64,000 nucleotides of DNA. It comes from Mayamaea pseudoterrestris (lineage: Eukaryota). Positions within the stretch are counted from its first letter, which is position 1; every line of letters begins with the position of its first letter. The stretch is from NCBI GenBank assembly GCA_027923505.1, contig BROI01000014.1, positions 248,001 to 312,000 on the forward strand. The letters are read 5' to 3'. The notes below the pieces were generated by a model that saw only the letters and a list, made by a program, of their open reading frames with translations, had not been told where the DNA came from and ran no database searches. Shown piece after piece: positions 1 to 64,000 of this stretch. The position numbers were made by a program, and so were the translations under genes.

Positions 1-429
1 GGCTCGTTTTGTTTTATCTAAAGTACTGTACCCCCGCTAGCACACATGCACTTTCGATAATCACCTCTCCTCGCGAGTGAATGTATATACATGATACAAG
101 AATGTGAATGTCTTTAGCGTGGTAAGTGGGAGAAAAGTTGGGATGAGGCAAGAATCTAGCGACACTTCACTGTTAGCAATTTTGCCCCTGTTGCTGCGCA
201 GCAACATACCAGAATTGGCGCTAGCACCATTTGCATGCAAACTCCCAAGTTTTGTTATAAAATATTTATTTATTCCTTGCCAAGTTCTGTCATGAGTTGG
301 CTCGCGGCCACCGCAACACTCATTCTCTTGAAGACCAAACCTTAACTTGAGTTCGAGCGCATCGTTGGCGCCGTCATTTACTGTTAATTTAAGTTTGTCT
401 CGTGGTGCGACCGTCTGACAAGTAATTCA

Positions 430-2965
430 TCATGGGACTTGCAGACTGCACGGTGCCAAAGTGTGTAGAGTGCACTCAAAGAAAGACTTGAACTGGTGCG
501 ACGAGATTGGCTTGTAAAGAATGTGTGAAATTCCAACGGCGGCGCACCGATGATGAAGCGATTCCGATGTTTCCGCAGTCAGCGCCGCAACAATTGGTTT
601 TGGACTTATAGCGTCATTAGCTCGAATAGCTTGGCAAAGTTCAATGCCATCCATGACGGGCCTGGACGTCAAAAACGAGTTAGTTGAGATGCGAAGGTTA
701 CAATGCATCAACGCAACGAACATATATGACTTACATCTGAATGTCGGTAATGACAAGGTCATACTGGTTGCGAGTCAGTTCCTGAAGGGCTTTGGCACCT
801 GAGTTAGCAGCTTTCACGATGTATTTATCTGACAGGCGCACAATCATTCGCTCGAGAACCTTCAAATTAATGAGCGTATCGTCGACGACAAGGACCCTAA
901 GGGCATGATGGGATATTGAGTCCGCGGGACGACGCAACTCGTTGGTTTGCGAGTTTGTTCGTGTCTCTACCAAAATCTTGGATGAAGCAATGAATTCTGG
1001 AGAATTGACGACCGGCAAACAAAAACTGAAGCAAGCTCCCCCAGCTGGGTTATTCGTCACCCAAATATTGCCTTTCATTCGCTCCACAAACTTGCGACAC
1101 AGGTTCAAGCCAATGCCTGTTCCCGATGAGTGAGCGTTCAAGCAGTTACTGCGTGTATAGAACTTTCCAGGCTGGCTGTATTGTGAAAACTTTTGAAAAA
1201 TTTTGTCAATCATTTCTGAAGGAATTCCGTCCCCTGAATCTTGTACAGAATTGATAGCTACTCTCTCAGTTGGAGAGCTTATAATCGACGGTTCTATACC
1301 AGTCGCCAGTGCATTGCGAATTCTATCGTTGGCATCGTCGATGCTAACCACTTCGGCGCGCAGACATATGTCACCCTTCCCTGCATACTTGATTGCATTT
1401 GACACGAGGTTCACCAGAACCTGCTGAAATCGGACTGGGTTGGAATATATATAGATGTTCTCGTTTTCGTCAAAATCAAGACATAGGTATGGGTGGGTGT
1501 CGTTCAGCGCCGCAATTGGCCGACAGAAACTCGACGTGTCTCTCATCGCGTCCGCCAACGAAACAGGATCAAGTTGAAAATTTTCCATCATGTTCGCATC
1601 CATCTTATGGCTATCCAGTAAATTGTTAATGAGCGTTAAAAGCATCCGAGACGAAGCCATCACAGTGGTCATGCACTGATACATTTCCTCGGGCGACGAT
1701 TGTTGAAAACGGCCACAACCTCCGTCTCCATTTTCATCCACGTCATTCGCCGGAGTAAGGAGACTTGTAATTCCGATTATTCCTTGAAGCGGGGTACGCA
1801 TCTCATGCGTCAAGGTTTCCATACTTTCTTGCATTGCAGTCATGGCGGCTTGTTCGGCTGCCTTTTCCGCGCGTTCGCGAGCGCAAATGTGGGAGATATC
1901 GTTCATAGCTACGAAGTATTGGACGGAGCTGTTGACATGTGTCCCATTGTGGTTGCTTTCCGACCTTGCAAAAGTAAAGGGCGAAACGACTACTCTCATA
2001 TCTTTTCCACGTAAGCATAATGGCATTGAATGCTGGCGTGTTCCATAGCACGCGCAAAAGTCTTTGGTCACCTCCGCTGTCAATCCCATAGCCTTGACAA
2101 GCGATATTTTTTCATTTTCATTAGCTTTAATCCCCACAAGGTTCTGCAAAGCCTGGTTGGACCATATAATGAAGTGATTTGGATCGGTAATGGCAATTGC
2201 AACTTCACATGCTTCCAGCGCCAGGGAAATCATTTGCATAGTTTCAGCTTGTCGAGCCATCTCCTTCCCTCTGACTTTCATTAGACTTTGTAGCGATTGC
2301 TTCATACTAACTTGGTCGCGAAAAGCTCCTGTAGCAACCATGCCCAAGGAAGCCAAAATGCCCATTTTAATAATGTTGTAGCCTCCAGTAGCCGCGTGAC
2401 CAGGTACCTGCATCGTACTGCTGATTTCCACTGCCAAGTGGTGTACAAAAACTCCACACAGTATGAAAGCAGACATGCGAGCACTCAAGAGCTCATCTTT
2501 CCATGGCAGTAGTTGCAATGCGCAGGCGAAGATCGCAGTCATGACGCAAAATACGAGCGTAGGTGCAGTGTCAACGCTCTCCGTCAACAGGGTTGCAATG
2601 ATGGACCAAGCAGAAGCGTACAGTATCATGCCAATCTTCACTGAAGTCTCAAGCGTGATATTGCTGCTTATATGAATAAAGGCCATCCACAGTAACTGAG
2701 GTAAAAGAATGGGGTCCGTCCCGAATGGCCACATGAAGACTACAGTCGTCGTATTGCAGGCCGTCTGAGCGATGAATGCCGCAATCGACAGCTTCTGATC
2801 ATTCTTGGCCCAGGCTATCCAATGCAAAATCCAAGCGCTTCCCATGAAGATAACAATGGACGTTTCTTTCAAACCAGGATCTTCCATGTAGTATATGCTT
2901 CCAATGTACATGACTAGAAACAGCGAGCTAGTCAGCCCAGAAATCAAATCTCCGTAGAGGGCCAT
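430..2965 (-). CDS. Membrane-bound hybrid sensor histidine kinase (TM region, PAS-like, HisKA, HATPase, receiver); intron 662-734
   Basis: H-box THEMRTPLQG, N-box NLVSNAIKY, G1 DSGDGI, G2 GTGIGL and receiver VLVVDD. Removing GT-AG intron 662-734 restores ITDIQM-PVMDG. Confidence 0.92.
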
Positions 2966-3704
2966 GGTGCGTAAAAGGGTAAACAGAAGGTGAATCTATT
3001 TTCCAAATTTCGCTCAAATCTCGTTATATCGTCTTGTCGCAGCAGATCCAAGGATGAATCTTGATACTGGACGACGCTGCGCGAGACTCGGAGATGATAA
3101 ATTGAAGGTTGGTTCGTGTTCTTCGTGTTTAATGGTGCCGCGAGAAAATATTGTGATGCCGACGCCTTCTCCGACGGTGCATGACGAGGAAGGTGACCGG
3201 CGAGGAACACGTGATTTGCAGTCGCGGATTTCATAACCTATGCCTTCAAAATGTCATGTGGACATAATCTTACGTGGCTGTTCGAATCAGGGGCACGCAA
3301 TATCATTGCCCTCTTCTCATGCGAGAAATCGACTCGAGGTCCAAAGAAGGCAAGAAAAGTTGCGTGCGTGCGTACGAGCTCTTTACTCAAGTAAGATTGT
3401 ACTCGCAAGCATCACCATGGCCATTCTTTGGAGATAAAGCTCTCTAGGCGCAACGCAACAAGCTTTTGTTTCAAAAGCTGATACAGAAGCCTCCAATGCT
3501 GCCAATTTTCACTGTCCATTAAAGTAACCAATGGCGTGAGATCGGAGTAATGAAACTCCGAAAGTCATATGTCAATGGCACAAGGATGTCCAGAGAACGC
3601 GCGCTACGAATCATGACGTCATTCCTTCCTTTGGCGAGAATGTCACACCGTGAACCACCACGGAAGTCGTCGTTCCACTCGCCATTTTCGTTACGCTAGC
3701 GACC

Positions 3705-5550
3705 ATGGCGTCCCAACCGGAGCCTTCGACCGTTCCGCGGGAGGCGGCGGAACCGCCAAGCAAGATTATGAATGTAGATGAGCTTGTGTATGGATTCGAG
3801 TCCTTTCATGCCATTGTTCAACCAGGTACGTACTGATTTTGGCAAGTGGAACGATGAAAGAAGAGTAGGACGAGCACAGCTTCCGAGAGAAAAGATAGAA
3901 TACAGTCATCATCTCATCAAGTATCTCTCGTTTGCAGTCATAATAACCATGATATTATCATCACTTGCCGTCATTTACATCAACACTCCCGAGAGCCGAG
4001 CGGCTGGCGAACAAGCCATTTCGCACTACGCCGTCACTGGATCAGCTTCCGAGGCTGACTCCAACGGGGCCGCCCTTGGACAAGCCTTGGCAAATTCTCT
4101 TGTCATTGTTGGAGTCGTTTGTGGAGTAACCTTTTTGCTCGTGCTCTTGTACAAGTGGCGATGCATGAAGCTACTTATGGGCTACATGGTGCTGGCGTCG
4201 GCCATGCTGCTGGGGTACTTGGCGGGGGCAATGTGGAACTTTGCGATTCAAATTTATGGATTACATGTTGACAAGATTACATTTTACGTGGTAGTCTTTA
4301 ACTTTTGTTTGGTGGGTTGTGGGGCAATTTTCTATGGGAAAGGCATTCCCTTGACGGTGACGCAAGGCTACCTCGTGGCGTCGTCGGTGATTGTGGCCTG
4401 GCAATTTAGTTACTTTGATCCGTGGACTACGTGGTTGCTACTCATAATGCTTGCACTATACGACTTGTTTGCGGTACTCTCTCCCTGTGGTCCTTTGAAG
4501 GCACTGGTCAAGCTAATGCAGCGCGATAATGCACCCGCCATGCCAGGATTATTGTACGAAGCAAACGTTCAGGCTCGACGTCCGACGCGGCCCGACGGCA
4601 GCAGTACAACCGAAAATGCAAGCAATCCCAATGCCAATGCCAATGCCAATGCACAATCACAATTAACATGTCTGAGTCCCGTGCAACCGAATACATCGTC
4701 GCTTCAGGAGACCACATATGAAGACCCGGCGACGGTGAATGTTCGTTACAGCAACGGCCATTTGCTAAATGTCGGCGCTGATCCAACGACGACGAACACA
4801 ACCAGTGCTATTAGCGACCAGGCCTCTCGCACCAGTATAATGACCATGGCATCAACTGGTTTGGAAGCCGAAACTGCACGACAAACCTCTTTGGTCGCCG
4901 ACGCTGCCGCTTCACTTACACCCGACGAGCTCGAGTCGGGCGTCGCTGCTGCAGAATATATTCCACTCGCCCTTGCCAAGAGATACCGATTGCGTACAGT
5001 GGACGATCCTTGGCCAAGATGGATGCCGAATGAGGATGGTTCGCCTTGTGATGGTACCTTCACTGTCGAAGAGTTGCGGTCGCTTGTTCAGGTGCGATTT
5101 TCTCCTGGTGGCGGCCGCATTCAGGTGGCGGCTCCGCGACGGCCGAATGAAGAAAGCCGATACGAAATTTACGATCGCGAAGGCATTTTGAAGCGAGTCT
5201 TGTTTGTCAATGAGCAAGGCCAGGTATATCAAGACTTGCGTGGCCAAAATCCAGGGCACGATGAAGATGATGACGACAGTCGGAACAACATCAAACTAGG
5301 TCTCGGCGATTTCATCTTTTACTCGATCCTGGTTGCCAAAGCTGCCATGTATAGCTTCACGGCGTTTGCTTCTTGCTCCCTAGTTATATTGATCGGCCTA
5401 TTGGGAACACTGGTATTACTGGGCGTGTATGGCAAGGCGCTTCCCGCACTCCCGATTTCCATTTTCCTGGGTGTTGTTTTCTTCCTCCTCACGCGCTATC
5501 TCATGCAGCCGTGGATTGAAATGGTCTTCATACAGCAAAGCTATGTATAG
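3705..5550 (+). CDS. PSEN: Presenilin (gamma-secretase catalytic subunit, peptidase A22A); intron 3826-3937
   Basis: Catalytic ALYDLFAVL and KLGLGDFIFYS motifs, plus PALP. An upstream ATG at 3705 spliced via GT(3826)-AG(3937) gives ELVYGFESFHAIVQPVIITM, matching presenilin TM1. Confidence 0.93.
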
Positions 5551-5588
5551 TACAGATTACGATTAATATCCTCCATCCGAGTTACTTT

Positions 5589-8257
5589 CTACATTAAAAC
5601 CCTGTACTTGCGACCCACTGTCTGCTTTGACGCACGCTTTGCCAAGTCCCCCTTTTGTTGCCTATTTGCAAGAACTCTTCCACTCTGTAGGGCGGAAGCT
5701 CTGTATTCGCTGAAAAGATCGTCAAAGGATGATTCTGTGCTATGTTTAAGCGCCAACTGCCCCTTGTCTAGAACCCATAGCTCGTTACAAAACCCGGCAA
5801 GGAATCCTTGATTATGACTTATCATCAGCACAGCTCCGTCAAAAGCATTCAAAGCTTTGCTCATCGAATTCAACGTCTCGAGATCAACGTGGTTGGTGCT
5901 GAAATATAAAACACAAAAATGAGGTGAAAACATGTGTAAAAGTCAAGTTTAGAAAAGAGGAAATTCTCACCGGCTTACCTTTCGTCCAGGCACAACAGAT
6001 GAGGCTCGTCTATAAAGTAGTGACAGGAATGAGATTATTTATATGTCACACGCGAGCGCACAACACATCCGTTGCACCTTACCTGCCAAACCAGTCGCAA
6101 ATGCAAGTCTCATTCTCTCGCCACCACTGAGATGCTTAATTTTCTGCAGCGCATGCCTTCCTCCTAAGCCAAATGCACCGAGATACTGACGAATATTCCC
6201 CGAAGCCTTTTTTGCCATCTCCACTGCTACTCTTGACGAGCGAAATTGTTCTTCCGCATACGCGACAACACTCAGGTTGTCGTATTGTTCTAGCTCTTCC
6301 ACCGCATATTGGGTGACATGTCCGACTCGGATATCAGGACGCGACCAAATGCTGCCTGTAGATTGATAATCCGCAGGAATGATATCACCTGATATCAGTT
6401 TCATCAATGACGACTTTCCTGCCCCGTTAATGCCCACTATCGCAGCCTTTGTGCGTCGATCAACACTGACTGTCAAGTCATGTAATAACAAATTTGAATG
6501 GTATCCAAAGGAAAATCCTTCGAGGCGCACTAATGGCTCATAATCTCCGAGACCCGCTGGCCACGCTGGATTAGGGAAACGCATGGTGATTATAGGCTCG
6601 TCAATTTCGACCTGAACATTCTGGGCCAGCCGTATGCTATCTTCGCTCAAAGTCGCCAAAGAAAAATTCTTGTACCTTTTGCCATCCTCGCGATAATTGC
6701 CTATACGTTCCAACTTCTTCTCCTTCATCATTCTAGCTTGCCGCTGCTTGTTAGGATCTGCTGACTTTTTGTGCGATATGGATTGTTGTTTTTGGATAAA
6801 AGCCTGTGCTGATGCCCGTTGTCGTTCGGCAGCATCAAGTATTTGAGACTCTCGAGCAGCCTTCTCTTGTACTTGACGAAGATAGTCCGAATAGTTGCTC
6901 CGATAATGATATGTGAGTCGTTTATGCTCCAGTACTACTATATCGGTGCAAACTGCGTCGAGAAACGTCGTGTCATGCGAAACAATGATAAGCGTGCGTT
7001 CTGAATCGGAAGACAAGTAGGAAATGAGCCAATCCAGACCATGCAAATCAAGATGATTAGTGCACTCGTCAAAAAGAATAAGATCGCTCGTGGTCAAGAT
7101 CGATTGCGCCAAGGAAAGACGCATTCTCCAGCCGCCTGAAAGGTTTCTTGTCGGTGCATGAATCATTTCGTGGGTGAATTGCAGTCCATGCAGGATTTCC
7201 AGCGCCCTCGTCTCGATGGAATCGGCATCCGATACATCCATTTCAGTAACGATTGCTTCCAATCTTTCCGCCAGATGCAAAACTTCTTCATCGTCCAAAT
7301 CTTCCATTTCCAAACGTGCTTCGACTTTCAAATGTTCCTCCAGTAGCGCCGTTCGGTCAGTGTCAGACTTGATGAGCGCCTCCAGCGCCGAATCGTCTGT
7401 TCCCACAAGATGTTGCTGCACCAAGCGAATGCGCATATCATGCGGTATACCAGGAATTGCTTTATGTGCAAGTCGTCGCAGCAAGGTGGATCTGAGTGTC
7501 AAACGGAGTGACTACGTGAGTAAATATACCAATTTATACAAGCTCTATGAGCACCTCGAACTTACTTTCCAACACCATTGCGACCGATCAAGCCATATTT
7601 ATGTCCCTTGACAATGTCCATTGGCGATCCGCTCAGCAAGTCTAGCCCATTATCCAAGAGAATGGAAACATTGCTGAGGTGAATATTGCTCTTGACGGAA
7701 TTGACGGCCGCCGAGTACTCGCCGCGTCCACCCTTGCCCCGACCGCCCCAATTTTGTTCAACAGCAAGTTCGTCATCCTCGCCGACCTTTGTATCATTAT
7801 GCTTCTGGTCGTTTTGCTGCTGCTTTTGATGGCGTCGCTCCTTCCGTGGCCGAGTTGCGTTTGAAACCGGTAAATGTGTCTCGCTTGTACTAGTCGTCGA
7901 CGCCATTGTCGTCAAAACATCACTCTCCCCATTATTCGACTCATTGATAGCTTGGCTACTCAATGTCTGTGGAGTCTCCAACAGGCGCATGGAATTTTTG
8001 CTCGCAGCTTGCAAAGTTCCGTCGTCCGTTGTTGATGAGCTTGCTCCAAATTCATCCACGAAACGCTTGATCGCTCCCATGAGTCTCTGTAAAACATTTT
8101 CATCTTCAATAAATTCTTGCAACGTTTCTTGCAATTCGTTTACATCGTCAAAACTTTCTGAATCGCCAGCCAGGACGCCATGCAACAAGTATTCCTTGAT
8201 TTCGTCGTCAAGTTCCGCCTCGATTAGTATTTCCTCCATGTCGTTGTGAAGATCCAT
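5589..8257 (-). CDS. ABC-F family soluble ATPase (two ABC domains), multi-exon
   Basis: Walker A GRNGVGK and GINGAGKS, signatures LSGGWRMR and LSGGERMR, D-loop DECTNHLD, and TNHVD/ISHN in the last exon. Introns near 7495-7565 and 5900-6080 (boundaries approximate). Confidence 0.88.
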
Positions 8258-8572
8258 TATCAGAATACACCTCTTTGCTTCTAATATTGTAATGATGCTG
8301 TGTATTGCGCCCGAGAAGAGGTGATGTATGAAGGCGCAGCAACGAACACAAGTCGATGCGACGATCCAACCATTGCACGTTTCGATTCATTTGGCGATGA
8401 TGACTACCGCTACGACTCTGCATCGGCGCGGTCGCCGCGCACCGAAAGCATCGTCGCATTCCATGTCTCGGTGATGGGCGGCCGACGTAACAATAAGCTT
8501 TGACAAAGAATGATGATAATCATTAGTATGTGAGATAGGAAGACAGCAAATGAATGATACAAAATGGGCTAG

Positions 8573-9841
8573 ATGTCGACAATGCAGCAGCAACAGCGTC
8601 AAACATCATGTCGTCGTCAAACGAACAGGAACAGGAGGGGCCATCCATTTATCGCCATAATGGCAAAGTCAACCTTACTTGCTTTAATGATTCTCTACTT
8701 GTATCTTCTCCAAAGTATGTCACATACAGCTTTTCCTATACTACTGGAAAAGATACATAACATGGAGAAACCCGGCTATGTCGCGCAAACGACGGATCAA
8801 ACAAATCTCCAAGCTGAGCTAAAGCGCATACTCCAAAATGAGCTTGTCAATCCTTACATCCCCCATTGACACCCGGCTTGTTTATTCACTTGGGCAAGAC
8901 GGGAGGAAGCTCCATTGCCACGATGATGCGGCATGGTTGTCACTCCTGGATCCCCAAGCCGTGTCGAAACGTTTTGAATGAAAGCATTGTCAGTCGACTA
9001 TCAACGTATGTGCACACGCCAGACTTGGAGCGCATGGATTTGAATCAGTCAGTGATGCATGAGAGAAATCAGTCTGCTGCAATGTCAGACAAAACCCTTG
9101 TTGCTGCACCACCAGCATATTTGTTTTACATTCTCACTGTCCGCGAGCCACTGGCGCGACTCCTTTCGGCCTTTGTGTTTGAACATCCAGCCAACCAGCT
9201 CGCCGTTTCCGTCATGCGCCAGCGATTCGCTCAAGTCTTTTCGTGCTTTCCGACCCTTCAAGCATTTGCGGATGCATTGGGAGAGGACGAAAATGACGGC
9301 AGCGACGGCGAACATGAGCTTGACGCTATAAGGAAGAAGCAGAATGAAGTCAATGCGACAGTCACTTCCAAAACAGTGCCGATTGCAGGCACGAGCCATG
9401 ATGAACCACAAGGTTCGAGACAGCATGCACTTTTACTACGACTATCGGCTCGTATCCAAGCTTTTACTCGGCTACGACTTTCGAAAGAACAAGTTTGAAT
9501 CAGATACACCGCCGTTGCTCGTGATTCGGACCGAACTCTTGTGGAGCGACTGGGTGCGCGTCAATGAATGGCTTTCGGGCGATGCGCCGCAACCAGTGAC
9601 ACAACAATCAGTTTTGAAGATACATGACACGTCGCTGAAGCAACTAGTGGTAACTAAAACGTTGGACAGTCATGGGCAACGAAAGCTTTGTCGAGCGCTT
9701 GCGGAGGAATATCGCATGTACTCTCTGCTAATTCAACGAGCCGTCAACTTGTCGCCCAGCGAAAAGCGCGAGACAATGAATTATGCAAAGAATGCCTGCC
9801 CGGAAATACATTGGGAGCGTTTGCCTGGACCTGTTTCATAA
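8573..9841 (+). pseudogene. Sulfotransferase-family-like protein split over three frames (frameshifted gene or sequence error)
   Basis: N-terminal hydrophobic anchor, FIHLGKTGGSSI (5'-PSB-like) and TVREPLARLLSAFVF (3'-PB-like). Frame changes near 8866 and about 9340-9400. Confidence 0.55.
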
Positions 9842-10368
9842 CGTGCACATAGGTCGGCAGCATGAAATGGTATGTTGCGCGAGACAGGCAACCGCCTTTT
9901 TGCAATTTTAGCCTTTGGCCAACGAGAGCAAACGAAGCGACTGGGGTTTCGACGCATGTCGGAGGTTGAGTGAACAATTGCGCTACTAGTAATGAATTTG
10001 GCACGACCTGCCTTGTATCTTAAGCTTAAGGCAGACAGACTGGCTATCGGTTGCTTAGTCGCACTGCTTTGGTTACAATCGCAGCAATGCCGCCAAGTAT
10101 TTTTGTGCACAGCACTTTGAACGTCTTGTTTCACATACCGCAAGACGAAAGAAGCTGCTACGTCCAAACGAATTACGATTCCTGCAAAACCATTTGAGAA
10201 GATTACAAATCTAACTTGCGATAGTCCCTGATTAGTTCAGTAACAAATAAATATCCATTGTACTTGCTTTCTACTTGACTACGTCAAATGTTCACCGCCA
10301 GTGACTTAAACCATTGCTGCATCGGTCACTGTAGCTTACACGTCGGGCACTGCATCCTCGCCAGCTAC

Positions 10369-11394
10369 TTATACATTGTCTGAAGCAGTAGTCTGCTCTT
10401 GATGCTGTTCCTCATAGTTTTCGTCATGCATTTGCGTCTCATGGTGGTGCTTGTTAATCACGTCTTTGGATTCCTGCGTGCGTGTAGCCGCACTTGTCGT
10501 TGCCGCCCTGCGCGGTCGGTGCACCAGCAAGACAAACATAATCTTTACCAACACGAGTGCCGAAATGATGGCGACTCCAACAATGGCTCCAATCTGAAAA
10601 CCATTAATCTGCTTTTGTGTAAAACTCTGCGAAATGCTATCAAAGGGATCATTGAGCTCCTTGTAGATCCAGCCAAGTGCCCAAACAATGACACATGGCG
10701 GCGTCAAGTCGACGGGGTTTCGCGAAAGAAAACCAACGGCCACTGCCAATAGCGCCACCAAGCACAATCCAGCAATGGCCATTTGACTAATCGCGGAAGC
10801 TCCATAGGCCACAAGCGTCACGTTGACATTCAGCGCCGTCGCTGCCAAAATCCATCCGCAGTGCAGCGAAAAGGGAAACTGCCAAATGAACCAGCTCTTG
10901 ATGCACTTGTGTACAGCATTCAGCGACAGCACCGTCCAAATCAACGTGACGCACAGCAGCAGCATGAATATGAGACTCGGCCAAATAATTTCCCACGTGA
11001 AACTCAGCGTCCAGCAAACTTGCCATATGGTAACGAGCAAGTACTTGTATTTTACGGCACTGACAATGCACTCGTGTTTTCGCTGCGACGGCACTATCAG
11101 TTGCCAAGCGGCCCAAACGCCCTGCAGCAAAAAGATTAGTGTCCAAATCAAAAAGGCCTTAGAGTTTGGTGTAATGATGGTTTGGTACTTGGCCGAAAGC
11201 TCGCCGTTGGTTGGTCGGTTGGCCCATCCCGATGTGCCAAAGCCGTAGGTGATGGTAATGTTGACAATAAAGGCAAGCACATTGATCCAGTTGAAGAATG
11301 AGAAACCTGTAAAGAGTCTCTTGATCAATGGCTTGTCGTCATGTCTTTGCTGTGACAAGTCGGTCGTCGTCGTTGTCGGTTTTTCCGTGCTCAT
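10369..11394 (-). CDS. Multi-pass membrane protein (TspO-like/tryptophan-rich sensory protein-like family)
   Basis: 341-aa ORF with about 8 TM segments. Motifs SAKYQTIITP..AFLIW and FPFSLHCGWILAATALN are shared with 13741-14706. Confidence 0.65.
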   Translation of the reverse strand: MSTEKPTTTTTDLSQQRHDDKPLIKRLFTGFSFFNWINVLAFIVNITITYGFGTSGWANRPTNGELSAKYQTIITPNSKAFLIWTLIFLLQGVWAAWQLIVPSQRKHECIVSAVKYKYLLVTIWQVCWTLSFTWEIIWPSLIFMLLLCVTLIWTVLSLNAVHKCIKSWFIWQFPFSLHCGWILAATALNVNVTLVAYGASAISQMAIAGLCLVALLAVAVGFLSRNPVDLTPPCVIVWALGWIYKELNDPFDSISQSFTQKQINGFQIGAIVGVAIISALVLVKIMFVLLVHRPRRAATTSAATRTQESKDVINKHHHETQMHDENYEEQHQEQTTASDNV

Positions 11395-11910
11395 GATGCC
11401 GAGATTTCGATGCAGAGATGGCGATGCAGATGGAGTGGAGGTTCGAGGTGACTGGAAGCAACGAATAAAGCAGCGGCAATGCGATCAATCCAAGAGCACA
11501 AATTGTTTGTGCGACTTCCGGCTGATTGGTTTTCTTTACATTCGATCCGAGTCCATGTCGAACAGATTGGAAGCTCGAGTAATCCCCCTTGGTGATGCGC
11601 ATCATCGTGGCAGTCGCATGGTGGCTTATCGCAAAAGCGAATTCAGAACGCCACGTCAGATGACGTGGTCCAATCAAAAAGATCGCTCATTGAACGGCTA
11701 GGAGTACGTCACGTGATTTAGCTACGTCGCATCGCACATCCACCATTTAAGTCATGACTTACAGCACTCAAACCTTCCCTTATATCAAGCCGAAGGCCAT
11801 TTGACTTGACCTATCTATCATGCGACAAGCGATATTTCTGACGAGGCAAAATTTTTAATAAATGATGGCAGAACTATGTGTGAACCCGTCGATTTCCTCG
11901 TGTCAACCGA

Positions 11911-13389
11911 CTAACGAGACAAGTGCTCGCTCGGCACAACGTCCATGGCCGGTATTTCACGCTCATATTGCTCCCTCTCCGTTGTCGATCTTTGTGGTAG
12001 ACAGCCGCAGGGCATTCCGCAGGAGCGAAAGCATTCAATAAATGGTTCAAAGACAACCATGATTGTATATGTAACGCCAAGCCGCGGATCAAACTTGCCG
12101 CGCCGCTTGGGCAGTTGGTTCGTTTCGTTTGCATTGACAGCCGAATCGACTACCATGGTTCCGCACGCGAAACAGCCACAAAAGAAACCACTGGCGAGGC
12201 AAATGAGCAAGGTACACAGCGTGTACATGATGGCGGCAAGGATCAGCAATGGCACAAAGCAGCAATACAGTCGCCGCCAGTATTGATCCATGGTGCGATG
12301 ATCAATGTAGGACTGTCGACACTTGGAGCAGTCGCGAAAGAGCGTCTCCTTTTGTTCGGGGCGGTTCGGATCTTTGGCGCCGCCGCTCAAGTACTCGTGG
12401 GTTCCGCACTTCCAGCAAAAGTCTTGGCGACACATTGGACAAACGACAAGGTCGCAGCCGGTAGTCTTGCTGAGAGCAACGCCGCAGTGGGAGCAAGGTT
12501 TTGTGAACTGTGACAATGTATCTTGCGTTGCTGCAATGGGGTCATTCTGGAGTGCCAGGTTGCTGGTAGCTCCATTGCTATTTACAGCATTAGCCTTCGC
12601 CAACTTTGCCATGAAATCAATGCAGGATTGCTGCAAATGCCCCGATCCATGAACCGCGCAAAAGGTTTGCTGCGGGCAGTCATTGTTCAAGCAATGGCGA
12701 AGGTTTGGATCGTGGGGTTGTTGCTGGTGCTCCACGAATGAATCTTTTGTGTCTTTATCAGTCGATACAACTTCGATTGAATTTGTTAAAGCTCCCTCAT
12801 CTGCCGTAAGCCCCGACGGACCATCTAAATGGCTCATCTCCAATCCTTGTCCTGTCTTTTGCGGAATATCGTTTGGTCCATAGAGTTCATCGCATAGGGG
12901 GCATGGCGCGAGCGCTGAATCTTGAGCAAGGCGCTCGAGTCTAACGTAGACTTGATACGCTGCTTGCTGCTCTGGAACTAGTGCGTTTCGAATCTCCTCG
13001 CGCGAAAGATTCGTTTCGCAATTTGGTTTCGTCATGGGACATGGAATTGGAATGCGTCGGGACGATGCAATGGTAAAGGTGCAGTAGTCCTGCAAGCAGG
13101 GCCGACAAAAGACATGCTGACAAGCTTCAAGCTGACACGATGAGCGTCCAGCAGGTCCATCGGCTAGACTCTGGCCGCCGAGTTCTAAATCTCCATTAAA
13201 GTCCTCGTAGCAGACTGGACAGGAAGCAAGCAATTGATTCTCCTCGTCTGCGTTGTCTAGAATGCTACTGCTGCCACTGCCGATGCTGCCTTCATACGTT
13301 TCTGCCTCGTTCAGGTCCAGCGAAACAATTTTTTCATGGCTAATATGAATGCAGCTATTCGTGCAGCTAGCAGCCAGTCCTGCAGTCAT
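11911..13389 (-). CDS. RBR (RING-IBR-RING) E3 ubiquitin ligase with C-terminal TM segments
   Basis: RING1 CPVC..CQHVFCRPC..CP, IBR CPLC..C..FCAVH, RING2 KPCSHCG..GCDLVVCPMCRQDFCWKC. Confidence 0.85.
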   Translation of the reverse strand: MTAGLAASCTNSCIHISHEKIVSLDLNEAETYEGSIGSGSSSILDNADEENQLLASCPVCYEDFNGDLELGGQSLADGPAGRSSCQLEACQHVFCRPCLQDYCTFTIASSRRIPIPCPMTKPNCETNLSREEIRNALVPEQQAAYQVYVRLERLAQDSALAPCPLCDELYGPNDIPQKTGQGLEMSHLDGPSGLTADEGALTNSIEVVSTDKDTKDSFVEHQQQPHDPNLRHCLNNDCPQQTFCAVHGSGHLQQSCIDFMAKLAKANAVNSNGATSNLALQNDPIAATQDTLSQFTKPCSHCGVALSKTTGCDLVVCPMCRQDFCWKCGTHEYLSGGAKDPNRPEQKETLFRDCSKCRQSYIDHRTMDQYWRRLYCCFVPLLILAAIMYTLCTLLICLASGFFCGCFACGTMVVDSAVNANETNQLPKRRGKFDPRLGVTYTIMVVFEPFIECFRSCGMPCGCLPQRSTTEREQYEREIPAMDVVPSEHLSR

Positions 13390-13740
13390 GCTACAGCTCG
13401 TCTCAAACCAGTATACTGACGAAAGAGGTGCGCCAGATGAAGGATCGTTTCATCTTCATCATCGGCCACTCCGCGCGGGCCCAATGAGCGGCGCGGCGGA
13501 GTCATTCTATCAACGGCGTCGGAGCGGTTCTGAAAATGACCCCGATTTGAAAAGGGTTGGTGCTCCGCGAAACAAAACCTGATGTGACATTAGAAGCACT
13601 AACCTTCCGGTAACTGTACTTAAATTGTTTGAAAGCTTGTCGCAATGGAGAGAAGTAATCTATATCAATAAAGTACTGCGTACAAATTCGTTACATAGCT
13701 GCTAATTAGACCAAACATCATCTCAGATTCATTCCCCATC

Positions 13741-14706
13741 TTACTTGCGCTCACTTGTTAAGAGCGGCTCCGCCATGCTACCTGTTGATCCTCGCTTCTG
13801 CACTCGCGACATTAAAAGTCTAGCCAATACTGTTGCCACAATGACTGACGCTCCAATCTTTGCCGTCCACTGAACTGCGTCGATTTGACGATTGCTATAC
13901 TCGGCCGCAATGGACGCCTTGGGCGACTGGAGCTCCATGTAAATACCAGCCAAAGCCCAAACAATGGACATTGGTACCATCCAGTCAAAGTCCGTCCATG
14001 CCATGTTCAACGCCTGGAAGAGGAGTGCAAAAAGCGTCGCCATACTCGTGTAAAAGAGCGTCGTGCTGGAGAAGTTGTACGACAAGAGGGCAACGTTGAA
14101 GTTCAGTCCCGTCGCCGCCAAAATCCATCCAAGGTGCACCGTCAACGGGAACTTGTAGAGCCAGTAGTTGATGTTGTGGTTGCCGTCGGTACTGTTCATC
14201 TGGCGAACGCCCTGGACTGCGCGAAAGAGGCTCGACGTGATGAACAGCATGGCGAGGAACGCAAGCGTCATTTGCTCCGTCGCAAACAAAAAACTCCAGA
14301 GTGCTTGCCCGATGCAGGCGTGCGAGTAGTTGTATCCGACAGCCTGCAAAGTGCGGTCGTGCGGCGTATCGCGTTGAGTTGTGTCCGTCTCTTGGAACGT
14401 CGCTCCCGTTTTGGTGAGCTTTTCGTCATCTTGTTTGGTGCGTCTCACAATCAGTAGTGTCCAGAGCAACTGCACCGTGTAAATGATTCCCCAAATACCA
14501 AAGGCCGGGTCGGCCGGGGTAACAAGTGTTTGGTATTTGTGGGAGATGCTTGCATTATCACGTCCCGTGTAACCGAGCAAGGCAGGAACAATGCCAGATC
14601 CAAATCCGTAGACAACAACCGAGTTCAACACATAAGCCGCAAGGTTGAAGTGCGCTAGTGTGAAGGAGGAAGACTTACCGCTTCCGACGTTAGTAGAAGT
14701 TGCCAT
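13741..14706 (-). CDS. Multi-pass membrane protein, paralog of 10369-11394
   Basis: 321-aa ORF with SHKYQTLVTPADPAFGIW and FPLTVHLGWILAATGLN. Confidence 0.65.
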   Translation of the reverse strand: MATSTNVGSGKSSSFTLAHFNLAAYVLNSVVVYGFGSGIVPALLGYTGRDNASISHKYQTLVTPADPAFGIWGIIYTVQLLWTLLIVRRTKQDDEKLTKTGATFQETDTTQRDTPHDRTLQAVGYNYSHACIGQALWSFLFATEQMTLAFLAMLFITSSLFRAVQGVRQMNSTDGNHNINYWLYKFPLTVHLGWILAATGLNFNVALLSYNFSSTTLFYTSMATLFALLFQALNMAWTDFDWMVPMSIVWALAGIYMELQSPKASIAAEYSNRQIDAVQWTAKIGASVIVATVLARLLMSRVQKRGSTGSMAEPLLTSERK

Positions 14707-15107
14707 GGTTGATGTGATTTATGTGATGTTGCTTTGCCACATTTGATGCATGGATAGATTCGAATCGTCCTCGGTTGAGTTGCTGTTCGCATATCATGGT
14801 GCTTCGAAGAAAGCGAATCGAGCAAGCCGTGACACCACTTCGTACTGAGTACCGGAATGACGCAGACTATCGACAAGATCATTGTTGTTTACAGTTGTTT
14901 AAAGATAAGGATAGTAGAACCTGCTTTAATTATTCATTGCAATGTTGAGCATAAAGACGATTAAACGAAAAATTAGCTGAGTGACTGCAGATTGACACTT
15001 TAGGCGCTGCCGTAGAGCTGACAGATACCGAACTTTGGGCAAAGCATCCCAGAAGCATCAATGCCGTTAGACTACAACATTGTTAAGTATCTCCCACACT
15101 TTTTCAG

Positions 15108-16850
15108 TTAAACAAGATAAGCGACGCCGGCAACGAGTAGTGCAGCCATGAGTCTCAAGCCCAAGAAAATGCTGCAACATCCGCTACATGGTTCCGCGCC
15201 AGGATGGTAATTTTGGTTTCCGACATCCCAATAGCCACCCACATCAGCACAAGTGATACCCATACAGTCGTATGTGTTTTCAAACGAGACTTTGACCGAC
15301 GAAAAATCTGGAGATGCACTTTGTATCTCCTTATAAATGGTTTCGGCATCCGAGCTTGAGCAACTAGACACCACCGGTAGGACACTAGCCGCCAGAGCAA
15401 TTGCCTCCACTTCTGCCGCTGCATCGGCGTTTGTTGCGTTTAGTAACCATGTCAGTCAGATTGTAGATTGTATGAGTGGCACAAAGACGAGCTGAGCGAA
15501 CTGAATCTTGTTGGCCCGCGCACTGGCACAATTGCCGTCGCTTAAAGCATTCTTCATCATGTTGAACTGAGACATGACATCCGTATTAACCTTTGCTTGA
15601 CCCGTGACTGAGGTCAAAAAGTCGAGTCCGCGGCGCTCGGCCAAACTATACATGGCAGTACCCTCGCCAAGCGTCCCGGATGCCCCTTCGAGCGAACCAG
15701 TGTACAATGCCACGGCTTGATCCAAGAAACCAATGGCATCCTCTCTGCAATCATCCTGATTGCATTTCAAGCACTCATACAGAGCCGACTCGACCTGCGC
15801 AAGCACCTCCATGAGTGTCGCCATGTACGCCGTCCCCGCCTTGACTGCTTCCGCGCGGCCCACGTAGTCGTAGACTGTGAAATCAATGTTGCCATTCTCA
15901 AGGCTGGTCGGCCGTCCCAAATAGGCAGCCTGCACAATATCGTCGGCGTAGCTGGGCGAGCCGTAGTATTGGACAAACTTGTCGTAGTCTGGATAGTAGG
16001 TATCGCTGCCTGGATGCTTCATTCTCGATTCAGCATCCGTCGAAAAAAGTTGTATGGAACGGCCATTGAATGTGTCAGTCGTTGCCGTGTAGCCAGTGTA
16101 CTGGACACTTGTTCCTTCAATGTTGAACGAAGCGTCAGATGCAAGGCCTGGCAGTGCGGGGGAGAAAGAGGAAGTGATATGTACTTGATTCGGAACGATT
16201 CACTTTACAAGCAACAAAGACGATCGTCATATGTACTTACATCCATCCGTCACTGGACTCGAAGCTGCCAGTCCTCCAACATTGCATCCTTCACTTAAAT
16301 ACTGCATCTGAATCGTTGTATCAGACGTTTGAGTGCCCTTGATGGTGACGCCAGAGACTGCATTTCCACTCTCGGATTGACCTACTACGTTAGCGCCAGC
16401 CGAAATGCTTGTTCCAATCGCTTGCGTCAATTCAATGGTAGCAATGGACTTGGAAAAGGCTCCGAGTTCATAAACGCTCTTGGCATTCTCAAAGGCATCC
16501 TGAGTCGCCAAGTCGACTTGTCGATTGATAAACTGCTGGTCAAGGTCAATGCGCGCCTGACGACAACGAGACAGTGGAGAGATGCAATATGCAATGTGAG
16601 TGAGAAGGGAAGGTCAAGATGCACGCGCGGTTAGCCTGTAGAATAAGCGGTCGCTACAGCTACCTTCTATAGCCCGATGAGAGAGTCTCTCAGACCTTTT
16701 TAAACTGCTTATACGTACAAAGTCGGTCACGTCCACTGTCGTTTGGAAACCAGCCATGACTGTGGACTCGGTCGTCAAGCGCCGTCGCTCATTCGTCGCA
16801 AAACACTTTGCTAGCCAAATCAGCGCCACGAGGATTCGCAAATTCAACAT
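15108..16850 (-). CDS. ISIP2a/FEA1-like (low-iron-inducible periplasmic) secreted protein, 3 exons, in-frame TGA at 15456-15458
   Basis: Signal peptide; segments IDLDQ, YGSPSYAD, DQAVALYTGSLEG, VPLIQST and FENTYDCMGITCADVGG; C-terminal hydrophobic tail. Family call is from remembered motif similarity. Confidence 0.65.
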
Positions 16851-17153
16851 GCTAACAGTCTTCTTTGTGACGCATTACTATATCAATGCGCAGCAGCAAG
16901 GATTGCGAGTGTCCTTCACCTCTCCGACGGACCCGCGAAGCGATTTTCATTATTTGTCGAGCAGACCGTGAATCTGTCACACCGGTGTTCAACCAATCGT
17001 GAAACGTCAGATGTTTCATGAAAAGTGCAACGCGCGCGACCGCGGGTCGTGTGTGCAGGCGCCTCACAATTTTCGTTCTCGCTGCATCATGGATCAAAGG
17101 TTTGACAATTCTTGTCGTAGTCTATCCTGGCCATCAGCGATCTGCATCTTGCA

Positions 17154-18032
17154 ATGAACGCCGATAGACAAAGCTTAATAAAACTCGCTGATGACGCGTC
17201 TGATGCAACGTCGACGGAAGTTGCCTCGGCCGACGGGCAGTCGTCAGCCGACAGCACCGTCGAAGCGACAATTGATAGAGAGGCTGTCCGCGAGCTAGCA
17301 ATAGCTATCCTTCCGGAGCTGGCAAAACACCAGTGGAACGACTGCTACTTTGATAACAGCAGCGAACATGAAATTATTGCAGTCTTTGATCATGTTAATA
17401 GCAAATATAAATCGATGGATTTTTACATCACCACATCATTTTTGATGGCCATGCAAGGTCTCGGTTATACGGCGGTTGCCGCTATTGTTCCCTTGCTTGG
17501 CGGATTATTATATTTTCTGTTTCTGTTGTTTGTCATTGCTTGGTTGGGTATTGGACTTGAGATGATTGTTATGTTGCTAAGGATGCAAGATGTACACACA
17601 GCTGTCACTGTCGACGGGGTAGTGCACAAGGCGGATCATGGCAGTAAGTTCCATTAAATTTCGCCATTTTCGTTTTGACCGTCAACTCACTCTAACGTTT
17701 CTCCCTTAGATGTAAGCTTCACGATCCCTTTGAAAGCGATATTGGACATTGACGAATCCACATTGAAGCTGGCTGATGACTTTCGCTCATACAAGACCTC
17801 TGGAATGTGCCAAGCCAATATAGCGGCCGAAAGGCATGCCGAATACCCAATCACGGGTCTCAAAGATCCAGCACTGTTTCGAAAGATTGTACTGGCCATG
17901 CGCGATGCTGCATCCCTGGATGATGGCTACGAGCCTCCTGCTCTGCCAGCTACGTCTTTGACATGCCAAGACGAGAATGATTACATTAAAAACAAGGAGG
18001 AGAGTCAGGAAGATGCCGATATAATTGTGTAG
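17154..18032 (+). CDS. Hypothetical 2-TM protein, local family member 1; intron 17644-17709
   Basis: The two ORFs join in frame via a GT-AG intron. Motifs PELAKHQWNDCYF..IIAVFDH and HTAVTVDGV. Confidence 0.65.
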
Positions 18033-18365
18033 CGATTTCTCATGTTGTAATACTGTTTAGTGTAGTTACTTCTATTGTATTGGCATGTGCCTCTGCCAAG
18101 TGCTTTTTTAGCTTACATCATGTTGTGGAGTACGTATCCTAGGTAGTATCCTACCGAGTGCCACGGTTCATAGTGAAAACGGGATTCTCATGAATACTCG
18201 ATGAAATGCACGCGAGCGTGACTCGTGCAAGGATGCATGGGGGCGACGTTCCAGCAGCTTCCTCTACTATTACAACGTCGACGCTCGACGTCAAGTCCAA
18301 GCAAAGGAATATATCGCAAGCTGATAAAACTGTAAAGGTTGCAAGTCGGTAATATACGAAGAGAG

Positions 18366-19343
18366 ATGCAGACTTTATCGACCGGAAATGGCTTCTTGAC
18401 AAACCCGAACGCAACGTCGGCTGCGAGGGACATGGCGAACTTGCTAATGCCAGAGCTTGGGGATTACGAGTGGACGGACACTTTCTTTGACCATGTCGAT
18501 CGCGATATTATTGCGGTCTTTGATCACAAAACTAGTCAAATGGCGGCGCATCGAATGGCTTGGGTAATGTTCTTCGTTTTTCTTGCATTGGTTGTGTGCG
18601 CTCTACGCAGTTTGGATGAGGAAATTACTACGAACGGGTACGGCTTTAACTCCATCCGCCCAGCTGAACGACCATCCAAGTTCAAATTTGTAAAATCAAA
18701 GCGGTTCAAAGTCAATGCTTTTATATTTGGCACGCTGTTCAGCTTGGCTTGGGTATGGCATATTGCCCCGCCTCACACGGCAGTCACCAGCACTGGTGTC
18801 TTGCACGTCACCAGTGGTTCTCTTCTCGGGGGCGCCGGTACGTACATGAGAGCGATGTAGTGACCTTAATATGACGCTTCAATGTCCTGATGTGCCTCTC
18901 CGTCAATACCTGTAAATTTAGGTCAACAACTATTCTTCCCTTTCCACGGCATTTTTGACCTGAAGCTCGAAGAGAGCGTTTACTACGCGAAAACATTAAT
19001 TACACATGCCAATCAGCACTTGTTTTACGAAGAGATTCCTCCTCGTCGACCCTTTTTGCTGCAACAGAATCGTGGCGCTGTCAGTGTCATTCCGTACCTC
19101 AACAACCATGAGCTGTTCCAGCGTGCGGTCCTTGCACTCAAGAATTCAGACGGAGCATCGAGCATTGCCACTGCGCAGCGTGATGAGACGAACTTCACAT
19201 CGTTTGTGATTGAAATGATGGCCAACTCCGTAGTCGCCAATGAGAGCGAATGGGCAATGCAAGTGCTCGGGGACATTCGCGATGAGCTCAAGCGCCGGAA
19301 CGATCTCCTGGAGTCGCTCCTCCAGTTCGGTAAAGATGACTAG
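18366..19343 (+). CDS. Hypothetical 2-TM protein, local family member 2; intron about 18838-18921
   Basis: Motifs PELGDYEWTDTFF..IIAVFDH and HTAVTSTGV. Splicing joins it in frame to the 19020-19343 ORF. Start codon uncertain. Confidence 0.6.
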
Positions 19344-19833
19344 AACTGCACTGCGTTTACTGTTGCTTGTAATTAATCAGTTCGTTTACCAAGTGTACTG
19401 GTCTTGCTGACAGGAGAAGTGGGTTTAACGCTTTGATGAAACTGCCATAAATTAGAAACAGCTAAAAATAATCCTTACAGGCTATTGGCTGTTTCATTGC
19501 AAGACCATGGTTAAGCACTTGACACATAGTGTGGCAGCGAATGGTAAATAATGGTCGTTGTCTCGTGGAGAGGACAGATACATAGCTAATGTGCGTGAGG
19601 TAGCGTTGCCGCCAATAACATACACACGACTGGATGCTCGTGAAAACACACACACGCACGATCGATCTTTCAGCATCAGCATCGAGCGCAGCAAGCCAGT
19701 CGAGCCCGACTTTCGTTGCTTATAATATAATATTCATGCAGCCGACTGATCGCTCCAACAAGGCATTCACAGGAGGACCATACATACCCTTCATCATCAT
19801 GCAGCGGTCATACGCCAGCACTGGAGCGGCGCG

Positions 19834-20103
19834 TGCTGAGAATCGGTGATTAAACAGGTGATCCTCAGTACTATGGCCTACATCCCAGGGCATTGGTAAA
19901 GATGCGGGATCGACTGGCTGCGTTGCAATGAACAGGACAGTTAGCTATAGAGACTCGGAGACACTCTTGGAGAGGTCAAGATTCCAAGAGTTACGGCGGT
20001 CGCTTAGGATAGAATAAGCTCACTCTTTTATAGCGGATCTTTTGCAAGCGAATAGGAGAGGTTTATATCGTAAATTACAAGTACATTTGGAGCAATCTCA
20101 GCA
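19834..20103 (+). repeat. 5' LTR of copia element
   Basis: 270 bp with TG..CA ends and an 8-bp terminal inverted repeat. Near-identical to 25219-25488 and 32469-32738 (one substitution seen near the start). Confidence 0.95.
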
Positions 20104-20138
20104 TACCTTAAGGTAGCCTCGGAGATACCCGAGTCAGC

Positions 20139-21161
20139 ATGGCTGAACCAGCCCAAGGAATCGTTCCTGCAAGGACTGACGAGGAGCGATGGAAAGATGA
20201 GCGCTGGAACAAGAAGCCTGCGGCGATCCCCAAGTTGGATAAAGACAAGAAGTTTTGGACTTGGAAGATGGAGATCGAGGCGTGGCAAGTTGCGCATGAC
20301 TTGGACAAGGTAATGGATCCAAGCGGATGGGCGGACCTGCCGACGCGAGAAGAACAGCCAAATCAATCGTACGCCAACAGGCGAGCCGTCAAGATGAACA
20401 AGGTAGCCATGGCGCAGTTAATCATGGCGCATGGCGACGGAGACAAGGGAGCGGAGTTCCTCTTGATCATTACGGAATCAAGGACGGAAGCGTGGCCGAC
20501 GGGCAAGGCAAGTGACGTCATGAAGAAGCTGATCGAACAATATCAGCCGACCGATCAAGTTGCCCAATTAAAGTTGATGGATGACCTTAGCAGTCTCTCG
20601 ATGCGAGACAGCCAAAATCCAACCAAGTTGTTCCTAAAGGTAGCAGAGCTGGAGAGCCGTCAAAGGCCAAAAGCTCGAGGAGCGTCAAGTCGTTCCTCAT
20701 ATCATCAAGGCCTTACCGGAGCGGTACAGCGGACGAGTGTCGGCCATGTTTGAAAAGCACAAGGAACTAACCAAAGCAATGATACGCGAAGGCGTAGAGG
20801 CAGAATATCGCCTCCAAGTGGCGAAAGGCGCCATCAAGGAAGACGACGATGAAGATGAAGATGAACAAGCTCTCTTTACTCAATCGTCGATCGGAAACCC
20901 CAAGGGCTGCTGGCTTTGCGGCAGCACAGAACACAAGAAGAAGGACTGCCCAAAGTATAAAGGGAACGGCGGCGGCGGCGGAGGCAACAGAAGCAGGTCG
21001 AAGAAAAGATTCCAAGGAACGTGCGACGAATGCGGAAAGCAAGGGCACAAGAAAGAAGACTGCTTTCATCTTGAGAAGAACGCCTCCAAGCGCCCCGCTT
21101 GGTTCAAGAAGATCTTGGAGAAGAAGAATGAGTCGGCAAATGTCACTTGTGACGACGAATT
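20139..21161 (+). CDS. Copia Gag (frameshifted near 20660-20750; interrupted by the TRIM at 21162)
   Basis: FWTWKMEIEAW gag N-terminus; zinc knuckles CWLCGSTEHKKKDC and CDECGKQGHKKEDC. Confidence 0.85.
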
Positions 21162-21837
21162 TAGCAGGTTGCACACGAAAAACAGCAACCAGAGCGATAC
21201 CTTTACTTGTCATAGTGCATGGTGCCTTGTATGCAGCATATAGTACACTAGCAGACGGAAAAGTAGCAGCGTGTTTAGAGGTGATATAGCCGGTTATCCT
21301 TGGTTCGATTCCGAGGTGCGCTACTTTTAACGGCATAGTGATACTACTTTCTGTTGCATACCTGCTATGGTAGCGTCCCTATCGAGAGATCTGGACTGAG
21401 GCTGCTGGTTCGAGTTGCGATCGAATCAAGCGAAGAAAAAGCAAAAATTCACTGGTTGCACGGGTTTGTCACGAACGAACGATGGGGAGTCGCGGACCCT
21501 GGGGAGTGCACAAAGATGCGCCGAGCCCGAAACGCCGCAGGAAAAACTGAAAAGTGACATTCCCCCGCGAGACGAAAATGCCAGCTGAAACGGAAGACGA
21601 GTTAGCACTATGACGCGCAAAGCTAGGGGAGTAGCAGGTTGCACACGAAAAACAGCAACCAGAGCGATACCTTTACTTGTCATAGTGCATGGTGCCTTGT
21701 ATGCAGCATATAGTACACTAGCAGACGGAAAAGTAGCAGCGTGTTTAGAGGTGATATAGCCGGTTATCCTTGGTTCGATTCCGAGGTGCGCTACTTTTAA
21801 CGGCATAGTGATACTACTTTCTGTTGCATACCTGCTA
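21162..21837 (+). mobile_element. 676-bp non-autonomous LTR element (TRIM-like) with a tRNA-like cassette in its LTRs, nested in copia gag-pol
   Basis: Direct repeats at 21162-21367 and 21632-21837 (206 bp, TAGCAGGT..ACCTGCTA). TSD AATT at 21158-21161 and 21838-21841. PBS-like TGGTAGCG at 21368; purine tract AGGGGAG abuts LTR2; 264-bp non-coding interior. Confidence 0.92.
21259..21328 (+). ncRNA. tRNA-like Pol III cassette inside the TRIM LTR (also at 21729-21798, 28472-28541 and 28942-29011)
   Basis: B box GGTTCGATTCC (21302-21312) in a T-arm CTTGG-TTCGATT-CCGAG. Flanked by a perfect 9-bp inverted repeat AAAAGTAGC/GCTACTTTT ending in T4. Too short for a full cloverleaf. Confidence 0.65.
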
Positions 21838-24800
21838 AATTCTTCATCATGGCAACCAAGGGCGTCGCGGAGGTCGACGACGAGTTGTGGTTTGCCGAAA
21901 CGGTGCACGAGCGCCATAACGAAGTCAAAAGAAGCAATGTATGAGACAAGGGCAGCAACAAGCGTCGATAAGATCAAAGTCGGGAACAGTGAATAGCGAC
22001 ATCCCGAGCTTGTTGGAAAGTTGCGAGGCACAATCGTGGATAAGGACGGCAAGAAGGTTGGAAACTTGTCGTTGGATCGAGTCAGTTACTCGGAGTCAGC
22101 CGCGGGCAACCTCATTCCAGTCGGAAAGATGATAAAGGAAGGTTGGACGCTGAAGCAGTCAATAGATGGACTAGAGTTAAGCAAAGGAAAGCGCAAGTTA
22201 GTCTTCGATGTGACGGCAAGTCGGCAGCGGAGTCTTCCACGCTATGCGAAGTCAAGAGGACGCCGACGACGGCAGAACAAGCAACAGTCGCGACAACGCA
22301 AACAGAGTCGTTTCTTACCAACAAGTGCATGAAGAGTTTGGCCACATGGGCAAAGCAGCGACTCGGCGACAGCGAAGCACTTAGGATGGACGCTAACTGG
22401 AAAGATGAATCCATCGTCTCTTCTTGCGTAGCGTAGGCGCGCCAGAAGGATATCGCTCGGAGACCAGCCGAGAAGGCAAAGACACTAGGACGGCGCATCT
22501 ACTTGGACTTGACACGCCACGAGATAAAAGAAGGCAAGAATCTGCCAGGCCAAGTTGAGCGGTCGATGCATCGTGGACGAGGCGACAGGATTCAAAGTTG
22601 TCGACTTCTTCGCAACCAAGAACGCAATGGTGGAACCAACCTGAACCTGCTTAGAGAATGGAAGCACAAAGGAAGGAGGTTGAGTTTTCTAGGATGGATA
22701 ACGCTGGCGAGAACAAGAGTCTTGAGGCAGCCAAGGCAGAGGGACTCGTCAAGCGCATTGAATGGACAGCGGCAAACACGCCGCAAACAGAACCTCAAGG
22801 CAAAACCTGCTGGCACACTCAAGGGCGTTCAAGAGCTATAGCATACAGAGCAAACGTACCAGAGAAGCAGAGGCAGAAGTTCTTTGGCCAAGGCTAGTAA
22901 AGCATGCTAGCAAGTTGGATGGACTCACCATGGTCGAGTTGAATGGGGAAATGAAAACACGCTATGAGCACTTCGAAAAGATTCCACGCTTTGTGAAGTA
23001 CATGAGGCGTTGGGGCGAGGCGTGCGTGCTGACGAAAGGTGTCAAGAAACCGGGAATGGAATTTGACAAAGGCGCGATCGGCATGTTGGTAGGCTTTCGG
23101 ATGACCATGAGGGGAGGACGTCTATCAAGTTTGGAATCCCAAGACGAATAGAGTTGCAGAGGTTAGAGATGTAACGTTCTAAACAAGTGATTTCCAAGAA
23201 ACGATCAAGGAGATAGCCGACTTAAAAAGGAGAAGGAAGGCATCGATTGGGATCTTGACACCCAGAGAGGTGCGACTCACACGCCGCCAGCGGCGTGAGG
23301 AAGAGGAGAGTGTCAATGGTGGCCGTGACAACGTGGCATCAGCAAACGAGCGAGCTGTCACAAAGATTGACCATGGGAAGGAAGAACAATAACTCGATCC
23401 GGCGTTGTAGTACCAGGCAACGATTGATCGGGCAAGAAGTGGCGCTGGCGTATCAGCTGGCGACCCAAGAATGCGTGTGGCGATGCTGGACTGTGAGCTT
23501 ACGCTCAACGGGCAATCATCGAGGAGATGGAGGAAGGCGAGTGCTACGCCCGGCGCCGCGCGGTCGCTCGTTGGCGCAGGGGATTGGCGATGGCCACATT
23601 GGGCGCATACATCAGAGCTACAATAAGGCAACGAAGTTCAACGAGGCAATGGCGAAGGGACCAGTCGCTGAATGGCAGAAGGCGGTTGACGACGAGCGAT
23701 GATCGATGCTCAAGTACAAATGCTTCAAAGAAATCCCACGCTCGCAGCTTCCTGAAGGAAGAAGCTGATCGACCACGACATGGGCAATGAAGCAAAAAGG
23801 CATACGGAACAAAGCGAGCAAGAATGGCTGGTCAGGGTCCAGCAGATCGAAGGAGTCCATTGCGATCCCAAGTCGGTGTCGGCGCCTGTCGTGAATCTAT
23901 CGACGACGCGCATCATGTTGGTATTGATGTTGATGGCACGCTGGGACGACGCACATTGTCGACGTGCGAGGGAGCATTCTTGCAAGGCAAGTTCAACGAT
24001 GAAAAGATTTACATTAAGATACTACAAGGATTCGAAAAGCATTATAAAGCAGACAGCGTGTTGCAGCTGTTGGCGCCAGTGTACGGATTGATACAAGCGG
24101 CGTACTGTTTTCTATTTGGTGTTGGTCAGGCGTTCGACAACAAGGATACGGAAGGAGCAAGGCCGATCCATGCCTCTATTATCAATGGGGGGTTTACAAG
24201 GATTACATCTTTGGTCGAGTCATACGGATGACTGCTTCGTCGGAAAGGATATCATCACAGAAGAACAAATTCATGAGCGAACTCGACTTGCGAGGACATT
24301 GGCGAGTTGAAAGAGCACATCGGCTGCAAGATCGATATCAACAAGGAAGAAGGATGGTTGTAAGATAACTCAACTGATGGCAATTCAAAGACTCAAAGAC
24401 GGTTCAATATACCCGACGAGGCTCGATGAGGAGAGGCTTCCGGCGTCACCGGGAAGCAAGTTAAAGAGCGACGAAAACAATCGTTGGAGCGCAGGAGCAT
24501 CACAAGTTTCTCCAGCGGCGTTGGCATTGTTCAATGGATTAAAAGAGGCTCGAAAGACCGAGATAAGCAACGCTGTTAGAGACGTTGCGAAGGCGTCTAC
24601 CAAGGACAGGGCGCGTGAGCGAACCATCGAATCATGCGCTACCTACGCGAGGACTCCGGAGCGTGGACTCGTCCTCCAAGCCATCGAGGCAATGGGATGG
24701 CACACCAAGCTTTAAGTTCAGATTGAAAGTGATTACGGACTCATCATACGCGTCGGATCCAGACACAAGAAGGAGTCCAGGAGGCTACAGCACGTTTCTA

Positions 24801-25218
24801 GAGGGGCCATTCGTTCAATACCCTCAAAGATGCAAGACTTTGTCACGCTGTCGCCCACGGAGGCGAGTTAGTGGAGATGACGAACGGAGCGCGCGAGCTG
24901 TTGAGCCACAAGCGTTACTGGGAGTCGATTGGATTACAAGTCGAGCTCCCAATGAAAGTTATAGGAGACAACAAGGGCGCGTTTGATCCTAACGAACAAT
25001 TGGTCTGACGGCCGGCAAGACGCGTCATATTCGATGCGATATTATTCCTTCGAGAGTTGAAGGAGGAAACGATTATAGACATTGAATGGATTGGAACCGA
25101 CGACAATTGCGCCGATATCTTTACAAAGAATCTGGGCGTGAAGGCGTTTAACAAGCACGCAAAGGTGTTCGTCGGCGACGATGAGTACTTTGAAGATTAA
25201 GTACATCGGATCAGGGAG

Positions 25219-25488
25219 TGCTGAGAATTGGTGATTAAACAGGTGATCCTCAGTACTATGGCCTACATCCCAGGGCATTGGTAAAGATGCGGGATCGACT
25301 GGCTGCGTTGCAATGAACAGGACAGTTAGCTATAGAGACTCGGAGACACTCTTGGAGAGGTCAAGATTCCAAGAGTTACGGCGGTCGCTTAGGATAGAAT
25401 AAGCTCACTCTTTTATAGCGGATCTTTTGCAAGCGAATAGGAGAGGTTTATATCGTAAATTACAAGTACATTTGGAGCAATCTCAGCA
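25219..25488 (+). repeat. 3' LTR of copia copy 1
   Basis: 270 bp, preceded by a short purine tract and followed by the GCGCG TSD. Confidence 0.95.
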
Positions 25489-26156
25489 GCGCGTACGCTC
25501 CACTTTCAATGCTCGATTCGTGTCCTAGCAAACATTGCAGCGCTGCCGTTCAAACAGCTTCAACAACGGCAACAAGAGCCACCGACAGACCCACTATTCC
25601 AGAGCTCGAACACTACTAGTGGCAGGACCAGTACTTTCGCATAACCACGAAGATTTCATTGCCGTCTTTGACCATGGTGTCAAGGCGATTGCTTCGCATC
25701 GCTCAGCGATATCGATAAACTTTTACATGATCGTTTGCGTCCATACTAAGGCGGTGACCAAAACTGTCCGCCATCGGAAACAATATTTTCGTCGGAGCAA
25801 GTACTTGTTGCCATTCAGCAGGAACTCAAGCAACGTATCGATATTTGCTTGCTGCGTGATGACCGGCTCGACCGTTGATTGTCGTGCGACTCGAATCAAG
25901 CCACCTTGTTGATCGCATGGACTCCGCGTTTATCGAAATTGGGGTAGCAAAACACCTGCATTCTCAAAGGGTTTGAGAGCCCACATTATACTGCCTGATG
26001 CCTGAGCCTGAGTGGATTTTTACACGATTTTGATTTTGCTTGAGGAGCATTACATGGTGTTTATAAAGACAAGCATAATGAAGTATGGAAGATTTGAATG
26101 ATTATAGCAAACAATGACTGATTATATACAGACCATTGTTTCTTTGCCAAGTATAC

Positions 26157-26603
26157 TCATCGTCGTCGCAGGCTGGACCAAACTCTTCGTGATCTGCGGG
26201 TGGCAGTTCGAAGAGCGTCGGACACAGCGGCTCTGGTAGGCCGAGAGCTTTGAAGCGCCAAACTTTCTGTTATGCAAAACATAATGTCATCGTCGGAACA
26301 TGTGGTTGACTCATCCGTTTCTGACTCCATTTCGTTGACCACCATCCACGCTTCAATTCTCGCTCGGAGTGATCGGTGGGATATAAGATCTTTTGGCCCA
26401 AGCGTTTCTCGAGTTAGTGGATTTGTATTGTTGTGGTTGATGAGCCATTCAAAGATTGCCGCTCGTTCGAAACACATGCTGGGATCTTTGTGACGACAGG
26501 ATCCTTCATAATTTCTTGCGTAATGGGGCAAAGGTACTCGTCTGGGACAGAAACAACTTGAAAAGGACTGCGGGAGTGGGGGAGCGAGTGTTGCTTGGCA
26601 CAT
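26157..26603 (-). pseudogene. Degraded duplicate of the U-box gene at 33490-33933
   Basis: FERAAIFEWLINHNNTNPLTRETL is retained, with indels relative to the second copy. Confidence 0.6.
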
Positions 26604-27177
26604 GATTAAGTTTGTAACTGGTGAACTGTTGGATGATCGGCAGTACTCCGTTAAGATGATGTGAGGGGAAAGAAAAACAAACCATCGAGCGACGATTTCC
26701 ACCTCGGACAAGTTGCTTTCGCTGACGCTCCCTGACAATTGTCCGTCAGTCACGAGGGTTATATCATAGTCGTGTATTTTTATTAGGCATATGTCATTCG
26801 GACAATATATATTTGTACATTGATAAACGGTGGGGAAACGCATCTCATTTAATCTAAAAGTCACTTTAACTACTCGTCGGAAATTACCATTGTGGCACTC
26901 CGAGAATCCCAAGATCCTCGGCGACACTCAAGAATTATCACGAAAACGAAAGTAACGACGGTAAACTCGCAGAGACACCTACGTCATTCGACGTCATTCA
27001 TGGATGACATCATTCTTGTCGCATCAGCAGCACAATTAAGTTCGAGGAGGAATTCAACCACACTCGTTGTATCGTCTCTTCCCTCTACAAAGACTCTGTA
27101 TTTCATTCACTTACGGGAGAAAGGAGTTGCAGTGGCTGTTCAAGTTTAAATCGGCACCAAAACTTGCCGTCAAGGAT

Positions 27178-30100
27178 ACACTCTTGGAGAGGTCAAGATT
27201 CCAAGAGTTCCGGTGGCGTACATGGATGAATAAGCTCACTCTTTTACTCTTGGATCTTTTGCAAGCGAATAGGAGAGGTTTATATCGTAAATTACAAGTA
27301 CATTTTGAGCAATCTCAGCATTACCTTAAGCTGTAGCCTCAGAGATACCCGAGTCAGCATGGTGAACCGGCCCAAGGAATCACCAAGGACTACGAGGAGC
27401 GAGTTGGAAAGATGAAGGCGGAACAAGAGCCTGGCCGCGATCCCCAAGTTGGATAAAGACAAGAGTTTTGGACTTGGAAGATGGAGATCGAGGCGGCAAG
27501 GGAGTTGCGCATGACTTGGACAAGGTAATGGATCCCAAGCGGATGGGCGGACCTCCCCGACGCGGGAAGAACAGCCAAATCAATCGAATGCAACAACAGG
27601 CGAGCCGTCCAAGATGAACAAGGTAGCCATGGCGCAGTTAATCATGGCTCATGGCTTAACGGAGACAAGGAGCGGAGTTCCTCTTGATCTTACGGAATCA
27701 AGGACGGAAGCGTACGACGGCGCAAGTGGCAAGTGATCGTCATGAAGAAGCTGATCGAACAATATCAGCCGACCGATCAAGTTGCCCAATTAAAGTTGAT
27801 GGACTGCAACCTTAGCAGTCTCTCGTGCGAGCCAAATCCAACCAAGTTGTTCCTAAAGGTAGCAGAGCTGGAGAGTCAGTTTCTAGCGTCGGGAGCAAAG
27901 CTCGAGGCGTCAAGTCGTTCCTCATATCATCAAGGCCTTACGGACCGGTACAGCGGACGAGTGTCGCCATGTTTGAAAAGCACAAGGAACTAACCAAAGC
28001 AATGATACGCAAGGCGTAGAGGCAGAATATCGCCTCCAAGTGGCGAAAAGGCGCCATCAAGGAAGACGACGATGAAGATGAAGATGAACAAGCTCTCTTT
28101 ACTCAATCGTCGATCGGAACCCCAGGGCTGCTGGCTTTGCGCACGCAGAACACAAGAAGAAGGACTGCCCAAAGTATAAAGGAACGGCGGCGGCGGCGGA
28201 GGCAACAGAAGCAGGTCGGAAAAAAGATTCCAAGGAACGTGCGACGACGCAGAAGAGGCACAAGAAAGAAGACTGCTTTCATCTTGAGAAGAACGCCTCC
28301 AAGCGCCCCGCTTGGTTCAAGAAGATCTTGGAGAAGAAGAATGAGTCGGCAAATGTCACTTGTGACGACGAATTTAGCAGGTTGCACACGAAAAACAGCA
28401 ACCAGAGCGATACCTTTACTTGTCATAGTGCATGGTGCCTTGTATGCAGCATATAGTACACTAGCAGACGGAAAAGTAGCAGCGTGTTTAGAGGTGATAT
28501 AGCCGGTTATCCTTGGTTCGATTCCGAGGTGCGCTACTTTTAACGGCATAGTGATACTACTTTCTGTTGCATACCTGCTATGGTAGCGTCCCTATCGAGA
28601 GATCTGGACTGAGGCTGCTGGTTCGAGTTGCGATCGAATCAAGCGAAGAAAAAGCAAAAATTCACTGGTTGCACGGGTTTGTCACGAACGAACGATGGGG
28701 AGTCGCGGACCCTGGGGAGTGCACAAAGATGCGCCGAGCCCGAAACGCCGCAGGAAAAACTGAAAAGTGACATTCCCCCGCGAGACGAAAATGCCAGCTG
28801 AAACGGAAGACGAGTTAGCACTATGACGCGCAAAGCTAGGGGAGTAGCAGGTTGCACACGAAAAACAGCAACCAGAGCGATACCTTTACTTGTCATAGTG
28901 CATGGTGCCTTGTATGCAGCATATAGTACACTAGCAGACGGAAAAGTAGCAGCGTGTTTAGAGGTGATATAGCCGGTTATCCTTGGTTCGATTCCGAGGT
29001 GCGCTACTTTTAACGGCATAGTGATACTACTTTCTGTTGCATACCTGCTAAATTCTTCATCATGGCAACCAAGGGCGTCGCGGAGGTCGACGACGAGTTG
29101 TGGTTTGCCGACAACGGGTGCACGAGCGCCATAACGAAGTCAAAAGAAGCAATGTATGAGACAAGGGCAGCAACAAGCGTCGATAAGATCAAAGTCGGGA
29201 ACAGTGAATACGTACATCCCGAGCTTGTTGGAAAGTTGCGAGGCACAATCGTGGATAAGGACGGCAAGAAGGTTGGAAACTTGTCGTTGGATCGAGTCAG
29301 TTACTCGGAGTCAGCCGTCGGCAACCTCATTCCAGTCGGAAAGATGATAAAGGAAGGTTGGACGCTGAAGCAGTCAATAGATGGACTGGAGTTAAGCAAA
29401 GGAAAGCGCAAGTTAGTCTTCGATGTGACGGTACAAGTCGGCAGCGGAGTCTTCCACGCTATGCGAGTCAAAAGGACGCCGACGACGGCAGAACAAGCAA
29501 CAGTCGCGGCAAACGCAAACAGAGTCGTTTCTTACCAACAAGTGCATGAAGAGTTTGGCCACATGGGCAAAGCAGCGACTCGAGCGACAGCGAAGCACTT
29601 AGGATGGACGCTAACTGGAAAGATGAATCCATGCGTCTCTTGCGGCGTAGCGAAGGCGCGACAGAAGGATATCGCTCGAAAGGAGCCAGCCGAGAAGGCA
29701 AAGACACCAGGACGACGCATCTACTTGGACTTGACGACGCCAAAGGATAAAGAAGGCAAGAATCTGCCAGGCAAGTTGAACGGTCGATGCATCGTGGACG
29801 AGGCGACAGGATTCAAAGTTGTCGACTTCTTCGCAACCAAGAACGCAATGGTGGAACCAACCTTGAACCTGCTTAGAGAATGGAAGCACAAAGGAAGGGA
29901 GGTTGAGTTTCTAAGGATGGATAACGCTGGCGAGAACAAGAGTCTTGCGAGGCAAGCCAAGGCAGAGGGACTCGTCAAGCGCATTGAATGGACAGCGGCA
30001 AACACGCCGCAACAGAACCACAAGGCAGAAACCTGCTGGCGCACACTCAAAGGGCGTTCAAGAGCTATAGCATACAGAGCAAACGTACCAGAGAAGCAGA

Positions 30101-32738
30101 GGCAGAAGTTCTTTGCAAGGCTAGTAAAGCATGCTAGCAAGTTGGATGGACTCACCATGGTCGAGTTGAATGGGGAAATGAAAACACGCTATGAGCACTT
30201 TGGCGGAAAAAGATTCCACGCTTTGTTAAGTACATGAGGCGTTAGGGAGCGGGCGTGCGTGCTGCGAAAGGTGTCAAGAAACCGGGAATGGAATTTGACA
30301 AAGGCGCAGTCGGCATGTTGGTAGGCTTTCCGGATGACCATGAGGGAGACGTCTATCAAGTTTGGAATCCCAAGACGAATAGAGTTGCAGGAGTTAGAGA
30401 TGTAACGTTCCTAAACAAGTGGTATTTCCAAGAAACGATCAAGGAGATAGCCGACTTAAAGGAGAAGGAAGGCATCGATTGGGATCTTGACACCCCAAGA
30501 GGTGCGACTCACGACGCGCAAGCCAGCGACAGTGAGGAAGAGGAGAGTGTCAATGGTGACGTTGACAACGTGGCATCAGCAAACGAGCGAGCTGTCACAA
30601 AGATTGACCATGGGGAAGGAAGAACAATAACTCGATCCGGGCGTTGTAATACCAAGGCAACGATTGATCGAAGCAAGTAACGCTGGCGTATCAGCTGGCG
30701 ACCCAAGAATGCGCGTTGGCGATGCTGGACTGTGAGCTTACGCTCAACGCGGCAATCATCGAGGAGATGGAGGAAGGCGAGTGCTACACGCCGGCGCGCG
30801 ACGAGTTAGCGCTCGTTGGCGCAGGGATTGGCGATGGCATTGCGCATACATCAGAGCTACAAGTAATGAAGTTCAGCGAGGCAATGGCGAAGGGACCAGT
30901 CGCTGAATGGCAGAAGGCGGTTGACGACGAGCATGATCGAATGCTCCAAGTACAAACGCTTCAAAGAAATCCCACGCTCGCAGCTTCCTGAAGGAACGAA
31001 GCTGATCGACACGACATGGGCAATGAAGCAAAAGGCAAACGGAACAAAGCGAGCAAGAATGGCGGTCAGGGGATTCCAGCAGATCGAAGGAGTCCATTAC
31101 GATCCCAAGTCGGTGTCGGCGCCTGTCGTGAATCTATCGACGACGCGCATCATGTTGGTATTGATGTTGATGGCACGCTGGGACGCGCACATTGTCGACG
31201 TGCGAGGAGCATTCTTGCAAGGCAAGTTCGAAAACGATGAAAAGATTTACATTAAGATACCACAAGGATTCGAAAAGCATTATAAAGCAGACAGCGTGTT
31301 GCAGCTGTTGGCGCCCATGTGTACGGATTGATACAAGCGGCGTACTGTTTCTATTTGGTGTTGGTCAGAGCGTTCGACAACCAAGGATACGGAAGGAGCA
31401 AGGCCGATCCATGCCTCTATTATCAATGGGGCGAACAAGGATTACATCTTTGGTCGAGTCATACGGATGACTGCTTGTCGGCCGGAAAGGATATCATCAC
31501 AGCGAAGAACAAATTCATGAGCGAACTCGACTGCGAGGACATTGGCGAGTTGAAAGAGCACATCGGCTGCAAGATCGATATCAACAAGGAAGAAGGATGG
31601 TTGAAGATAACTCAACCAGTCGCAATTCAAAGACTCAAAGACGAGTTCAATATACCCGACGAGCTCGATGAGGAGAGGCTTCCGGCGTCACCGGGAAGCA
31701 AGTTAAAGAGCGCGGGAAACAATCGTTGGAGCGCAGGAGCATCACGAGTTTCGCAGCGGCGTTGGCATTGTTCAATGGATTAAAAGAGGCTCGAGACCAG
31801 AGATAAGCAACGCTGTTAGAGACGTTGCAAGGCGTCTACAAGGACCAACGGAAGCGCATGTGAAAGCGAACCATCGAATCATGCGCTACCTAACGAGGAC
31901 TCCGGAGCGTGGACTCGTCCTCAAGCCATCGAGGCAATGGGATGGCACACCAAGCTTTAAGTTCAGATTGAAAGTGATTACGGACTCATCATACGCGTCG
32001 GATCCAGACACAAGAAGGAGTCCAGGAGGCTACAGCACGTTTCTAGAGGACGCGCCAATCGTTCAATGCTCAAAGATGCAAGACTTTGTCACGCTGTCGC
32101 CCACGGAGGCGGAGTTAGTGGAGATGACGAACGGAGCGCGCGAGCTGTTGAGCCACAAGCGATTACTGGAGTCGATTGGATTACAAGTCGAGCTCCCAAT
32201 GAAAGTTATAGGAGACAACAAGGGCGCGTTTGATCTAACGAACAATTGGTCGACGGCCGGCAAGACGCGTCATATTGACGTGCGATATTATTTCCTTCGA
32301 GAGTTGAAGGAGAAAAAGATTATAGACATTGAATGGATTGGAACCGACGACAATTGCGCCGATATCTTTACAAAGAATCTGGGCGTGAAGGCGTTTAACA
32401 AGCACGCAAAGGTGTTCGTCGGCGACGATGAGTACTTTGAAGATTAAGTACATCGGATCAGAGGAGAGTGCTGAGAATTGGTGATTAAACAGGTGATCCT
32501 CAGTACTATGGCCTACATCCCAGGGCATTGGTAAAGATGCGGGATCGACTGGCTGCGTTGCAATGAACAGGACAGTTAGCTATAGAGACTCGGAGACACT
32601 CTTGGAGAGGTCAAGATTCCAAGAGTTACGGCGGTCGCTTAGGATAGAATAAGCTCACTCTTTTATAGCGGATCTTTTGCAAGCGAATAGGAGAGGTTTA
32701 TATCGTAAATTACAAGTACATTTGGAGCAATCTCAGCA
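27178..32738 (+). mobile_element. Ty1/copia retrotransposon, copy 2 (5' LTR truncated)
   Basis: Protease WFADNGCT; IN HEEFGH..CVSC and RMDNAGEN; RT VRGFQQIEG, DVRGAFLQG, YGLIQAA and HTDD; RNase H TDSSYA..RHIDVRYYFLRE..ADIFTKNL. 3' LTR at 32469-32738 follows PPT AGAGGAGAG. Confidence 0.93.
28375..29050 (+). mobile_element. TRIM-like element, second occurrence (within the duplicated block)
   Basis: LTRs at 28375-28580 and 28845-29050 with TSD AATT; appears identical to 21162-21837. Confidence 0.92.
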
Positions 32739-33200
32739 GCGCGTACGCTCCACTTTCAATGCGCGATTCTCGTCCTACGTAGCAAACATTGCTGCGCTGC
32801 CGTTCAAACAGCTTCAACAACGGCAACAAGAGCCACTTACAGACCCATTATTCCAGAGCTCAAAAATTACTAGTGGCAGGACCAGTAATTTGCGCATAAC
32901 CACGAAGATGTCATTGCCGTCTTTGACCATGATGTCAAGGCGATTGCTTCGCATCGCCCAGCGAAATCGATAGCCTTTTACATGATCGGCGTTCGCGTCC
33001 ATGGCTGAAGTGGTGGCCAAAACTGTCCGCCATCGGAAACAATGTTTCGTTGGAGCAAGTACTTGGTGCCGTTCGGCAGAACTCAAGCAACGTACGATAT
33101 TTGCTTACTGCGTGATGACCGGCTCGACCGCTGATACTCGTGCGACTCAAATCAAGCCACCTTGCTACTAGGCAGTGCAACACGAAGCTTGTCACTCCAT
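32739..33200 (+). pseudogene. 3' part of local family member 3, disrupted by the copia insertion (5' part 19799-19833)
   Basis: Translation across the empty site reads MQRSYASTGAARTL…IIPELKNY*WQDQ*FAHNHEDVIAVFDHDVKAIASHR, matching the PEL..W.D..F..IIAVFDH motif of the 17154 and 18366 genes. Confidence 0.65.
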
Positions 33201-33489
33201 TGAACGAGCTCCGCGTTTATCGAAATTGGGGTAGCAAAAGCACCACCCGCATTCTCAAAAGGGTTTGAGAGACCGGCAAACATTTGCGAAAGGTACTGCC
33301 TGATGCCTGAGAGCCTGAGGAATTGGATTTTTTACAGCGAGCGAGTAACTTTTGATTTAGCAGGAGCATTACATGGTGTTTATAAAGACAAGCATAATGA
33401 AGTATGGAAGATTTGAATGATTATAGCAAGAAACAATGACTAGATATTATATACAGGAAGCGCATTGTATTGCTTTGCCAAGGTATGGC

Positions 33490-33933
33490 TCATCGTCGTC
33501 GCAGGCTGGACCAAACTCTTCGTGGTCTGCGGGTGGCACTTCGAAGAGCGTCCGACACTGCGGCTCTGGTAGGCCGAGAGCTTTGAAGCGCCAAACTTTC
33601 TGTTATGCAAAACATAATGTCATCATCGGAAGATGTGGTGGACTCATCCGTTTCTGACTCCATTTCGTTGACCACCATCCACGCTTCAATTCTTGCTCGG
33701 AGTGATCGGTGGGAAATAAGATCTTTTGGCCCAAGAGTTTCTCGAGTTAGTGGATTTGTATTGTTGTGGTTGATGAGCCATTCAAAGATTGCCGCTCGTT
33801 CGAAACACATGCCGGATCTTGTGACGACAGGATCCTTCATAATTTCTTGCGTAATGGGGCAAAGGTACTCGTCTGGGACAGAGACAAGCTTGGAGCTGCG
33901 GGAGAGTTGGGGAGCGAGTGTTGCTTGGCACAT
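33490..33933 (-). CDS. Small U-box domain protein
   Basis: VPDEYLCPITQEIMKDPVVTRSGMCFERAAIFEWL..NPLTRETL is a canonical U-box. Confidence 0.85.
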   Translation of the reverse strand: MCQATLAPQLSRSSKLVSVPDEYLCPITQEIMKDPVVTRSGMCFERAAIFEWLINHNNTNPLTRETLGPKDLISHRSLRARIEAWMVVNEMESETDESTTSSDDDIMFCITESLALQSSRPTRAAVSDALRSATRRPRRVWSSLRRR

Positions 33934-34527
33934 GATAAAGTTTGTAACTGGAGTATGCAGACTGTTGGATGATCGGCAGTACTCCAGTAAGGTAGATTGT
34001 GAGGGAAAGAAAAACAAACCATCGAGCGACGATTTCCACCTCGGACAAAGTTGCTCGCTGACGCTACGCCTGACGTTTGTCCGTCAGTCACGAGGGGTTA
34101 TATCATAGTCGTGTATTTTATTAGGCATATGTCATTCGGACAATATATATTTGTACATTGATAAACAGTGGGGAAACGCATGCGTCATTTAGGACGTCTA
34201 AAAGTCACTTTAAATATATGCCCGTCCGAAATTTACCACACCAAATTGGCACGTGCGAATGCTAACGATGCCTCGGCGACACTCAAGAGCACCACGTCGG
34301 TGACCTTTGTACTGCCCTGTTCATTCTCGACGCCAGAGAAAACAGAAAGTAACGACGGTAAACTCGCAGAGACACGCTACGGTCATTCGACGGTCATTGC
34401 CAATGCACGAGTGGATGACATCATTCTTGTCGCATCGGCAGCACCCAATTAAGTTCGAGGAGGAATTCAACCACACATCATCGTCGCTCGTCTCTTCCTC
34501 TACAAAGAGGCTCTATCAGTATTTCCA

Positions 34528-35010
34528 ATGTCACTATTTGTAGGAAAAGGAGTTGCAGTGGCTGTTCCAAGATTTAAATCGGCACTCAAGAAACTTGCCG
34601 TCCAAGGATCGGAAGCGCTCAAGCCGCAGCATGTTCCATCAGCCGACATGGCCTCGAGGAGTCACTGGAAACCAGCTCTCATTTCCAATCGCATTGCCAG
34701 TGTTTTGAGAAAGCAGGCAGTGCGGGAAGGAACATATGGGTCGTTTAATACTGAAACGTTGACAGGTTGGGATGCACAGTGGGATGTTGAACTTGCTTCC
34801 ATTCGTTCACAAGGAAGTGGCCGCATTCAAATCCGGCCACCAAACAAGACGAGTCGACAGCGAACGAGAGAAAAGCGAGCAACCAAGATTGAAACAACGA
34901 TGCAGGACATGAATGAGCGTATCGAAAGCTATTACCAGGAGAAGCACAGCGCCAAACCGGCCAAGACGTTTGAGAATAATTACAAGCAGCAAATGATTAT
35001 CAAGAGGTAG
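34528..35010 (+). CDS. Probable mitochondrial ribosomal protein mL59/MRPL25-like
   Basis: Basic 160-aa ORF; HWKPALISNRIASVLRKQAVREG resembles the mL59 motif. Confidence 0.55.
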   Translation: MSLFVGKGVAVAVPRFKSALKKLAVQGSEALKPQHVPSADMASRSHWKPALISNRIASVLRKQAVREGTYGSFNTETLTGWDAQWDVELASIRSQGSGRIQIRPPNKTSRQRTREKRATKIETTMQDMNERIESYYQEKHSAKPAKTFENNYKQQMIIKR

Positions 35011-35601
35011 AGCATCGCCAAAGGCAGCGTCAAGTCTAGTAACGATGTTGCTACCGTTACCGATTGATGTTAAAGACTTTAATTGAGAAACGGATTATCT
35101 GAGTATTATACATTTGTATCATTATTGAAAGAAGCTAGCAATTATCAAGCTGAAGCATAAATCATCCAAATCCAAGCACCGTCGTGCTGGTCCATGTCAA
35201 GACCAAACTATCAGAGCCAGCGCCGTCAGACCACTACGCACTTTTATATATTGTTTAGATGTGGTCAGAATGAGCCACGGCAGGTTGTTGTAGCATGTAT
35301 AATGAGCATATATAACGCCATTTTGTGAAGCAAGGGAAGTCCAATTCCGAGCTCCGTCGCGCCGTTCCGTTTCACGACCAAACTATCAAAGCCGAAGCCA
35401 TTGGAACGCAACGAATTTGTACTTTGAATTGCAGTAACAATGAGCCGTGGCACGGTGCATACATTGACCATTATTGTGAAGCAAAGCAATGCACTGGATT
35501 TAACAATACGCACACACAGCATGTACGTGACGAAATGAGCCATATGAAATATATGTGTATGATTTAGAATTGTTCAGATATCCCCTTGTGTTAAAACAAA
35601 T

Positions 35602-36835
35602 TCAATCATAGTAGCAGTGGTTGTATTCGGTGCAGCAATTGTCGTTGCAGCTAACTTCGTCGCAGTCGAGACCAAAAACGTCAACGTTGCCGCTGCAGGT
35701 TGGACAGAGTGGACAAAACGACTTGGGCCATTCCCCGGTAAAGTTGTTGCGCTGGACAAAGAGTGTTTCTGTATAGTGAGATGAGAGTATATTGAGTGAG
35801 TGAGATTGTCGCAAAGATGGTAGACGCAATAGAATAATTGCAACTATCGTACGTACGCAGTACTCCATTCTGCCGCAAGTTGTAGTCAAGTTCGCCGGTA
35901 AAGGTATTGTGCTGCAGGTAGAGTGACATGAGACTCGGCAGCGAGCCAAGCGCGGAACATGGCAGAGTTCCTGTAGCAGACGCAGTTTGGCATTATAATG
36001 ATGTGAGCGCGTGAGCGAAATGTCACTGGAGCAAAACAACAACAAATACACACATACCAGTGAACGAATTGTAACTCAAATCCAAGCGCCTCAAGTCGGT
36101 CAGTTGCGCGAAAATTGGCGTCACCTGGCCCTTCAGCTGGTTGCCACTCAGGTTGAGTTCCATAATCGCGTCGACATCATTGGCGGAGACGCACGTGGGT
36201 GAGTATTGCTCGCTCACATCGCTGCAGCACGTCACGCCGTACCACTCGCAGTGATGCTTCGTTTTCGACAGCCAGTTGCTTGTATTGCTCCATTTGGAGC
36301 CTCCGTTTTGGTAGTAAATGGTGGCGAGTGTTAGTCGACGCATGAGATTGTCCTCATTGACAAGTTTGTCGGAGTGAACGAGCCATTGCGTCGCCTGCGC
36401 CATGGGAGTGTTTGAATTCTCTTCGAGCTGCGAGGCCGAGGTTGGAAGAGTGGATGTATAGTTGGCTGTAAAGGTATTGTTTGCCAATTGGCTCAAGATC
36501 AAATCGAGTCGCTGCTGCGCCAGTGTCACACCAATAGTAGGTGCCATGGTGGGTGCACGCGTGGGTGACTTGGTCTGATGAATCTGCTTCTTTTTGCCTC
36601 CAGTGGCAATGACACTGACCGTGACTACCACCACTGCCACCACCAAACAGGCCAGCGCCAAGACAATGTACAGTTCCCGACGAAGCTTGCGCTCCTCCAG
36701 CTCCTTGTTGGTTTCGTCAAAGAGTGGACTGGGCTCGTGCGGCTCTGGTTTGTTGATGGTATGGCGCGCCTGCTCCATGGGAGTCACCACGGCCACGGCA
36801 GCCTCCAGCACATGCTCCGACTCGGAGTCGTCCAT
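35602..36835 (-). CDS. Single-TM leucine-rich-repeat (L-domain-like) protein, multi-exon
   Basis: TM helix, PTxAPT linker, LATIYYQNGG..W..NWLS..HCEWYGVTC cap, LRRs (ELNLSGNQLKG, RLDLSYNSFTG, LYLQHNTFTG, LFVQRNNFTG) and C-terminal DC..VSC..CCTEC-like tail. Confidence 0.8.
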
Positions 36836-37193
36836 TATAGAGATAGTATGAACGATATTGCAGCGAGATGAACGGGGAACGATGAGTATCGAGGATTGGT
36901 GCAGGAATTTCGAAGCAAGCGTGACAACTTCATGTTGATCGTGCTGGCTCTGGCTTTCGAAAAGGTCATCCGTGTTCAGTCGTGTCGTAGCGGTTATGTC
37001 ACGTTTGAGTACCGCAGCGACAAAATATAAGTACCGCAACGACGCGACAATCCAATGCGTTCGTCTTCCACCATGACGCGCCCATCATTATGGCCGCACA
37101 TTGCACGCCCATTTAGCACCTTTAAAGCCCATGGAGCACCTGCTATAGGTCTATTTATAATCGTATCTTCTTCTCGTCAATCAGTTTCACATA

Positions 37194-39698
37194 ATGTCAA
37201 TTCACATTTTACCAGCAGAAGTCGTGAATCGCATCGCCGCCGGCGAAGTGATACAAAAACCATCCAACGCCATTAAGGAATTGATTGAAAATTGTCTCGA
37301 CGCTGGCGCGACTAGCATTTCCATCACCATGGAGGCAGTTGATTGCTGGACTGTGTCCGACAATGGCAAAGGCATGTCGCCCGACGACTTGCAGCTGGCG
37401 GCGACGCGTCACGCCACGAGCAAACTGTCCAGCACCAACGACTTGCACACGCTGGAGAGCTTTGGCTTTCGCGGCGAGGCGCTCGCCTCCATGAGCATGT
37501 GCTCGCACTTGAGCATTGTCAGTCGACATTGTGACGCGCGCGTCGGCTACAAGCAAACGTATGTCAACGGCGCTCCCTGCAGCGACCAGCCGCAGCCGTG
37601 CGCGCGTCCGCCAGGAACGACGGTGCGCATGGACCAGCTCTTTTACAATTTGCCGCACCGGCGCAAAACAAACGCGAGTAGTGAATCCTATCACCAAGTG
37701 CTGAGCATGCTGCAGTCGTACGCTATATTGGTGGCGCAGAACGGTACGAGCATCGTTTGTCAGAAAAATGGGCGCAATAACACCAAGGTGGACTTGAACT
37801 CGGCCGCCGCCGTGTTGCACTGCAACCAACATTCCAGCAAGGAGATCAAGGCCACTGCCACCAAGCAAGTGTTGCAGCAAGTCTATGGGAGTCAAATGAT
37901 TCCGTATCTTTGCGAATTTGAGAGTGACATGGACGAAACGCTTGCTGCAAGTGCAAATGCAAAACTGGATTCTGACGAAACCACGCTCCGCCACCAGCAA
38001 TGCACCTACACTTGCCATGGCTTTGTGACATCTCCCTCGTACACGCAAAACAAAAAATCTACATTCATACTATTCTGCAATCAACGCTTGGTCGAGTGCA
38101 GTTTCTTGAAGCGCGCCATGGAGTCCGTCTACGCGGAACATTCCAAAGCCAAACCCTTTATATATTGGTCCCTTCACGTGCCGCCGCACCAAGTCGACGT
38201 GAACGTTCATCCCACCAAGCGACAAGTGACGCTGCTGCATTTGAACGAAATTAGCATGCATTTGCAGCAAGCGTTGCGCGCGCTGCTGCAGCGACAAAAG
38301 CAGGCGTTTGAGAGTCAATCGGTCATGCAGCAGTCGCAGCAACTCAAGCGCAAGCGCGACGTGGAACATGAAAACGACAACGACGACGACGAATCCAGTG
38401 TCAAAGGAGCAGCCACCGCAACCAGTAGTGTACAAACACAACTATCATATGGTCAATCCGTTGCCTCGTCCAGTCAGCAGTCAACGGCAAGTGTTTCCAA
38501 GCTTGCGCCGTCCAAGCTGATTCGCACCAATCGGTCGTTTCAGCACGGGTCCATGGAACCCTTTGTCAAAATGACGACGACGAATCCATCACAGTTGCAT
38601 TCTCAACGTTTCGACAAGGATTCGACGTCATCAGAAAGTGCCGAGCTAGATAGTGAGCTGCAAAATGAAGGAGCAACAGGAGCAAATGATGCAACAAACA
38701 ATAGTGCCGACTCGCAGCTACATCAGCCTGACTGTCCCCTCCTAGCAACCTCCACCAATGGCACTGCAGACTTGAATCTGCCCGGTGCGTTTGCAAAGGT
38801 GGCTGCCTCCTGCACATGCCGCAGTAACAACTCTCGGATAGAGGTGGTTGATCCATTGGCCGTGCGAGTGCCCCCAAAGCAAACGTATCCGTCACAGCTT
38901 CCGCGCAAAATTCAACCGTCGGAATGTAAGCTCAAGTCAATACTGAGCTTGAGAAGAGGTATTTACAATCAAGCTGCCGATCCTGCAATCGTATCGCAAT
39001 TGCGTTCCTCCTGCTTGGTAGGAGTCGTGTCCCACACACGCTGCATTTTGCAGTGCGGCGCCGACTTGGTACTTTTGAACTACTACGACTGTGCCTGCGA
39101 GCTGTTCTATCAACTGTCGCTGCTGCAGTTTGGAGCGCTCCGCGTTGCCAAACTGGGTGTGCCGGTGGATGTCACCAAAGTCATTGGACAGTTTCTAGAG
39201 CTGGAGGATCAATTGCTACACGAAACCGAGGAGGAGCATTTCGAACATTCAATCACGCTGCTCAATGTCTCGGAAACGAACAAGTCTGTGGCTGCCCAAG
39301 CTGCCTCATTTTTGATGGAAAAGTCAGCCATGCTAAAGGAGTATTTCTCAATTGTCGTCGAAACGAACAATGCCGGCTGCATTTTGCTAACTGGTTTGCC
39401 CATTTTGCTTCAAGGTCACGCACCATCTCCCCATGGCGTTGCCTTGTTTCTCTTGCGGCTGACGACCGAAGTCAACTTTGTCAAGGAAAAGCGCTGCTTT
39501 CAAGGCATCAGTCGCGAGCTGGGACTGTTTTACGCTAGCGTTGCCGCCACGGATGAATCTGCCTGGCACTCTTTGGTGCGACACTGCTTGTTTCCTGCCG
39601 TTTCAACTCTGCTCGTGCCTTCCAGAGCCACGGCAGCGGAAAGTATGAAAACCGTTGGCAACCTTTCGCAACTATACAAGGTATTTGAAAGGTGCTGA
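37194..39698 (+). CDS. MLH1: DNA mismatch repair protein MLH1
   Basis: NRIAAGEVI..KELIENCLDAG, GFRGEALAS, VDVNVHPTK and the C-terminal LYKVFERC signature. Confidence 0.96.
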   Translation: MSIHILPAEVVNRIAAGEVIQKPSNAIKELIENCLDAGATSISITMEAVDCWTVSDNGKGMSPDDLQLAATRHATSKLSSTNDLHTLESFGFRGEALASMSMCSHLSIVSRHCDARVGYKQTYVNGAPCSDQPQPCARPPGTTVRMDQLFYNLPHRRKTNASSESYHQVLSMLQSYAILVAQNGTSIVCQKNGRNNTKVDLNSAAAVLHCNQHSSKEIKATATKQVLQQVYGSQMIPYLCEFESDMDETLAASANAKLDSDETTLRHQQCTYTCHGFVTSPSYTQNKKSTFILFCNQRLVECSFLKRAMESVYAEHSKAKPFIYWSLHVPPHQVDVNVHPTKRQVTLLHLNEISMHLQQALRALLQRQKQAFESQSVMQQSQQLKRKRDVEHENDNDDDESSVKGAATATSSVQTQLSYGQSVASSSQQSTASVSKLAPSKLIRTNRSFQHGSMEPFVKMTTTNPSQLHSQRFDKDSTSSESAELDSELQNEGATGANDATNNSADSQLHQPDCPLLATSTNGTADLNLPGAFAKVAASCTCRSNNSRIEVVDPLAVRVPPKQTYPSQLPRKIQPSECKLKSILSLRRGIYNQAADPAIVSQLRSSCLVGVVSHTRCILQCGADLVLLNYYDCACELFYQLSLLQFGALRVAKLGVPVDVTKVIGQFLELEDQLLHETEEEHFEHSITLLNVSETNKSVAAQAASFLMEKSAMLKEYFSIVVETNNAGCILLTGLPILLQGHAPSPHGVALFLLRLTTEVNFVKEKRCFQGISRELGLFYASVAATDESAWHSLVRHCLFPAVSTLLVPSRATAAESMKTVGNLSQLYKVFERC

Positions 39699-39956
39699 GC
39701 AATACGTAAAGTGTCACTCTCAAAAACTAATGAGTCAACTTATAGTTTACATTTTTGTTAATAGTAAATATAAAGAAATGTTCCTGCGTCGCCGCCGTGT
39801 CAGGATGTCAGCCTCGACTAGAAGCCAGTCATCCGTCATGCCTATCTTGTAAAAAGTAGCAGCAGCTCCGTTGGAATGAAACAGGCAGTGCGTTTGGGTA
39901 GCATGCAACGATATAATACATATTGCATGCTTCCTTCATCACTGCCACTCTTAACC

Positions 39957-40717
39957 TCAGGTATTGAGTCGCGGCAAGTCGTTAATGGTGGTCGGCCTAT
40001 TGTTGCGGCGGCGCGGTGGTCGCTTGCTTCCGCCTTGGGTGCGCGCCTTGGTTTGCAACGCGGAACGTAGCTCCTGGGACGAGTCCTATGATCGTAAAAT
40101 AGAGCGGCATGGTGGTAAGTCAATGAAAATGTATATATAGAAACCTCTTGACAGCATATACTCACCTGCTTGCCGTAGTCAAGCTGCACCAAGGACTTCC
40201 AGTAGGCAATGGTCATTTTGAAAACGGTGATTGGATTCAAGCAGGCGCGTAAAATGTACGGAACTTTGAGGCTCAGCCTTCGTCGCTTCTTCTTTGTCGC
40301 CAGCTTGGCATTTACCGCTTGCTTGCTCGCCTTGGCCTTGGCGGAAGCTTGCTTTTGCAGCGTGGATGCGGCGAGTTGTGCGGATCGTTTTGCGGCGAGC
40401 TTGGCGTCAATTTCGGTTGGCTTCTTCTTCGGAGTCGTCGTTTTCGGGGGCGGCGCAACCGTTTCTGCAATCTCCTCCTCCTCCTCTTCATCCGATTCGT
40501 CTTCACTTGTATCTTCATCGCTATCTTCCTCCTCGTCGTCACTATCTTGTGCGCCTCCTCGCAGTATGCATGCCGATAGTTGAGAAACACGTTGCGTCTG
40601 CGGCAAGAAGGCAACCGGCAAGCGATCCGAAAAGACTCGGCCCCGCGCTTGCGCGGAATGCATCACGCACAAGAGAGCTAGCAGCAGCAGCGTGGCTGCC
40701 GTCGTTCGCAGCATCAT
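39957..40717 (-). CDS. Hypothetical protein with signal peptide and acidic stretch; one intron near 40086-40165
   Basis: MMLRTTAATLLLLALL…LRGGA then an acidic run. Splicing yields DSSQELRSALQTKA…NDLPRLNT*. Confidence 0.6.
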
Positions 40718-40938
40718 GATGATTGGGGTTTTGTTTGCTTGTTTTGTGCGAGCGAAAGAAAAAAACGCACGGACGGCTGCGACGCGTGTCACGCTGTGCA
40801 TGTCGCAGCAGTACCCAACTGTCGTTCCGGCACTCGCATGTTGGCGACCGCCAATTTGTTCGCTTCCTTCTCCAATATTACACACTGCTTGCTTCATGTA
40901 CCCACATAAATTTGACTGGCAAATTGAAATAGTTAAGA

Positions 40939-43848
40939 ATGAGACGTATCATACGACGTTACCATGTTCCGCGTGGGGTGGATCGAGCTTTGCCGCAGCG
41001 ATCTGCCTCCTTCACGCCAAGGAATGGTGTACTGCATCCATTCACAAGAACAATGCAACAATATTCGACTTGTAATCGGCAAAGGCATATACAATTTTCA
41101 AGCTCCGCTGCTGCAATTATGGAAGACGATTTGAGTCATACGAACGACGAAACCAAGCCGCCAAGCAACCTTTCCTTTGCCAGATTCATCGACGGCCCTC
41201 CACTGCAGCTGGGACTTGGTTCGTTCGGCAAGCACGCGGCTGCTTCCGTCGTTGGCATGGCTGGATCAACGGTAGTGTCAACGACGCTGTGCCGCGACGA
41301 AACGAGCATGAGCAGTGATCACTATAGCAATGGCACCTTGCTGACGGTGGACGTGCGGCTGCGGGCGCACGGGGTGGGGCGCATGCCGATGAATCGCACG
41401 CGCCGGGACTACGGCGTCATGAGTGACGTTGAAGTCTTGGCGTCGCGGGCCGTAGACCGAGCGCTGCGGCCGTTGCTGCTGCCACGAAACAGTATGATGA
41501 CTGGTGAATATAGCAACGGATTGACATCCGGCGGTCGCATGCACGTGCAGTCGGTGGTACAATCCTACGACAAGTCGGGACGTTTCGATGACGCAAGCGG
41601 ACATCCAGTTGCAACCAGCATCAACACTGCCTCCGCTGCACTGTATGATTATTTGATCGAGCCAGTCGCAGCGACGAGTCTATGCCTCATGCGCGCGTCG
41701 GATCTATCGGCTGGTAGTGGTGGTGGAATCGTCGCAACAACACCTCCAGCGCAGGACCAGCAACTCGTCATTGTCCAGGACGCATCTCCAGCGCAGATGC
41801 AAGACTCGCTGGGTCAATTGCTGCTGGCGGGCACCCGCGACAAGATTGTCATGATGGAATGGTCCAGTCACGGCAGTCACAATGCAGGATTGCCGGAGGA
41901 GCAGTGGGAGGCGCTGCTAAAAGTCGGCATGGCGGCGTTGCAACCAGTTTTGGATTCCATGGAGCAGTTGCACGAGTTAAAGACGCAGCGGGAGGAAACG
42001 GAAGCTGCTGAGAATGATTCAATGGACGACGAAGCTGTTCGAGTTAGTCTTGGTTTGGATCAAGTTGTATCGAGTGAGACATTGACGACGGACGAGGTCA
42101 CGGAAACGGCCGTACTAGCCGCTGGACTATCCAACGAAGACAGAGATTTGTTGCTAGCCAAGGCCTTGGATGTTTGCGCCTTGAAACTAAAAAATGCACT
42201 TGGCAGGTTGTTTGGTGTTAGTGGATCATGCCAACCTCCTTTAATATGTAGGAAGCGAGAAGCGTTGATGCATCAATCTGGCAATCTACTTTCAAAGTCA
42301 TTTCGCGGAGCTCGAGAAACGGTAATGCAAAACGAAGTGAAACGGCTTGTAAACGACATTGCTGACGAATTGGGCTACACATTGACTCCATTCGATAGAT
42401 CGTGGTTATACGACGAGGTTATCAAAAAGTTGTTCGAAGGTGCATTGTGGGCGTCAGTCAGTGACTATGGAGCTCGCGCAGACCAGCGCGGAAAGCCGGG
42501 GGCAGGTTGGAAAACCATTCGCCCAATCCAGAGCCAACCGGCGGCCTTGCCCGATACAGTTCATGGATCAGCACTATTTGCAAGGGGCCAGACGCAAGTG
42601 CTCAGCACGGTGACGCTCGCGCCTCCATCGGAAGGTTTTGTGCGAGCGAACCCGTACGATGTAACGGAGGAAATGAAACCAACGACATCACAGGGCAATA
42701 CACCATATTCATCCCTGCCGGTAGGGTCGCTTCGCTTCCTGCGCAACCAAGAGGCACTGTCATCAGACATGAACTCCAAAAAAGTGCAAGCCGAACGAGA
42801 GCCCACTGGTGCTTCAGGGAATTTGTCGGAGCTCAAGCGTGCGTTTCTGCAGTATGACTTTCCTAGCTACTCGACTGGCAAGGTTCCGGAAGGAAACCAG
42901 GCAAACAAGCGTCGGTCGATTGGCCATGGCAATCTGGCAGAGCGTGCCATTCTGCCAGTGCTTCCTTCGCCTGAGCAATTTCCATATGCCATTCGCATGA
43001 CGAGTGAAGTGACGGACTCGAATGGTAGCAGCAGTATGGCGAGTGTTTGTGGAGTCACCATGGCGCTGCTGGATGCTGGTGTGCCCCTCTTGATGCCAGT
43101 CGCCGGAATTAGCGTGGGAGCAGTTACTTCCGGTGATAAGTACGCGCTCATGTTGGATATCACAGGGACGGAAGATTATTACGGTGCGATGGACTTGAAA
43201 GTAGCAGGGACGCCGTTGGGTGTGACTGCATTGCAACTGGATGTCAAACAACCGCTTTCAGTGCAAGTAATTGTTGACGCCTTGTACTTGGCCCAACGTG
43301 GGCGGCAATCGATACTGCAAGAAATGCAAGCTCAGTCAATGAATCTTGGCGGTCTAAAGCCGCGCGCCGAGCTCAAAGAGTCTGCTCCCCGCGTGGAGGT
43401 TATTCATTTCGACCCCCAACGCAAGCGCGACGCTGTGGGACCCGGTGGAATCGTCCTTCGTCAAATTGAAGACCGATATGGCGTTTCTCTTGACTTGACA
43501 CAAGAAGGAAGATGCCTTATCTTTGGATCAAGTCGTGACATGGTGCAGAAGGCAAAGATAATTATAATGGATCTTGTGTCAGACGTCGCGATTGGAGACG
43601 TCTACATGGGAACCGTGATAGAGGTCAAGGATTTCGGGGCAATCATCGAATTGTTAAGGAACAAGGAGGGTCTGCTGCATGTAAGCGAAATAATAGGCGA
43701 AGGAGATCCAGGAAGCCACCCGCAAGGTTTGTCCGGATATGTACGCCAGCGTCTGAATATAGGTCAACAGGTTGAGGTCCAAGTCATTAGCATTGATCCG
43801 GTGCAAGGAAGTATCAAACTGAGCATGAAACATTTGGCCGGAAAGTAG
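40939..43848 (+). CDS. PNP: Polyribonucleotide nucleotidyltransferase (organellar PNPase)
   Basis: HGSALFARGQTQ, RRSIGHGNLAERA, SNGSSSMASVCG and DITGTEDYYGAMDLKVAG, plus KH and S1 domains. Confidence 0.93.
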   Translation: MRRIIRRYHVPRGVDRALPQRSASFTPRNGVLHPFTRTMQQYSTCNRQRHIQFSSSAAAIMEDDLSHTNDETKPPSNLSFARFIDGPPLQLGLGSFGKHAAASVVGMAGSTVVSTTLCRDETSMSSDHYSNGTLLTVDVRLRAHGVGRMPMNRTRRDYGVMSDVEVLASRAVDRALRPLLLPRNSMMTGEYSNGLTSGGRMHVQSVVQSYDKSGRFDDASGHPVATSINTASAALYDYLIEPVAATSLCLMRASDLSAGSGGGIVATTPPAQDQQLVIVQDASPAQMQDSLGQLLLAGTRDKIVMMEWSSHGSHNAGLPEEQWEALLKVGMAALQPVLDSMEQLHELKTQREETEAAENDSMDDEAVRVSLGLDQVVSSETLTTDEVTETAVLAAGLSNEDRDLLLAKALDVCALKLKNALGRLFGVSGSCQPPLICRKREALMHQSGNLLSKSFRGARETVMQNEVKRLVNDIADELGYTLTPFDRSWLYDEVIKKLFEGALWASVSDYGARADQRGKPGAGWKTIRPIQSQPAALPDTVHGSALFARGQTQVLSTVTLAPPSEGFVRANPYDVTEEMKPTTSQGNTPYSSLPVGSLRFLRNQEALSSDMNSKKVQAEREPTGASGNLSELKRAFLQYDFPSYSTGKVPEGNQANKRRSIGHGNLAERAILPVLPSPEQFPYAIRMTSEVTDSNGSSSMASVCGVTMALLDAGVPLLMPVAGISVGAVTSGDKYALMLDITGTEDYYGAMDLKVAGTPLGVTALQLDVKQPLSVQVIVDALYLAQRGRQSILQEMQAQSMNLGGLKPRAELKESAPRVEVIHFDPQRKRDAVGPGGIVLRQIEDRYGVSLDLTQEGRCLIFGSSRDMVQKAKIIIMDLVSDVAIGDVYMGTVIEVKDFGAIIELLRNKEGLLHVSEIIGEGDPGSHPQGLSGYVRQRLNIGQQVEVQVISIDPVQGSIKLSMKHLAGK

Positions 43849-44230
43849 AAGGACGTGCTTATTATGCAACAAAGGTTTAAATAAGGTTTTAAAATGATTA
43901 GAAAGACTTACGAGCAAGAACGACTCATGGGAAAGCAATATATTATCGCGCGGCAGACAAAGAAAAGGTTAAAGGAGGGGAGGAGAATAGAAAAGTTTGA
44001 AGGAGAATAAAAATAGAGAAGAGATACTGCGATAACAAGATAGTGAGCGTAGTAATTAACTGTGAGCCCCTGTGATGGATCTTATTGCTTCCGGCAAATT
44101 CTAGAGTATCCCTGTCATGCTACTCCTTCTTCGACTCAGATAAGAAGAATGCATTGCTGTGATACAAGATATAGAGAGAATCATGCCCTCACTCTCAACT
44201 CCTAGACCATTCACCAATACTCTTCACATT

Positions 44231-46087
44231 CTATTTAAACTTGCCGGCCGCAAAGTCGGCTTCTGGATAATACGACGTATCCACAATAGCATCCCCAAAC
44301 TGTCGTCCCTTCAATTCTCGCTCCGCTGCTTGCGCCTCTGGTATACTCGAATACTGCAAATAGACCTTGCGAATCGCCGATGGTTCCACCCCTCCTCCCG
44401 CGACGCGTGGAATCATGAACCCAGTCAGCTTTCCAAATTTCGCACACTCCTCTCTGACCTCGTGTGACAGCTCGGCGTAGTCCTGGTCCGTCGCCAAATC
44501 TTCGTCGAGTACCATGTTATGCAGCACCAACACGCGAGTCAGTGTTGGAATGGATATTTCAAAGTCAATGGGCGCATGTTGCTGCTGCACATGTTGTTGC
44601 ATTTGTTGTTGCTGCTGCATTTGCATTTGTTGCGCGTGCTGCGGCTGCATTTGCATTTGTTGCGCATGTAAATGTTGCTGCTGCGCCAGCGGCACAATTC
44701 TCGTCAGCGGCAAACCATGCGCATCCCGATACTGGGGCACCAACGGCATGGGCACCTTGCCCAAGGCAGCATCCACCAACTGCTCCACGTCGAATCCCGT
44801 CACAATCGAATGCGTCAGTGGCGGGCCGCCCGACACTGCCACTGGAGCAGCCATGGGTGCGACGCCACCGCCAGTTGCATTCGCCATGTTACCCGCCGCC
44901 GGCATGATAACTCCCGCTCCACCGCTCCGCTCCCCCGCCAGTCGCGCCGTGACACTCTTACCACCACCAATATCCATGCCATTCAGTCCCTGAATGGCAA
45001 TGGGCGTCACATTCGCATCCACATACTCGACAAAGCAGTATCCCTTGCTGTTGGGCGGATCCTGCTCATTCTTGACCAAGTGAAAGGCCTTGATTTTTCC
45101 AAAAGCTTCCAGCAGCTCCTTGACTTGCGCGTCTTGAAAGTGGTAGTGCAAGCCGCCAATGAAAATTTTATTGGGACCGTCCTGGACGCTGCTCGCGGTA
45201 ATGCCGAGCCGACTCACGTCCAAACGCGGCACGCTGGATGGGTGGACGCGTGGTGCCAGCGAGGGATTGTAGTCGTTGGGCCGCTTGATTTTGCACGCGA
45301 AACCTTGCATGACGAGTCCATCCAAGTCGAGGCAGGCAGTCGTCATTTCCACCGTTTTGAACTCCAAAAAGCTAAACTGCCGCTCCGGGTTAATGTAGAC
45401 ACTCAGTATCGGATCTTCCGTCGCTATAGTGTTGCTGTCAATGAGTGCCGTCTGAATGGCGTTGGAAAACGCGTCGTGAATCATTTGCTCGTGAACATTG
45501 GGCGGCAAATTGCCAATGTAGAGGCGCCGGGCGTGGCGCGTCTGCTGCGCGTCGCCCGGCAGTGAACCGGGTAGCATCATGTTCGTCAGTAGCGACTGCG
45601 ACGGTAAATTCGTGGAGCCATCAATAGCAGTTGCACCATCAATCATGGTCGGCATGACGTCAAACTTGCTCGGCCGCTCGTGGCGCAATCGACGGCGACG
45701 CTCCACCCAGTCCATTTCCTCCTGGTAGGAGCGAAAGCTCACGACGGGAGGTTTGCGGGGTTTGGGCGCTTGATGACTGCGCGGCGGCGGCGGTCCGCGG
45801 TAGTTGCGGGAGGGTGGTTCGCGATAGTCGCTGCGATGATGATGTGGAGGCGGTGGACCTCGTTGGTAGTCACGGTCGCGCGCGTGCGGATAATGATGAC
45901 TTCCGCCACCAGCTCCGCCAAAACTTCCACTCCCGCGACGTCGGTCGTCATATTGCGGAGGGCCGCGTCGATAATCGTCCGGTGGAGATGACTGCGGCGG
46001 CGGAACGTGATCATGGCGCGACGGCGGCGGCTGCTGCTGCTGCGCCATCCAGGCTGGCATGTTCATTTCTCGTCCACGTCCTGGCAT
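44231..46087 (-). CDS. U2AF2: Splicing factor U2AF large subunit
   Basis: QQTRHARRLYIGNLP, KIKRPNDYNP, NKIFIGGL, SKGYCFVEY and a UHM with EVREECAKFG. Confidence 0.94.
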   Translation of the reverse strand: MPGRGREMNMPAWMAQQQQPPPSRHDHVPPPQSSPPDDYRRGPPQYDDRRRGSGSFGGAGGGSHHYPHARDRDYQRGPPPPHHHRSDYREPPSRNYRGPPPPRSHQAPKPRKPPVVSFRSYQEEMDWVERRRRLRHERPSKFDVMPTMIDGATAIDGSTNLPSQSLLTNMMLPGSLPGDAQQTRHARRLYIGNLPPNVHEQMIHDAFSNAIQTALIDSNTIATEDPILSVYINPERQFSFLEFKTVEMTTACLDLDGLVMQGFACKIKRPNDYNPSLAPRVHPSSVPRLDVSRLGITASSVQDGPNKIFIGGLHYHFQDAQVKELLEAFGKIKAFHLVKNEQDPPNSKGYCFVEYVDANVTPIAIQGLNGMDIGGGKSVTARLAGERSGGAGVIMPAAGNMANATGGGVAPMAAPVAVSGGPPLTHSIVTGFDVEQLVDAALGKVPMPLVPQYRDAHGLPLTRIVPLAQQQHLHAQQMQMQPQHAQQMQMQQQQQMQQHVQQQHAPIDFEISIPTLTRVLVLHNMVLDEDLATDQDYAELSHEVREECAKFGKLTGFMIPRVAGGGVEPSAIRKVYLQYSSIPEAQAAERELKGRQFGDAIVDTSYYPEADFAAGKFK

Positions 46088-46431
46088 AATAAATGTGTAA
46101 TAATTGTAAATTGATATGTGATTTTACTTCAATGTAGCAGTAACGAGGCCGCTCCTTGTACAGCTCTGATGAAAAAGAAAATCGGATCCGCTAACTTGTG
46201 TGGTCATGGTCGTCTCTGCGCGCGCGCCTTCCAGTACCGTTCCGATATGCCTGGTTTCTGTTTGCGCGCGCCAGCCGCGCAATCCGGTACCGATGCGATA
46301 CGCAACAGCTTGCAATTTGGCGCGTGACAACCATGGCGATTGCATGACGTAGCGGTCTACAAAAGTACCAGAAGTTTTAAACGACGAGTAGCTCCTTTCT
46401 TATAACAGTTGGCATTTACAACAAAGCCAAG

Positions 46432-47865
46432 ATGAATCTTGATGCAAATGCGATACTTTCCGCTTCATTGGTAGCTGTGGCGGTCGCTGCTCTCACCATT
46501 CGTTACGCCAAGTACACCAATGCTGACAAGCCATCAACGTTATACAACATTTCCGATTGCAACAAGGACTATCAAGCCAGTGGTACTCTTGCAGAAAGTC
46601 TTGGATACTTGAGTCTCGTTGTTTTTAGTCATTTCATTTGCTACTACCTTTGGTGGGCGGCCGAATTCAACCGCGGCTGTCTCGGCAATCCCTTTCCACT
46701 CGACGCCGTTGTCATACAAAAGGCGACTCCCAACGTTACCAGCGTGATCATGTATTCCACCTTTATCATTTACACGCTCATTTGCGCCGCAGCGCTACCG
46801 GGCGTGACGGTGACTGGCTACAAAATTCCGTCCGAAAATAATCGACGACTGCAGTATAACTGCAACGGCTTGGCTAGTTGGTACGTGAGCATTGCACTGG
46901 GAGTCGCTTTGCACTACTTTGACATTTTCGACTGGAAACTCGTTTATATTCATGCGGGCGCTCTGCTGAGTACGGCGATATTGTTTGCCAATGGCGTGGC
47001 AGTGTGCATGTATCTGATATGTTTGCTCACGGGGCGGTGCCAGTTTCGCCTCGAGACGCTGGCGCACGACTACGTCATGGGCGGCTACCTGAATCCGCGA
47101 CTATTGGGCGTCGACTTGAAACTATGGGCCGAAGTGCGCGTGTCGTGGATGCTGCTGTTCGCGCTCAACGTATCGGCTGCATTGTGTGTGCGTGACGAAG
47201 TTGGACACGTTCCGTATCGCATGTGGCTCGTCCTGCTCATACAAGGTTTGTATACCAACGCCTGCATGAAGGGAGAGGAGTCGATTCCCTTCACGTGGGA
47301 CATTTTTCATGAGCGGTGGGGTTGGATGCTCATCTTTTGGAACTTGGCGGGAGTGGCCTTTGCCTACTCGTTCAACGGGCGCTTCATTGCTTCGCAAGGT
47401 GATGCTTTGAAGGATGTGAGCGTTTCTACCTTTATCGTCATAGTAGTGGCAATCTTGGCCGCGTACTGGGTGTTTGACGAAGCCAATGCGCAAAAGAATC
47501 GCTTTCGAGCGCAGCAATTGAATGGTGGCTACGTGGCGCGCGTCTACAGCTTTCCGCAGCTGCCCAACGCGACGCTCGTCAATCCCAAGTTTCTCGAAAC
47601 ACAGGTTGGTTCCAAACTATTGATTGACGGATGGTGGAGATACGTTCGTAAGCCGCACTACACGGCCGATTTGTGTTTGGCGCTCCTGCTGTCCATGACG
47701 GGCGGTTTCGACCACGTTTTGCCCTACTTTTTCGTCTGCTTCTTTGCGCCCATGCTGGTTCATCGGGCGCATCGTGACATGGTGCGCTGCTCGCAAAAGT
47801 ATGGAGCCGATTGGGACGAGTATTGCTCCCGAGTGCCGTACACGTTTGTGCCGGGGGTTTATTGA
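46432..47865 (+). CDS. ERG4/ERG24-family sterol reductase (closest to delta24(24(1))-reductase)
   Basis: LNPRL..DLKLW.E.R, NACMKGEESIPFTWDIFHERWGWML, LLIDGWWRYVRKPHY and KYGADW. Confidence 0.9.
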   Translation: MNLDANAILSASLVAVAVAALTIRYAKYTNADKPSTLYNISDCNKDYQASGTLAESLGYLSLVVFSHFICYYLWWAAEFNRGCLGNPFPLDAVVIQKATPNVTSVIMYSTFIIYTLICAAALPGVTVTGYKIPSENNRRLQYNCNGLASWYVSIALGVALHYFDIFDWKLVYIHAGALLSTAILFANGVAVCMYLICLLTGRCQFRLETLAHDYVMGGYLNPRLLGVDLKLWAEVRVSWMLLFALNVSAALCVRDEVGHVPYRMWLVLLIQGLYTNACMKGEESIPFTWDIFHERWGWMLIFWNLAGVAFAYSFNGRFIASQGDALKDVSVSTFIVIVVAILAAYWVFDEANAQKNRFRAQQLNGGYVARVYSFPQLPNATLVNPKFLETQVGSKLLIDGWWRYVRKPHYTADLCLALLLSMTGGFDHVLPYFFVCFFAPMLVHRAHRDMVRCSQKYGADWDEYCSRVPYTFVPGVY

Positions 47866-48241
47866 GTTGATAAAAATGAGACGTTCTTGACGCATGATTC
47901 GAGTTTGGCGCTAGCGCTTCTTCAGCTTCACTGCCAGGCTGAAAAATGTCGTCGCATGCAATGTTAAAGGCGTGCCAGGTACACATCACACTACAAGCTT
48001 GTAGTATAAATTTCCGCGAGCCTGCGTGTCGTTGCCGTTGAAGACTTTGAGCAAGATGAAGCCAGACTGCTCATGTTGAAGTTTCATTATGCGTTTTCCT
48101 CCACCGGGACGGAGTTGCTAATAAAGTTCAATAATAATCATAATATCGAAACGTTTACTCTACCTTATACTGCTGCCGGAACTACAACAAAGGAAAACTG
48201 TAAAGCAAGCAACGAACAATTGCGTAGAACATGGGTCTGAT

Positions 48242-48971
48242 TTACTTCTTAATTTTGAGCGAGCCAAGAGCAGCCCCGACAGCGGCGAGTGCGACGGTGG
48301 CGGGGACGAGAAGGAGTCCAAGAACGGCGCCAGCCGACAGTCCCACAAAAGGGATTTCGGCATGACTACTCAACAAGAAAAGCTCCAAGCTTGCAGTGCC
48401 AGCAGCTGCCAAATAGAATGCTGGCGGTCCCACGGCAAGTGCTCCGGAAACGAGGGGAAGAAGAATGGGCGCGCCTTCGACCACCAGTGGAGCGACACCG
48501 TTCACTAGCAACTGTTGGTTGTTTCCAGCCAAGCTTAACAGTCCCAGCTTTTCTGCCAATGGAAGGATTTCTTCAATGGTTTCAAGACTAAGACCCTGTG
48601 CTTCTAGTTTGGAAAGGATTCCTTGCTCGGCTGTTGCTTTCAAAAGATCAAGCTCGCGCACACGGCGAATGACATTGTACTGCAACGGAAATGAATAGAC
48701 ATTGAGAGACTGCTTGAAACATATATCGTCTAGTACATGCATATGTGCTTACCTTTCGGTTCATTAGGTTATCCGGCGCAAACTTGTTGACCCATTGCTT
48801 GTATTCGGCCTCGCCCTTGAGCGGATCTGGTTGGTTCTCGTAGGTCTGTTCTGCAAATGAAAACCCAAAGTCTTCATATAGTTGCGTCGATGGCCTTGCT
48901 GTTACGGATGGTCGAGCCAAGTGAAAGGCAGAGGCCGTACAGGCAAGGATTGCGACAAGCAAGAACTTCAT
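48242..48971 (-). CDS. Plastid-targeted membrane protein (DUF1118-like); intron 48680-48752
   Basis: Signal peptide ending ASAF; LLKATAEQGILSKLEAQGLSLETIEEILPLAEKLGLLS. Confidence 0.7.
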
Positions 48972-49439
48972 GGTGGCGACGACAGGTTGAAAGTGAAGGA
49001 CGACAGGATGCTGCCGAGAATGAGAGGCACATTCGTGGAGTACGTCATCGATGAAGTAGAAGTTGGCGTATGTGCTGCATTGAATTTAGCTACCCGTTGA
49101 CAAACTCATGAAGGTAGTACTGTAGTAGCAAGACGAGACATCATAGCTTTCATAATGCAAAAATTAACAAAAAAGGCAGTTACTGTGAACTATTGTACCC
49201 AAATTTGACTCGCAGCACACTGATCGTATCGTCCATCCGTGGTTCATTCATTCGGTCGAGAAAAAATGAGCAAGCACACCCACTTTACAGGGAATGCGTT
49301 TAAGCTTGGGCGCAACATTGCGTCTACTCCCAGTATGACCTCTCGATATAATGATCGGGCCAAGTGACGTTGTCGTGCAATGGACTTGGCGGAGAACGAG
49401 CAGCTATGCTTGCGCCCGCTATGACGTTCATCTCCAAAT

Positions 49440-51309
49440 TTACACGACGGACGCCTTCATTTCTTCGTATCGTTGCTTGAGCTCAACGATAAGGTCGGCA
49501 TACTTGGGTTCGTTTATCAAGTCTATTTCTTCCAAAGGATCATCTTCGAGGTTAAAAAGTTGCCACACGTTATGCTCCGGGTAGTGAAACAGTTTAAAAT
49601 CCTTGCGCACCACTGCATTGGATGTTGGAATGAAATTAGCTCCCAAACCAGGAAATTCGTAGTAAAACTCTTTGCGCCACGGTGTTTCATTATGCTGCGG
49701 CAAGTACAAGTCAGAAATATCTCGTCCCTGCATGCTTGGATGTGGCGACAAGCCAGCTGCTCCAAGAATGGTTTCCGCCAAATCAATGTTGAGCGTAAAG
49801 TCGTCGTTGGTGGTTCCTTGCACCGAAGCCGGCATGCGAGGATCCCAAATAATAAGTGGAACGCGTATGCTTTCCTGGTAGGGGAACCACTTGCCCGACA
49901 GTCCATGCTCGGCGTGATAAAATCCATTATCCGTCGTGAAAATGATCATTGTTTCGTTCAACAGACCTTGCCTCTCAATTTCGGCAACAACCTTGCGACT
50001 GCACTCGTCTACTTCGGTGATCATTCTATAGTAGTTCTTCATGGATGCATCATACTTGGCTGGTGTTCCAAACCGCTGATTCCATCGATTGCGGGCTTCG
50101 CCTCTCCAGTGAAAGGCTGGTAGTCGGGCAAAGGATTCGTTCATGTTGGACGGATACTCAAACGTCAGGTTGGAATACAAGTGAGCACTTTCATTCTTGG
50201 GCGTCCACTGCATGTCACCCGTTCCCACTGCCTTTGGCGCGTAAAAGGCAATCTGCAAGGCAAACGGCTTGTCTTTGGGGCGGTGCTCGCGCAGAAAGAA
50301 GAGAGCGTCCTGGTGATTGAGGTCAGTGACATGCATGTCGCCGTAGTAATGTGAGCCCTCGTATATCTTGGCCCAGCTATAGCGCTTGGACGTCAAACCA
50401 GAGTCTGTTGATGTGCAGCAGGTGAATGTCAGCAAGACTGCCACAAGACTTATTCTATACTCAACAACAAGAACTTTTTTTACACTACTTACCCCAATAC
50501 TGCCACTTGCCAATATGCCCAGTATGGTAGCCATGTTCCTTTAGAATGGCAGGCCACGTATCGTTCCACTTGGTTGGATCAATCGGCGTGCGCAGCTTGG
50601 TCGCGCCATGCCGCGAAACATACTGACCCGTGAACAGATTGGCCCGACTGATCCAGCAAATGGATGTCGTCACGCAATTGTGCGTGAACCGCATGCCTTT
50701 ACGTGCCAATGAGTCGAGAAAGGGTGTTTGGACCGCTTGGGTGCCGGCCACGCCGAGCGAGTCGTGCCGCATGTCGTCGGGATATAGTATGAGTATGTTG
50801 AGGCGTTTGGAAGGTGAAGCAGAACCTCCAGTAGTGGCTGCATTGCCCGTTGCATTTTGATTATTCGTATTTCCTTGTTCACTGCTGCTAGTCCCATCAC
50901 CAATCGCTTCCGCAGCCGACAGCAACACGTCACGCACCTGCTTGCGGACGGACCCCTGCACTTCGGACAGTTGCTCGTTGACGGCGACGCGCACATTGGT
51001 GAGTAAATGCTGCAGCATTAAATTAGTTTCCAGCGCGTTGCCTTCGCTCACGGTGGAAATGGTGCGATGGACGCTGCGGAGATTGCGAATCAAACATAGG
51101 TTGACGAGAATGAGTGTGATTGTCACGAGCAGGCGACGATATTTTAATAGTAGTGGTGGTGATGATGATGATTGTTGTGATTGAGAAGATGCTGCTGATC
51201 CAGCTGCTGGAAATCGTTGTCGATGATCCGTTGGGGTTACAGAATTAGAAGATGGAGGAGGAGAGGATCGAGTGGCATTACTGTTTCTTGGAGAGGAGGA
51301 AAAGGACAT
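49440..51309 (-). CDS. Type II membrane sulfatase; intron 50405-50492
   Basis: NILILYPDD, CWISRA (CxxSR formylglycine motif), GYHTGHIGKW, FTTDNG and GKWFPYQESIRVP. Confidence 0.9.
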
Positions 51310-52058
51310 CTTTTCTATCTATAGCAAAGGAGGAGGAAAAGGATGGTTGCAGCATGCAGTACAGTACTGTAGCGTGGTGTTGCAGTGTGATGTTGGACAA
51401 TGCGGCAGAAAAGGCAAACAAATCGTGTCGAAATGGAGATCCCTTTCATGGTGGCAGGCGGCGTTTTGCTTTCGTTGGTCACAGCAATTCATGAAATGAC
51501 TGTGAATACGAACCGTAAATACCGCTGACTTTGAACTCCACCTACTTCGAGCGTTGACGCACCGGTACACAACGGTTGAAGAAACCGTTCTTCCACAACA
51601 GCCCGAAAACGATTCGACGCTACGATCAATATGAGTATCACTGCTGCTGCCATCATACTTGATCACAGAGCCCATCATCACTTTTGCAACCACAAAGACA
51701 AGTCGCTCATGTATTAGCAAGTCTACTGATAGACAAGGATCTACTCTCGCATTGGTGGCTGACGTTCACTTTTAAGCCGCCATCAGTCATTTGGGGAGAC
51801 ATACGATACCGATAAATCGGAACAACGACTGCTGCTAATACCTGTACAACGACACGAACCAGTCATCTTGTACTGATAGAGATAAGATCAAGCTCTTTAG
51901 TAGGTAGCTGCAGGTCAAGTTTATAGACGCCTGGGAGGATCTGAGCTACGCTACCGATAAATCGGAATAACGACTGCTGCCGACACGCAACAGTCGTCTT
52001 GATTTGAGCACCAAGGCTATATACAGTCACTATATACAACGGTACATTCACTCATAAT

Positions 52059-53048
52059 ATGCCACCAAGTCGCCGCACAGGGCGACTATGTCCCTGGTGC
52101 TGGCCCATGAGCTGGAGGGTTCGCAGCAAGCCATGCCACCCACGAGGACCCTTTTTGTGTTTGATTCAACCAAAGTTTCGCAAGTGTTTGCGCAAATTCT
52201 GTCAGTGCGCCGTCTTGGTCTTTCTCGTCATTATTTTGATTCTGTGGATGGGCATGGCCTACGAGCAGGCGCAGGTCCGCAAGCTTCCTAGCACGGAGTA
52301 CTTGTACGCGGTGCCGCAAGTGTGCGCCGTTACGTACAATGATTCCTTCGTCGAGTCGCATACGTTTGCCAACGTTTCGCTGGTGAAGCAAGTCATGAAA
52401 GTGGAGCAGGCACACGAGTCGCATCATACTAACAGTAGAAACATTACAAACACGACAACAACATTCATTGCCCACTGCGGCTCGTGCGGCGCATGCAGCA
52501 CGCCCCACGACGTGGCCATTTACGACGCGACGCGCAACACGCTCTTTGAGGAGTCCATATTGTGCGCCAAGCGCGGGTTAGTGGGCGGCCACCGCGCCGC
52601 CAGCCACTGCATGATGCAACACGTCGGCATGACCCATGATTGCAACGACTGTTGGGTGGAAAACATTTTGTGCGACTTGCGACTGTGCATATTCAGCTGC
52701 TTTTTCCACGCCATTTTCAGCAAGGGTGTGCACGACGACGCCTCGTCGAGCCAAACGCTGAACCGGTGCACGCAGTGCGACGAGTCGCGGTGCGGACCAG
52801 CCTTTTTAGAGTGCGCCGGCGCCAATCGACGGCGAACGGCCATTCAGAGCGACATTGAGCGAAACATCAAGGTGGAAGTGTGTCGGGACGTGCAACCCAA
52901 CTGGTGGCGCAACGAACGACTGCAAGAAATATGGCAGCGCGAGTATGGTGACAATGTTACCATAAGAGAGCGCCGACGGCGAAGGAAGCGAGGGCAAACG
53001 AGGATTGGGGCTAAACGCGAGGCTGCATTCAACGCTACTAGGATTTAA
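52059..53048 (+). CDS. Cys-rich single-TM hypothetical protein
   Basis: 329-aa ORF with one TM segment and AHCGSCGACS, CNDCW..NI.CD..C, CTQCDE..CGPAF..CAGANRR. Confidence 0.65.
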   Translation: MPPSRRTGRLCPWCWPMSWRVRSKPCHPRGPFLCLIQPKFRKCLRKFCQCAVLVFLVIILILWMGMAYEQAQVRKLPSTEYLYAVPQVCAVTYNDSFVESHTFANVSLVKQVMKVEQAHESHHTNSRNITNTTTTFIAHCGSCGACSTPHDVAIYDATRNTLFEESILCAKRGLVGGHRAASHCMMQHVGMTHDCNDCWVENILCDLRLCIFSCFFHAIFSKGVHDDASSSQTLNRCTQCDESRCGPAFLECAGANRRRTAIQSDIERNIKVEVCRDVQPNWWRNERLQEIWQREYGDNVTIRERRRRRKRGQTRIGAKREAAFNATRI

Positions 53049-53134
53049 AACACTAATTTAACATTCATAAGCTAACTGCTAATACAATTGCTGCATTGAA
53101 TGTAGGAGTAACATACTTAATAGCTTGTAGCGTT

Positions 53135-54628
53135 CTATGGGGATGATTTGGGAGCGCAGACTCCGGCTCGACACCTGTAGACTGTTTCGGCAATCACATC
53201 AGCGCGAGAGTACTTTCCGCCAACCTTTGGCGGCGCTTTCGCAATGGCACCTGATGCAATCAAGCTTACTTCCGCGTCTCGAAGTGTTTGCAAGTCAGCG
53301 TCGAGTGGTTTGGGAAAGCCTTTTGGTACACCGCTTGCCTCGAGAAAACCAAAGGCGGCACGATAGTCTTTGGCAGTCGCCTTGATATTGTTCTTCAAGT
53401 GAGCGGGTATGATTCGTTGCACGGGCCACTTGGCCACCTTGTTTGCAAAATCCAACACCTCGACGGGACTGCGATTCAGCAGCAAAACTTGCAGGATCGG
53501 TGCCACAAGCACCCCTCGATCACCAGTCAAACCTTTCCAGCTCGCCTCTTCGTCGCCGTCCCAGTCCCACGGATATATTCCTAGAAAATCAGAGTCAATG
53601 TCTGGTCGCCGCTCATCAATGGCAGTCTTGGCGTCCTTGATGGTGATTGCCGATGGCATGAAGTAGAGACCAAACAGACAAATGCGTCTCCAGCCTTTCC
53701 GCCTTGTGGCAGGTGTATCTTGCACAATGTCTGTCACTGTATCTCGTGCATGATACAACAGTGGCTCGTGATCATCTGTTTGTTCGTAAATGGATGGCAC
53801 TTCGTCGGTCACTTGCAGGGCAGTGTCCGTGCACACGAGCGTCTTGGTTGGCTTGTGCAGCAGGACAGTTTCGGCAAAGGCACCGTCGCGACTGATAATT
53901 GGACCCAAGACTGCTATATCCAAATCCTGTTTCCAATCCTGCGGTGCGTCTTCTATTGTCCGGGGCATCATGCGCGTTCGTCCCGCAGGAAAGCCAAGGA
54001 ACGATTCGGGCAGATTGCTGGGAAAGCTGTACTGTCCTGGTGTCAACCATACTTGCGCGTCCTTAAATTTTTGCGCAAAGACTCCCGCATAAACCTTGTG
54101 CTCCAGTGCCACCGAGCCGACGAGAATATGTTTGATGGGACCATGCGTTCGACAAATGTCATTGACCAGAGCAAGACATTCCTTGGTGGCAGCAATCGGA
54201 TTGTACACCAGTAGGCCTCCGCCTGACAGTTTCATTATAGTCATTCGAACTGGTACTTGCACGTTTAGAATTCCAAACTTTTGGTCCAGCGTCCATAGTT
54301 GATTGGAAACAATGGTTTCTCGTATAGTCTTTTTCGTCTTGTAGGGACCAACGGGTAATATGCCCCACAGACCGTAGTCGGTGGGTTTTGGCTCGGCCGT
54401 CCCGAGTGCAGTCACTGTCAGACCAACGGCAGCTACGGATAACTCTCCCACTTGTCGACGAGAGAGTTGTGTAGATGATGTCGATTCATGTAACGTTGTT
54501 GCTGACGATGTAGAAGGTGCTGGAGAAAGTCGTGTTCTGTGCAATGATGTGAAGCCATCTGCAAACTGCAACGTAGAAAGCACGCTAAGTATCGCAAACA
54601 CTTTCCAACTGGTCATTACACTGGTCAT
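53135..54628 (-). CDS. DUF4336-like plastid-targeted protein
   Basis: Presequence (…ADGF), VPVRMTIMKL..GGLLVYNPIAAT, EHKVY, VAPILQVL and IIPAH. Confidence 0.75.
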   Translation of the reverse strand: MTSVMTSWKVFAILSVLSTLQFADGFTSLHRTRLSPAPSTSSATTLHESTSSTQLSRRQVGELSVAAVGLTVTALGTAEPKPTDYGLWGILPVGPYKTKKTIRETIVSNQLWTLDQKFGILNVQVPVRMTIMKLSGGGLLVYNPIAATKECLALVNDICRTHGPIKHILVGSVALEHKVYAGVFAQKFKDAQVWLTPGQYSFPSNLPESFLGFPAGRTRMMPRTIEDAPQDWKQDLDIAVLGPIISRDGAFAETVLLHKPTKTLVCTDTALQVTDEVPSIYEQTDDHEPLLYHARDTVTDIVQDTPATRRKGWRRICLFGLYFMPSAITIKDAKTAIDERRPDIDSDFLGIYPWDWDGDEEASWKGLTGDRGVLVAPILQVLLLNRSPVEVLDFANKVAKWPVQRIIPAHLKNNIKATAKDYRAAFGFLEASGVPKGFPKPLDADLQTLRDAEVSLIASGAIAKAPPKVGGKYSRADVIAETVYRCRAGVCAPKSSP

Positions 54629-54869
54629 CGTTACTTCTTCTCGAAGCCAAGTCTCGCAACGCAAATAATGTCGCGAGAATGGCAACAGAACGCCATGGTG
54701 ATTTCCTTGTCGTCGCTGACGTATGTTCGTGCTTCTTGCCTCGCGGAAATCCTCGAGCGCGCCGCCAAATTAGTCGCAGCGGCACAGAATTTATTGTGTA
54801 CCGATACGAGCTTGTGACGTTCTGATCAATATCAACCAAATCTTGACCTCCGCTCATTCTTCCTCAACC

Positions 54870-55928
54870 ATGACCGTCGCGAAAGTCGCCCAACGAAACG
54901 CCCAAAGGCTCCTTTCTTGTTTAAATCATGGCCGCCATTCTAGTTCATCATTGTCAGCTTGCTCATCAGCATTCGAAAATTGTTATGATGATGAACGTCC
55001 GAGCGTGCGCACGCTCGCCACCTACTCTGTTCCATCCGCTCGTCGCAAGCGACCAAACTTCGAGTCACTCAAAGTCATGGATACAAAGTCCAACTCCTTT
55101 GGTCGTTTGGAGGAACCCTACCAGCACGGCCAAGCAAACATGCAAGACTATTTGAAAAAGACGTCACTGAGTCCATGGGTGCCACTGTCGGACGCTGCCT
55201 CGCGCAAAATCTTCGACTTGGCCAATGTCAACGCCGCAACTACCATTCACGTGGACTTGGGATCGGGTGACGGACGCGTCTGCTTTAACGCCATTGACTA
55301 CGGCGTGCAAAAAAGTACTGGCATTGACGTTGACCAAGACATTGTGCAAGTGGCGAATGAGCGACTGCACAAGCGCCATCCACTGCCGCCGCTGCAGTTT
55401 GTCGTGGCCGACTTGATGGACGCAAAGCAGCATGAAACGTGGAAGCTCATTCAGGAAGCGAATTTGATTACCATGTACTTTGCCAAGGAAGCCTTGCAAG
55501 TGTTTCGGCCGCTGCTGGAGCAAAAGTTGGTGGGTCGCAAGTGCAAGATTGTGACTTGTGGATACGAAATGCCGGAATGGACTTACACGCAGTTTGAAGT
55601 CGTTCTTGGCACGCAGCTGTACTTGTACGAGTGGGGTGGCAGTCTCATGAATAAAAATGACGACGACGAGTACAACGACTTGCCGTTCATTGACAGTATT
55701 CTTGCGAATCGACCGCGCGAATTGGAAACGGAAGCCGTGGATAATGAACGATTCCAAGGGTCCAAGGTGATTGACCGGACCAATATCATTCCTGGATTTG
55801 ACCCTAGGGTACTTGATGAAATGGACGAACTGGAGGATGACGACTGGGATGCGGAGGATGATTCAATCGAAGACGAAGGGGCTAAAGACTCAATTGGCAA
55901 TGACGGCAAACACAAGACGGAGAAATGA
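54870..55928 (+). CDS. Class I SAM-dependent methyltransferase (FAM173-like)
   Basis: PWVP followed by motif I VDLGSGDGR, then GIDVD and ITMYF. Confidence 0.75.
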   Translation: MTVAKVAQRNAQRLLSCLNHGRHSSSSLSACSSAFENCYDDERPSVRTLATYSVPSARRKRPNFESLKVMDTKSNSFGRLEEPYQHGQANMQDYLKKTSLSPWVPLSDAASRKIFDLANVNAATTIHVDLGSGDGRVCFNAIDYGVQKSTGIDVDQDIVQVANERLHKRHPLPPLQFVVADLMDAKQHETWKLIQEANLITMYFAKEALQVFRPLLEQKLVGRKCKIVTCGYEMPEWTYTQFEVVLGTQLYLYEWGGSLMNKNDDDEYNDLPFIDSILANRPRELETEAVDNERFQGSKVIDRTNIIPGFDPRVLDEMDELEDDDWDAEDDSIEDEGAKDSIGNDGKHKTEK

Positions 55929-56427
55929 ACCAATCATCCACATGCTTTAAGACTTAAAAAAAACCCCTGAAAGGCTATTGCAAGACAGCAACTAAAGAAA
56001 ATCTTACAGTTGGTGCTTTTAACTGAAGCAAACAAGAGTTTATCAAGGAACAAACAGCCCGATAGAAATAACACCATAAGAGCCTTGCTCTGTCGTCGGC
56101 TCTGATGTATTTTGTCGCTAAAGAGATTGCTTGCAACTTCATTATGCCGCGTTTGGTTGCTAACGTTGATAGCAGCCATGCTTTATAGGTATAATTTGCT
56201 TGGCTCATGACTTGCTAACGCCTTAGCTTCTCCCTGAGAACACGATCCACATGAGAGTCGTATGTCGCCATTACGTGAGGTGCACGCCCAAACAGTGATT
56301 AATGAAGTTCCATTCATAGATATCTTACAAACGTCTATTTGTTAGCGTCTAACATTTTTACGTTCAGTGCACAAAAAACATACCAACATCCTTCGTCGGC
56401 AACATGCGTTCGCTCGCCCGCACCATT

Positions 56428-58088
56428 CTACCACGGTGTGCTTAGTTTCGTCAGTGGCGAGCCCTGTCGAATGGACTTGACGCGTCCAAACTTTTCGCGA
56501 CATTCCACCAGCTCCTCAATGAAGCGGTCAATTTTATAGGGCGTCACGTTGGGCATGACCACAACATGGCAAATATCCTCCTCGCAGGCAAGCTGCCACC
56601 GCTTGACCAGCGTGTCATCCAAAGGACGCTCCAAAACAACGGTGCTACTCAAGTCGTTGAGGCGGCAAATGAATCCATGTTCGCTCAACTTGTTTTGCAA
56701 GTAGCGCGCCGTCTCCATGCAGTGCATAACGTCGCGCTTGATGCCGTCAATACCCTTTTTACGCAAGCTGTACCACAAGTAGAGCGCCGCTTGTCCGTTG
56801 CGACTGCCCATAATGGTGGTATCCACCGAGTTTAAATAGTCAATGTGCTGCTCCAGTCTCTGCACGTGCTCCTTGCGCGACAGAGTGACGCCGCACGGCA
56901 TGGGGCATCCAAGCATCTTGTGTCCACTGACGGCAATACTGTCAATGGGTTTGCGGAAACTAATCTCGGGAGCAAACTCGACAAAGGGCATCATGAGGGC
57001 GAACAAGGCACCGTCGCAGTGAATGTGAAACTGCTCCCGCGGAATGTTCAAAGTTTGCAATATGCGCAAAATGCGATCCAAATTGTCCACCGCACCCTTG
57101 ACCGTGGTGCCAATGTTCACGTTCAAAATGACCGGCTTGTCGCGATTGTCGTTGATGGCCTTGGCGAGAATGTCGTAGTCAATCTCTCCCATGGGTAGCG
57201 TCGGAATGGACTGGCACTCCATGCGATACATTTTGGCAGCCTTGAAGATGCTGTAGTGCGTCTCCTGCGACGTGTATAGTATGCCGTCCGGGAAGCGTTC
57301 GCGGGCCAGCAGTACGCCGTGCAAATTGCCTTCCGTGCCACTGGTAGTGACTATGAATGATGAGAGAAAAAGGTGGGGCAAGGAATTGAATATGTGAGTG
57401 TCAAGTCCGTGAATTGGACAAATGTAACTACCGGTACAAGTCACCAAATTCATTCACACAAACACTCACCATAACCCCAGTACGTTCCAGCCTCCATTTT
57501 CCACATTTGCGCAAAAAAGTCAATGACCGAAACCTCAAACTGCCGCGAGTGCACTCCATAGTTGGACGGCACGAAGGGATCACCAAGATTGTTAATGCTA
57601 TATTTCAAAAACGGCGAAAGCTCGGTGAAATCAAAGGCCAAATTGTACGGATAGCCAAAGTGCACACTACTCTTGGTTTGCAGCAAGTGATCGTACGCCT
57701 TGAGAATATCGGCTTCATCCGGCAGACTGGCGCGCTGCGTTTCCGTAATGGGAATTTTGACGGAATCAACATCGAGCAGCGCCATTTCGTCCGCCGTGAG
57801 CGGGTCCTTGTGCAAGTGGTCGTCGGCGGCCGCGCCCCACGCGTCAAAGACGGCCCACGGCGACGGCGTGCCAGACTTGTTGTGGTCAAATGTTGACAAG
57901 AGAGTAGATGGTGCAGTCGCTACTGCTGCTTCCGGCTGCTCATGAAAGTGCTTGTTCTCGTCATCGGATGGCGTCAAGGAAACTGCTTGTTCCTCGGAAG
58001 CAACGACGGATGACTTGAAGGCCACCAGCGATCGCGTGGGGCGAGCGACGCTTCCGGCGCGCAAGAGACGAGCAAAGGATGGAATCAT
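56428..58088 (-). CDS. Group II PLP-dependent decarboxylase (serine/histidine decarboxylase); intron 57351-57469
   Basis: GYPYN, NNLGDPF, WGYVTTSGTEGNLHG, HCDGAL, SGHK (PLP lysine) and GSRNG. Confidence 0.92.
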
Positions 58089-58690
58089 GGTTGATATTGT
58101 ATAGTAGGTATGTATGAGCGAGTGACTCGAGTCGAGAAGAGCTGCGTTAACTTTTAAATGAGGCCTCGCAACATGCCGAGCCAGGCAATGCGGATGCTGA
58201 CGATTTGCATCCACCAGCGGCGCTTCCCATTGGATGAAACGCGAAGGAAACCGATCGGTTTGGAATGGCTCATACTTCCTTAGCGATTTGTTACACTAGA
58301 AGGGAGTGTACTTGTGTAAAGAAAATGATCGTCATGGGAGTAATGATTTGAAATCAGTGGTCCACAAGGCGCGAGGATGACGCACCCTAGCAGGCCGACT
58401 ACCGTTTGGGCTCGTACCGGTACTTACACTGGCTTCGGATCGAAGTGGACTTCCTCTCGCAGAACATCATTATTTTTTCTTCGTCGTGTCACGCCGGTCT
58501 CATACCTTGCGCGTTCATCTTCACTTATTACTTGTGCAAAGCTGCTCTCCATACATAGTGGCAGTCGATTCGATTGTCGTTCACCAATAGCATTGCTTTG
58601 ACGCTTCCAACTCGTTTAGTTCCACGTTTCCAAGTCATAAAATTGAGCATCATAAACTACTGACGGCAAGCACTTTAAACAATCATCATC

Positions 58691-59570
58691 ATGTCACTGC
58701 TTTCGCACACGGTAGCCCTTGTGACGGGCGCAAGCTCCGGATTGGGTCTGGCGACGGCGCAGTATTTGGTTCGACATGGCGCCAAGGTTGTCATGGCCGA
58801 TGTGCAGGCATCACAACACCTGAACGAGTCGTCAAGCGAACAACGTTCCATTTACTGTCACACGGACGTGACGAGCGAAGACTCGGTGAAAAACGCACTC
58901 GACTTAGCGGAACGTACCTTTGGGAGACCCGTCAACGCCGCCATTAACTGCGCCGGTATTGCGATTGCGAAAAAGACGCTCTCCAAAAAGGGACCACATC
59001 CACTCTCCGACTTTTCACAAACAATGCAAGTCAATTTGATTGGGTCCTTCAACGTTGCTAGACTCGCGGCGGAGCGCATGAGTCAGTGCCAGCCAAACGA
59101 CATGGTGCATGACTTGCGCGGGTGCATTGTCAACACGGCGAGTATTGCGGCGTATGAGGGACAGATTGGTCAAGTGGCCTATGCTGCCAGCAAGGGCGGC
59201 ATTGTAGGCATGACGCTACCCATGGCGCGCGAGCTGGCGGCTTACAAGATTCGAGTCATGACTATTGTGAGTTGCAAGAAGTAGGAGAATGCATTTTTGC
59301 TAGTGCGTTGTTGTTCACTCGTCGCTTACATGATGCTGCTGCTGCTGCTCTTCAATTCCTTTGCATTGCCAGGCCCCAGGTTTGTTTCAAACACCACTGT
59401 TGGAAGGTCTTCCACCCGACGTGAAGCAACAATTGGGTGAGTCGGTTCCGTGTCCACGTAGACTTGGGCATCCGGATGAATTCGCCAGTTTGGTGGGAAC
59501 GATTTTGACGAGTCCCTACATGAATGGCAGCGTCATTCGACTGGATGGTGCGTTGCGCATGCCGCCGTGA
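58691..59570 (+). CDS. SDR 3-hydroxyacyl-CoA dehydrogenase type II (HSD17B10-like); intron 59267-59372
   Basis: [30 protein letters not shown] and IRLDGALRM. Confidence 0.92.
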
Positions 59571-59810
59571 TTGAATGTGTAGCGACGCGAGTGAGTTTAG
59601 CTATTTTATCGCCTGTCGCCGTCCTGCTCTACAAGTTAGGGATTGCTCGTTTTCGCCGGCTGCTCGTCCTGTTTTGTATGAAGGTCAGCTCAGTGCTTGG
59701 TGCATATTGGGCATTTATGCAAAAATGGACAAATGAAGCACCTATTGTAAGATTGATGTGGAAGTGAATATAAGAATGAAAGCTACACTAGCGACGCAAC
59801 TGGCTCGCAC

Positions 59811-61671
59811 CTAAAAACCATTCGTCACGTAATTGTAGGGTTGCGCGTAGTACCGCGTCATTTGATCCAGCTCGCACCAGTCTTGGTCCTCCTGCCAATG
59901 AGAATTCCAGTCTTGGCATTCGCAAAAGGTTTGGTAGTGAGCGCCAGTCGTTTGCATCAGCGGACGCGACACGTTCACCTTGGTGTCGTCGCCGTCGTAG
60001 ACTCCTGCGGCAGTGTCGGGCTGGCAGGGACGAATGAGGTCGTCAATGGGAGCAATTCGTTCTTTTAGTAGGCGATGCATTTCGTCAATTTGTCGTTGGG
60101 TCATTTTAATAGGATCCTTCATGATGCGCCAGTGATTGGTTCCTTTGCGGGAGCCTTGCTGGTAGGTGCCGTAACAGGGTGGTATGGTCTGGGATCCAGA
60201 GTAGCGGTAGTAGTAATCGGTTTTGACGCCATGCATGCCAAAGTAGGTATGGTATGGGCCGACACTTTCGTAGTCCATCAGGTGACGACCGTGCTTCATT
60301 TCTTCCTCGCGACGGTAAACTTCCTGGACGATTTCCTCCCAGTCGTCTTCGGGTTCCTCGAAATCATGAGGTTTTAGTTGGATTGTGGCCGGAATGAATG
60401 AGGCATTGATGCGGGTGCGCCGATGGTTGTGCACGAAGAGGTCGTTCGCCGTCCATGACTTTCGACGAGGTTTAACTTTTTGTTTTAAATCTCCGTACAA
60501 ACGTCGCGTCGCGTTCGTTCCGTTCAATATTGCGTTCGTTACGTTTTCAATACTTGTCGTCCGATCAAACATTGAGCATCCTTTGTATTCTGTCAGCACG
60601 CTAGGCAGGCCGCATTGGTTTCTTACTCCATCTTCATGTCGCCGCCATTGGCAAATGATTTTGTTGAGCATATAGTAGTCGTGGCTGTCAGTTTCGTTAA
60701 ACACTTGAAGAAAGATTGCCACGGTTGCCATCTGGGATAGAGCAAATTAGTTGACGGACGCCATAAACTGTAACACTGATTGATAAATAACAACATTGCT
60801 TACCTCGTTATCGAGCCCAGTTGACGAGTTCGCAGTCGAATAGAAATGTTGCATTTGCATCTCGGCATCAAATCGCGTGCCCTCTAGTGTGTGCTCGGAC
60901 GGAACATGAAAGTCAATGTGCGACAGAAACCACCACTCTGGGTAGCCGCGGCTAAAGTCAATGCGTCCCCATCGGTGTGTCTTGGCTCGGCCCATTTCGC
61001 AAGCAACATGAAACTTGTTCTCCTCGTACTCCACCATTGGCTGTCGAACTTGAAGAGCATGGCGTTCCACAGTAAAGGCATCATACTTTACCAGTTCGGA
61101 GAAATTACAAGAGGAATCGTACGTTTTCATGAGGTGCAAGTCGATGCACTCATGATAGTGCTCTGTTTCATTAAGCGCAGTGTTTCACAGTAGATTGATG
61201 GGTGATTGATGGTGCAGAAAGTCGCAGCTGCTGCCGTCTGCGGGGCACCATAGGCAGTCATTAGTCGTCAACTCCCAGCCAATTGCTTGTTCCCATTTCT
61301 CGGGCCAGCCAACCTGTAATATACATTAAAAGGATGTGGATGCTGTAAGATTTTAAAGTTCAATACAATAACGACAAGTCTTTATCGACAGCAGACACGA
61401 ACAGGGACGTGGGGCAAAAACAGAAACAGAAACAGATAGCAGGAAGGCAAAAACGCGAGAAGCCCAACAGGCAAAACTAAACAAAGAAACGTACACAGTC
61501 ATCAACATTGTCACATCGAAGGTACTTCCATTCCGATGGAGGATATTGAATGTTTGGCGACGTTGATCCGTTCAAATTGTACGTAAATTGATCCAAATCT
61601 TCCACGTTCGCCGATTCTGCCAGTCGGATAATTCCCAGTAGCAGGGCAGCATGAGATATATGGATCCACAT
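59811..61671 (-). CDS. Alpha-carbonic anhydrase-like secreted protein, 3 exons, in-frame TGA at 61185-61187
   Basis: Signal peptide, QSPINL, FHVPSEHTLEGTRFDAEMQ and YYRYSGSQTIPPC. Introns 61314-61494 and about 60733-60802. Confidence 0.75.
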
Positions 61672-62592
61672 GGCAAATGTAGTATGGCCAGAGAATTAAT
61701 TATGCGCGTAATAGCGCTTGCAATGAGGTGAGTTGTCATGGGTCAACGAGGAGTCGAGGTCTGCTGTCTGCTCGATGAGTTTCGGAAGAAGACTTTCGCG
61801 AGGAGATTGACAAAAATGTCGGTCACATGACCGTTCACAGATGAGGTATTCACGTCACAAATACGTATTTGTGACATGGAACCCGAAGTGGACACATTTG
61901 TGATCCACAACGAATGACTCCGCTGGAGTATTTTTATCCATTCGTAGTTTATACGAGTGCTTTAGTAAGTTACGAGTACTGCCGTATGCGTATGCAAATA
62001 ACATTTCGGTAATGCATCCCATCCTACCAACCGGAAGCTTTGCGCAGTCCAAAATATATGAGTTGCTATTTCAGTGCATTTGGCGGTGGCACGACTTACC
62101 AGCTCTCCAATGCTTGGAGCGCAAGATTTGCTCGTTTCATTTGCTGTTAGTGAAACCATTTACAGCCCATATATCGAGCTCCATGAGCAGGAAGCTATAG
62201 TATAAAGTGCAAATTGCCGGTACTTCGAGAGGCACCTTTTCCGGCTTTCGTCGAATGGACGGGGGTTTCAAATTAATCGTGAAAAAATTAATCAACTTTC
62301 GACTTCCGAGGCAGGCTACGCATCGCCAAAATGGTAGCACTACTTCCGCGACTTTCACTTGATCATGTTTAGCAGCGGTAGACGCGGAACTGCAAGTAAT
62401 GTCGATGATCTTGGCGGGGATCAGAATTAAAGTTAGACAATCCGATGAGTTACGTAGCTGATAACACCGAGTGTCGCTCCGGTTCTGTCACACCCTCGTC
62501 ACTTTCCACATCATCGCGAAAGCTGCTCGAAGATGAGCAAGGTCTGCGCAGCTTTTTTGCATCGACGCATCCATTATATATCAACGACCAAG

Positions 62593-63618
62593 ATGCAAGT
62601 CTATACACTAGTAGCGTTAATAAGCTGCTGGAGTGGTTCTCATGCGTTTATAACGCAGCAGCACTTGTCTCCGCCGCGGCATTTCGCTTCTTCTCAATAT
62701 TCTTTGGAACAACACACATCGAATGCAGCACACCGTCAGATGAGTCAACGGCATGGAGCCGTCAGCAGCAGCAAGGTGGACATGAATACTTACAATCTCA
62801 ATGATCTAGAAACCATTGCCTCGGAATGGACTGCCAATGTCCTTCCAAAGACTGATTTTCTTGAAGCTGGAATTTACCTTGGGGCAAAGAATAGCAAGGA
62901 GCTCTTTGTCGATACGATCAAACTGACGCTGCCTCGACGAATAGGACAAGGCATGGGACTAGAACTGCTGGAGCTAGCGGGTGGACGCGAGGATGGCAAA
63001 GGCATTACCATTGTATCGGGCATTGTCGAGGGCGGGTGTGCCGACGGTTCAAACGTTTTGCCAGGCGATTCCATCATCGAAGTTGCTGTCGTCAAGCAGA
63101 GTCAAACCTTTGATAATGGCATGACTGAAACGGAAGAAACGACTGCAGTTGTGACAGAATGCTTGGACTGGGATGGAACCATAGATGCCATCAAGTCACT
63201 GCCGCCACCCGAGAATGACAACGAAACGTTACAATTGACTGTGAAACGCCTTCGACGTAAGCCAAAGGTCAAGCTCCAGCTACAATATCCACCTGAAATG
63301 AACGAGCCTGACATTAAACTGGAGCTATTCGCCGGTGAAAACTTGCGACGGGCCATGCTTGTGCGTGGCGTGAAACTGAACGATCCCTTGTCCAAGCGCT
63401 TCGACAGCGGAGGCTCGGGCGACTGCGGAGCGGAAGGCACCTGCGCCACTTGCGCCGTTTCCATTGTTCGAGGAGACGAATTGCTGAGTCCGCAGGGAGT
63501 TCAAGAGTCGCAAATCTTTGTCAAGCATCCGCGATGGAGAATGGCGTGTAAAGCAATCGTTGGACAGGGCATGCGTGAGGGTGACCTTGTCGTTCGCATC
63601 AATCCTCGGCAGTGGTAG
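62593..63618 (+). CDS. Plastid-targeted PDZ-like plus 2Fe-2S ferredoxin-domain protein
   Basis: Presequence (…SHAF), GMGLELLE..ITIVSGIVEGGCA..VLPGDSI, and CGAEGTCATC…WRMAC. Confidence 0.8.
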   Translation: MQVYTLVALISCWSGSHAFITQQHLSPPRHFASSQYSLEQHTSNAAHRQMSQRHGAVSSSKVDMNTYNLNDLETIASEWTANVLPKTDFLEAGIYLGAKNSKELFVDTIKLTLPRRIGQGMGLELLELAGGREDGKGITIVSGIVEGGCADGSNVLPGDSIIEVAVVKQSQTFDNGMTETEETTAVVTECLDWDGTIDAIKSLPPPENDNETLQLTVKRLRRKPKVKLQLQYPPEMNEPDIKLELFAGENLRRAMLVRGVKLNDPLSKRFDSGGSGDCGAEGTCATCAVSIVRGDELLSPQGVQESQIFVKHPRWRMACKAIVGQGMREGDLVVRINPRQW

Positions 63619-63758
63619 AGCGATATATTATGTGCATATATTGGGAACTGACTATCTCATCCTCGCCAATGATTATTATACTAATACGACGCTAACGAGT
63701 TTAACTGGTAGTACTTTACAGCCAATCCATCCATGCGTAGCACTAGCTATTCCGCGAC

Positions 63759-64000
63759 TTAAAACGCACGCAACCATTCCCTTCCACTCAATCCCGGATA
63801 AAACTTGGGTCTAAAGTCTTGCCAATCCAGCTTTGCAATCAACCACTGTCCATCAGAGTCTCTCACTTCCAGCTGCAACCCCATGGTCACCAACAAGTTG
63901 TCGGACGACTTGTCTCGCAACTGCACCTCGACAAAGGCCTGTCCTTCCTGATAGTCGACGGGATCACTGGGAAAGTACGCGACAAAGTCTTCCGCCTTGC
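63759..64000 (-). CDS. 3' end of a hypothetical protein running off the window edge
   Basis: Open frame KAEDFVAYFPSDPVDY…WQDFRPKFYPGLSGREWLRAF* ends in TAA at 63759-63761. Confidence 0.55.
   Translation of the reverse strand, partial: KAEDFVAYFPSDPVDYQEGQAFVEVQLRDKSSDNLLVTMGLQLEVRDSDGQWLIAKLDWQDFRPKFYPGLSGREWLRAF

Follow-up and report, generated by a model that had tools for sequence, protein, structure and literature searches.

A putative Helenus-type TRIM with tRNA-like long terminal repeats inserted in a copia element of a diatom-like genome

A 676-bp element interrupts a Ty1/copia retrotransposon in the stretch of DNA analysed here, which is 64 kb long and is called the window below. Because contigs from public sequencing runs contain the empty insertion site, cover the element at high depth and carry other sequence to the left of its long terminal repeats (LTRs), we identify it as, most probably, a mobile, multi-copy, non-autonomous LTR element (TRIM). 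The first-pass annotation of this DNA had already read it as a TRIM, and the anatomy of the element together with these three observations supports that identity. Two features lie beyond that annotation, namely an identical second copy of the element at positions 28375-29050 and a probable tRNA-like module in each LTR. With the module, the closest known kind of element is no longer a plain TRIM but a Helenus-type TRIM ('TRIMp3'), and we consider it likely that the element is a TRIM of this type which, in a diatom-like genome, has inserted where gag meets protease in a Ty1/copia element.

The element consists of 206 + 264 + 206 bp and is read on the plus strand, as are its parts, its second copy and both copies of the host copia. 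Two direct repeats that are 100% identical, the 5' LTR at 21162-21367 and the 3' LTR at 21632-21837, enclose an internal core of 264 bp (21368-21631). Each LTR starts with TAGCAGGT and ends with ACCTGCTA and is therefore of the TA..TA type. At its 5' edge, abutting the first LTR, the core carries TGGTAGCGTCCC (TGGTAGCG followed by TCCC; 21368-21379), a putative primer-binding site (PBS) that is complementary to the tRNA 3' end ...GGGACGCUACCA of the presumed primer. At its 3' edge, abutting the second LTR, a short polypurine tract (PPT), AGGGGAG, can be read at 21625-21631. Immediately outside the element, AATT is duplicated at 21158-21161 and 21838-21841, and the insert-free joint described below has four letters that fit both sides, as expected of a target-site duplication. 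The identical repeats with their ends, the length of the core, the sequence directly after the first LTR, the AGGGGAG and the AATT had all been described before, and our coordinates agree with that description to the base. Within the 64-kb window, a 40-nt probe taken from the start of the LTR gave four matches, compared with none in 100 shuffles; the PBS motif was found nowhere other than in the two element copies; and a low-stringency BLAST of the element returned only itself and copy 2, the host copia having no similarity to it. The empty target reads TGACGACGAATTCTTCATCA (21150-21161 joined to 21842-21849). Of its 20 positions, 16 fit a palindrome built around GAATTC, with AATT at the centre, and the element may prefer GAATTC-like palindromes.

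Judged by its sequence, the element is without gag or pol coding capacity. The longest stop-free stretch within it is 136 codons, on the minus strand, and the core has no protein family match. A Pfam search of the minus-strand frame at 21426-22052, with E values of up to 1 accepted, returned zero families, and the frame at 20767-21336, which overlaps the element, gave only DUF7319 (E 0.3), whose score of 10.9 bits lies below the cut-off of 27. An antisense frame of 166-208 codons covers the 3' LTR and extends over part of the core (21426-22052, and also 28639-29139, minus strand); it is probably a chance product of the purine-rich plus strand.

The interrupted element is assigned to Ty1/copia on its RVT_2 domain, an integrase located ahead of the RT, LTRs with TG..CA ends and a 5-bp duplication. 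Pfam families were found in four of its eight frames, including RVT_2 (E 4.6e-21 and 2.2e-08) and Pol_BBD, the Pol beta-barrel domain (1.1e-08). Copy 1 of this copia spans 19834-25488, with LTRs at 19834-20103 and 25219-25488, degenerate frames and the duplication GCGCG, which confirms the TG..CA ends and the 5-bp duplication that had been ascribed to it earlier. Copy 2 spans 27174-32738, with a truncated 5' LTR at 27174-27320 and a 3' LTR at 32469-32738. Both belong to a 7.2-kb unit that occurs as a tandem pair (19957-27173 and 27174-34609) and comprises most of the copia and 1.7 kb of its downstream flank, within which lies a U-box-like frame (26157-26927); the two units abut midway through an LTR. 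The second copy of the inserted element occupies the same site in the duplicate unit, is 100% identical to the first over 676 bp and is bordered by AATT at 28371-28374 and 29051-29054. As the second 3' LTR is also directly followed by GCGCG, the common flank and the tandem duplication mean that the two element copies are a single insertion locus seen twice and go back to one event. The host copia has no TGG... after its 5' LTR, where TACCTTAAGGTAGCCTCGGAG is found instead (20104-20135 and 27321-27350); this sequence may pair inside a tRNA, at its anticodon loop, as happens in Ty5, copia and the fungal partners of Helenus. For the neighbouring MLH1 gene, the best named relatives are all diatoms, at 33-41% identity, and its nearest relatives are at 57-59%; the genome is therefore diatom-like, but at some distance from the model species.

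Removal of the element with one AATT fuses ...NVTCDDEF to FIMATKGVAEVDDELWFA in one reading frame in both copies. The first-pass annotation had claimed that excision restores the host frame, and for the step from TCDDEF to FIMATKGVAEVDDELWFA this holds; the ADNGCT quoted with it, however, is not found at the copy-1 coordinates, where a loss of 2 nt located 60 nt downstream of the joint changes the reading to WFAETVHER... and leads to an early stop. Excised copy 2 forms a single open frame of 716 codons that continues through ADNGCT, and this peptide was found only in copy 2 (29014-30237) and in insert-free contigs.

Evidence that the element moves was obtained from the contigs of four public runs (X1, X5, X6 and X7), which were compared with positions 20700-22300 of the window. 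The existence of copia copies without the insert had been set beforehand as a test, and such copies are present: contigs of three of the four runs (X1, X5 and X6) join 21157 to 21838, with an exact skip of 680 bases and four shared letters (side 255 in X1, 133 in X5 and 33 in X6). Summed contig depth, which is not the same as copy number, was about 7 to about 100 times higher over the element than over the copia flank across the runs (964 versus 9 in X1, 38.8 versus 4.6 in X6 and 20.1 versus approximately 2-3 in X7), and in X5 it reached about 8,800-47,000 (about 2,300 in two bins) compared with 780 in the flank. In the same run, 107 contigs lay over the region and 64 of them fitted both LTRs. 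At 21157 and 21161, loose contig ends showed other sequence preceding the LTR, and the contigs of 436-500 nt that cover the element in X1, X6 and X7 had zero differing letters. No occupied junction at the 21158 site was found among the contig pieces listed from the runs, and the public-run contigs, in which other sites are represented by contig ends and depths, did not contain the full sequence of a copy at a second site flanked by a duplication of its own.

Several further observations were made in the public data. In run X5, another LTR copy is likewise preceded by GAATT. A loose end before 21633 in run X7 belongs to a diverged LTR copy that differs at 5 of 51 letters and is preceded by ...ACAGGGGGGAACAATAAC; this G-rich tract may represent the PPT of a relative of the element that is perhaps longer and comes from another organism in the study to which the run belongs. 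A metagenome scan with a 27-mer from the T arm and acceptor gave zero matches. The same scan with a 19-mer from the LTR end and PBS gave one match (L001, 488-506), which we rejected as a chance palindrome, GGGACGCCTGCTATGGTAGCGTCCC, in a GC-rich, bacterial-looking contig without LTR context.

The feature that sets this element apart from a plain TRIM is a stretch within each LTR whose sequence is probably tRNA-like; the assignment is kept at probable because Rfam gave no tRNA match. Under relaxed settings, ARAGORN called an 83-nt cloverleaf in all four LTRs (21242-21324 in the 5' LTR and 21712-21794 in the 3' LTR of the first copy) and made no other call in the 64 kb. The same settings gave four false calls when 3.2 Mb of random sequence was scanned and one in 3000 shuffles of the LTR, that is, a chance rate of about 1.25 per Mb, or about 3 in 10,000 per LTR, before the adjoining T4 run is counted. 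Default ARAGORN predicted no tRNA gene in the 64-kb window. The Rfam search found no tRNA at E values of up to 10, even with a 121-base query, and returned four and three weak, unrelated matches. The minimum-energy fold of 84 nt is not a cloverleaf, with a z value of 0.68 and 147 of 200 shuffles at least as stable. The T arm, CTTGG-TTCGATT-CCGAG, is canonical and includes the box B-type GGTTCGATTCC at 21302-21312; what we take to be the invariant residues of this arm (G53, T54, T55, C56, R57, A58 and C61) are all present, and the module also has U8, A14 and a GG in the D loop. It further displays a long variable arm, an 8-nt anticodon loop and an anticodon stem in which two pairs are G-T and one position is mismatched. 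Of the motifs given for Helenus in PMC10886601, box A (TRGCY...YGG) and box B (GGTTC), the former is matched in part, by TAGCA...CGG. T4 runs on the plus strand occur once per LTR, immediately 3' of the module (21325-21328 and 21795-21798), and not at all in the core; they may act as RNA polymerase III stops. The module points in the PBS-to-PPT direction. Taken as a whole, it is quite likely to be a decayed tRNA-derived unit, probably from a class II tRNA.

Two side observations concern the module. The hexamer TAGCAG occurs three times per LTR, at the LTR start (21162), at the box-A-like place (21249) and 15 nt further on (21264), and with these repeats the 5' acceptor strand of the tRNA-like fold could lie at either of two places. 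In addition, the first eight letters of the PBS (21368-21375) are complementary to the 3' end of the module (21317-21324) extended by CCA, as are 10 of the 12 last positions.

Other readings of the block have to be weighed against a Helenus-type TRIM. Both copia copies in the window have the repeat-core-repeat at the same place, as would be the case if it were an integral part of the copia family; these copies are tandem duplicates of one locus, however, and the restoration of the gag-pol frame by excision and the exact joint of 21157 to 21838 in contigs of three of the four runs make such an origin scarcely conceivable, with the proviso that the insert-free evidence holds unless the contigs represent another organism's copia. 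The TAGCAGGT/ACCTGCTA ends, which are not TG..CA, and the position of AATT at the centre of the 16/20 palindrome could also suggest a small, MITE-like DNA transposon whose terminal inverted repeats are 8 bp long and whose palindromic duplication is 4 bp. We regard this as very improbable, as the inverted ends are merely the termini of 206-bp direct repeats, and the tRNA-complementary TGG... next to repeat 1 and the purine run next to repeat 2 form the layout of an LTR retroelement; TA..TA is, moreover, a known rare LTR end type in plants according to PMC9804982. There is similarly little to be said for a retrozyme-like element living as a circular RNA of 470 nt (LTR + core). A 4-bp duplication is shared with plant retrozymes, as described in PMC5680766, and a contig of X1, at a depth of 964, joins 21631 back to 21162 (470 back). 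Such a back-joint is nevertheless expected of word-graph assembly for any LTR-core-LTR arrangement with 206 shared letters, X1 is not recorded as RNA, and neither a hammerhead nor any other ribozyme family was found in Rfam at E values of up to 10.

The reading closest to our own accepts the TRIM and disputes the module: a plain TRIM would be transcribed by RNA polymerase II, and the tRNA-like stretch would be a decayed captured fragment or a product of chance without a promoter role. The missing Rfam match, the absence of a thermodynamic signal and the degenerate anticodon arm are all in line with this, and the TTTT adjacent to the module would terminate a polymerase III transcript at about 85 nt. 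We nevertheless consider it unlikely, given the low false-call rate of relaxed ARAGORN, the perfect T arm with its adjoining T4 run and the orientation of the module along the PBS-to-PPT axis; furthermore, a tRNA-like LTR layout is already a described class (PMC10886601). The preferred reading thus remains a Helenus-type TRIM.

For a Helenus-type TRIM of this structure, the following life cycle can be proposed. The RNA would begin in the 5' LTR and terminate in the 3' LTR. Most likely, RNA polymerase III would transcribe from box A/box B, pass the first TTTT and stop at the TTTT of the 3' LTR; this route is modelled on Cassandra, and the tRNA-like part would provide the terminal redundancy. 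As a counterpoint, the TTTT next to the module would halt the transcript in the 5' LTR without read-through. The element RNA would then be packaged and copied in the particles of an autonomous LTR element, where a cellular tRNA with the 3' end ...CGCUACCA would anneal to the PBS, AGGGGAG would act as the plus-strand primer and the integrase of the partner would join the TA ends to a target cut with a stagger of 4 bases. Eukaryotic initiator tRNA-Met is marked by U72 facing A1 in combination with A73. The predicted primer tRNA, ...CGCUACCA, would have U72 and A73 and would in this respect be initiator-Met-like. ARAGORN found no gene for the primer tRNA in the 64-kb window.

With regard to the mobilizing partner, the first-pass annotation had favoured an autonomous family different from the surrounding copia. 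We likewise consider the host copia an unlikely helper, because its LTR ends differ, its duplication is 5 bp rather than 4 bp, its LTR is followed by another sequence and it is not similar to the element. No autonomous partner was found in the 64-kb window. As 4-bp duplications of Helenus elements accompany Gypsy partners (PMC10886601), we predict by analogy a partner of the Ty3/gypsy type. The element itself points to a still active autonomous LTR element in the genome with an integrase that tolerates TA..TA ends.

A bolder possibility is that the element is a self-sufficient unit in which the tRNA-like RNA of the LTR, cut by RNase P and RNase Z and furnished with CCA, would end in ...GCGCUACCA and prime reverse transcription at the element's own PBS, TGGTAGCG. 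If this were true, a self-priming element would carry both the promoter for polymerase III and the primer for its reverse transcription. The PBS, however, goes on with TCCC where the module RNA requires CACC, and we consider self-priming highly unlikely. In a lesser version, the element may represent a TRIM lineage that arose independently in diatoms, is active today, is driven by polymerase III and prefers GAATTC-like palindromes as targets.

The identity of the two LTRs had previously been taken as a sign of a very recent insertion. This dating is unsafe and LTR identity is no clock for this insertion, because the two tandem units have diverged to about 89-93% identity and yet share a perfect tract that spans the insert. 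Of 7521 aligned columns, 6727 are identical; the units differ by 405 substitutions (transitions:transversions 208:197) and 139 gap events, 102 of which are 1-2 nt long. The perfect tract measures 854 bp (21044-21897) and covers the element with 118 bp and 60 bp of flank, a second one of 297 bp lies over the 3' copia LTR, and the next longest is 143 bp. Independent insertion at the same site of both units was rejected as the sole explanation, as the 118 + 60 bp of flank are also identical and the neighbouring sequence is about 7% different. The 854-bp tract rather points to gene conversion between the units or to assembly homogenization by uneven long-read polishing, and the indel- and transversion-rich spectrum hints at the latter. 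On the left of the insert the insert-free contigs resemble unit 1, and on its right unit 2; this mosaic match indicates that each unit has private changes. That the family is young is better backed by the identical, high-depth contigs in several runs than by LTR identity. More generally, caution is advisable, since LTR identity cannot date insertions where local homogenization occurs.

The element also has practical consequences. Elements with tRNA-like LTRs inflate tRNA-gene predictions, and a young, high-copy element of 676 bp whose empty sites are clean lends itself directly to distinguishing strains by insertion polymorphism.

Among known systems, canonical TRIMs resemble the element in size, in an LTR of about 100-250 bp, in a PBS of the TGGTAGC... 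type, in the PPT and in being non-coding. They usually have TG..CA ends and 5-bp duplications and are without a small-RNA module. The duplication of 4 bp found here thus differs from the 5 bp usual in plant TRIMs. In Cassandra, transcription is proposed to begin at the 5S module of the 5' LTR and to extend to that of the 3' LTR (Kalendar 2008, as summarized in PMC10886601), and, as in the present element, each LTR contains a unit resembling a polymerase III gene with a terminator, a role that the TTTT would play here. The module is 5S-derived in Cassandra, whereas it is tRNA-like in our element. To our knowledge, Cassandra is restricted to plants and makes 5-bp duplications. Plant retrozymes, as described in PMC5680766, share the non-autonomous LTR layout, the 4-bp duplication, a tRNA-Met PBS and a structured RNA in the LTR; unlike the present element they have a hammerhead, and their LTRs are 300-400 bp long compared with 206 bp here. 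The rare TA..TA end type, its inverted pair and short LTRs recur in non-TGCA LTR retrotransposons (Ou and Jiang 2018, as summarized in PMC9804982), which are, in contrast, autonomous plant Copia elements.

The closest resemblance is to Helenus, the TRIMs of 311-1263 bp with tRNA-derived sequence in their LTRs, a PBS and a PPT (Kojima 2024; PMC10886601). Table 1 of that paper names only fungi, animals and Selaginella as hosts, and the duplications are 4 bp in animals and 5 bp in the fungal and Selaginella elements; nowhere does the paper use the terms diatom, stramenopile or protist. In open-access text, we found neither a TRIM from a diatom or other stramenopile nor any LTR element with a small-RNA module from these groups, and a Helenus-type TRIM from diatoms has not been reported in the open-access literature. 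A diatom case would carry the Helenus class to a third eukaryotic supergroup and supports the repeated, independent birth of this class. Our element is like Helenus in the probable tRNA-like part of the LTR with box A/box B motifs in sense orientation, the short non-coding core with PBS and PPT, a length within 311-1263 bp, a 4-bp duplication as in animals and a PBS directed against a tRNA 3' end. It is unlike the Helenus elements described there in its diatom-like stramenopile host, its TA..TA ends, its class-II-like module, which is too decayed for the Rfam model, and a PBS with eight contiguous positions complementary to the module 3' end plus CCA, where PMC10886601 found no such complementarity in Helenus.

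Follow-up and report, generated by a model that had tools for sequence, protein, structure and literature searches.

A tRNA-gene-like unit in the LTRs of a TRIM element from a diatom-like host

A stretch of 64 kb of nuclear DNA (hereafter the window) contains a TRIM of 676 bp whose LTRs each carry a tRNA-gene-like module. With moderate confidence, we favour the reading that this is a Helenus-type TRIM ('TRIMp3') of a diatom-like host, in which each LTR holds a decayed tRNA gene that has kept its promoter boxes (an A box and, without any change, a B box) and a run of four T (T4).

The TRIM extends over 21162-21837 on the + strand as LTR, internal part of 264 bp and LTR, its extent being given by a direct repeat of 206 nt (100% identity) and by contigs that hold the empty site. 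The 5' LTR (21162-21367, +), delimited by sequence and repeat comparison, is 206 bp long, has inverted termini of 8 nt (TAGCAGGT...ACCTGCTA) and reads TA...TA at its ends. The 3' LTR (21632-21837, +) is the same in sequence. The PBS, TGGTAGCGTCCC (21368-21379, +), adjoins the 5' LTR directly. The PPT (21620-21631, +), a purine tract that reads ...AAGCTAGGGGAG and has the core AGGGGAG at 21625-21631, abuts the 3' LTR. The open frames that run across the internal part are stop-to-stop artefacts, and when the minus-strand frame of the LTR, which contains no stop, was compared with a protein collection (39-126 aa), no candidate ORF on other copies came up. Four letters, AATT, form the TSD (left copy 21158-21161, right copy 21838-21841); it was read from the sequence, and the joint of the empty site shares four letters. 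TRIMs are described as elements of less than 1000 bp with two LTRs, PBS, PPT and a TSD of 4-6 bp, and without coding capacity (PMC10886601). The element, with its length below 1000 bp, 4-bp TSD, two LTRs, PBS and PPT, has this architecture.

Contigs from four public runs, compared with positions 20900-22100, show the site without the element. In runs X1 and X3, contigs join 21157 to 21838, by which 680 bases are skipped and four letters are common to both sides. Since these contigs have a single AATT and uninterrupted host sequence, the TRIM is a discrete insertion. TRIM contigs of 453-500 nt were obtained in X1, X3, X4 and X5 and had no differences across the aligned parts; X1-X4 may be the runs from which the window itself derives, X5 belongs to a second study, and the TRIM contig of X5 lacks an A-rich tract (21426-21442). 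Other insertions were also visible. One record of X3 (record 7) has an unrelated left flank that meets the LTR start exactly, and one of X1 (record 3) has a divergent LTR, with 14 differences in 127 nt, and non-PBS sequence downstream of it. The empty site in X1 and X3, the other flank in X3 and the divergent LTR in X1 show that the TRIM is present at more than one site. Word depth of TRIM contigs was 38.8 compared to 4.56 for contigs of the flanking element in X1, 15.6 compared to 2.3 in X3 and 871 compared to 3.4-3.8 in X5, values which do not represent copy number. The higher depth hints at a repeated element; the very high TRIM depth of X5-X8 is taken as a measure of neither copy number nor expression. 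The TRIM is a real, discrete and mobile insertion. The first-pass annotation had placed the unit in the LTRs of a TRIM, and the LTRs, PBS, PPT, TSD and empty site bear this out.

The TRIM lies in the gag region of a Copia-type element (19833-25488, +), which it interrupts. This host element has LTRs of 271 bp (19833-20103 and 25218-25488, 99.6% identity), a TSD of 5 bp, GCGCG, as judged by eye, and two CCHC knuckles in the gag translation. A tandem duplication of ~7.2 kb (19957-25908 and 27174-33164, 94% identity) includes the host element, and in the duplicated copy a Pfam match to Pol_BBD was found. At the same site of the duplicated element lies a second, 100% identical TRIM copy (28375-29050, +), with tRNA-like units at 28455-28537 and 28925-29007. 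This copy is the same insertion carried along by the duplication and not an independent one. Over 21044-21898, a part made up of the TRIM and 118 and 61 bp of flank, the two duplicate units align with neither gap nor mismatch; in the remainder they differ by several percent. The identical tract looks like a conversion tract; it may also be an assembly effect. The host Copia was ruled out as the autonomous partner of the TRIM because the PBS regions of the two elements differ.

Genes of type 2 transcribed by Pol III have an A box, followed by a B box and then a T run. This layout is found once in each of the four identical 206-bp LTRs of the window (in the 3' LTR of the first copy the unit lies at 21712-21794 and its T4 at 21795-21798). 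The four units do not represent four independent events, since one LTR sequence was copied by retrotransposition and then by segmental duplication. In the 5' LTR, ARAGORN (-ps, -ps97 and -ps98) reports a unit of 82-83 nt at 21242-21324 (+) as a cloverleaf with a long variable arm and a 4-base 'ttag' anticodon call, labelled 'tRNA-?(Stop|Leu)(ttag)'. In the ARAGORN drawing, the acceptor stem AGTACAC/GTGCGCT has 6 of 7 pairs, positions 8-9 are TA, the D arm has a 4-bp stem with one mismatch, the anticodon arm is weak with a loop of 8 nt, the variable arm has a 4-bp stem, the T arm is perfect and the discriminator is A. The A-box-like motif TAGCAGACGGA (21249-21259, +) takes tRNA positions 8-18 in this cloverleaf. 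The B box GGTTCGATTCC (21302-21312, +), found in the sequence and by 11-mer search, lies within the T arm CTTGG/TTCGATT/CCGAG (21299-21315), which has five pairs including one G-T, and starts 53 nt after the start of the A box. The T4 run (21325-21328, +), a candidate Pol III terminator, begins two bases past the 3' strand of the acceptor stem. Because T4 is placed like the terminator of a tRNA gene, the unit looks like a copy of a gene or precursor and not like a copy of a CCA-tailed mature tRNA.

These results agree with the first-pass annotation on the perfect B box and T arm and on the tRNA-gene-like nature of the module, for which ARAGORN cloverleaves in all four LTRs and the shuffle controls described below are evidence. 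Other parts of the earlier description have to be revised. Its A-box candidate TGTTTAGAGG is present at 21272-21281, and TAGCAGACGGA is the better A box. The unit had been described as about 14 nt too short for a cloverleaf; it was started too far 3', and with the true start at 21242 a full cloverleaf of 83 nt (21242-21324) is obtained. The 5' part AGCAGCG, which had been compared to the start of initiator tRNAs, falls within the D and anticodon stems in the ARAGORN register, which lends no support to an initiator origin of this part.

ARAGORN reported no tRNA in the 64-kb window at its default setting, nor at -ps98.5 or any tighter setting. At 95-98% of the normal threshold, exactly four matches were obtained in the window, one per LTR. 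Sixty dinucleotide-shuffled windows (3.84 Mb, both strands) yielded no call at -ps98; there were 3 calls at -ps, and 57 when the setting was relaxed to -ps90. When the 17 nt of the T arm were fixed and everything else in the LTR, or in the unit, was shuffled, 20 and 25 of 3000 shuffles, respectively, reached -ps98. Among 200000 shuffles around a fixed T arm, 68749 had an acceptor stem in which 6 or all 7 pairs formed, 680 had such a stem together with TRGC at positions 8-11, and 8753 had a T4 within 4 nt. Acceptor stem, TRGC and T4 occurred jointly in only 25 of the 200000. These conditional counts show that the parts beyond the T arm add real evidence. The complete tRNA-gene layout is a strong signal and unlikely to be due to chance. 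The number of B-box motifs alone is weak evidence: the 11-mer with at most one mismatch is found in the four LTRs only, and a shuffled window contains 1.1 matches on average.

The same part of the LTR can be read as something not derived from a tRNA at all. The functional object would then be a hairpin of 70 nt, made of a 9-bp closing stem and an inner hairpin, of the kind that serves strand transfer or packaging in an R region, and the B box would be coincidental. The minimum free energy (MFE) fold of 21242-21328 is indeed this hairpin, already noted in the first-pass annotation, with -21.0 kcal/mol, and the 70-nt part 21259-21328 folds with -20.6 kcal/mol (z = -2.24; 2 of 200 shuffles fold as well). 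A weak match to a hairpin-type Rfam family, mir-728 (15.2 bits, E = 2.1), points in the same direction; this match and that to sno_ncR3 (16.4 bits) are clearly spurious. The 9-bp inverted repeat that closes the hairpin (AAAAGTAGC at 21259-21267 and GCTACTTTT at 21320-21328) is present and ends in T4, as the annotation had it. It is not statistically compelling, since in 208 of 5000 shuffled LTRs an inverted repeat free of mismatches and 9 bp or longer turns up inside 120 nt. The repeat is thus only mildly unusual and says little in favour of a designed hairpin. The tRNA-gene layout that surrounds the T arm, with its 25 in 200000 shuffles, and the absence of an ARAGORN call from all 60 shuffled windows at -ps98 speak against this reading as well, and we consider it quite unlikely.

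The unit is a relic and not a working tRNA, and any RNA made from it would not be a tRNA. This follows from the negative default ARAGORN search, the lack of an Rfam match, the 8-nt anticodon loop and the unfavourable energy of the cloverleaf. The cloverleaf has 22 of 25 standard pairs, six of which are G-T, and three mismatches; its energy is +1.8 kcal/mol, compared to -21.0 kcal/mol for the other fold of the same 87 nt (21242-21328). The Rfam tRNA model was applied to stretches of 801, 86 and 104 bases, the third of which spans the whole unit, and none of the three scans had a match at E<=10. In a BLAST search of a phage collection, annotated tRNA-Ile and tRNA-Phe genes were matched over the T arm only (19-25 nt, E = 0.9-3, non-significant); with the tRNA-Phe genes the identity was 100% over 19 nt (E = 3, likewise non-significant). 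A single metagenome match to 21 nt of the unit, on a GC-rich contig with no tRNA called in the surrounding 4 kb, was attributed to chance. In viral contigs, there were 0 matches for the LTR end with PBS and 0 for a degenerate T arm with acceptor.

The decay of the unit raises the question of whether it has any role. A tRNA gene, a pre-tRNA copy or a tRNA-derived SINE may have landed in the LTR of a TRIM driven by Pol II, where it would now decay without taking part in transcription or transposition. The degraded cloverleaf (three mismatches and six G-T in 25 pairs, +1.8 kcal/mol), the silence of Rfam and the imperfect A box are all in line with such a passenger. So is the divergent LTR of X1 (record 3), which has changes in the B box (21307 and 21312) and in the T run (21325 and 21327); with these changes, a single divergent copy gives no sign that the boxes are preferentially conserved. 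On the other side, B box and T arm are perfect, whereas the other arms are decayed, and a perfect T arm amid decayed arms is the pattern expected if a promoter is kept and tRNA function is not. The unit was also kept identical in runs from two studies, and the sense strand of the TRIM has no T run of at least 4 other than those at the unit ends. In Helenus the same pattern was taken, as a proposal, for promoter conservation (PMC10886601). Taken together, a mere passenger appears possible and yet distinctly less probable to us than a retained promoter.

If the unit is a retained promoter, the Helenus-type reading would imply the following course. TFIIIC would bind the A and B boxes, and Pol III would start near 21235-21242. 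Some transcripts would pass the weak T4 of the 5' LTR, cross the PBS and the internal part, which is free of T runs, and end at the T4 of the 3' LTR. A replicable RNA requires this read-through, and hence the terminator of the 5' LTR would have to be leaky, a point that counts against the model. The predicted product is an RNA of ~560 nt, in which the tRNA-like unit would form R, 21162-21241 would form U3 and 21329-21367 would form U5. This RNA would be reverse-transcribed in trans by proteins of an autonomous element that has the LTR end, the PBS and the leader in common with the TRIM, and a tRNA with a 3' end complementary to the PBS would serve as primer. On the sense strand of the TRIM, T runs of at least 4 occur only twice, namely at the unit ends, one per LTR, compared to nine A runs of this length. 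The lack of further T runs is in line with the model and not significant, because A exceeds T in composition (the stretch from one T4 run to the other has 135 A and 95 T; P ~0.2).

A candidate for the autonomous partner was found in the public runs. Long contigs (5.4-6.3 kb) of X1, X3 and X4 match 21343-21378, that is the last 25 nt of the LTR together with the PBS, with four differences. Upstream of 21343, the contigs bear no likeness to the TRIM over 30 nt, and part of the leader after the PBS is common to both, as judged by eye. In X5, the same loose ends are found at these two places (21343 and 21378). The element on the 5.4-6.3-kb contigs is therefore named here as a candidate partner, with an LTR that lacks the unit at that place.

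The sequences around the PBS also suggest a possible link between the unit and the primer. The unit could be a copy of the primer tRNA of the element, or it could act on the PBS, either by masking it in a 7-bp helix or by self-priming after CCA addition. More specifically, the primer of reverse transcription, an initiator-like tRNA, would also be the source of the unit, and the transcript of the unit, or the corresponding segment of the genomic RNA, would pair with the PBS and thereby gate annealing or act as a self-encoded primer. The primer end implied by the PBS, ...GGGACGCTA (before CCA), and the unit end, ...GGTGCGCTA, agree at 7 of 9 positions, among them the last five; the probability of five matches in a row, with the register fixed, is ~1e-3. 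Positions 21317-21323 could also pair with the PBS in a 7-bp duplex (-9.8 kcal/mol). Such a likeness may equally be due to chance. Furthermore, the ARAGORN model has A1:T72, and an A1:U72 pair and a U72/A73 end are typical of eukaryotic initiator tRNAs; the primer implied by the PBS has a U72/A73 end and is presumably initiator-like. However, the similarity was spotted after the fact, the contiguous complementarity would comprise 8 bases only, CCA included, and the helix is absent from the MFE fold of the leader. The T loop is that of an elongator, and a variable arm of this length is unfit for an initiator. Common descent with the primer is thus very unlikely in our view, and an action of the unit on the PBS is no less doubtful. 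In Helenus, no complementarity between unit and PBS was found (PMC10886601). If the link were true, the TRIM would bring along part of its own replication machinery, which was sought in Helenus and not found there.

The window holds genes of nuclear type, among them those for presenilin, MLH1, a PNPase-like protein, ERG4/24 and a hybrid histidine kinase. The best named relatives of the MLH1 frame are diatoms, with 33-41% identity, and the closest matches overall reach 57-59%. The diatom relatives include Phaeodactylum, Cylindrotheca, Nitzschia, Seminavis, Thalassiosira, Cyclotella, Fragilaria and Pseudo-nitzschia; scores were lower for green algae, oomycetes and animals. This homology makes a diatom, or else a close relative, the most probable host, and the earlier assignment to the stramenopiles holds on the same ground.

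The closest known counterpart of the element is Helenus, the name given to TRIMs of less than 1000 bp with tRNA-derived sequence in their LTRs (Kojima 2024, PMC10886601). The first-pass annotation had mentioned such elements for fungi, animals and plants; they do exist, with only fungi, animals and one plant, Selaginella, listed as hosts (PMC10886601). Their similarity to a tRNA or SINE2 was established there with Censor and tRNAscan-SE (PMC10886601). The hosts given in Table 1 of that study are Basidiomycota, six animal phyla and Selaginella, with no stramenopile among them, and its main text does not contain the words oomycete, stramenopile, Phytophthora, Saprolegnia or diatom (PMC10886601). 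Like Helenus, the element is short and has the two LTRs, the PBS and the PPT of a TRIM; its TSD of 4 bp has the length known from animal Helenus, and its LTRs contain tRNA-like sequence in sense orientation, with box B (GGTTC), a motif close to box A (TRGC...YGG) and no functional tRNA. The Helenus boxes are given as TRGCY...YGG for A and GGTTC for B (PMC10886601). The element has TAGCA..CGG at 21249-21258, which matches TRGC and YGG and has A instead of Y as the fifth base; GGTTC is matched by GGTTCGATTCC. The candidate autonomous partner has the PBS region in common with the TRIM and not most of the LTR, again as in Helenus. Unlike Helenus, the element resides in a diatom-like stramenopile, its tRNA part is more decayed and without Rfam match, the 3' end of the unit resembles the primer end implied by the PBS, and the LTR termini TA...TA are a further difference. 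Kinship with Helenus was judged by the published description of the families. In Kojima 2024, Pol III transcription of Helenus is likewise a proposal (PMC10886601). A TSD of 4 bp, as in this TRIM, is also given for the diatom element Blackbeard (PMC2806351).

TRIMs with the promoter of a small-RNA gene were known from plants (Cassandra, 5S) and, since 2024, from fungi, animals and one lycophyte (Helenus and Ajax; PMC10886601). With Cassandra and Ajax, the element shares the concept of a Pol III small-RNA gene promoter, here a candidate one, in TRIM LTRs. The LTR segments of these two are derived from 5S rRNA, in contrast to the tRNA-like module with A and B boxes found here, and identity with them was rejected since the Rfam scans gave no 5S match at E<=10. 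SINE2 elements resemble the TRIM in that A and B boxes lie in the head, which is a decayed tRNA, and in the internal Pol III promoter of a non-autonomous retroelement, which is a candidate promoter here. Unlike in SINE2, the head lies inside the LTRs and is followed at once by T4 and not by a body and tail; the PBS and PPT imply that copying would be carried out by machinery of the LTR type. Retrozymes are non-autonomous LTR elements with hammerhead ribozymes in their LTRs. The TRIM is likewise a small non-autonomous LTR element with a structured RNA module in the LTRs; it is not a retrozyme, as the Rfam scan of 21100-21900 was negative for hammerheads (E<=10). A report of a stramenopile TRIM of this sort was not found in the full-text library searched, subscription journals and Repbase aside, and a recent diatom TE preprint has no passage on TRIMs, SINEs or tRNAs. 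The element is probably a Helenus-type TRIM from a new supergroup, of a kind that was described recently and is probably polyphyletic.

The finding changes no general principle. With an example from a diatom, such elements would be known from a second eukaryotic supergroup, and their repeated origin would gain support. For annotators it holds a warning, as tRNA-like matches in diatom genomes can be copies of an LTR. Finally, a compact element of ~0.7 kb would serve tests of whether Pol III makes the genomic RNA of a retrotransposon.

Each 206-bp LTR of the TRIM, a 676-bp miniature LTR retrotransposon, contains three copies of the hexamer TAGCAG (positions given for the first LTR): at the LTR terminus (21162), in the A box of the decayed, tRNA-like gene (21249) and in the 3' strand of its D-stem (21264). 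On the plus strand of the whole window the hexamer was found 33 times, and 12 of these occurrences lie inside the four TRIM LTRs. The 5' part of the tRNA may have been partly duplicated within the LTR.

Contigs of public sequencing runs were compared with the TRIM region. In the internal part of the TRIM, an A-rich tract (21426-21447) was variable among the contigs. The main form in run X5, from a second study, has a longer A run in its place, and several minor forms were also present. A divergent LTR subfamily of low depth was observed in run X1 (records 2 and 3, matching 21221-21368). Its identity to the TRIM LTR is ∼89-90% across the tRNA-like part, and by eye the likeness drops further upstream. 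Since the sequence downstream of this LTR differs from the primer-binding site (PBS) of the TRIM, this may be a solo LTR, or it may belong to a related family. Contigs of 5.4-6.3 kb from runs X1, X3 and X4 have only the LTR end and PBS (21343-21378) in common with the TRIM, and loose ends matching at the same positions were found in X5. We consider these contigs a candidate autonomous partner of the TRIM.

The TRIM insertion breaks the gag-pol frame of a Copia-type host element (19833-25488), which has 271-bp LTRs of 99.6% identity and, as judged by eye, a 5-bp target site duplication, GCGCG. The sequence directly 3' of the Copia 5' LTR does not start with TGG, and the primer site may thus be internal to a tRNA. 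Together with flanking DNA, the host element forms the ∼7.2 kb unit of a tandem duplication (19957-25908 versus 27174-33164, 94% identity). Within it, the TRIM with 118 and 61 bp of flank (21044-21898) is 100% identical between the units, as is the 3' Copia LTR. Such fully identical segments in a duplication of 94% identity suggest conversion tracts, or else an assembly effect.

The window also contains five long, intron-poor frames, encoding a hybrid histidine kinase (731-2995), presenilin (3778-5550), MLH1 (37161-39698), a PNPase-like protein (40933-43848) and an ERG4/24 sterol reductase (46381-47865). Such nuclear genes are ordinary content for a diatom-like genome.
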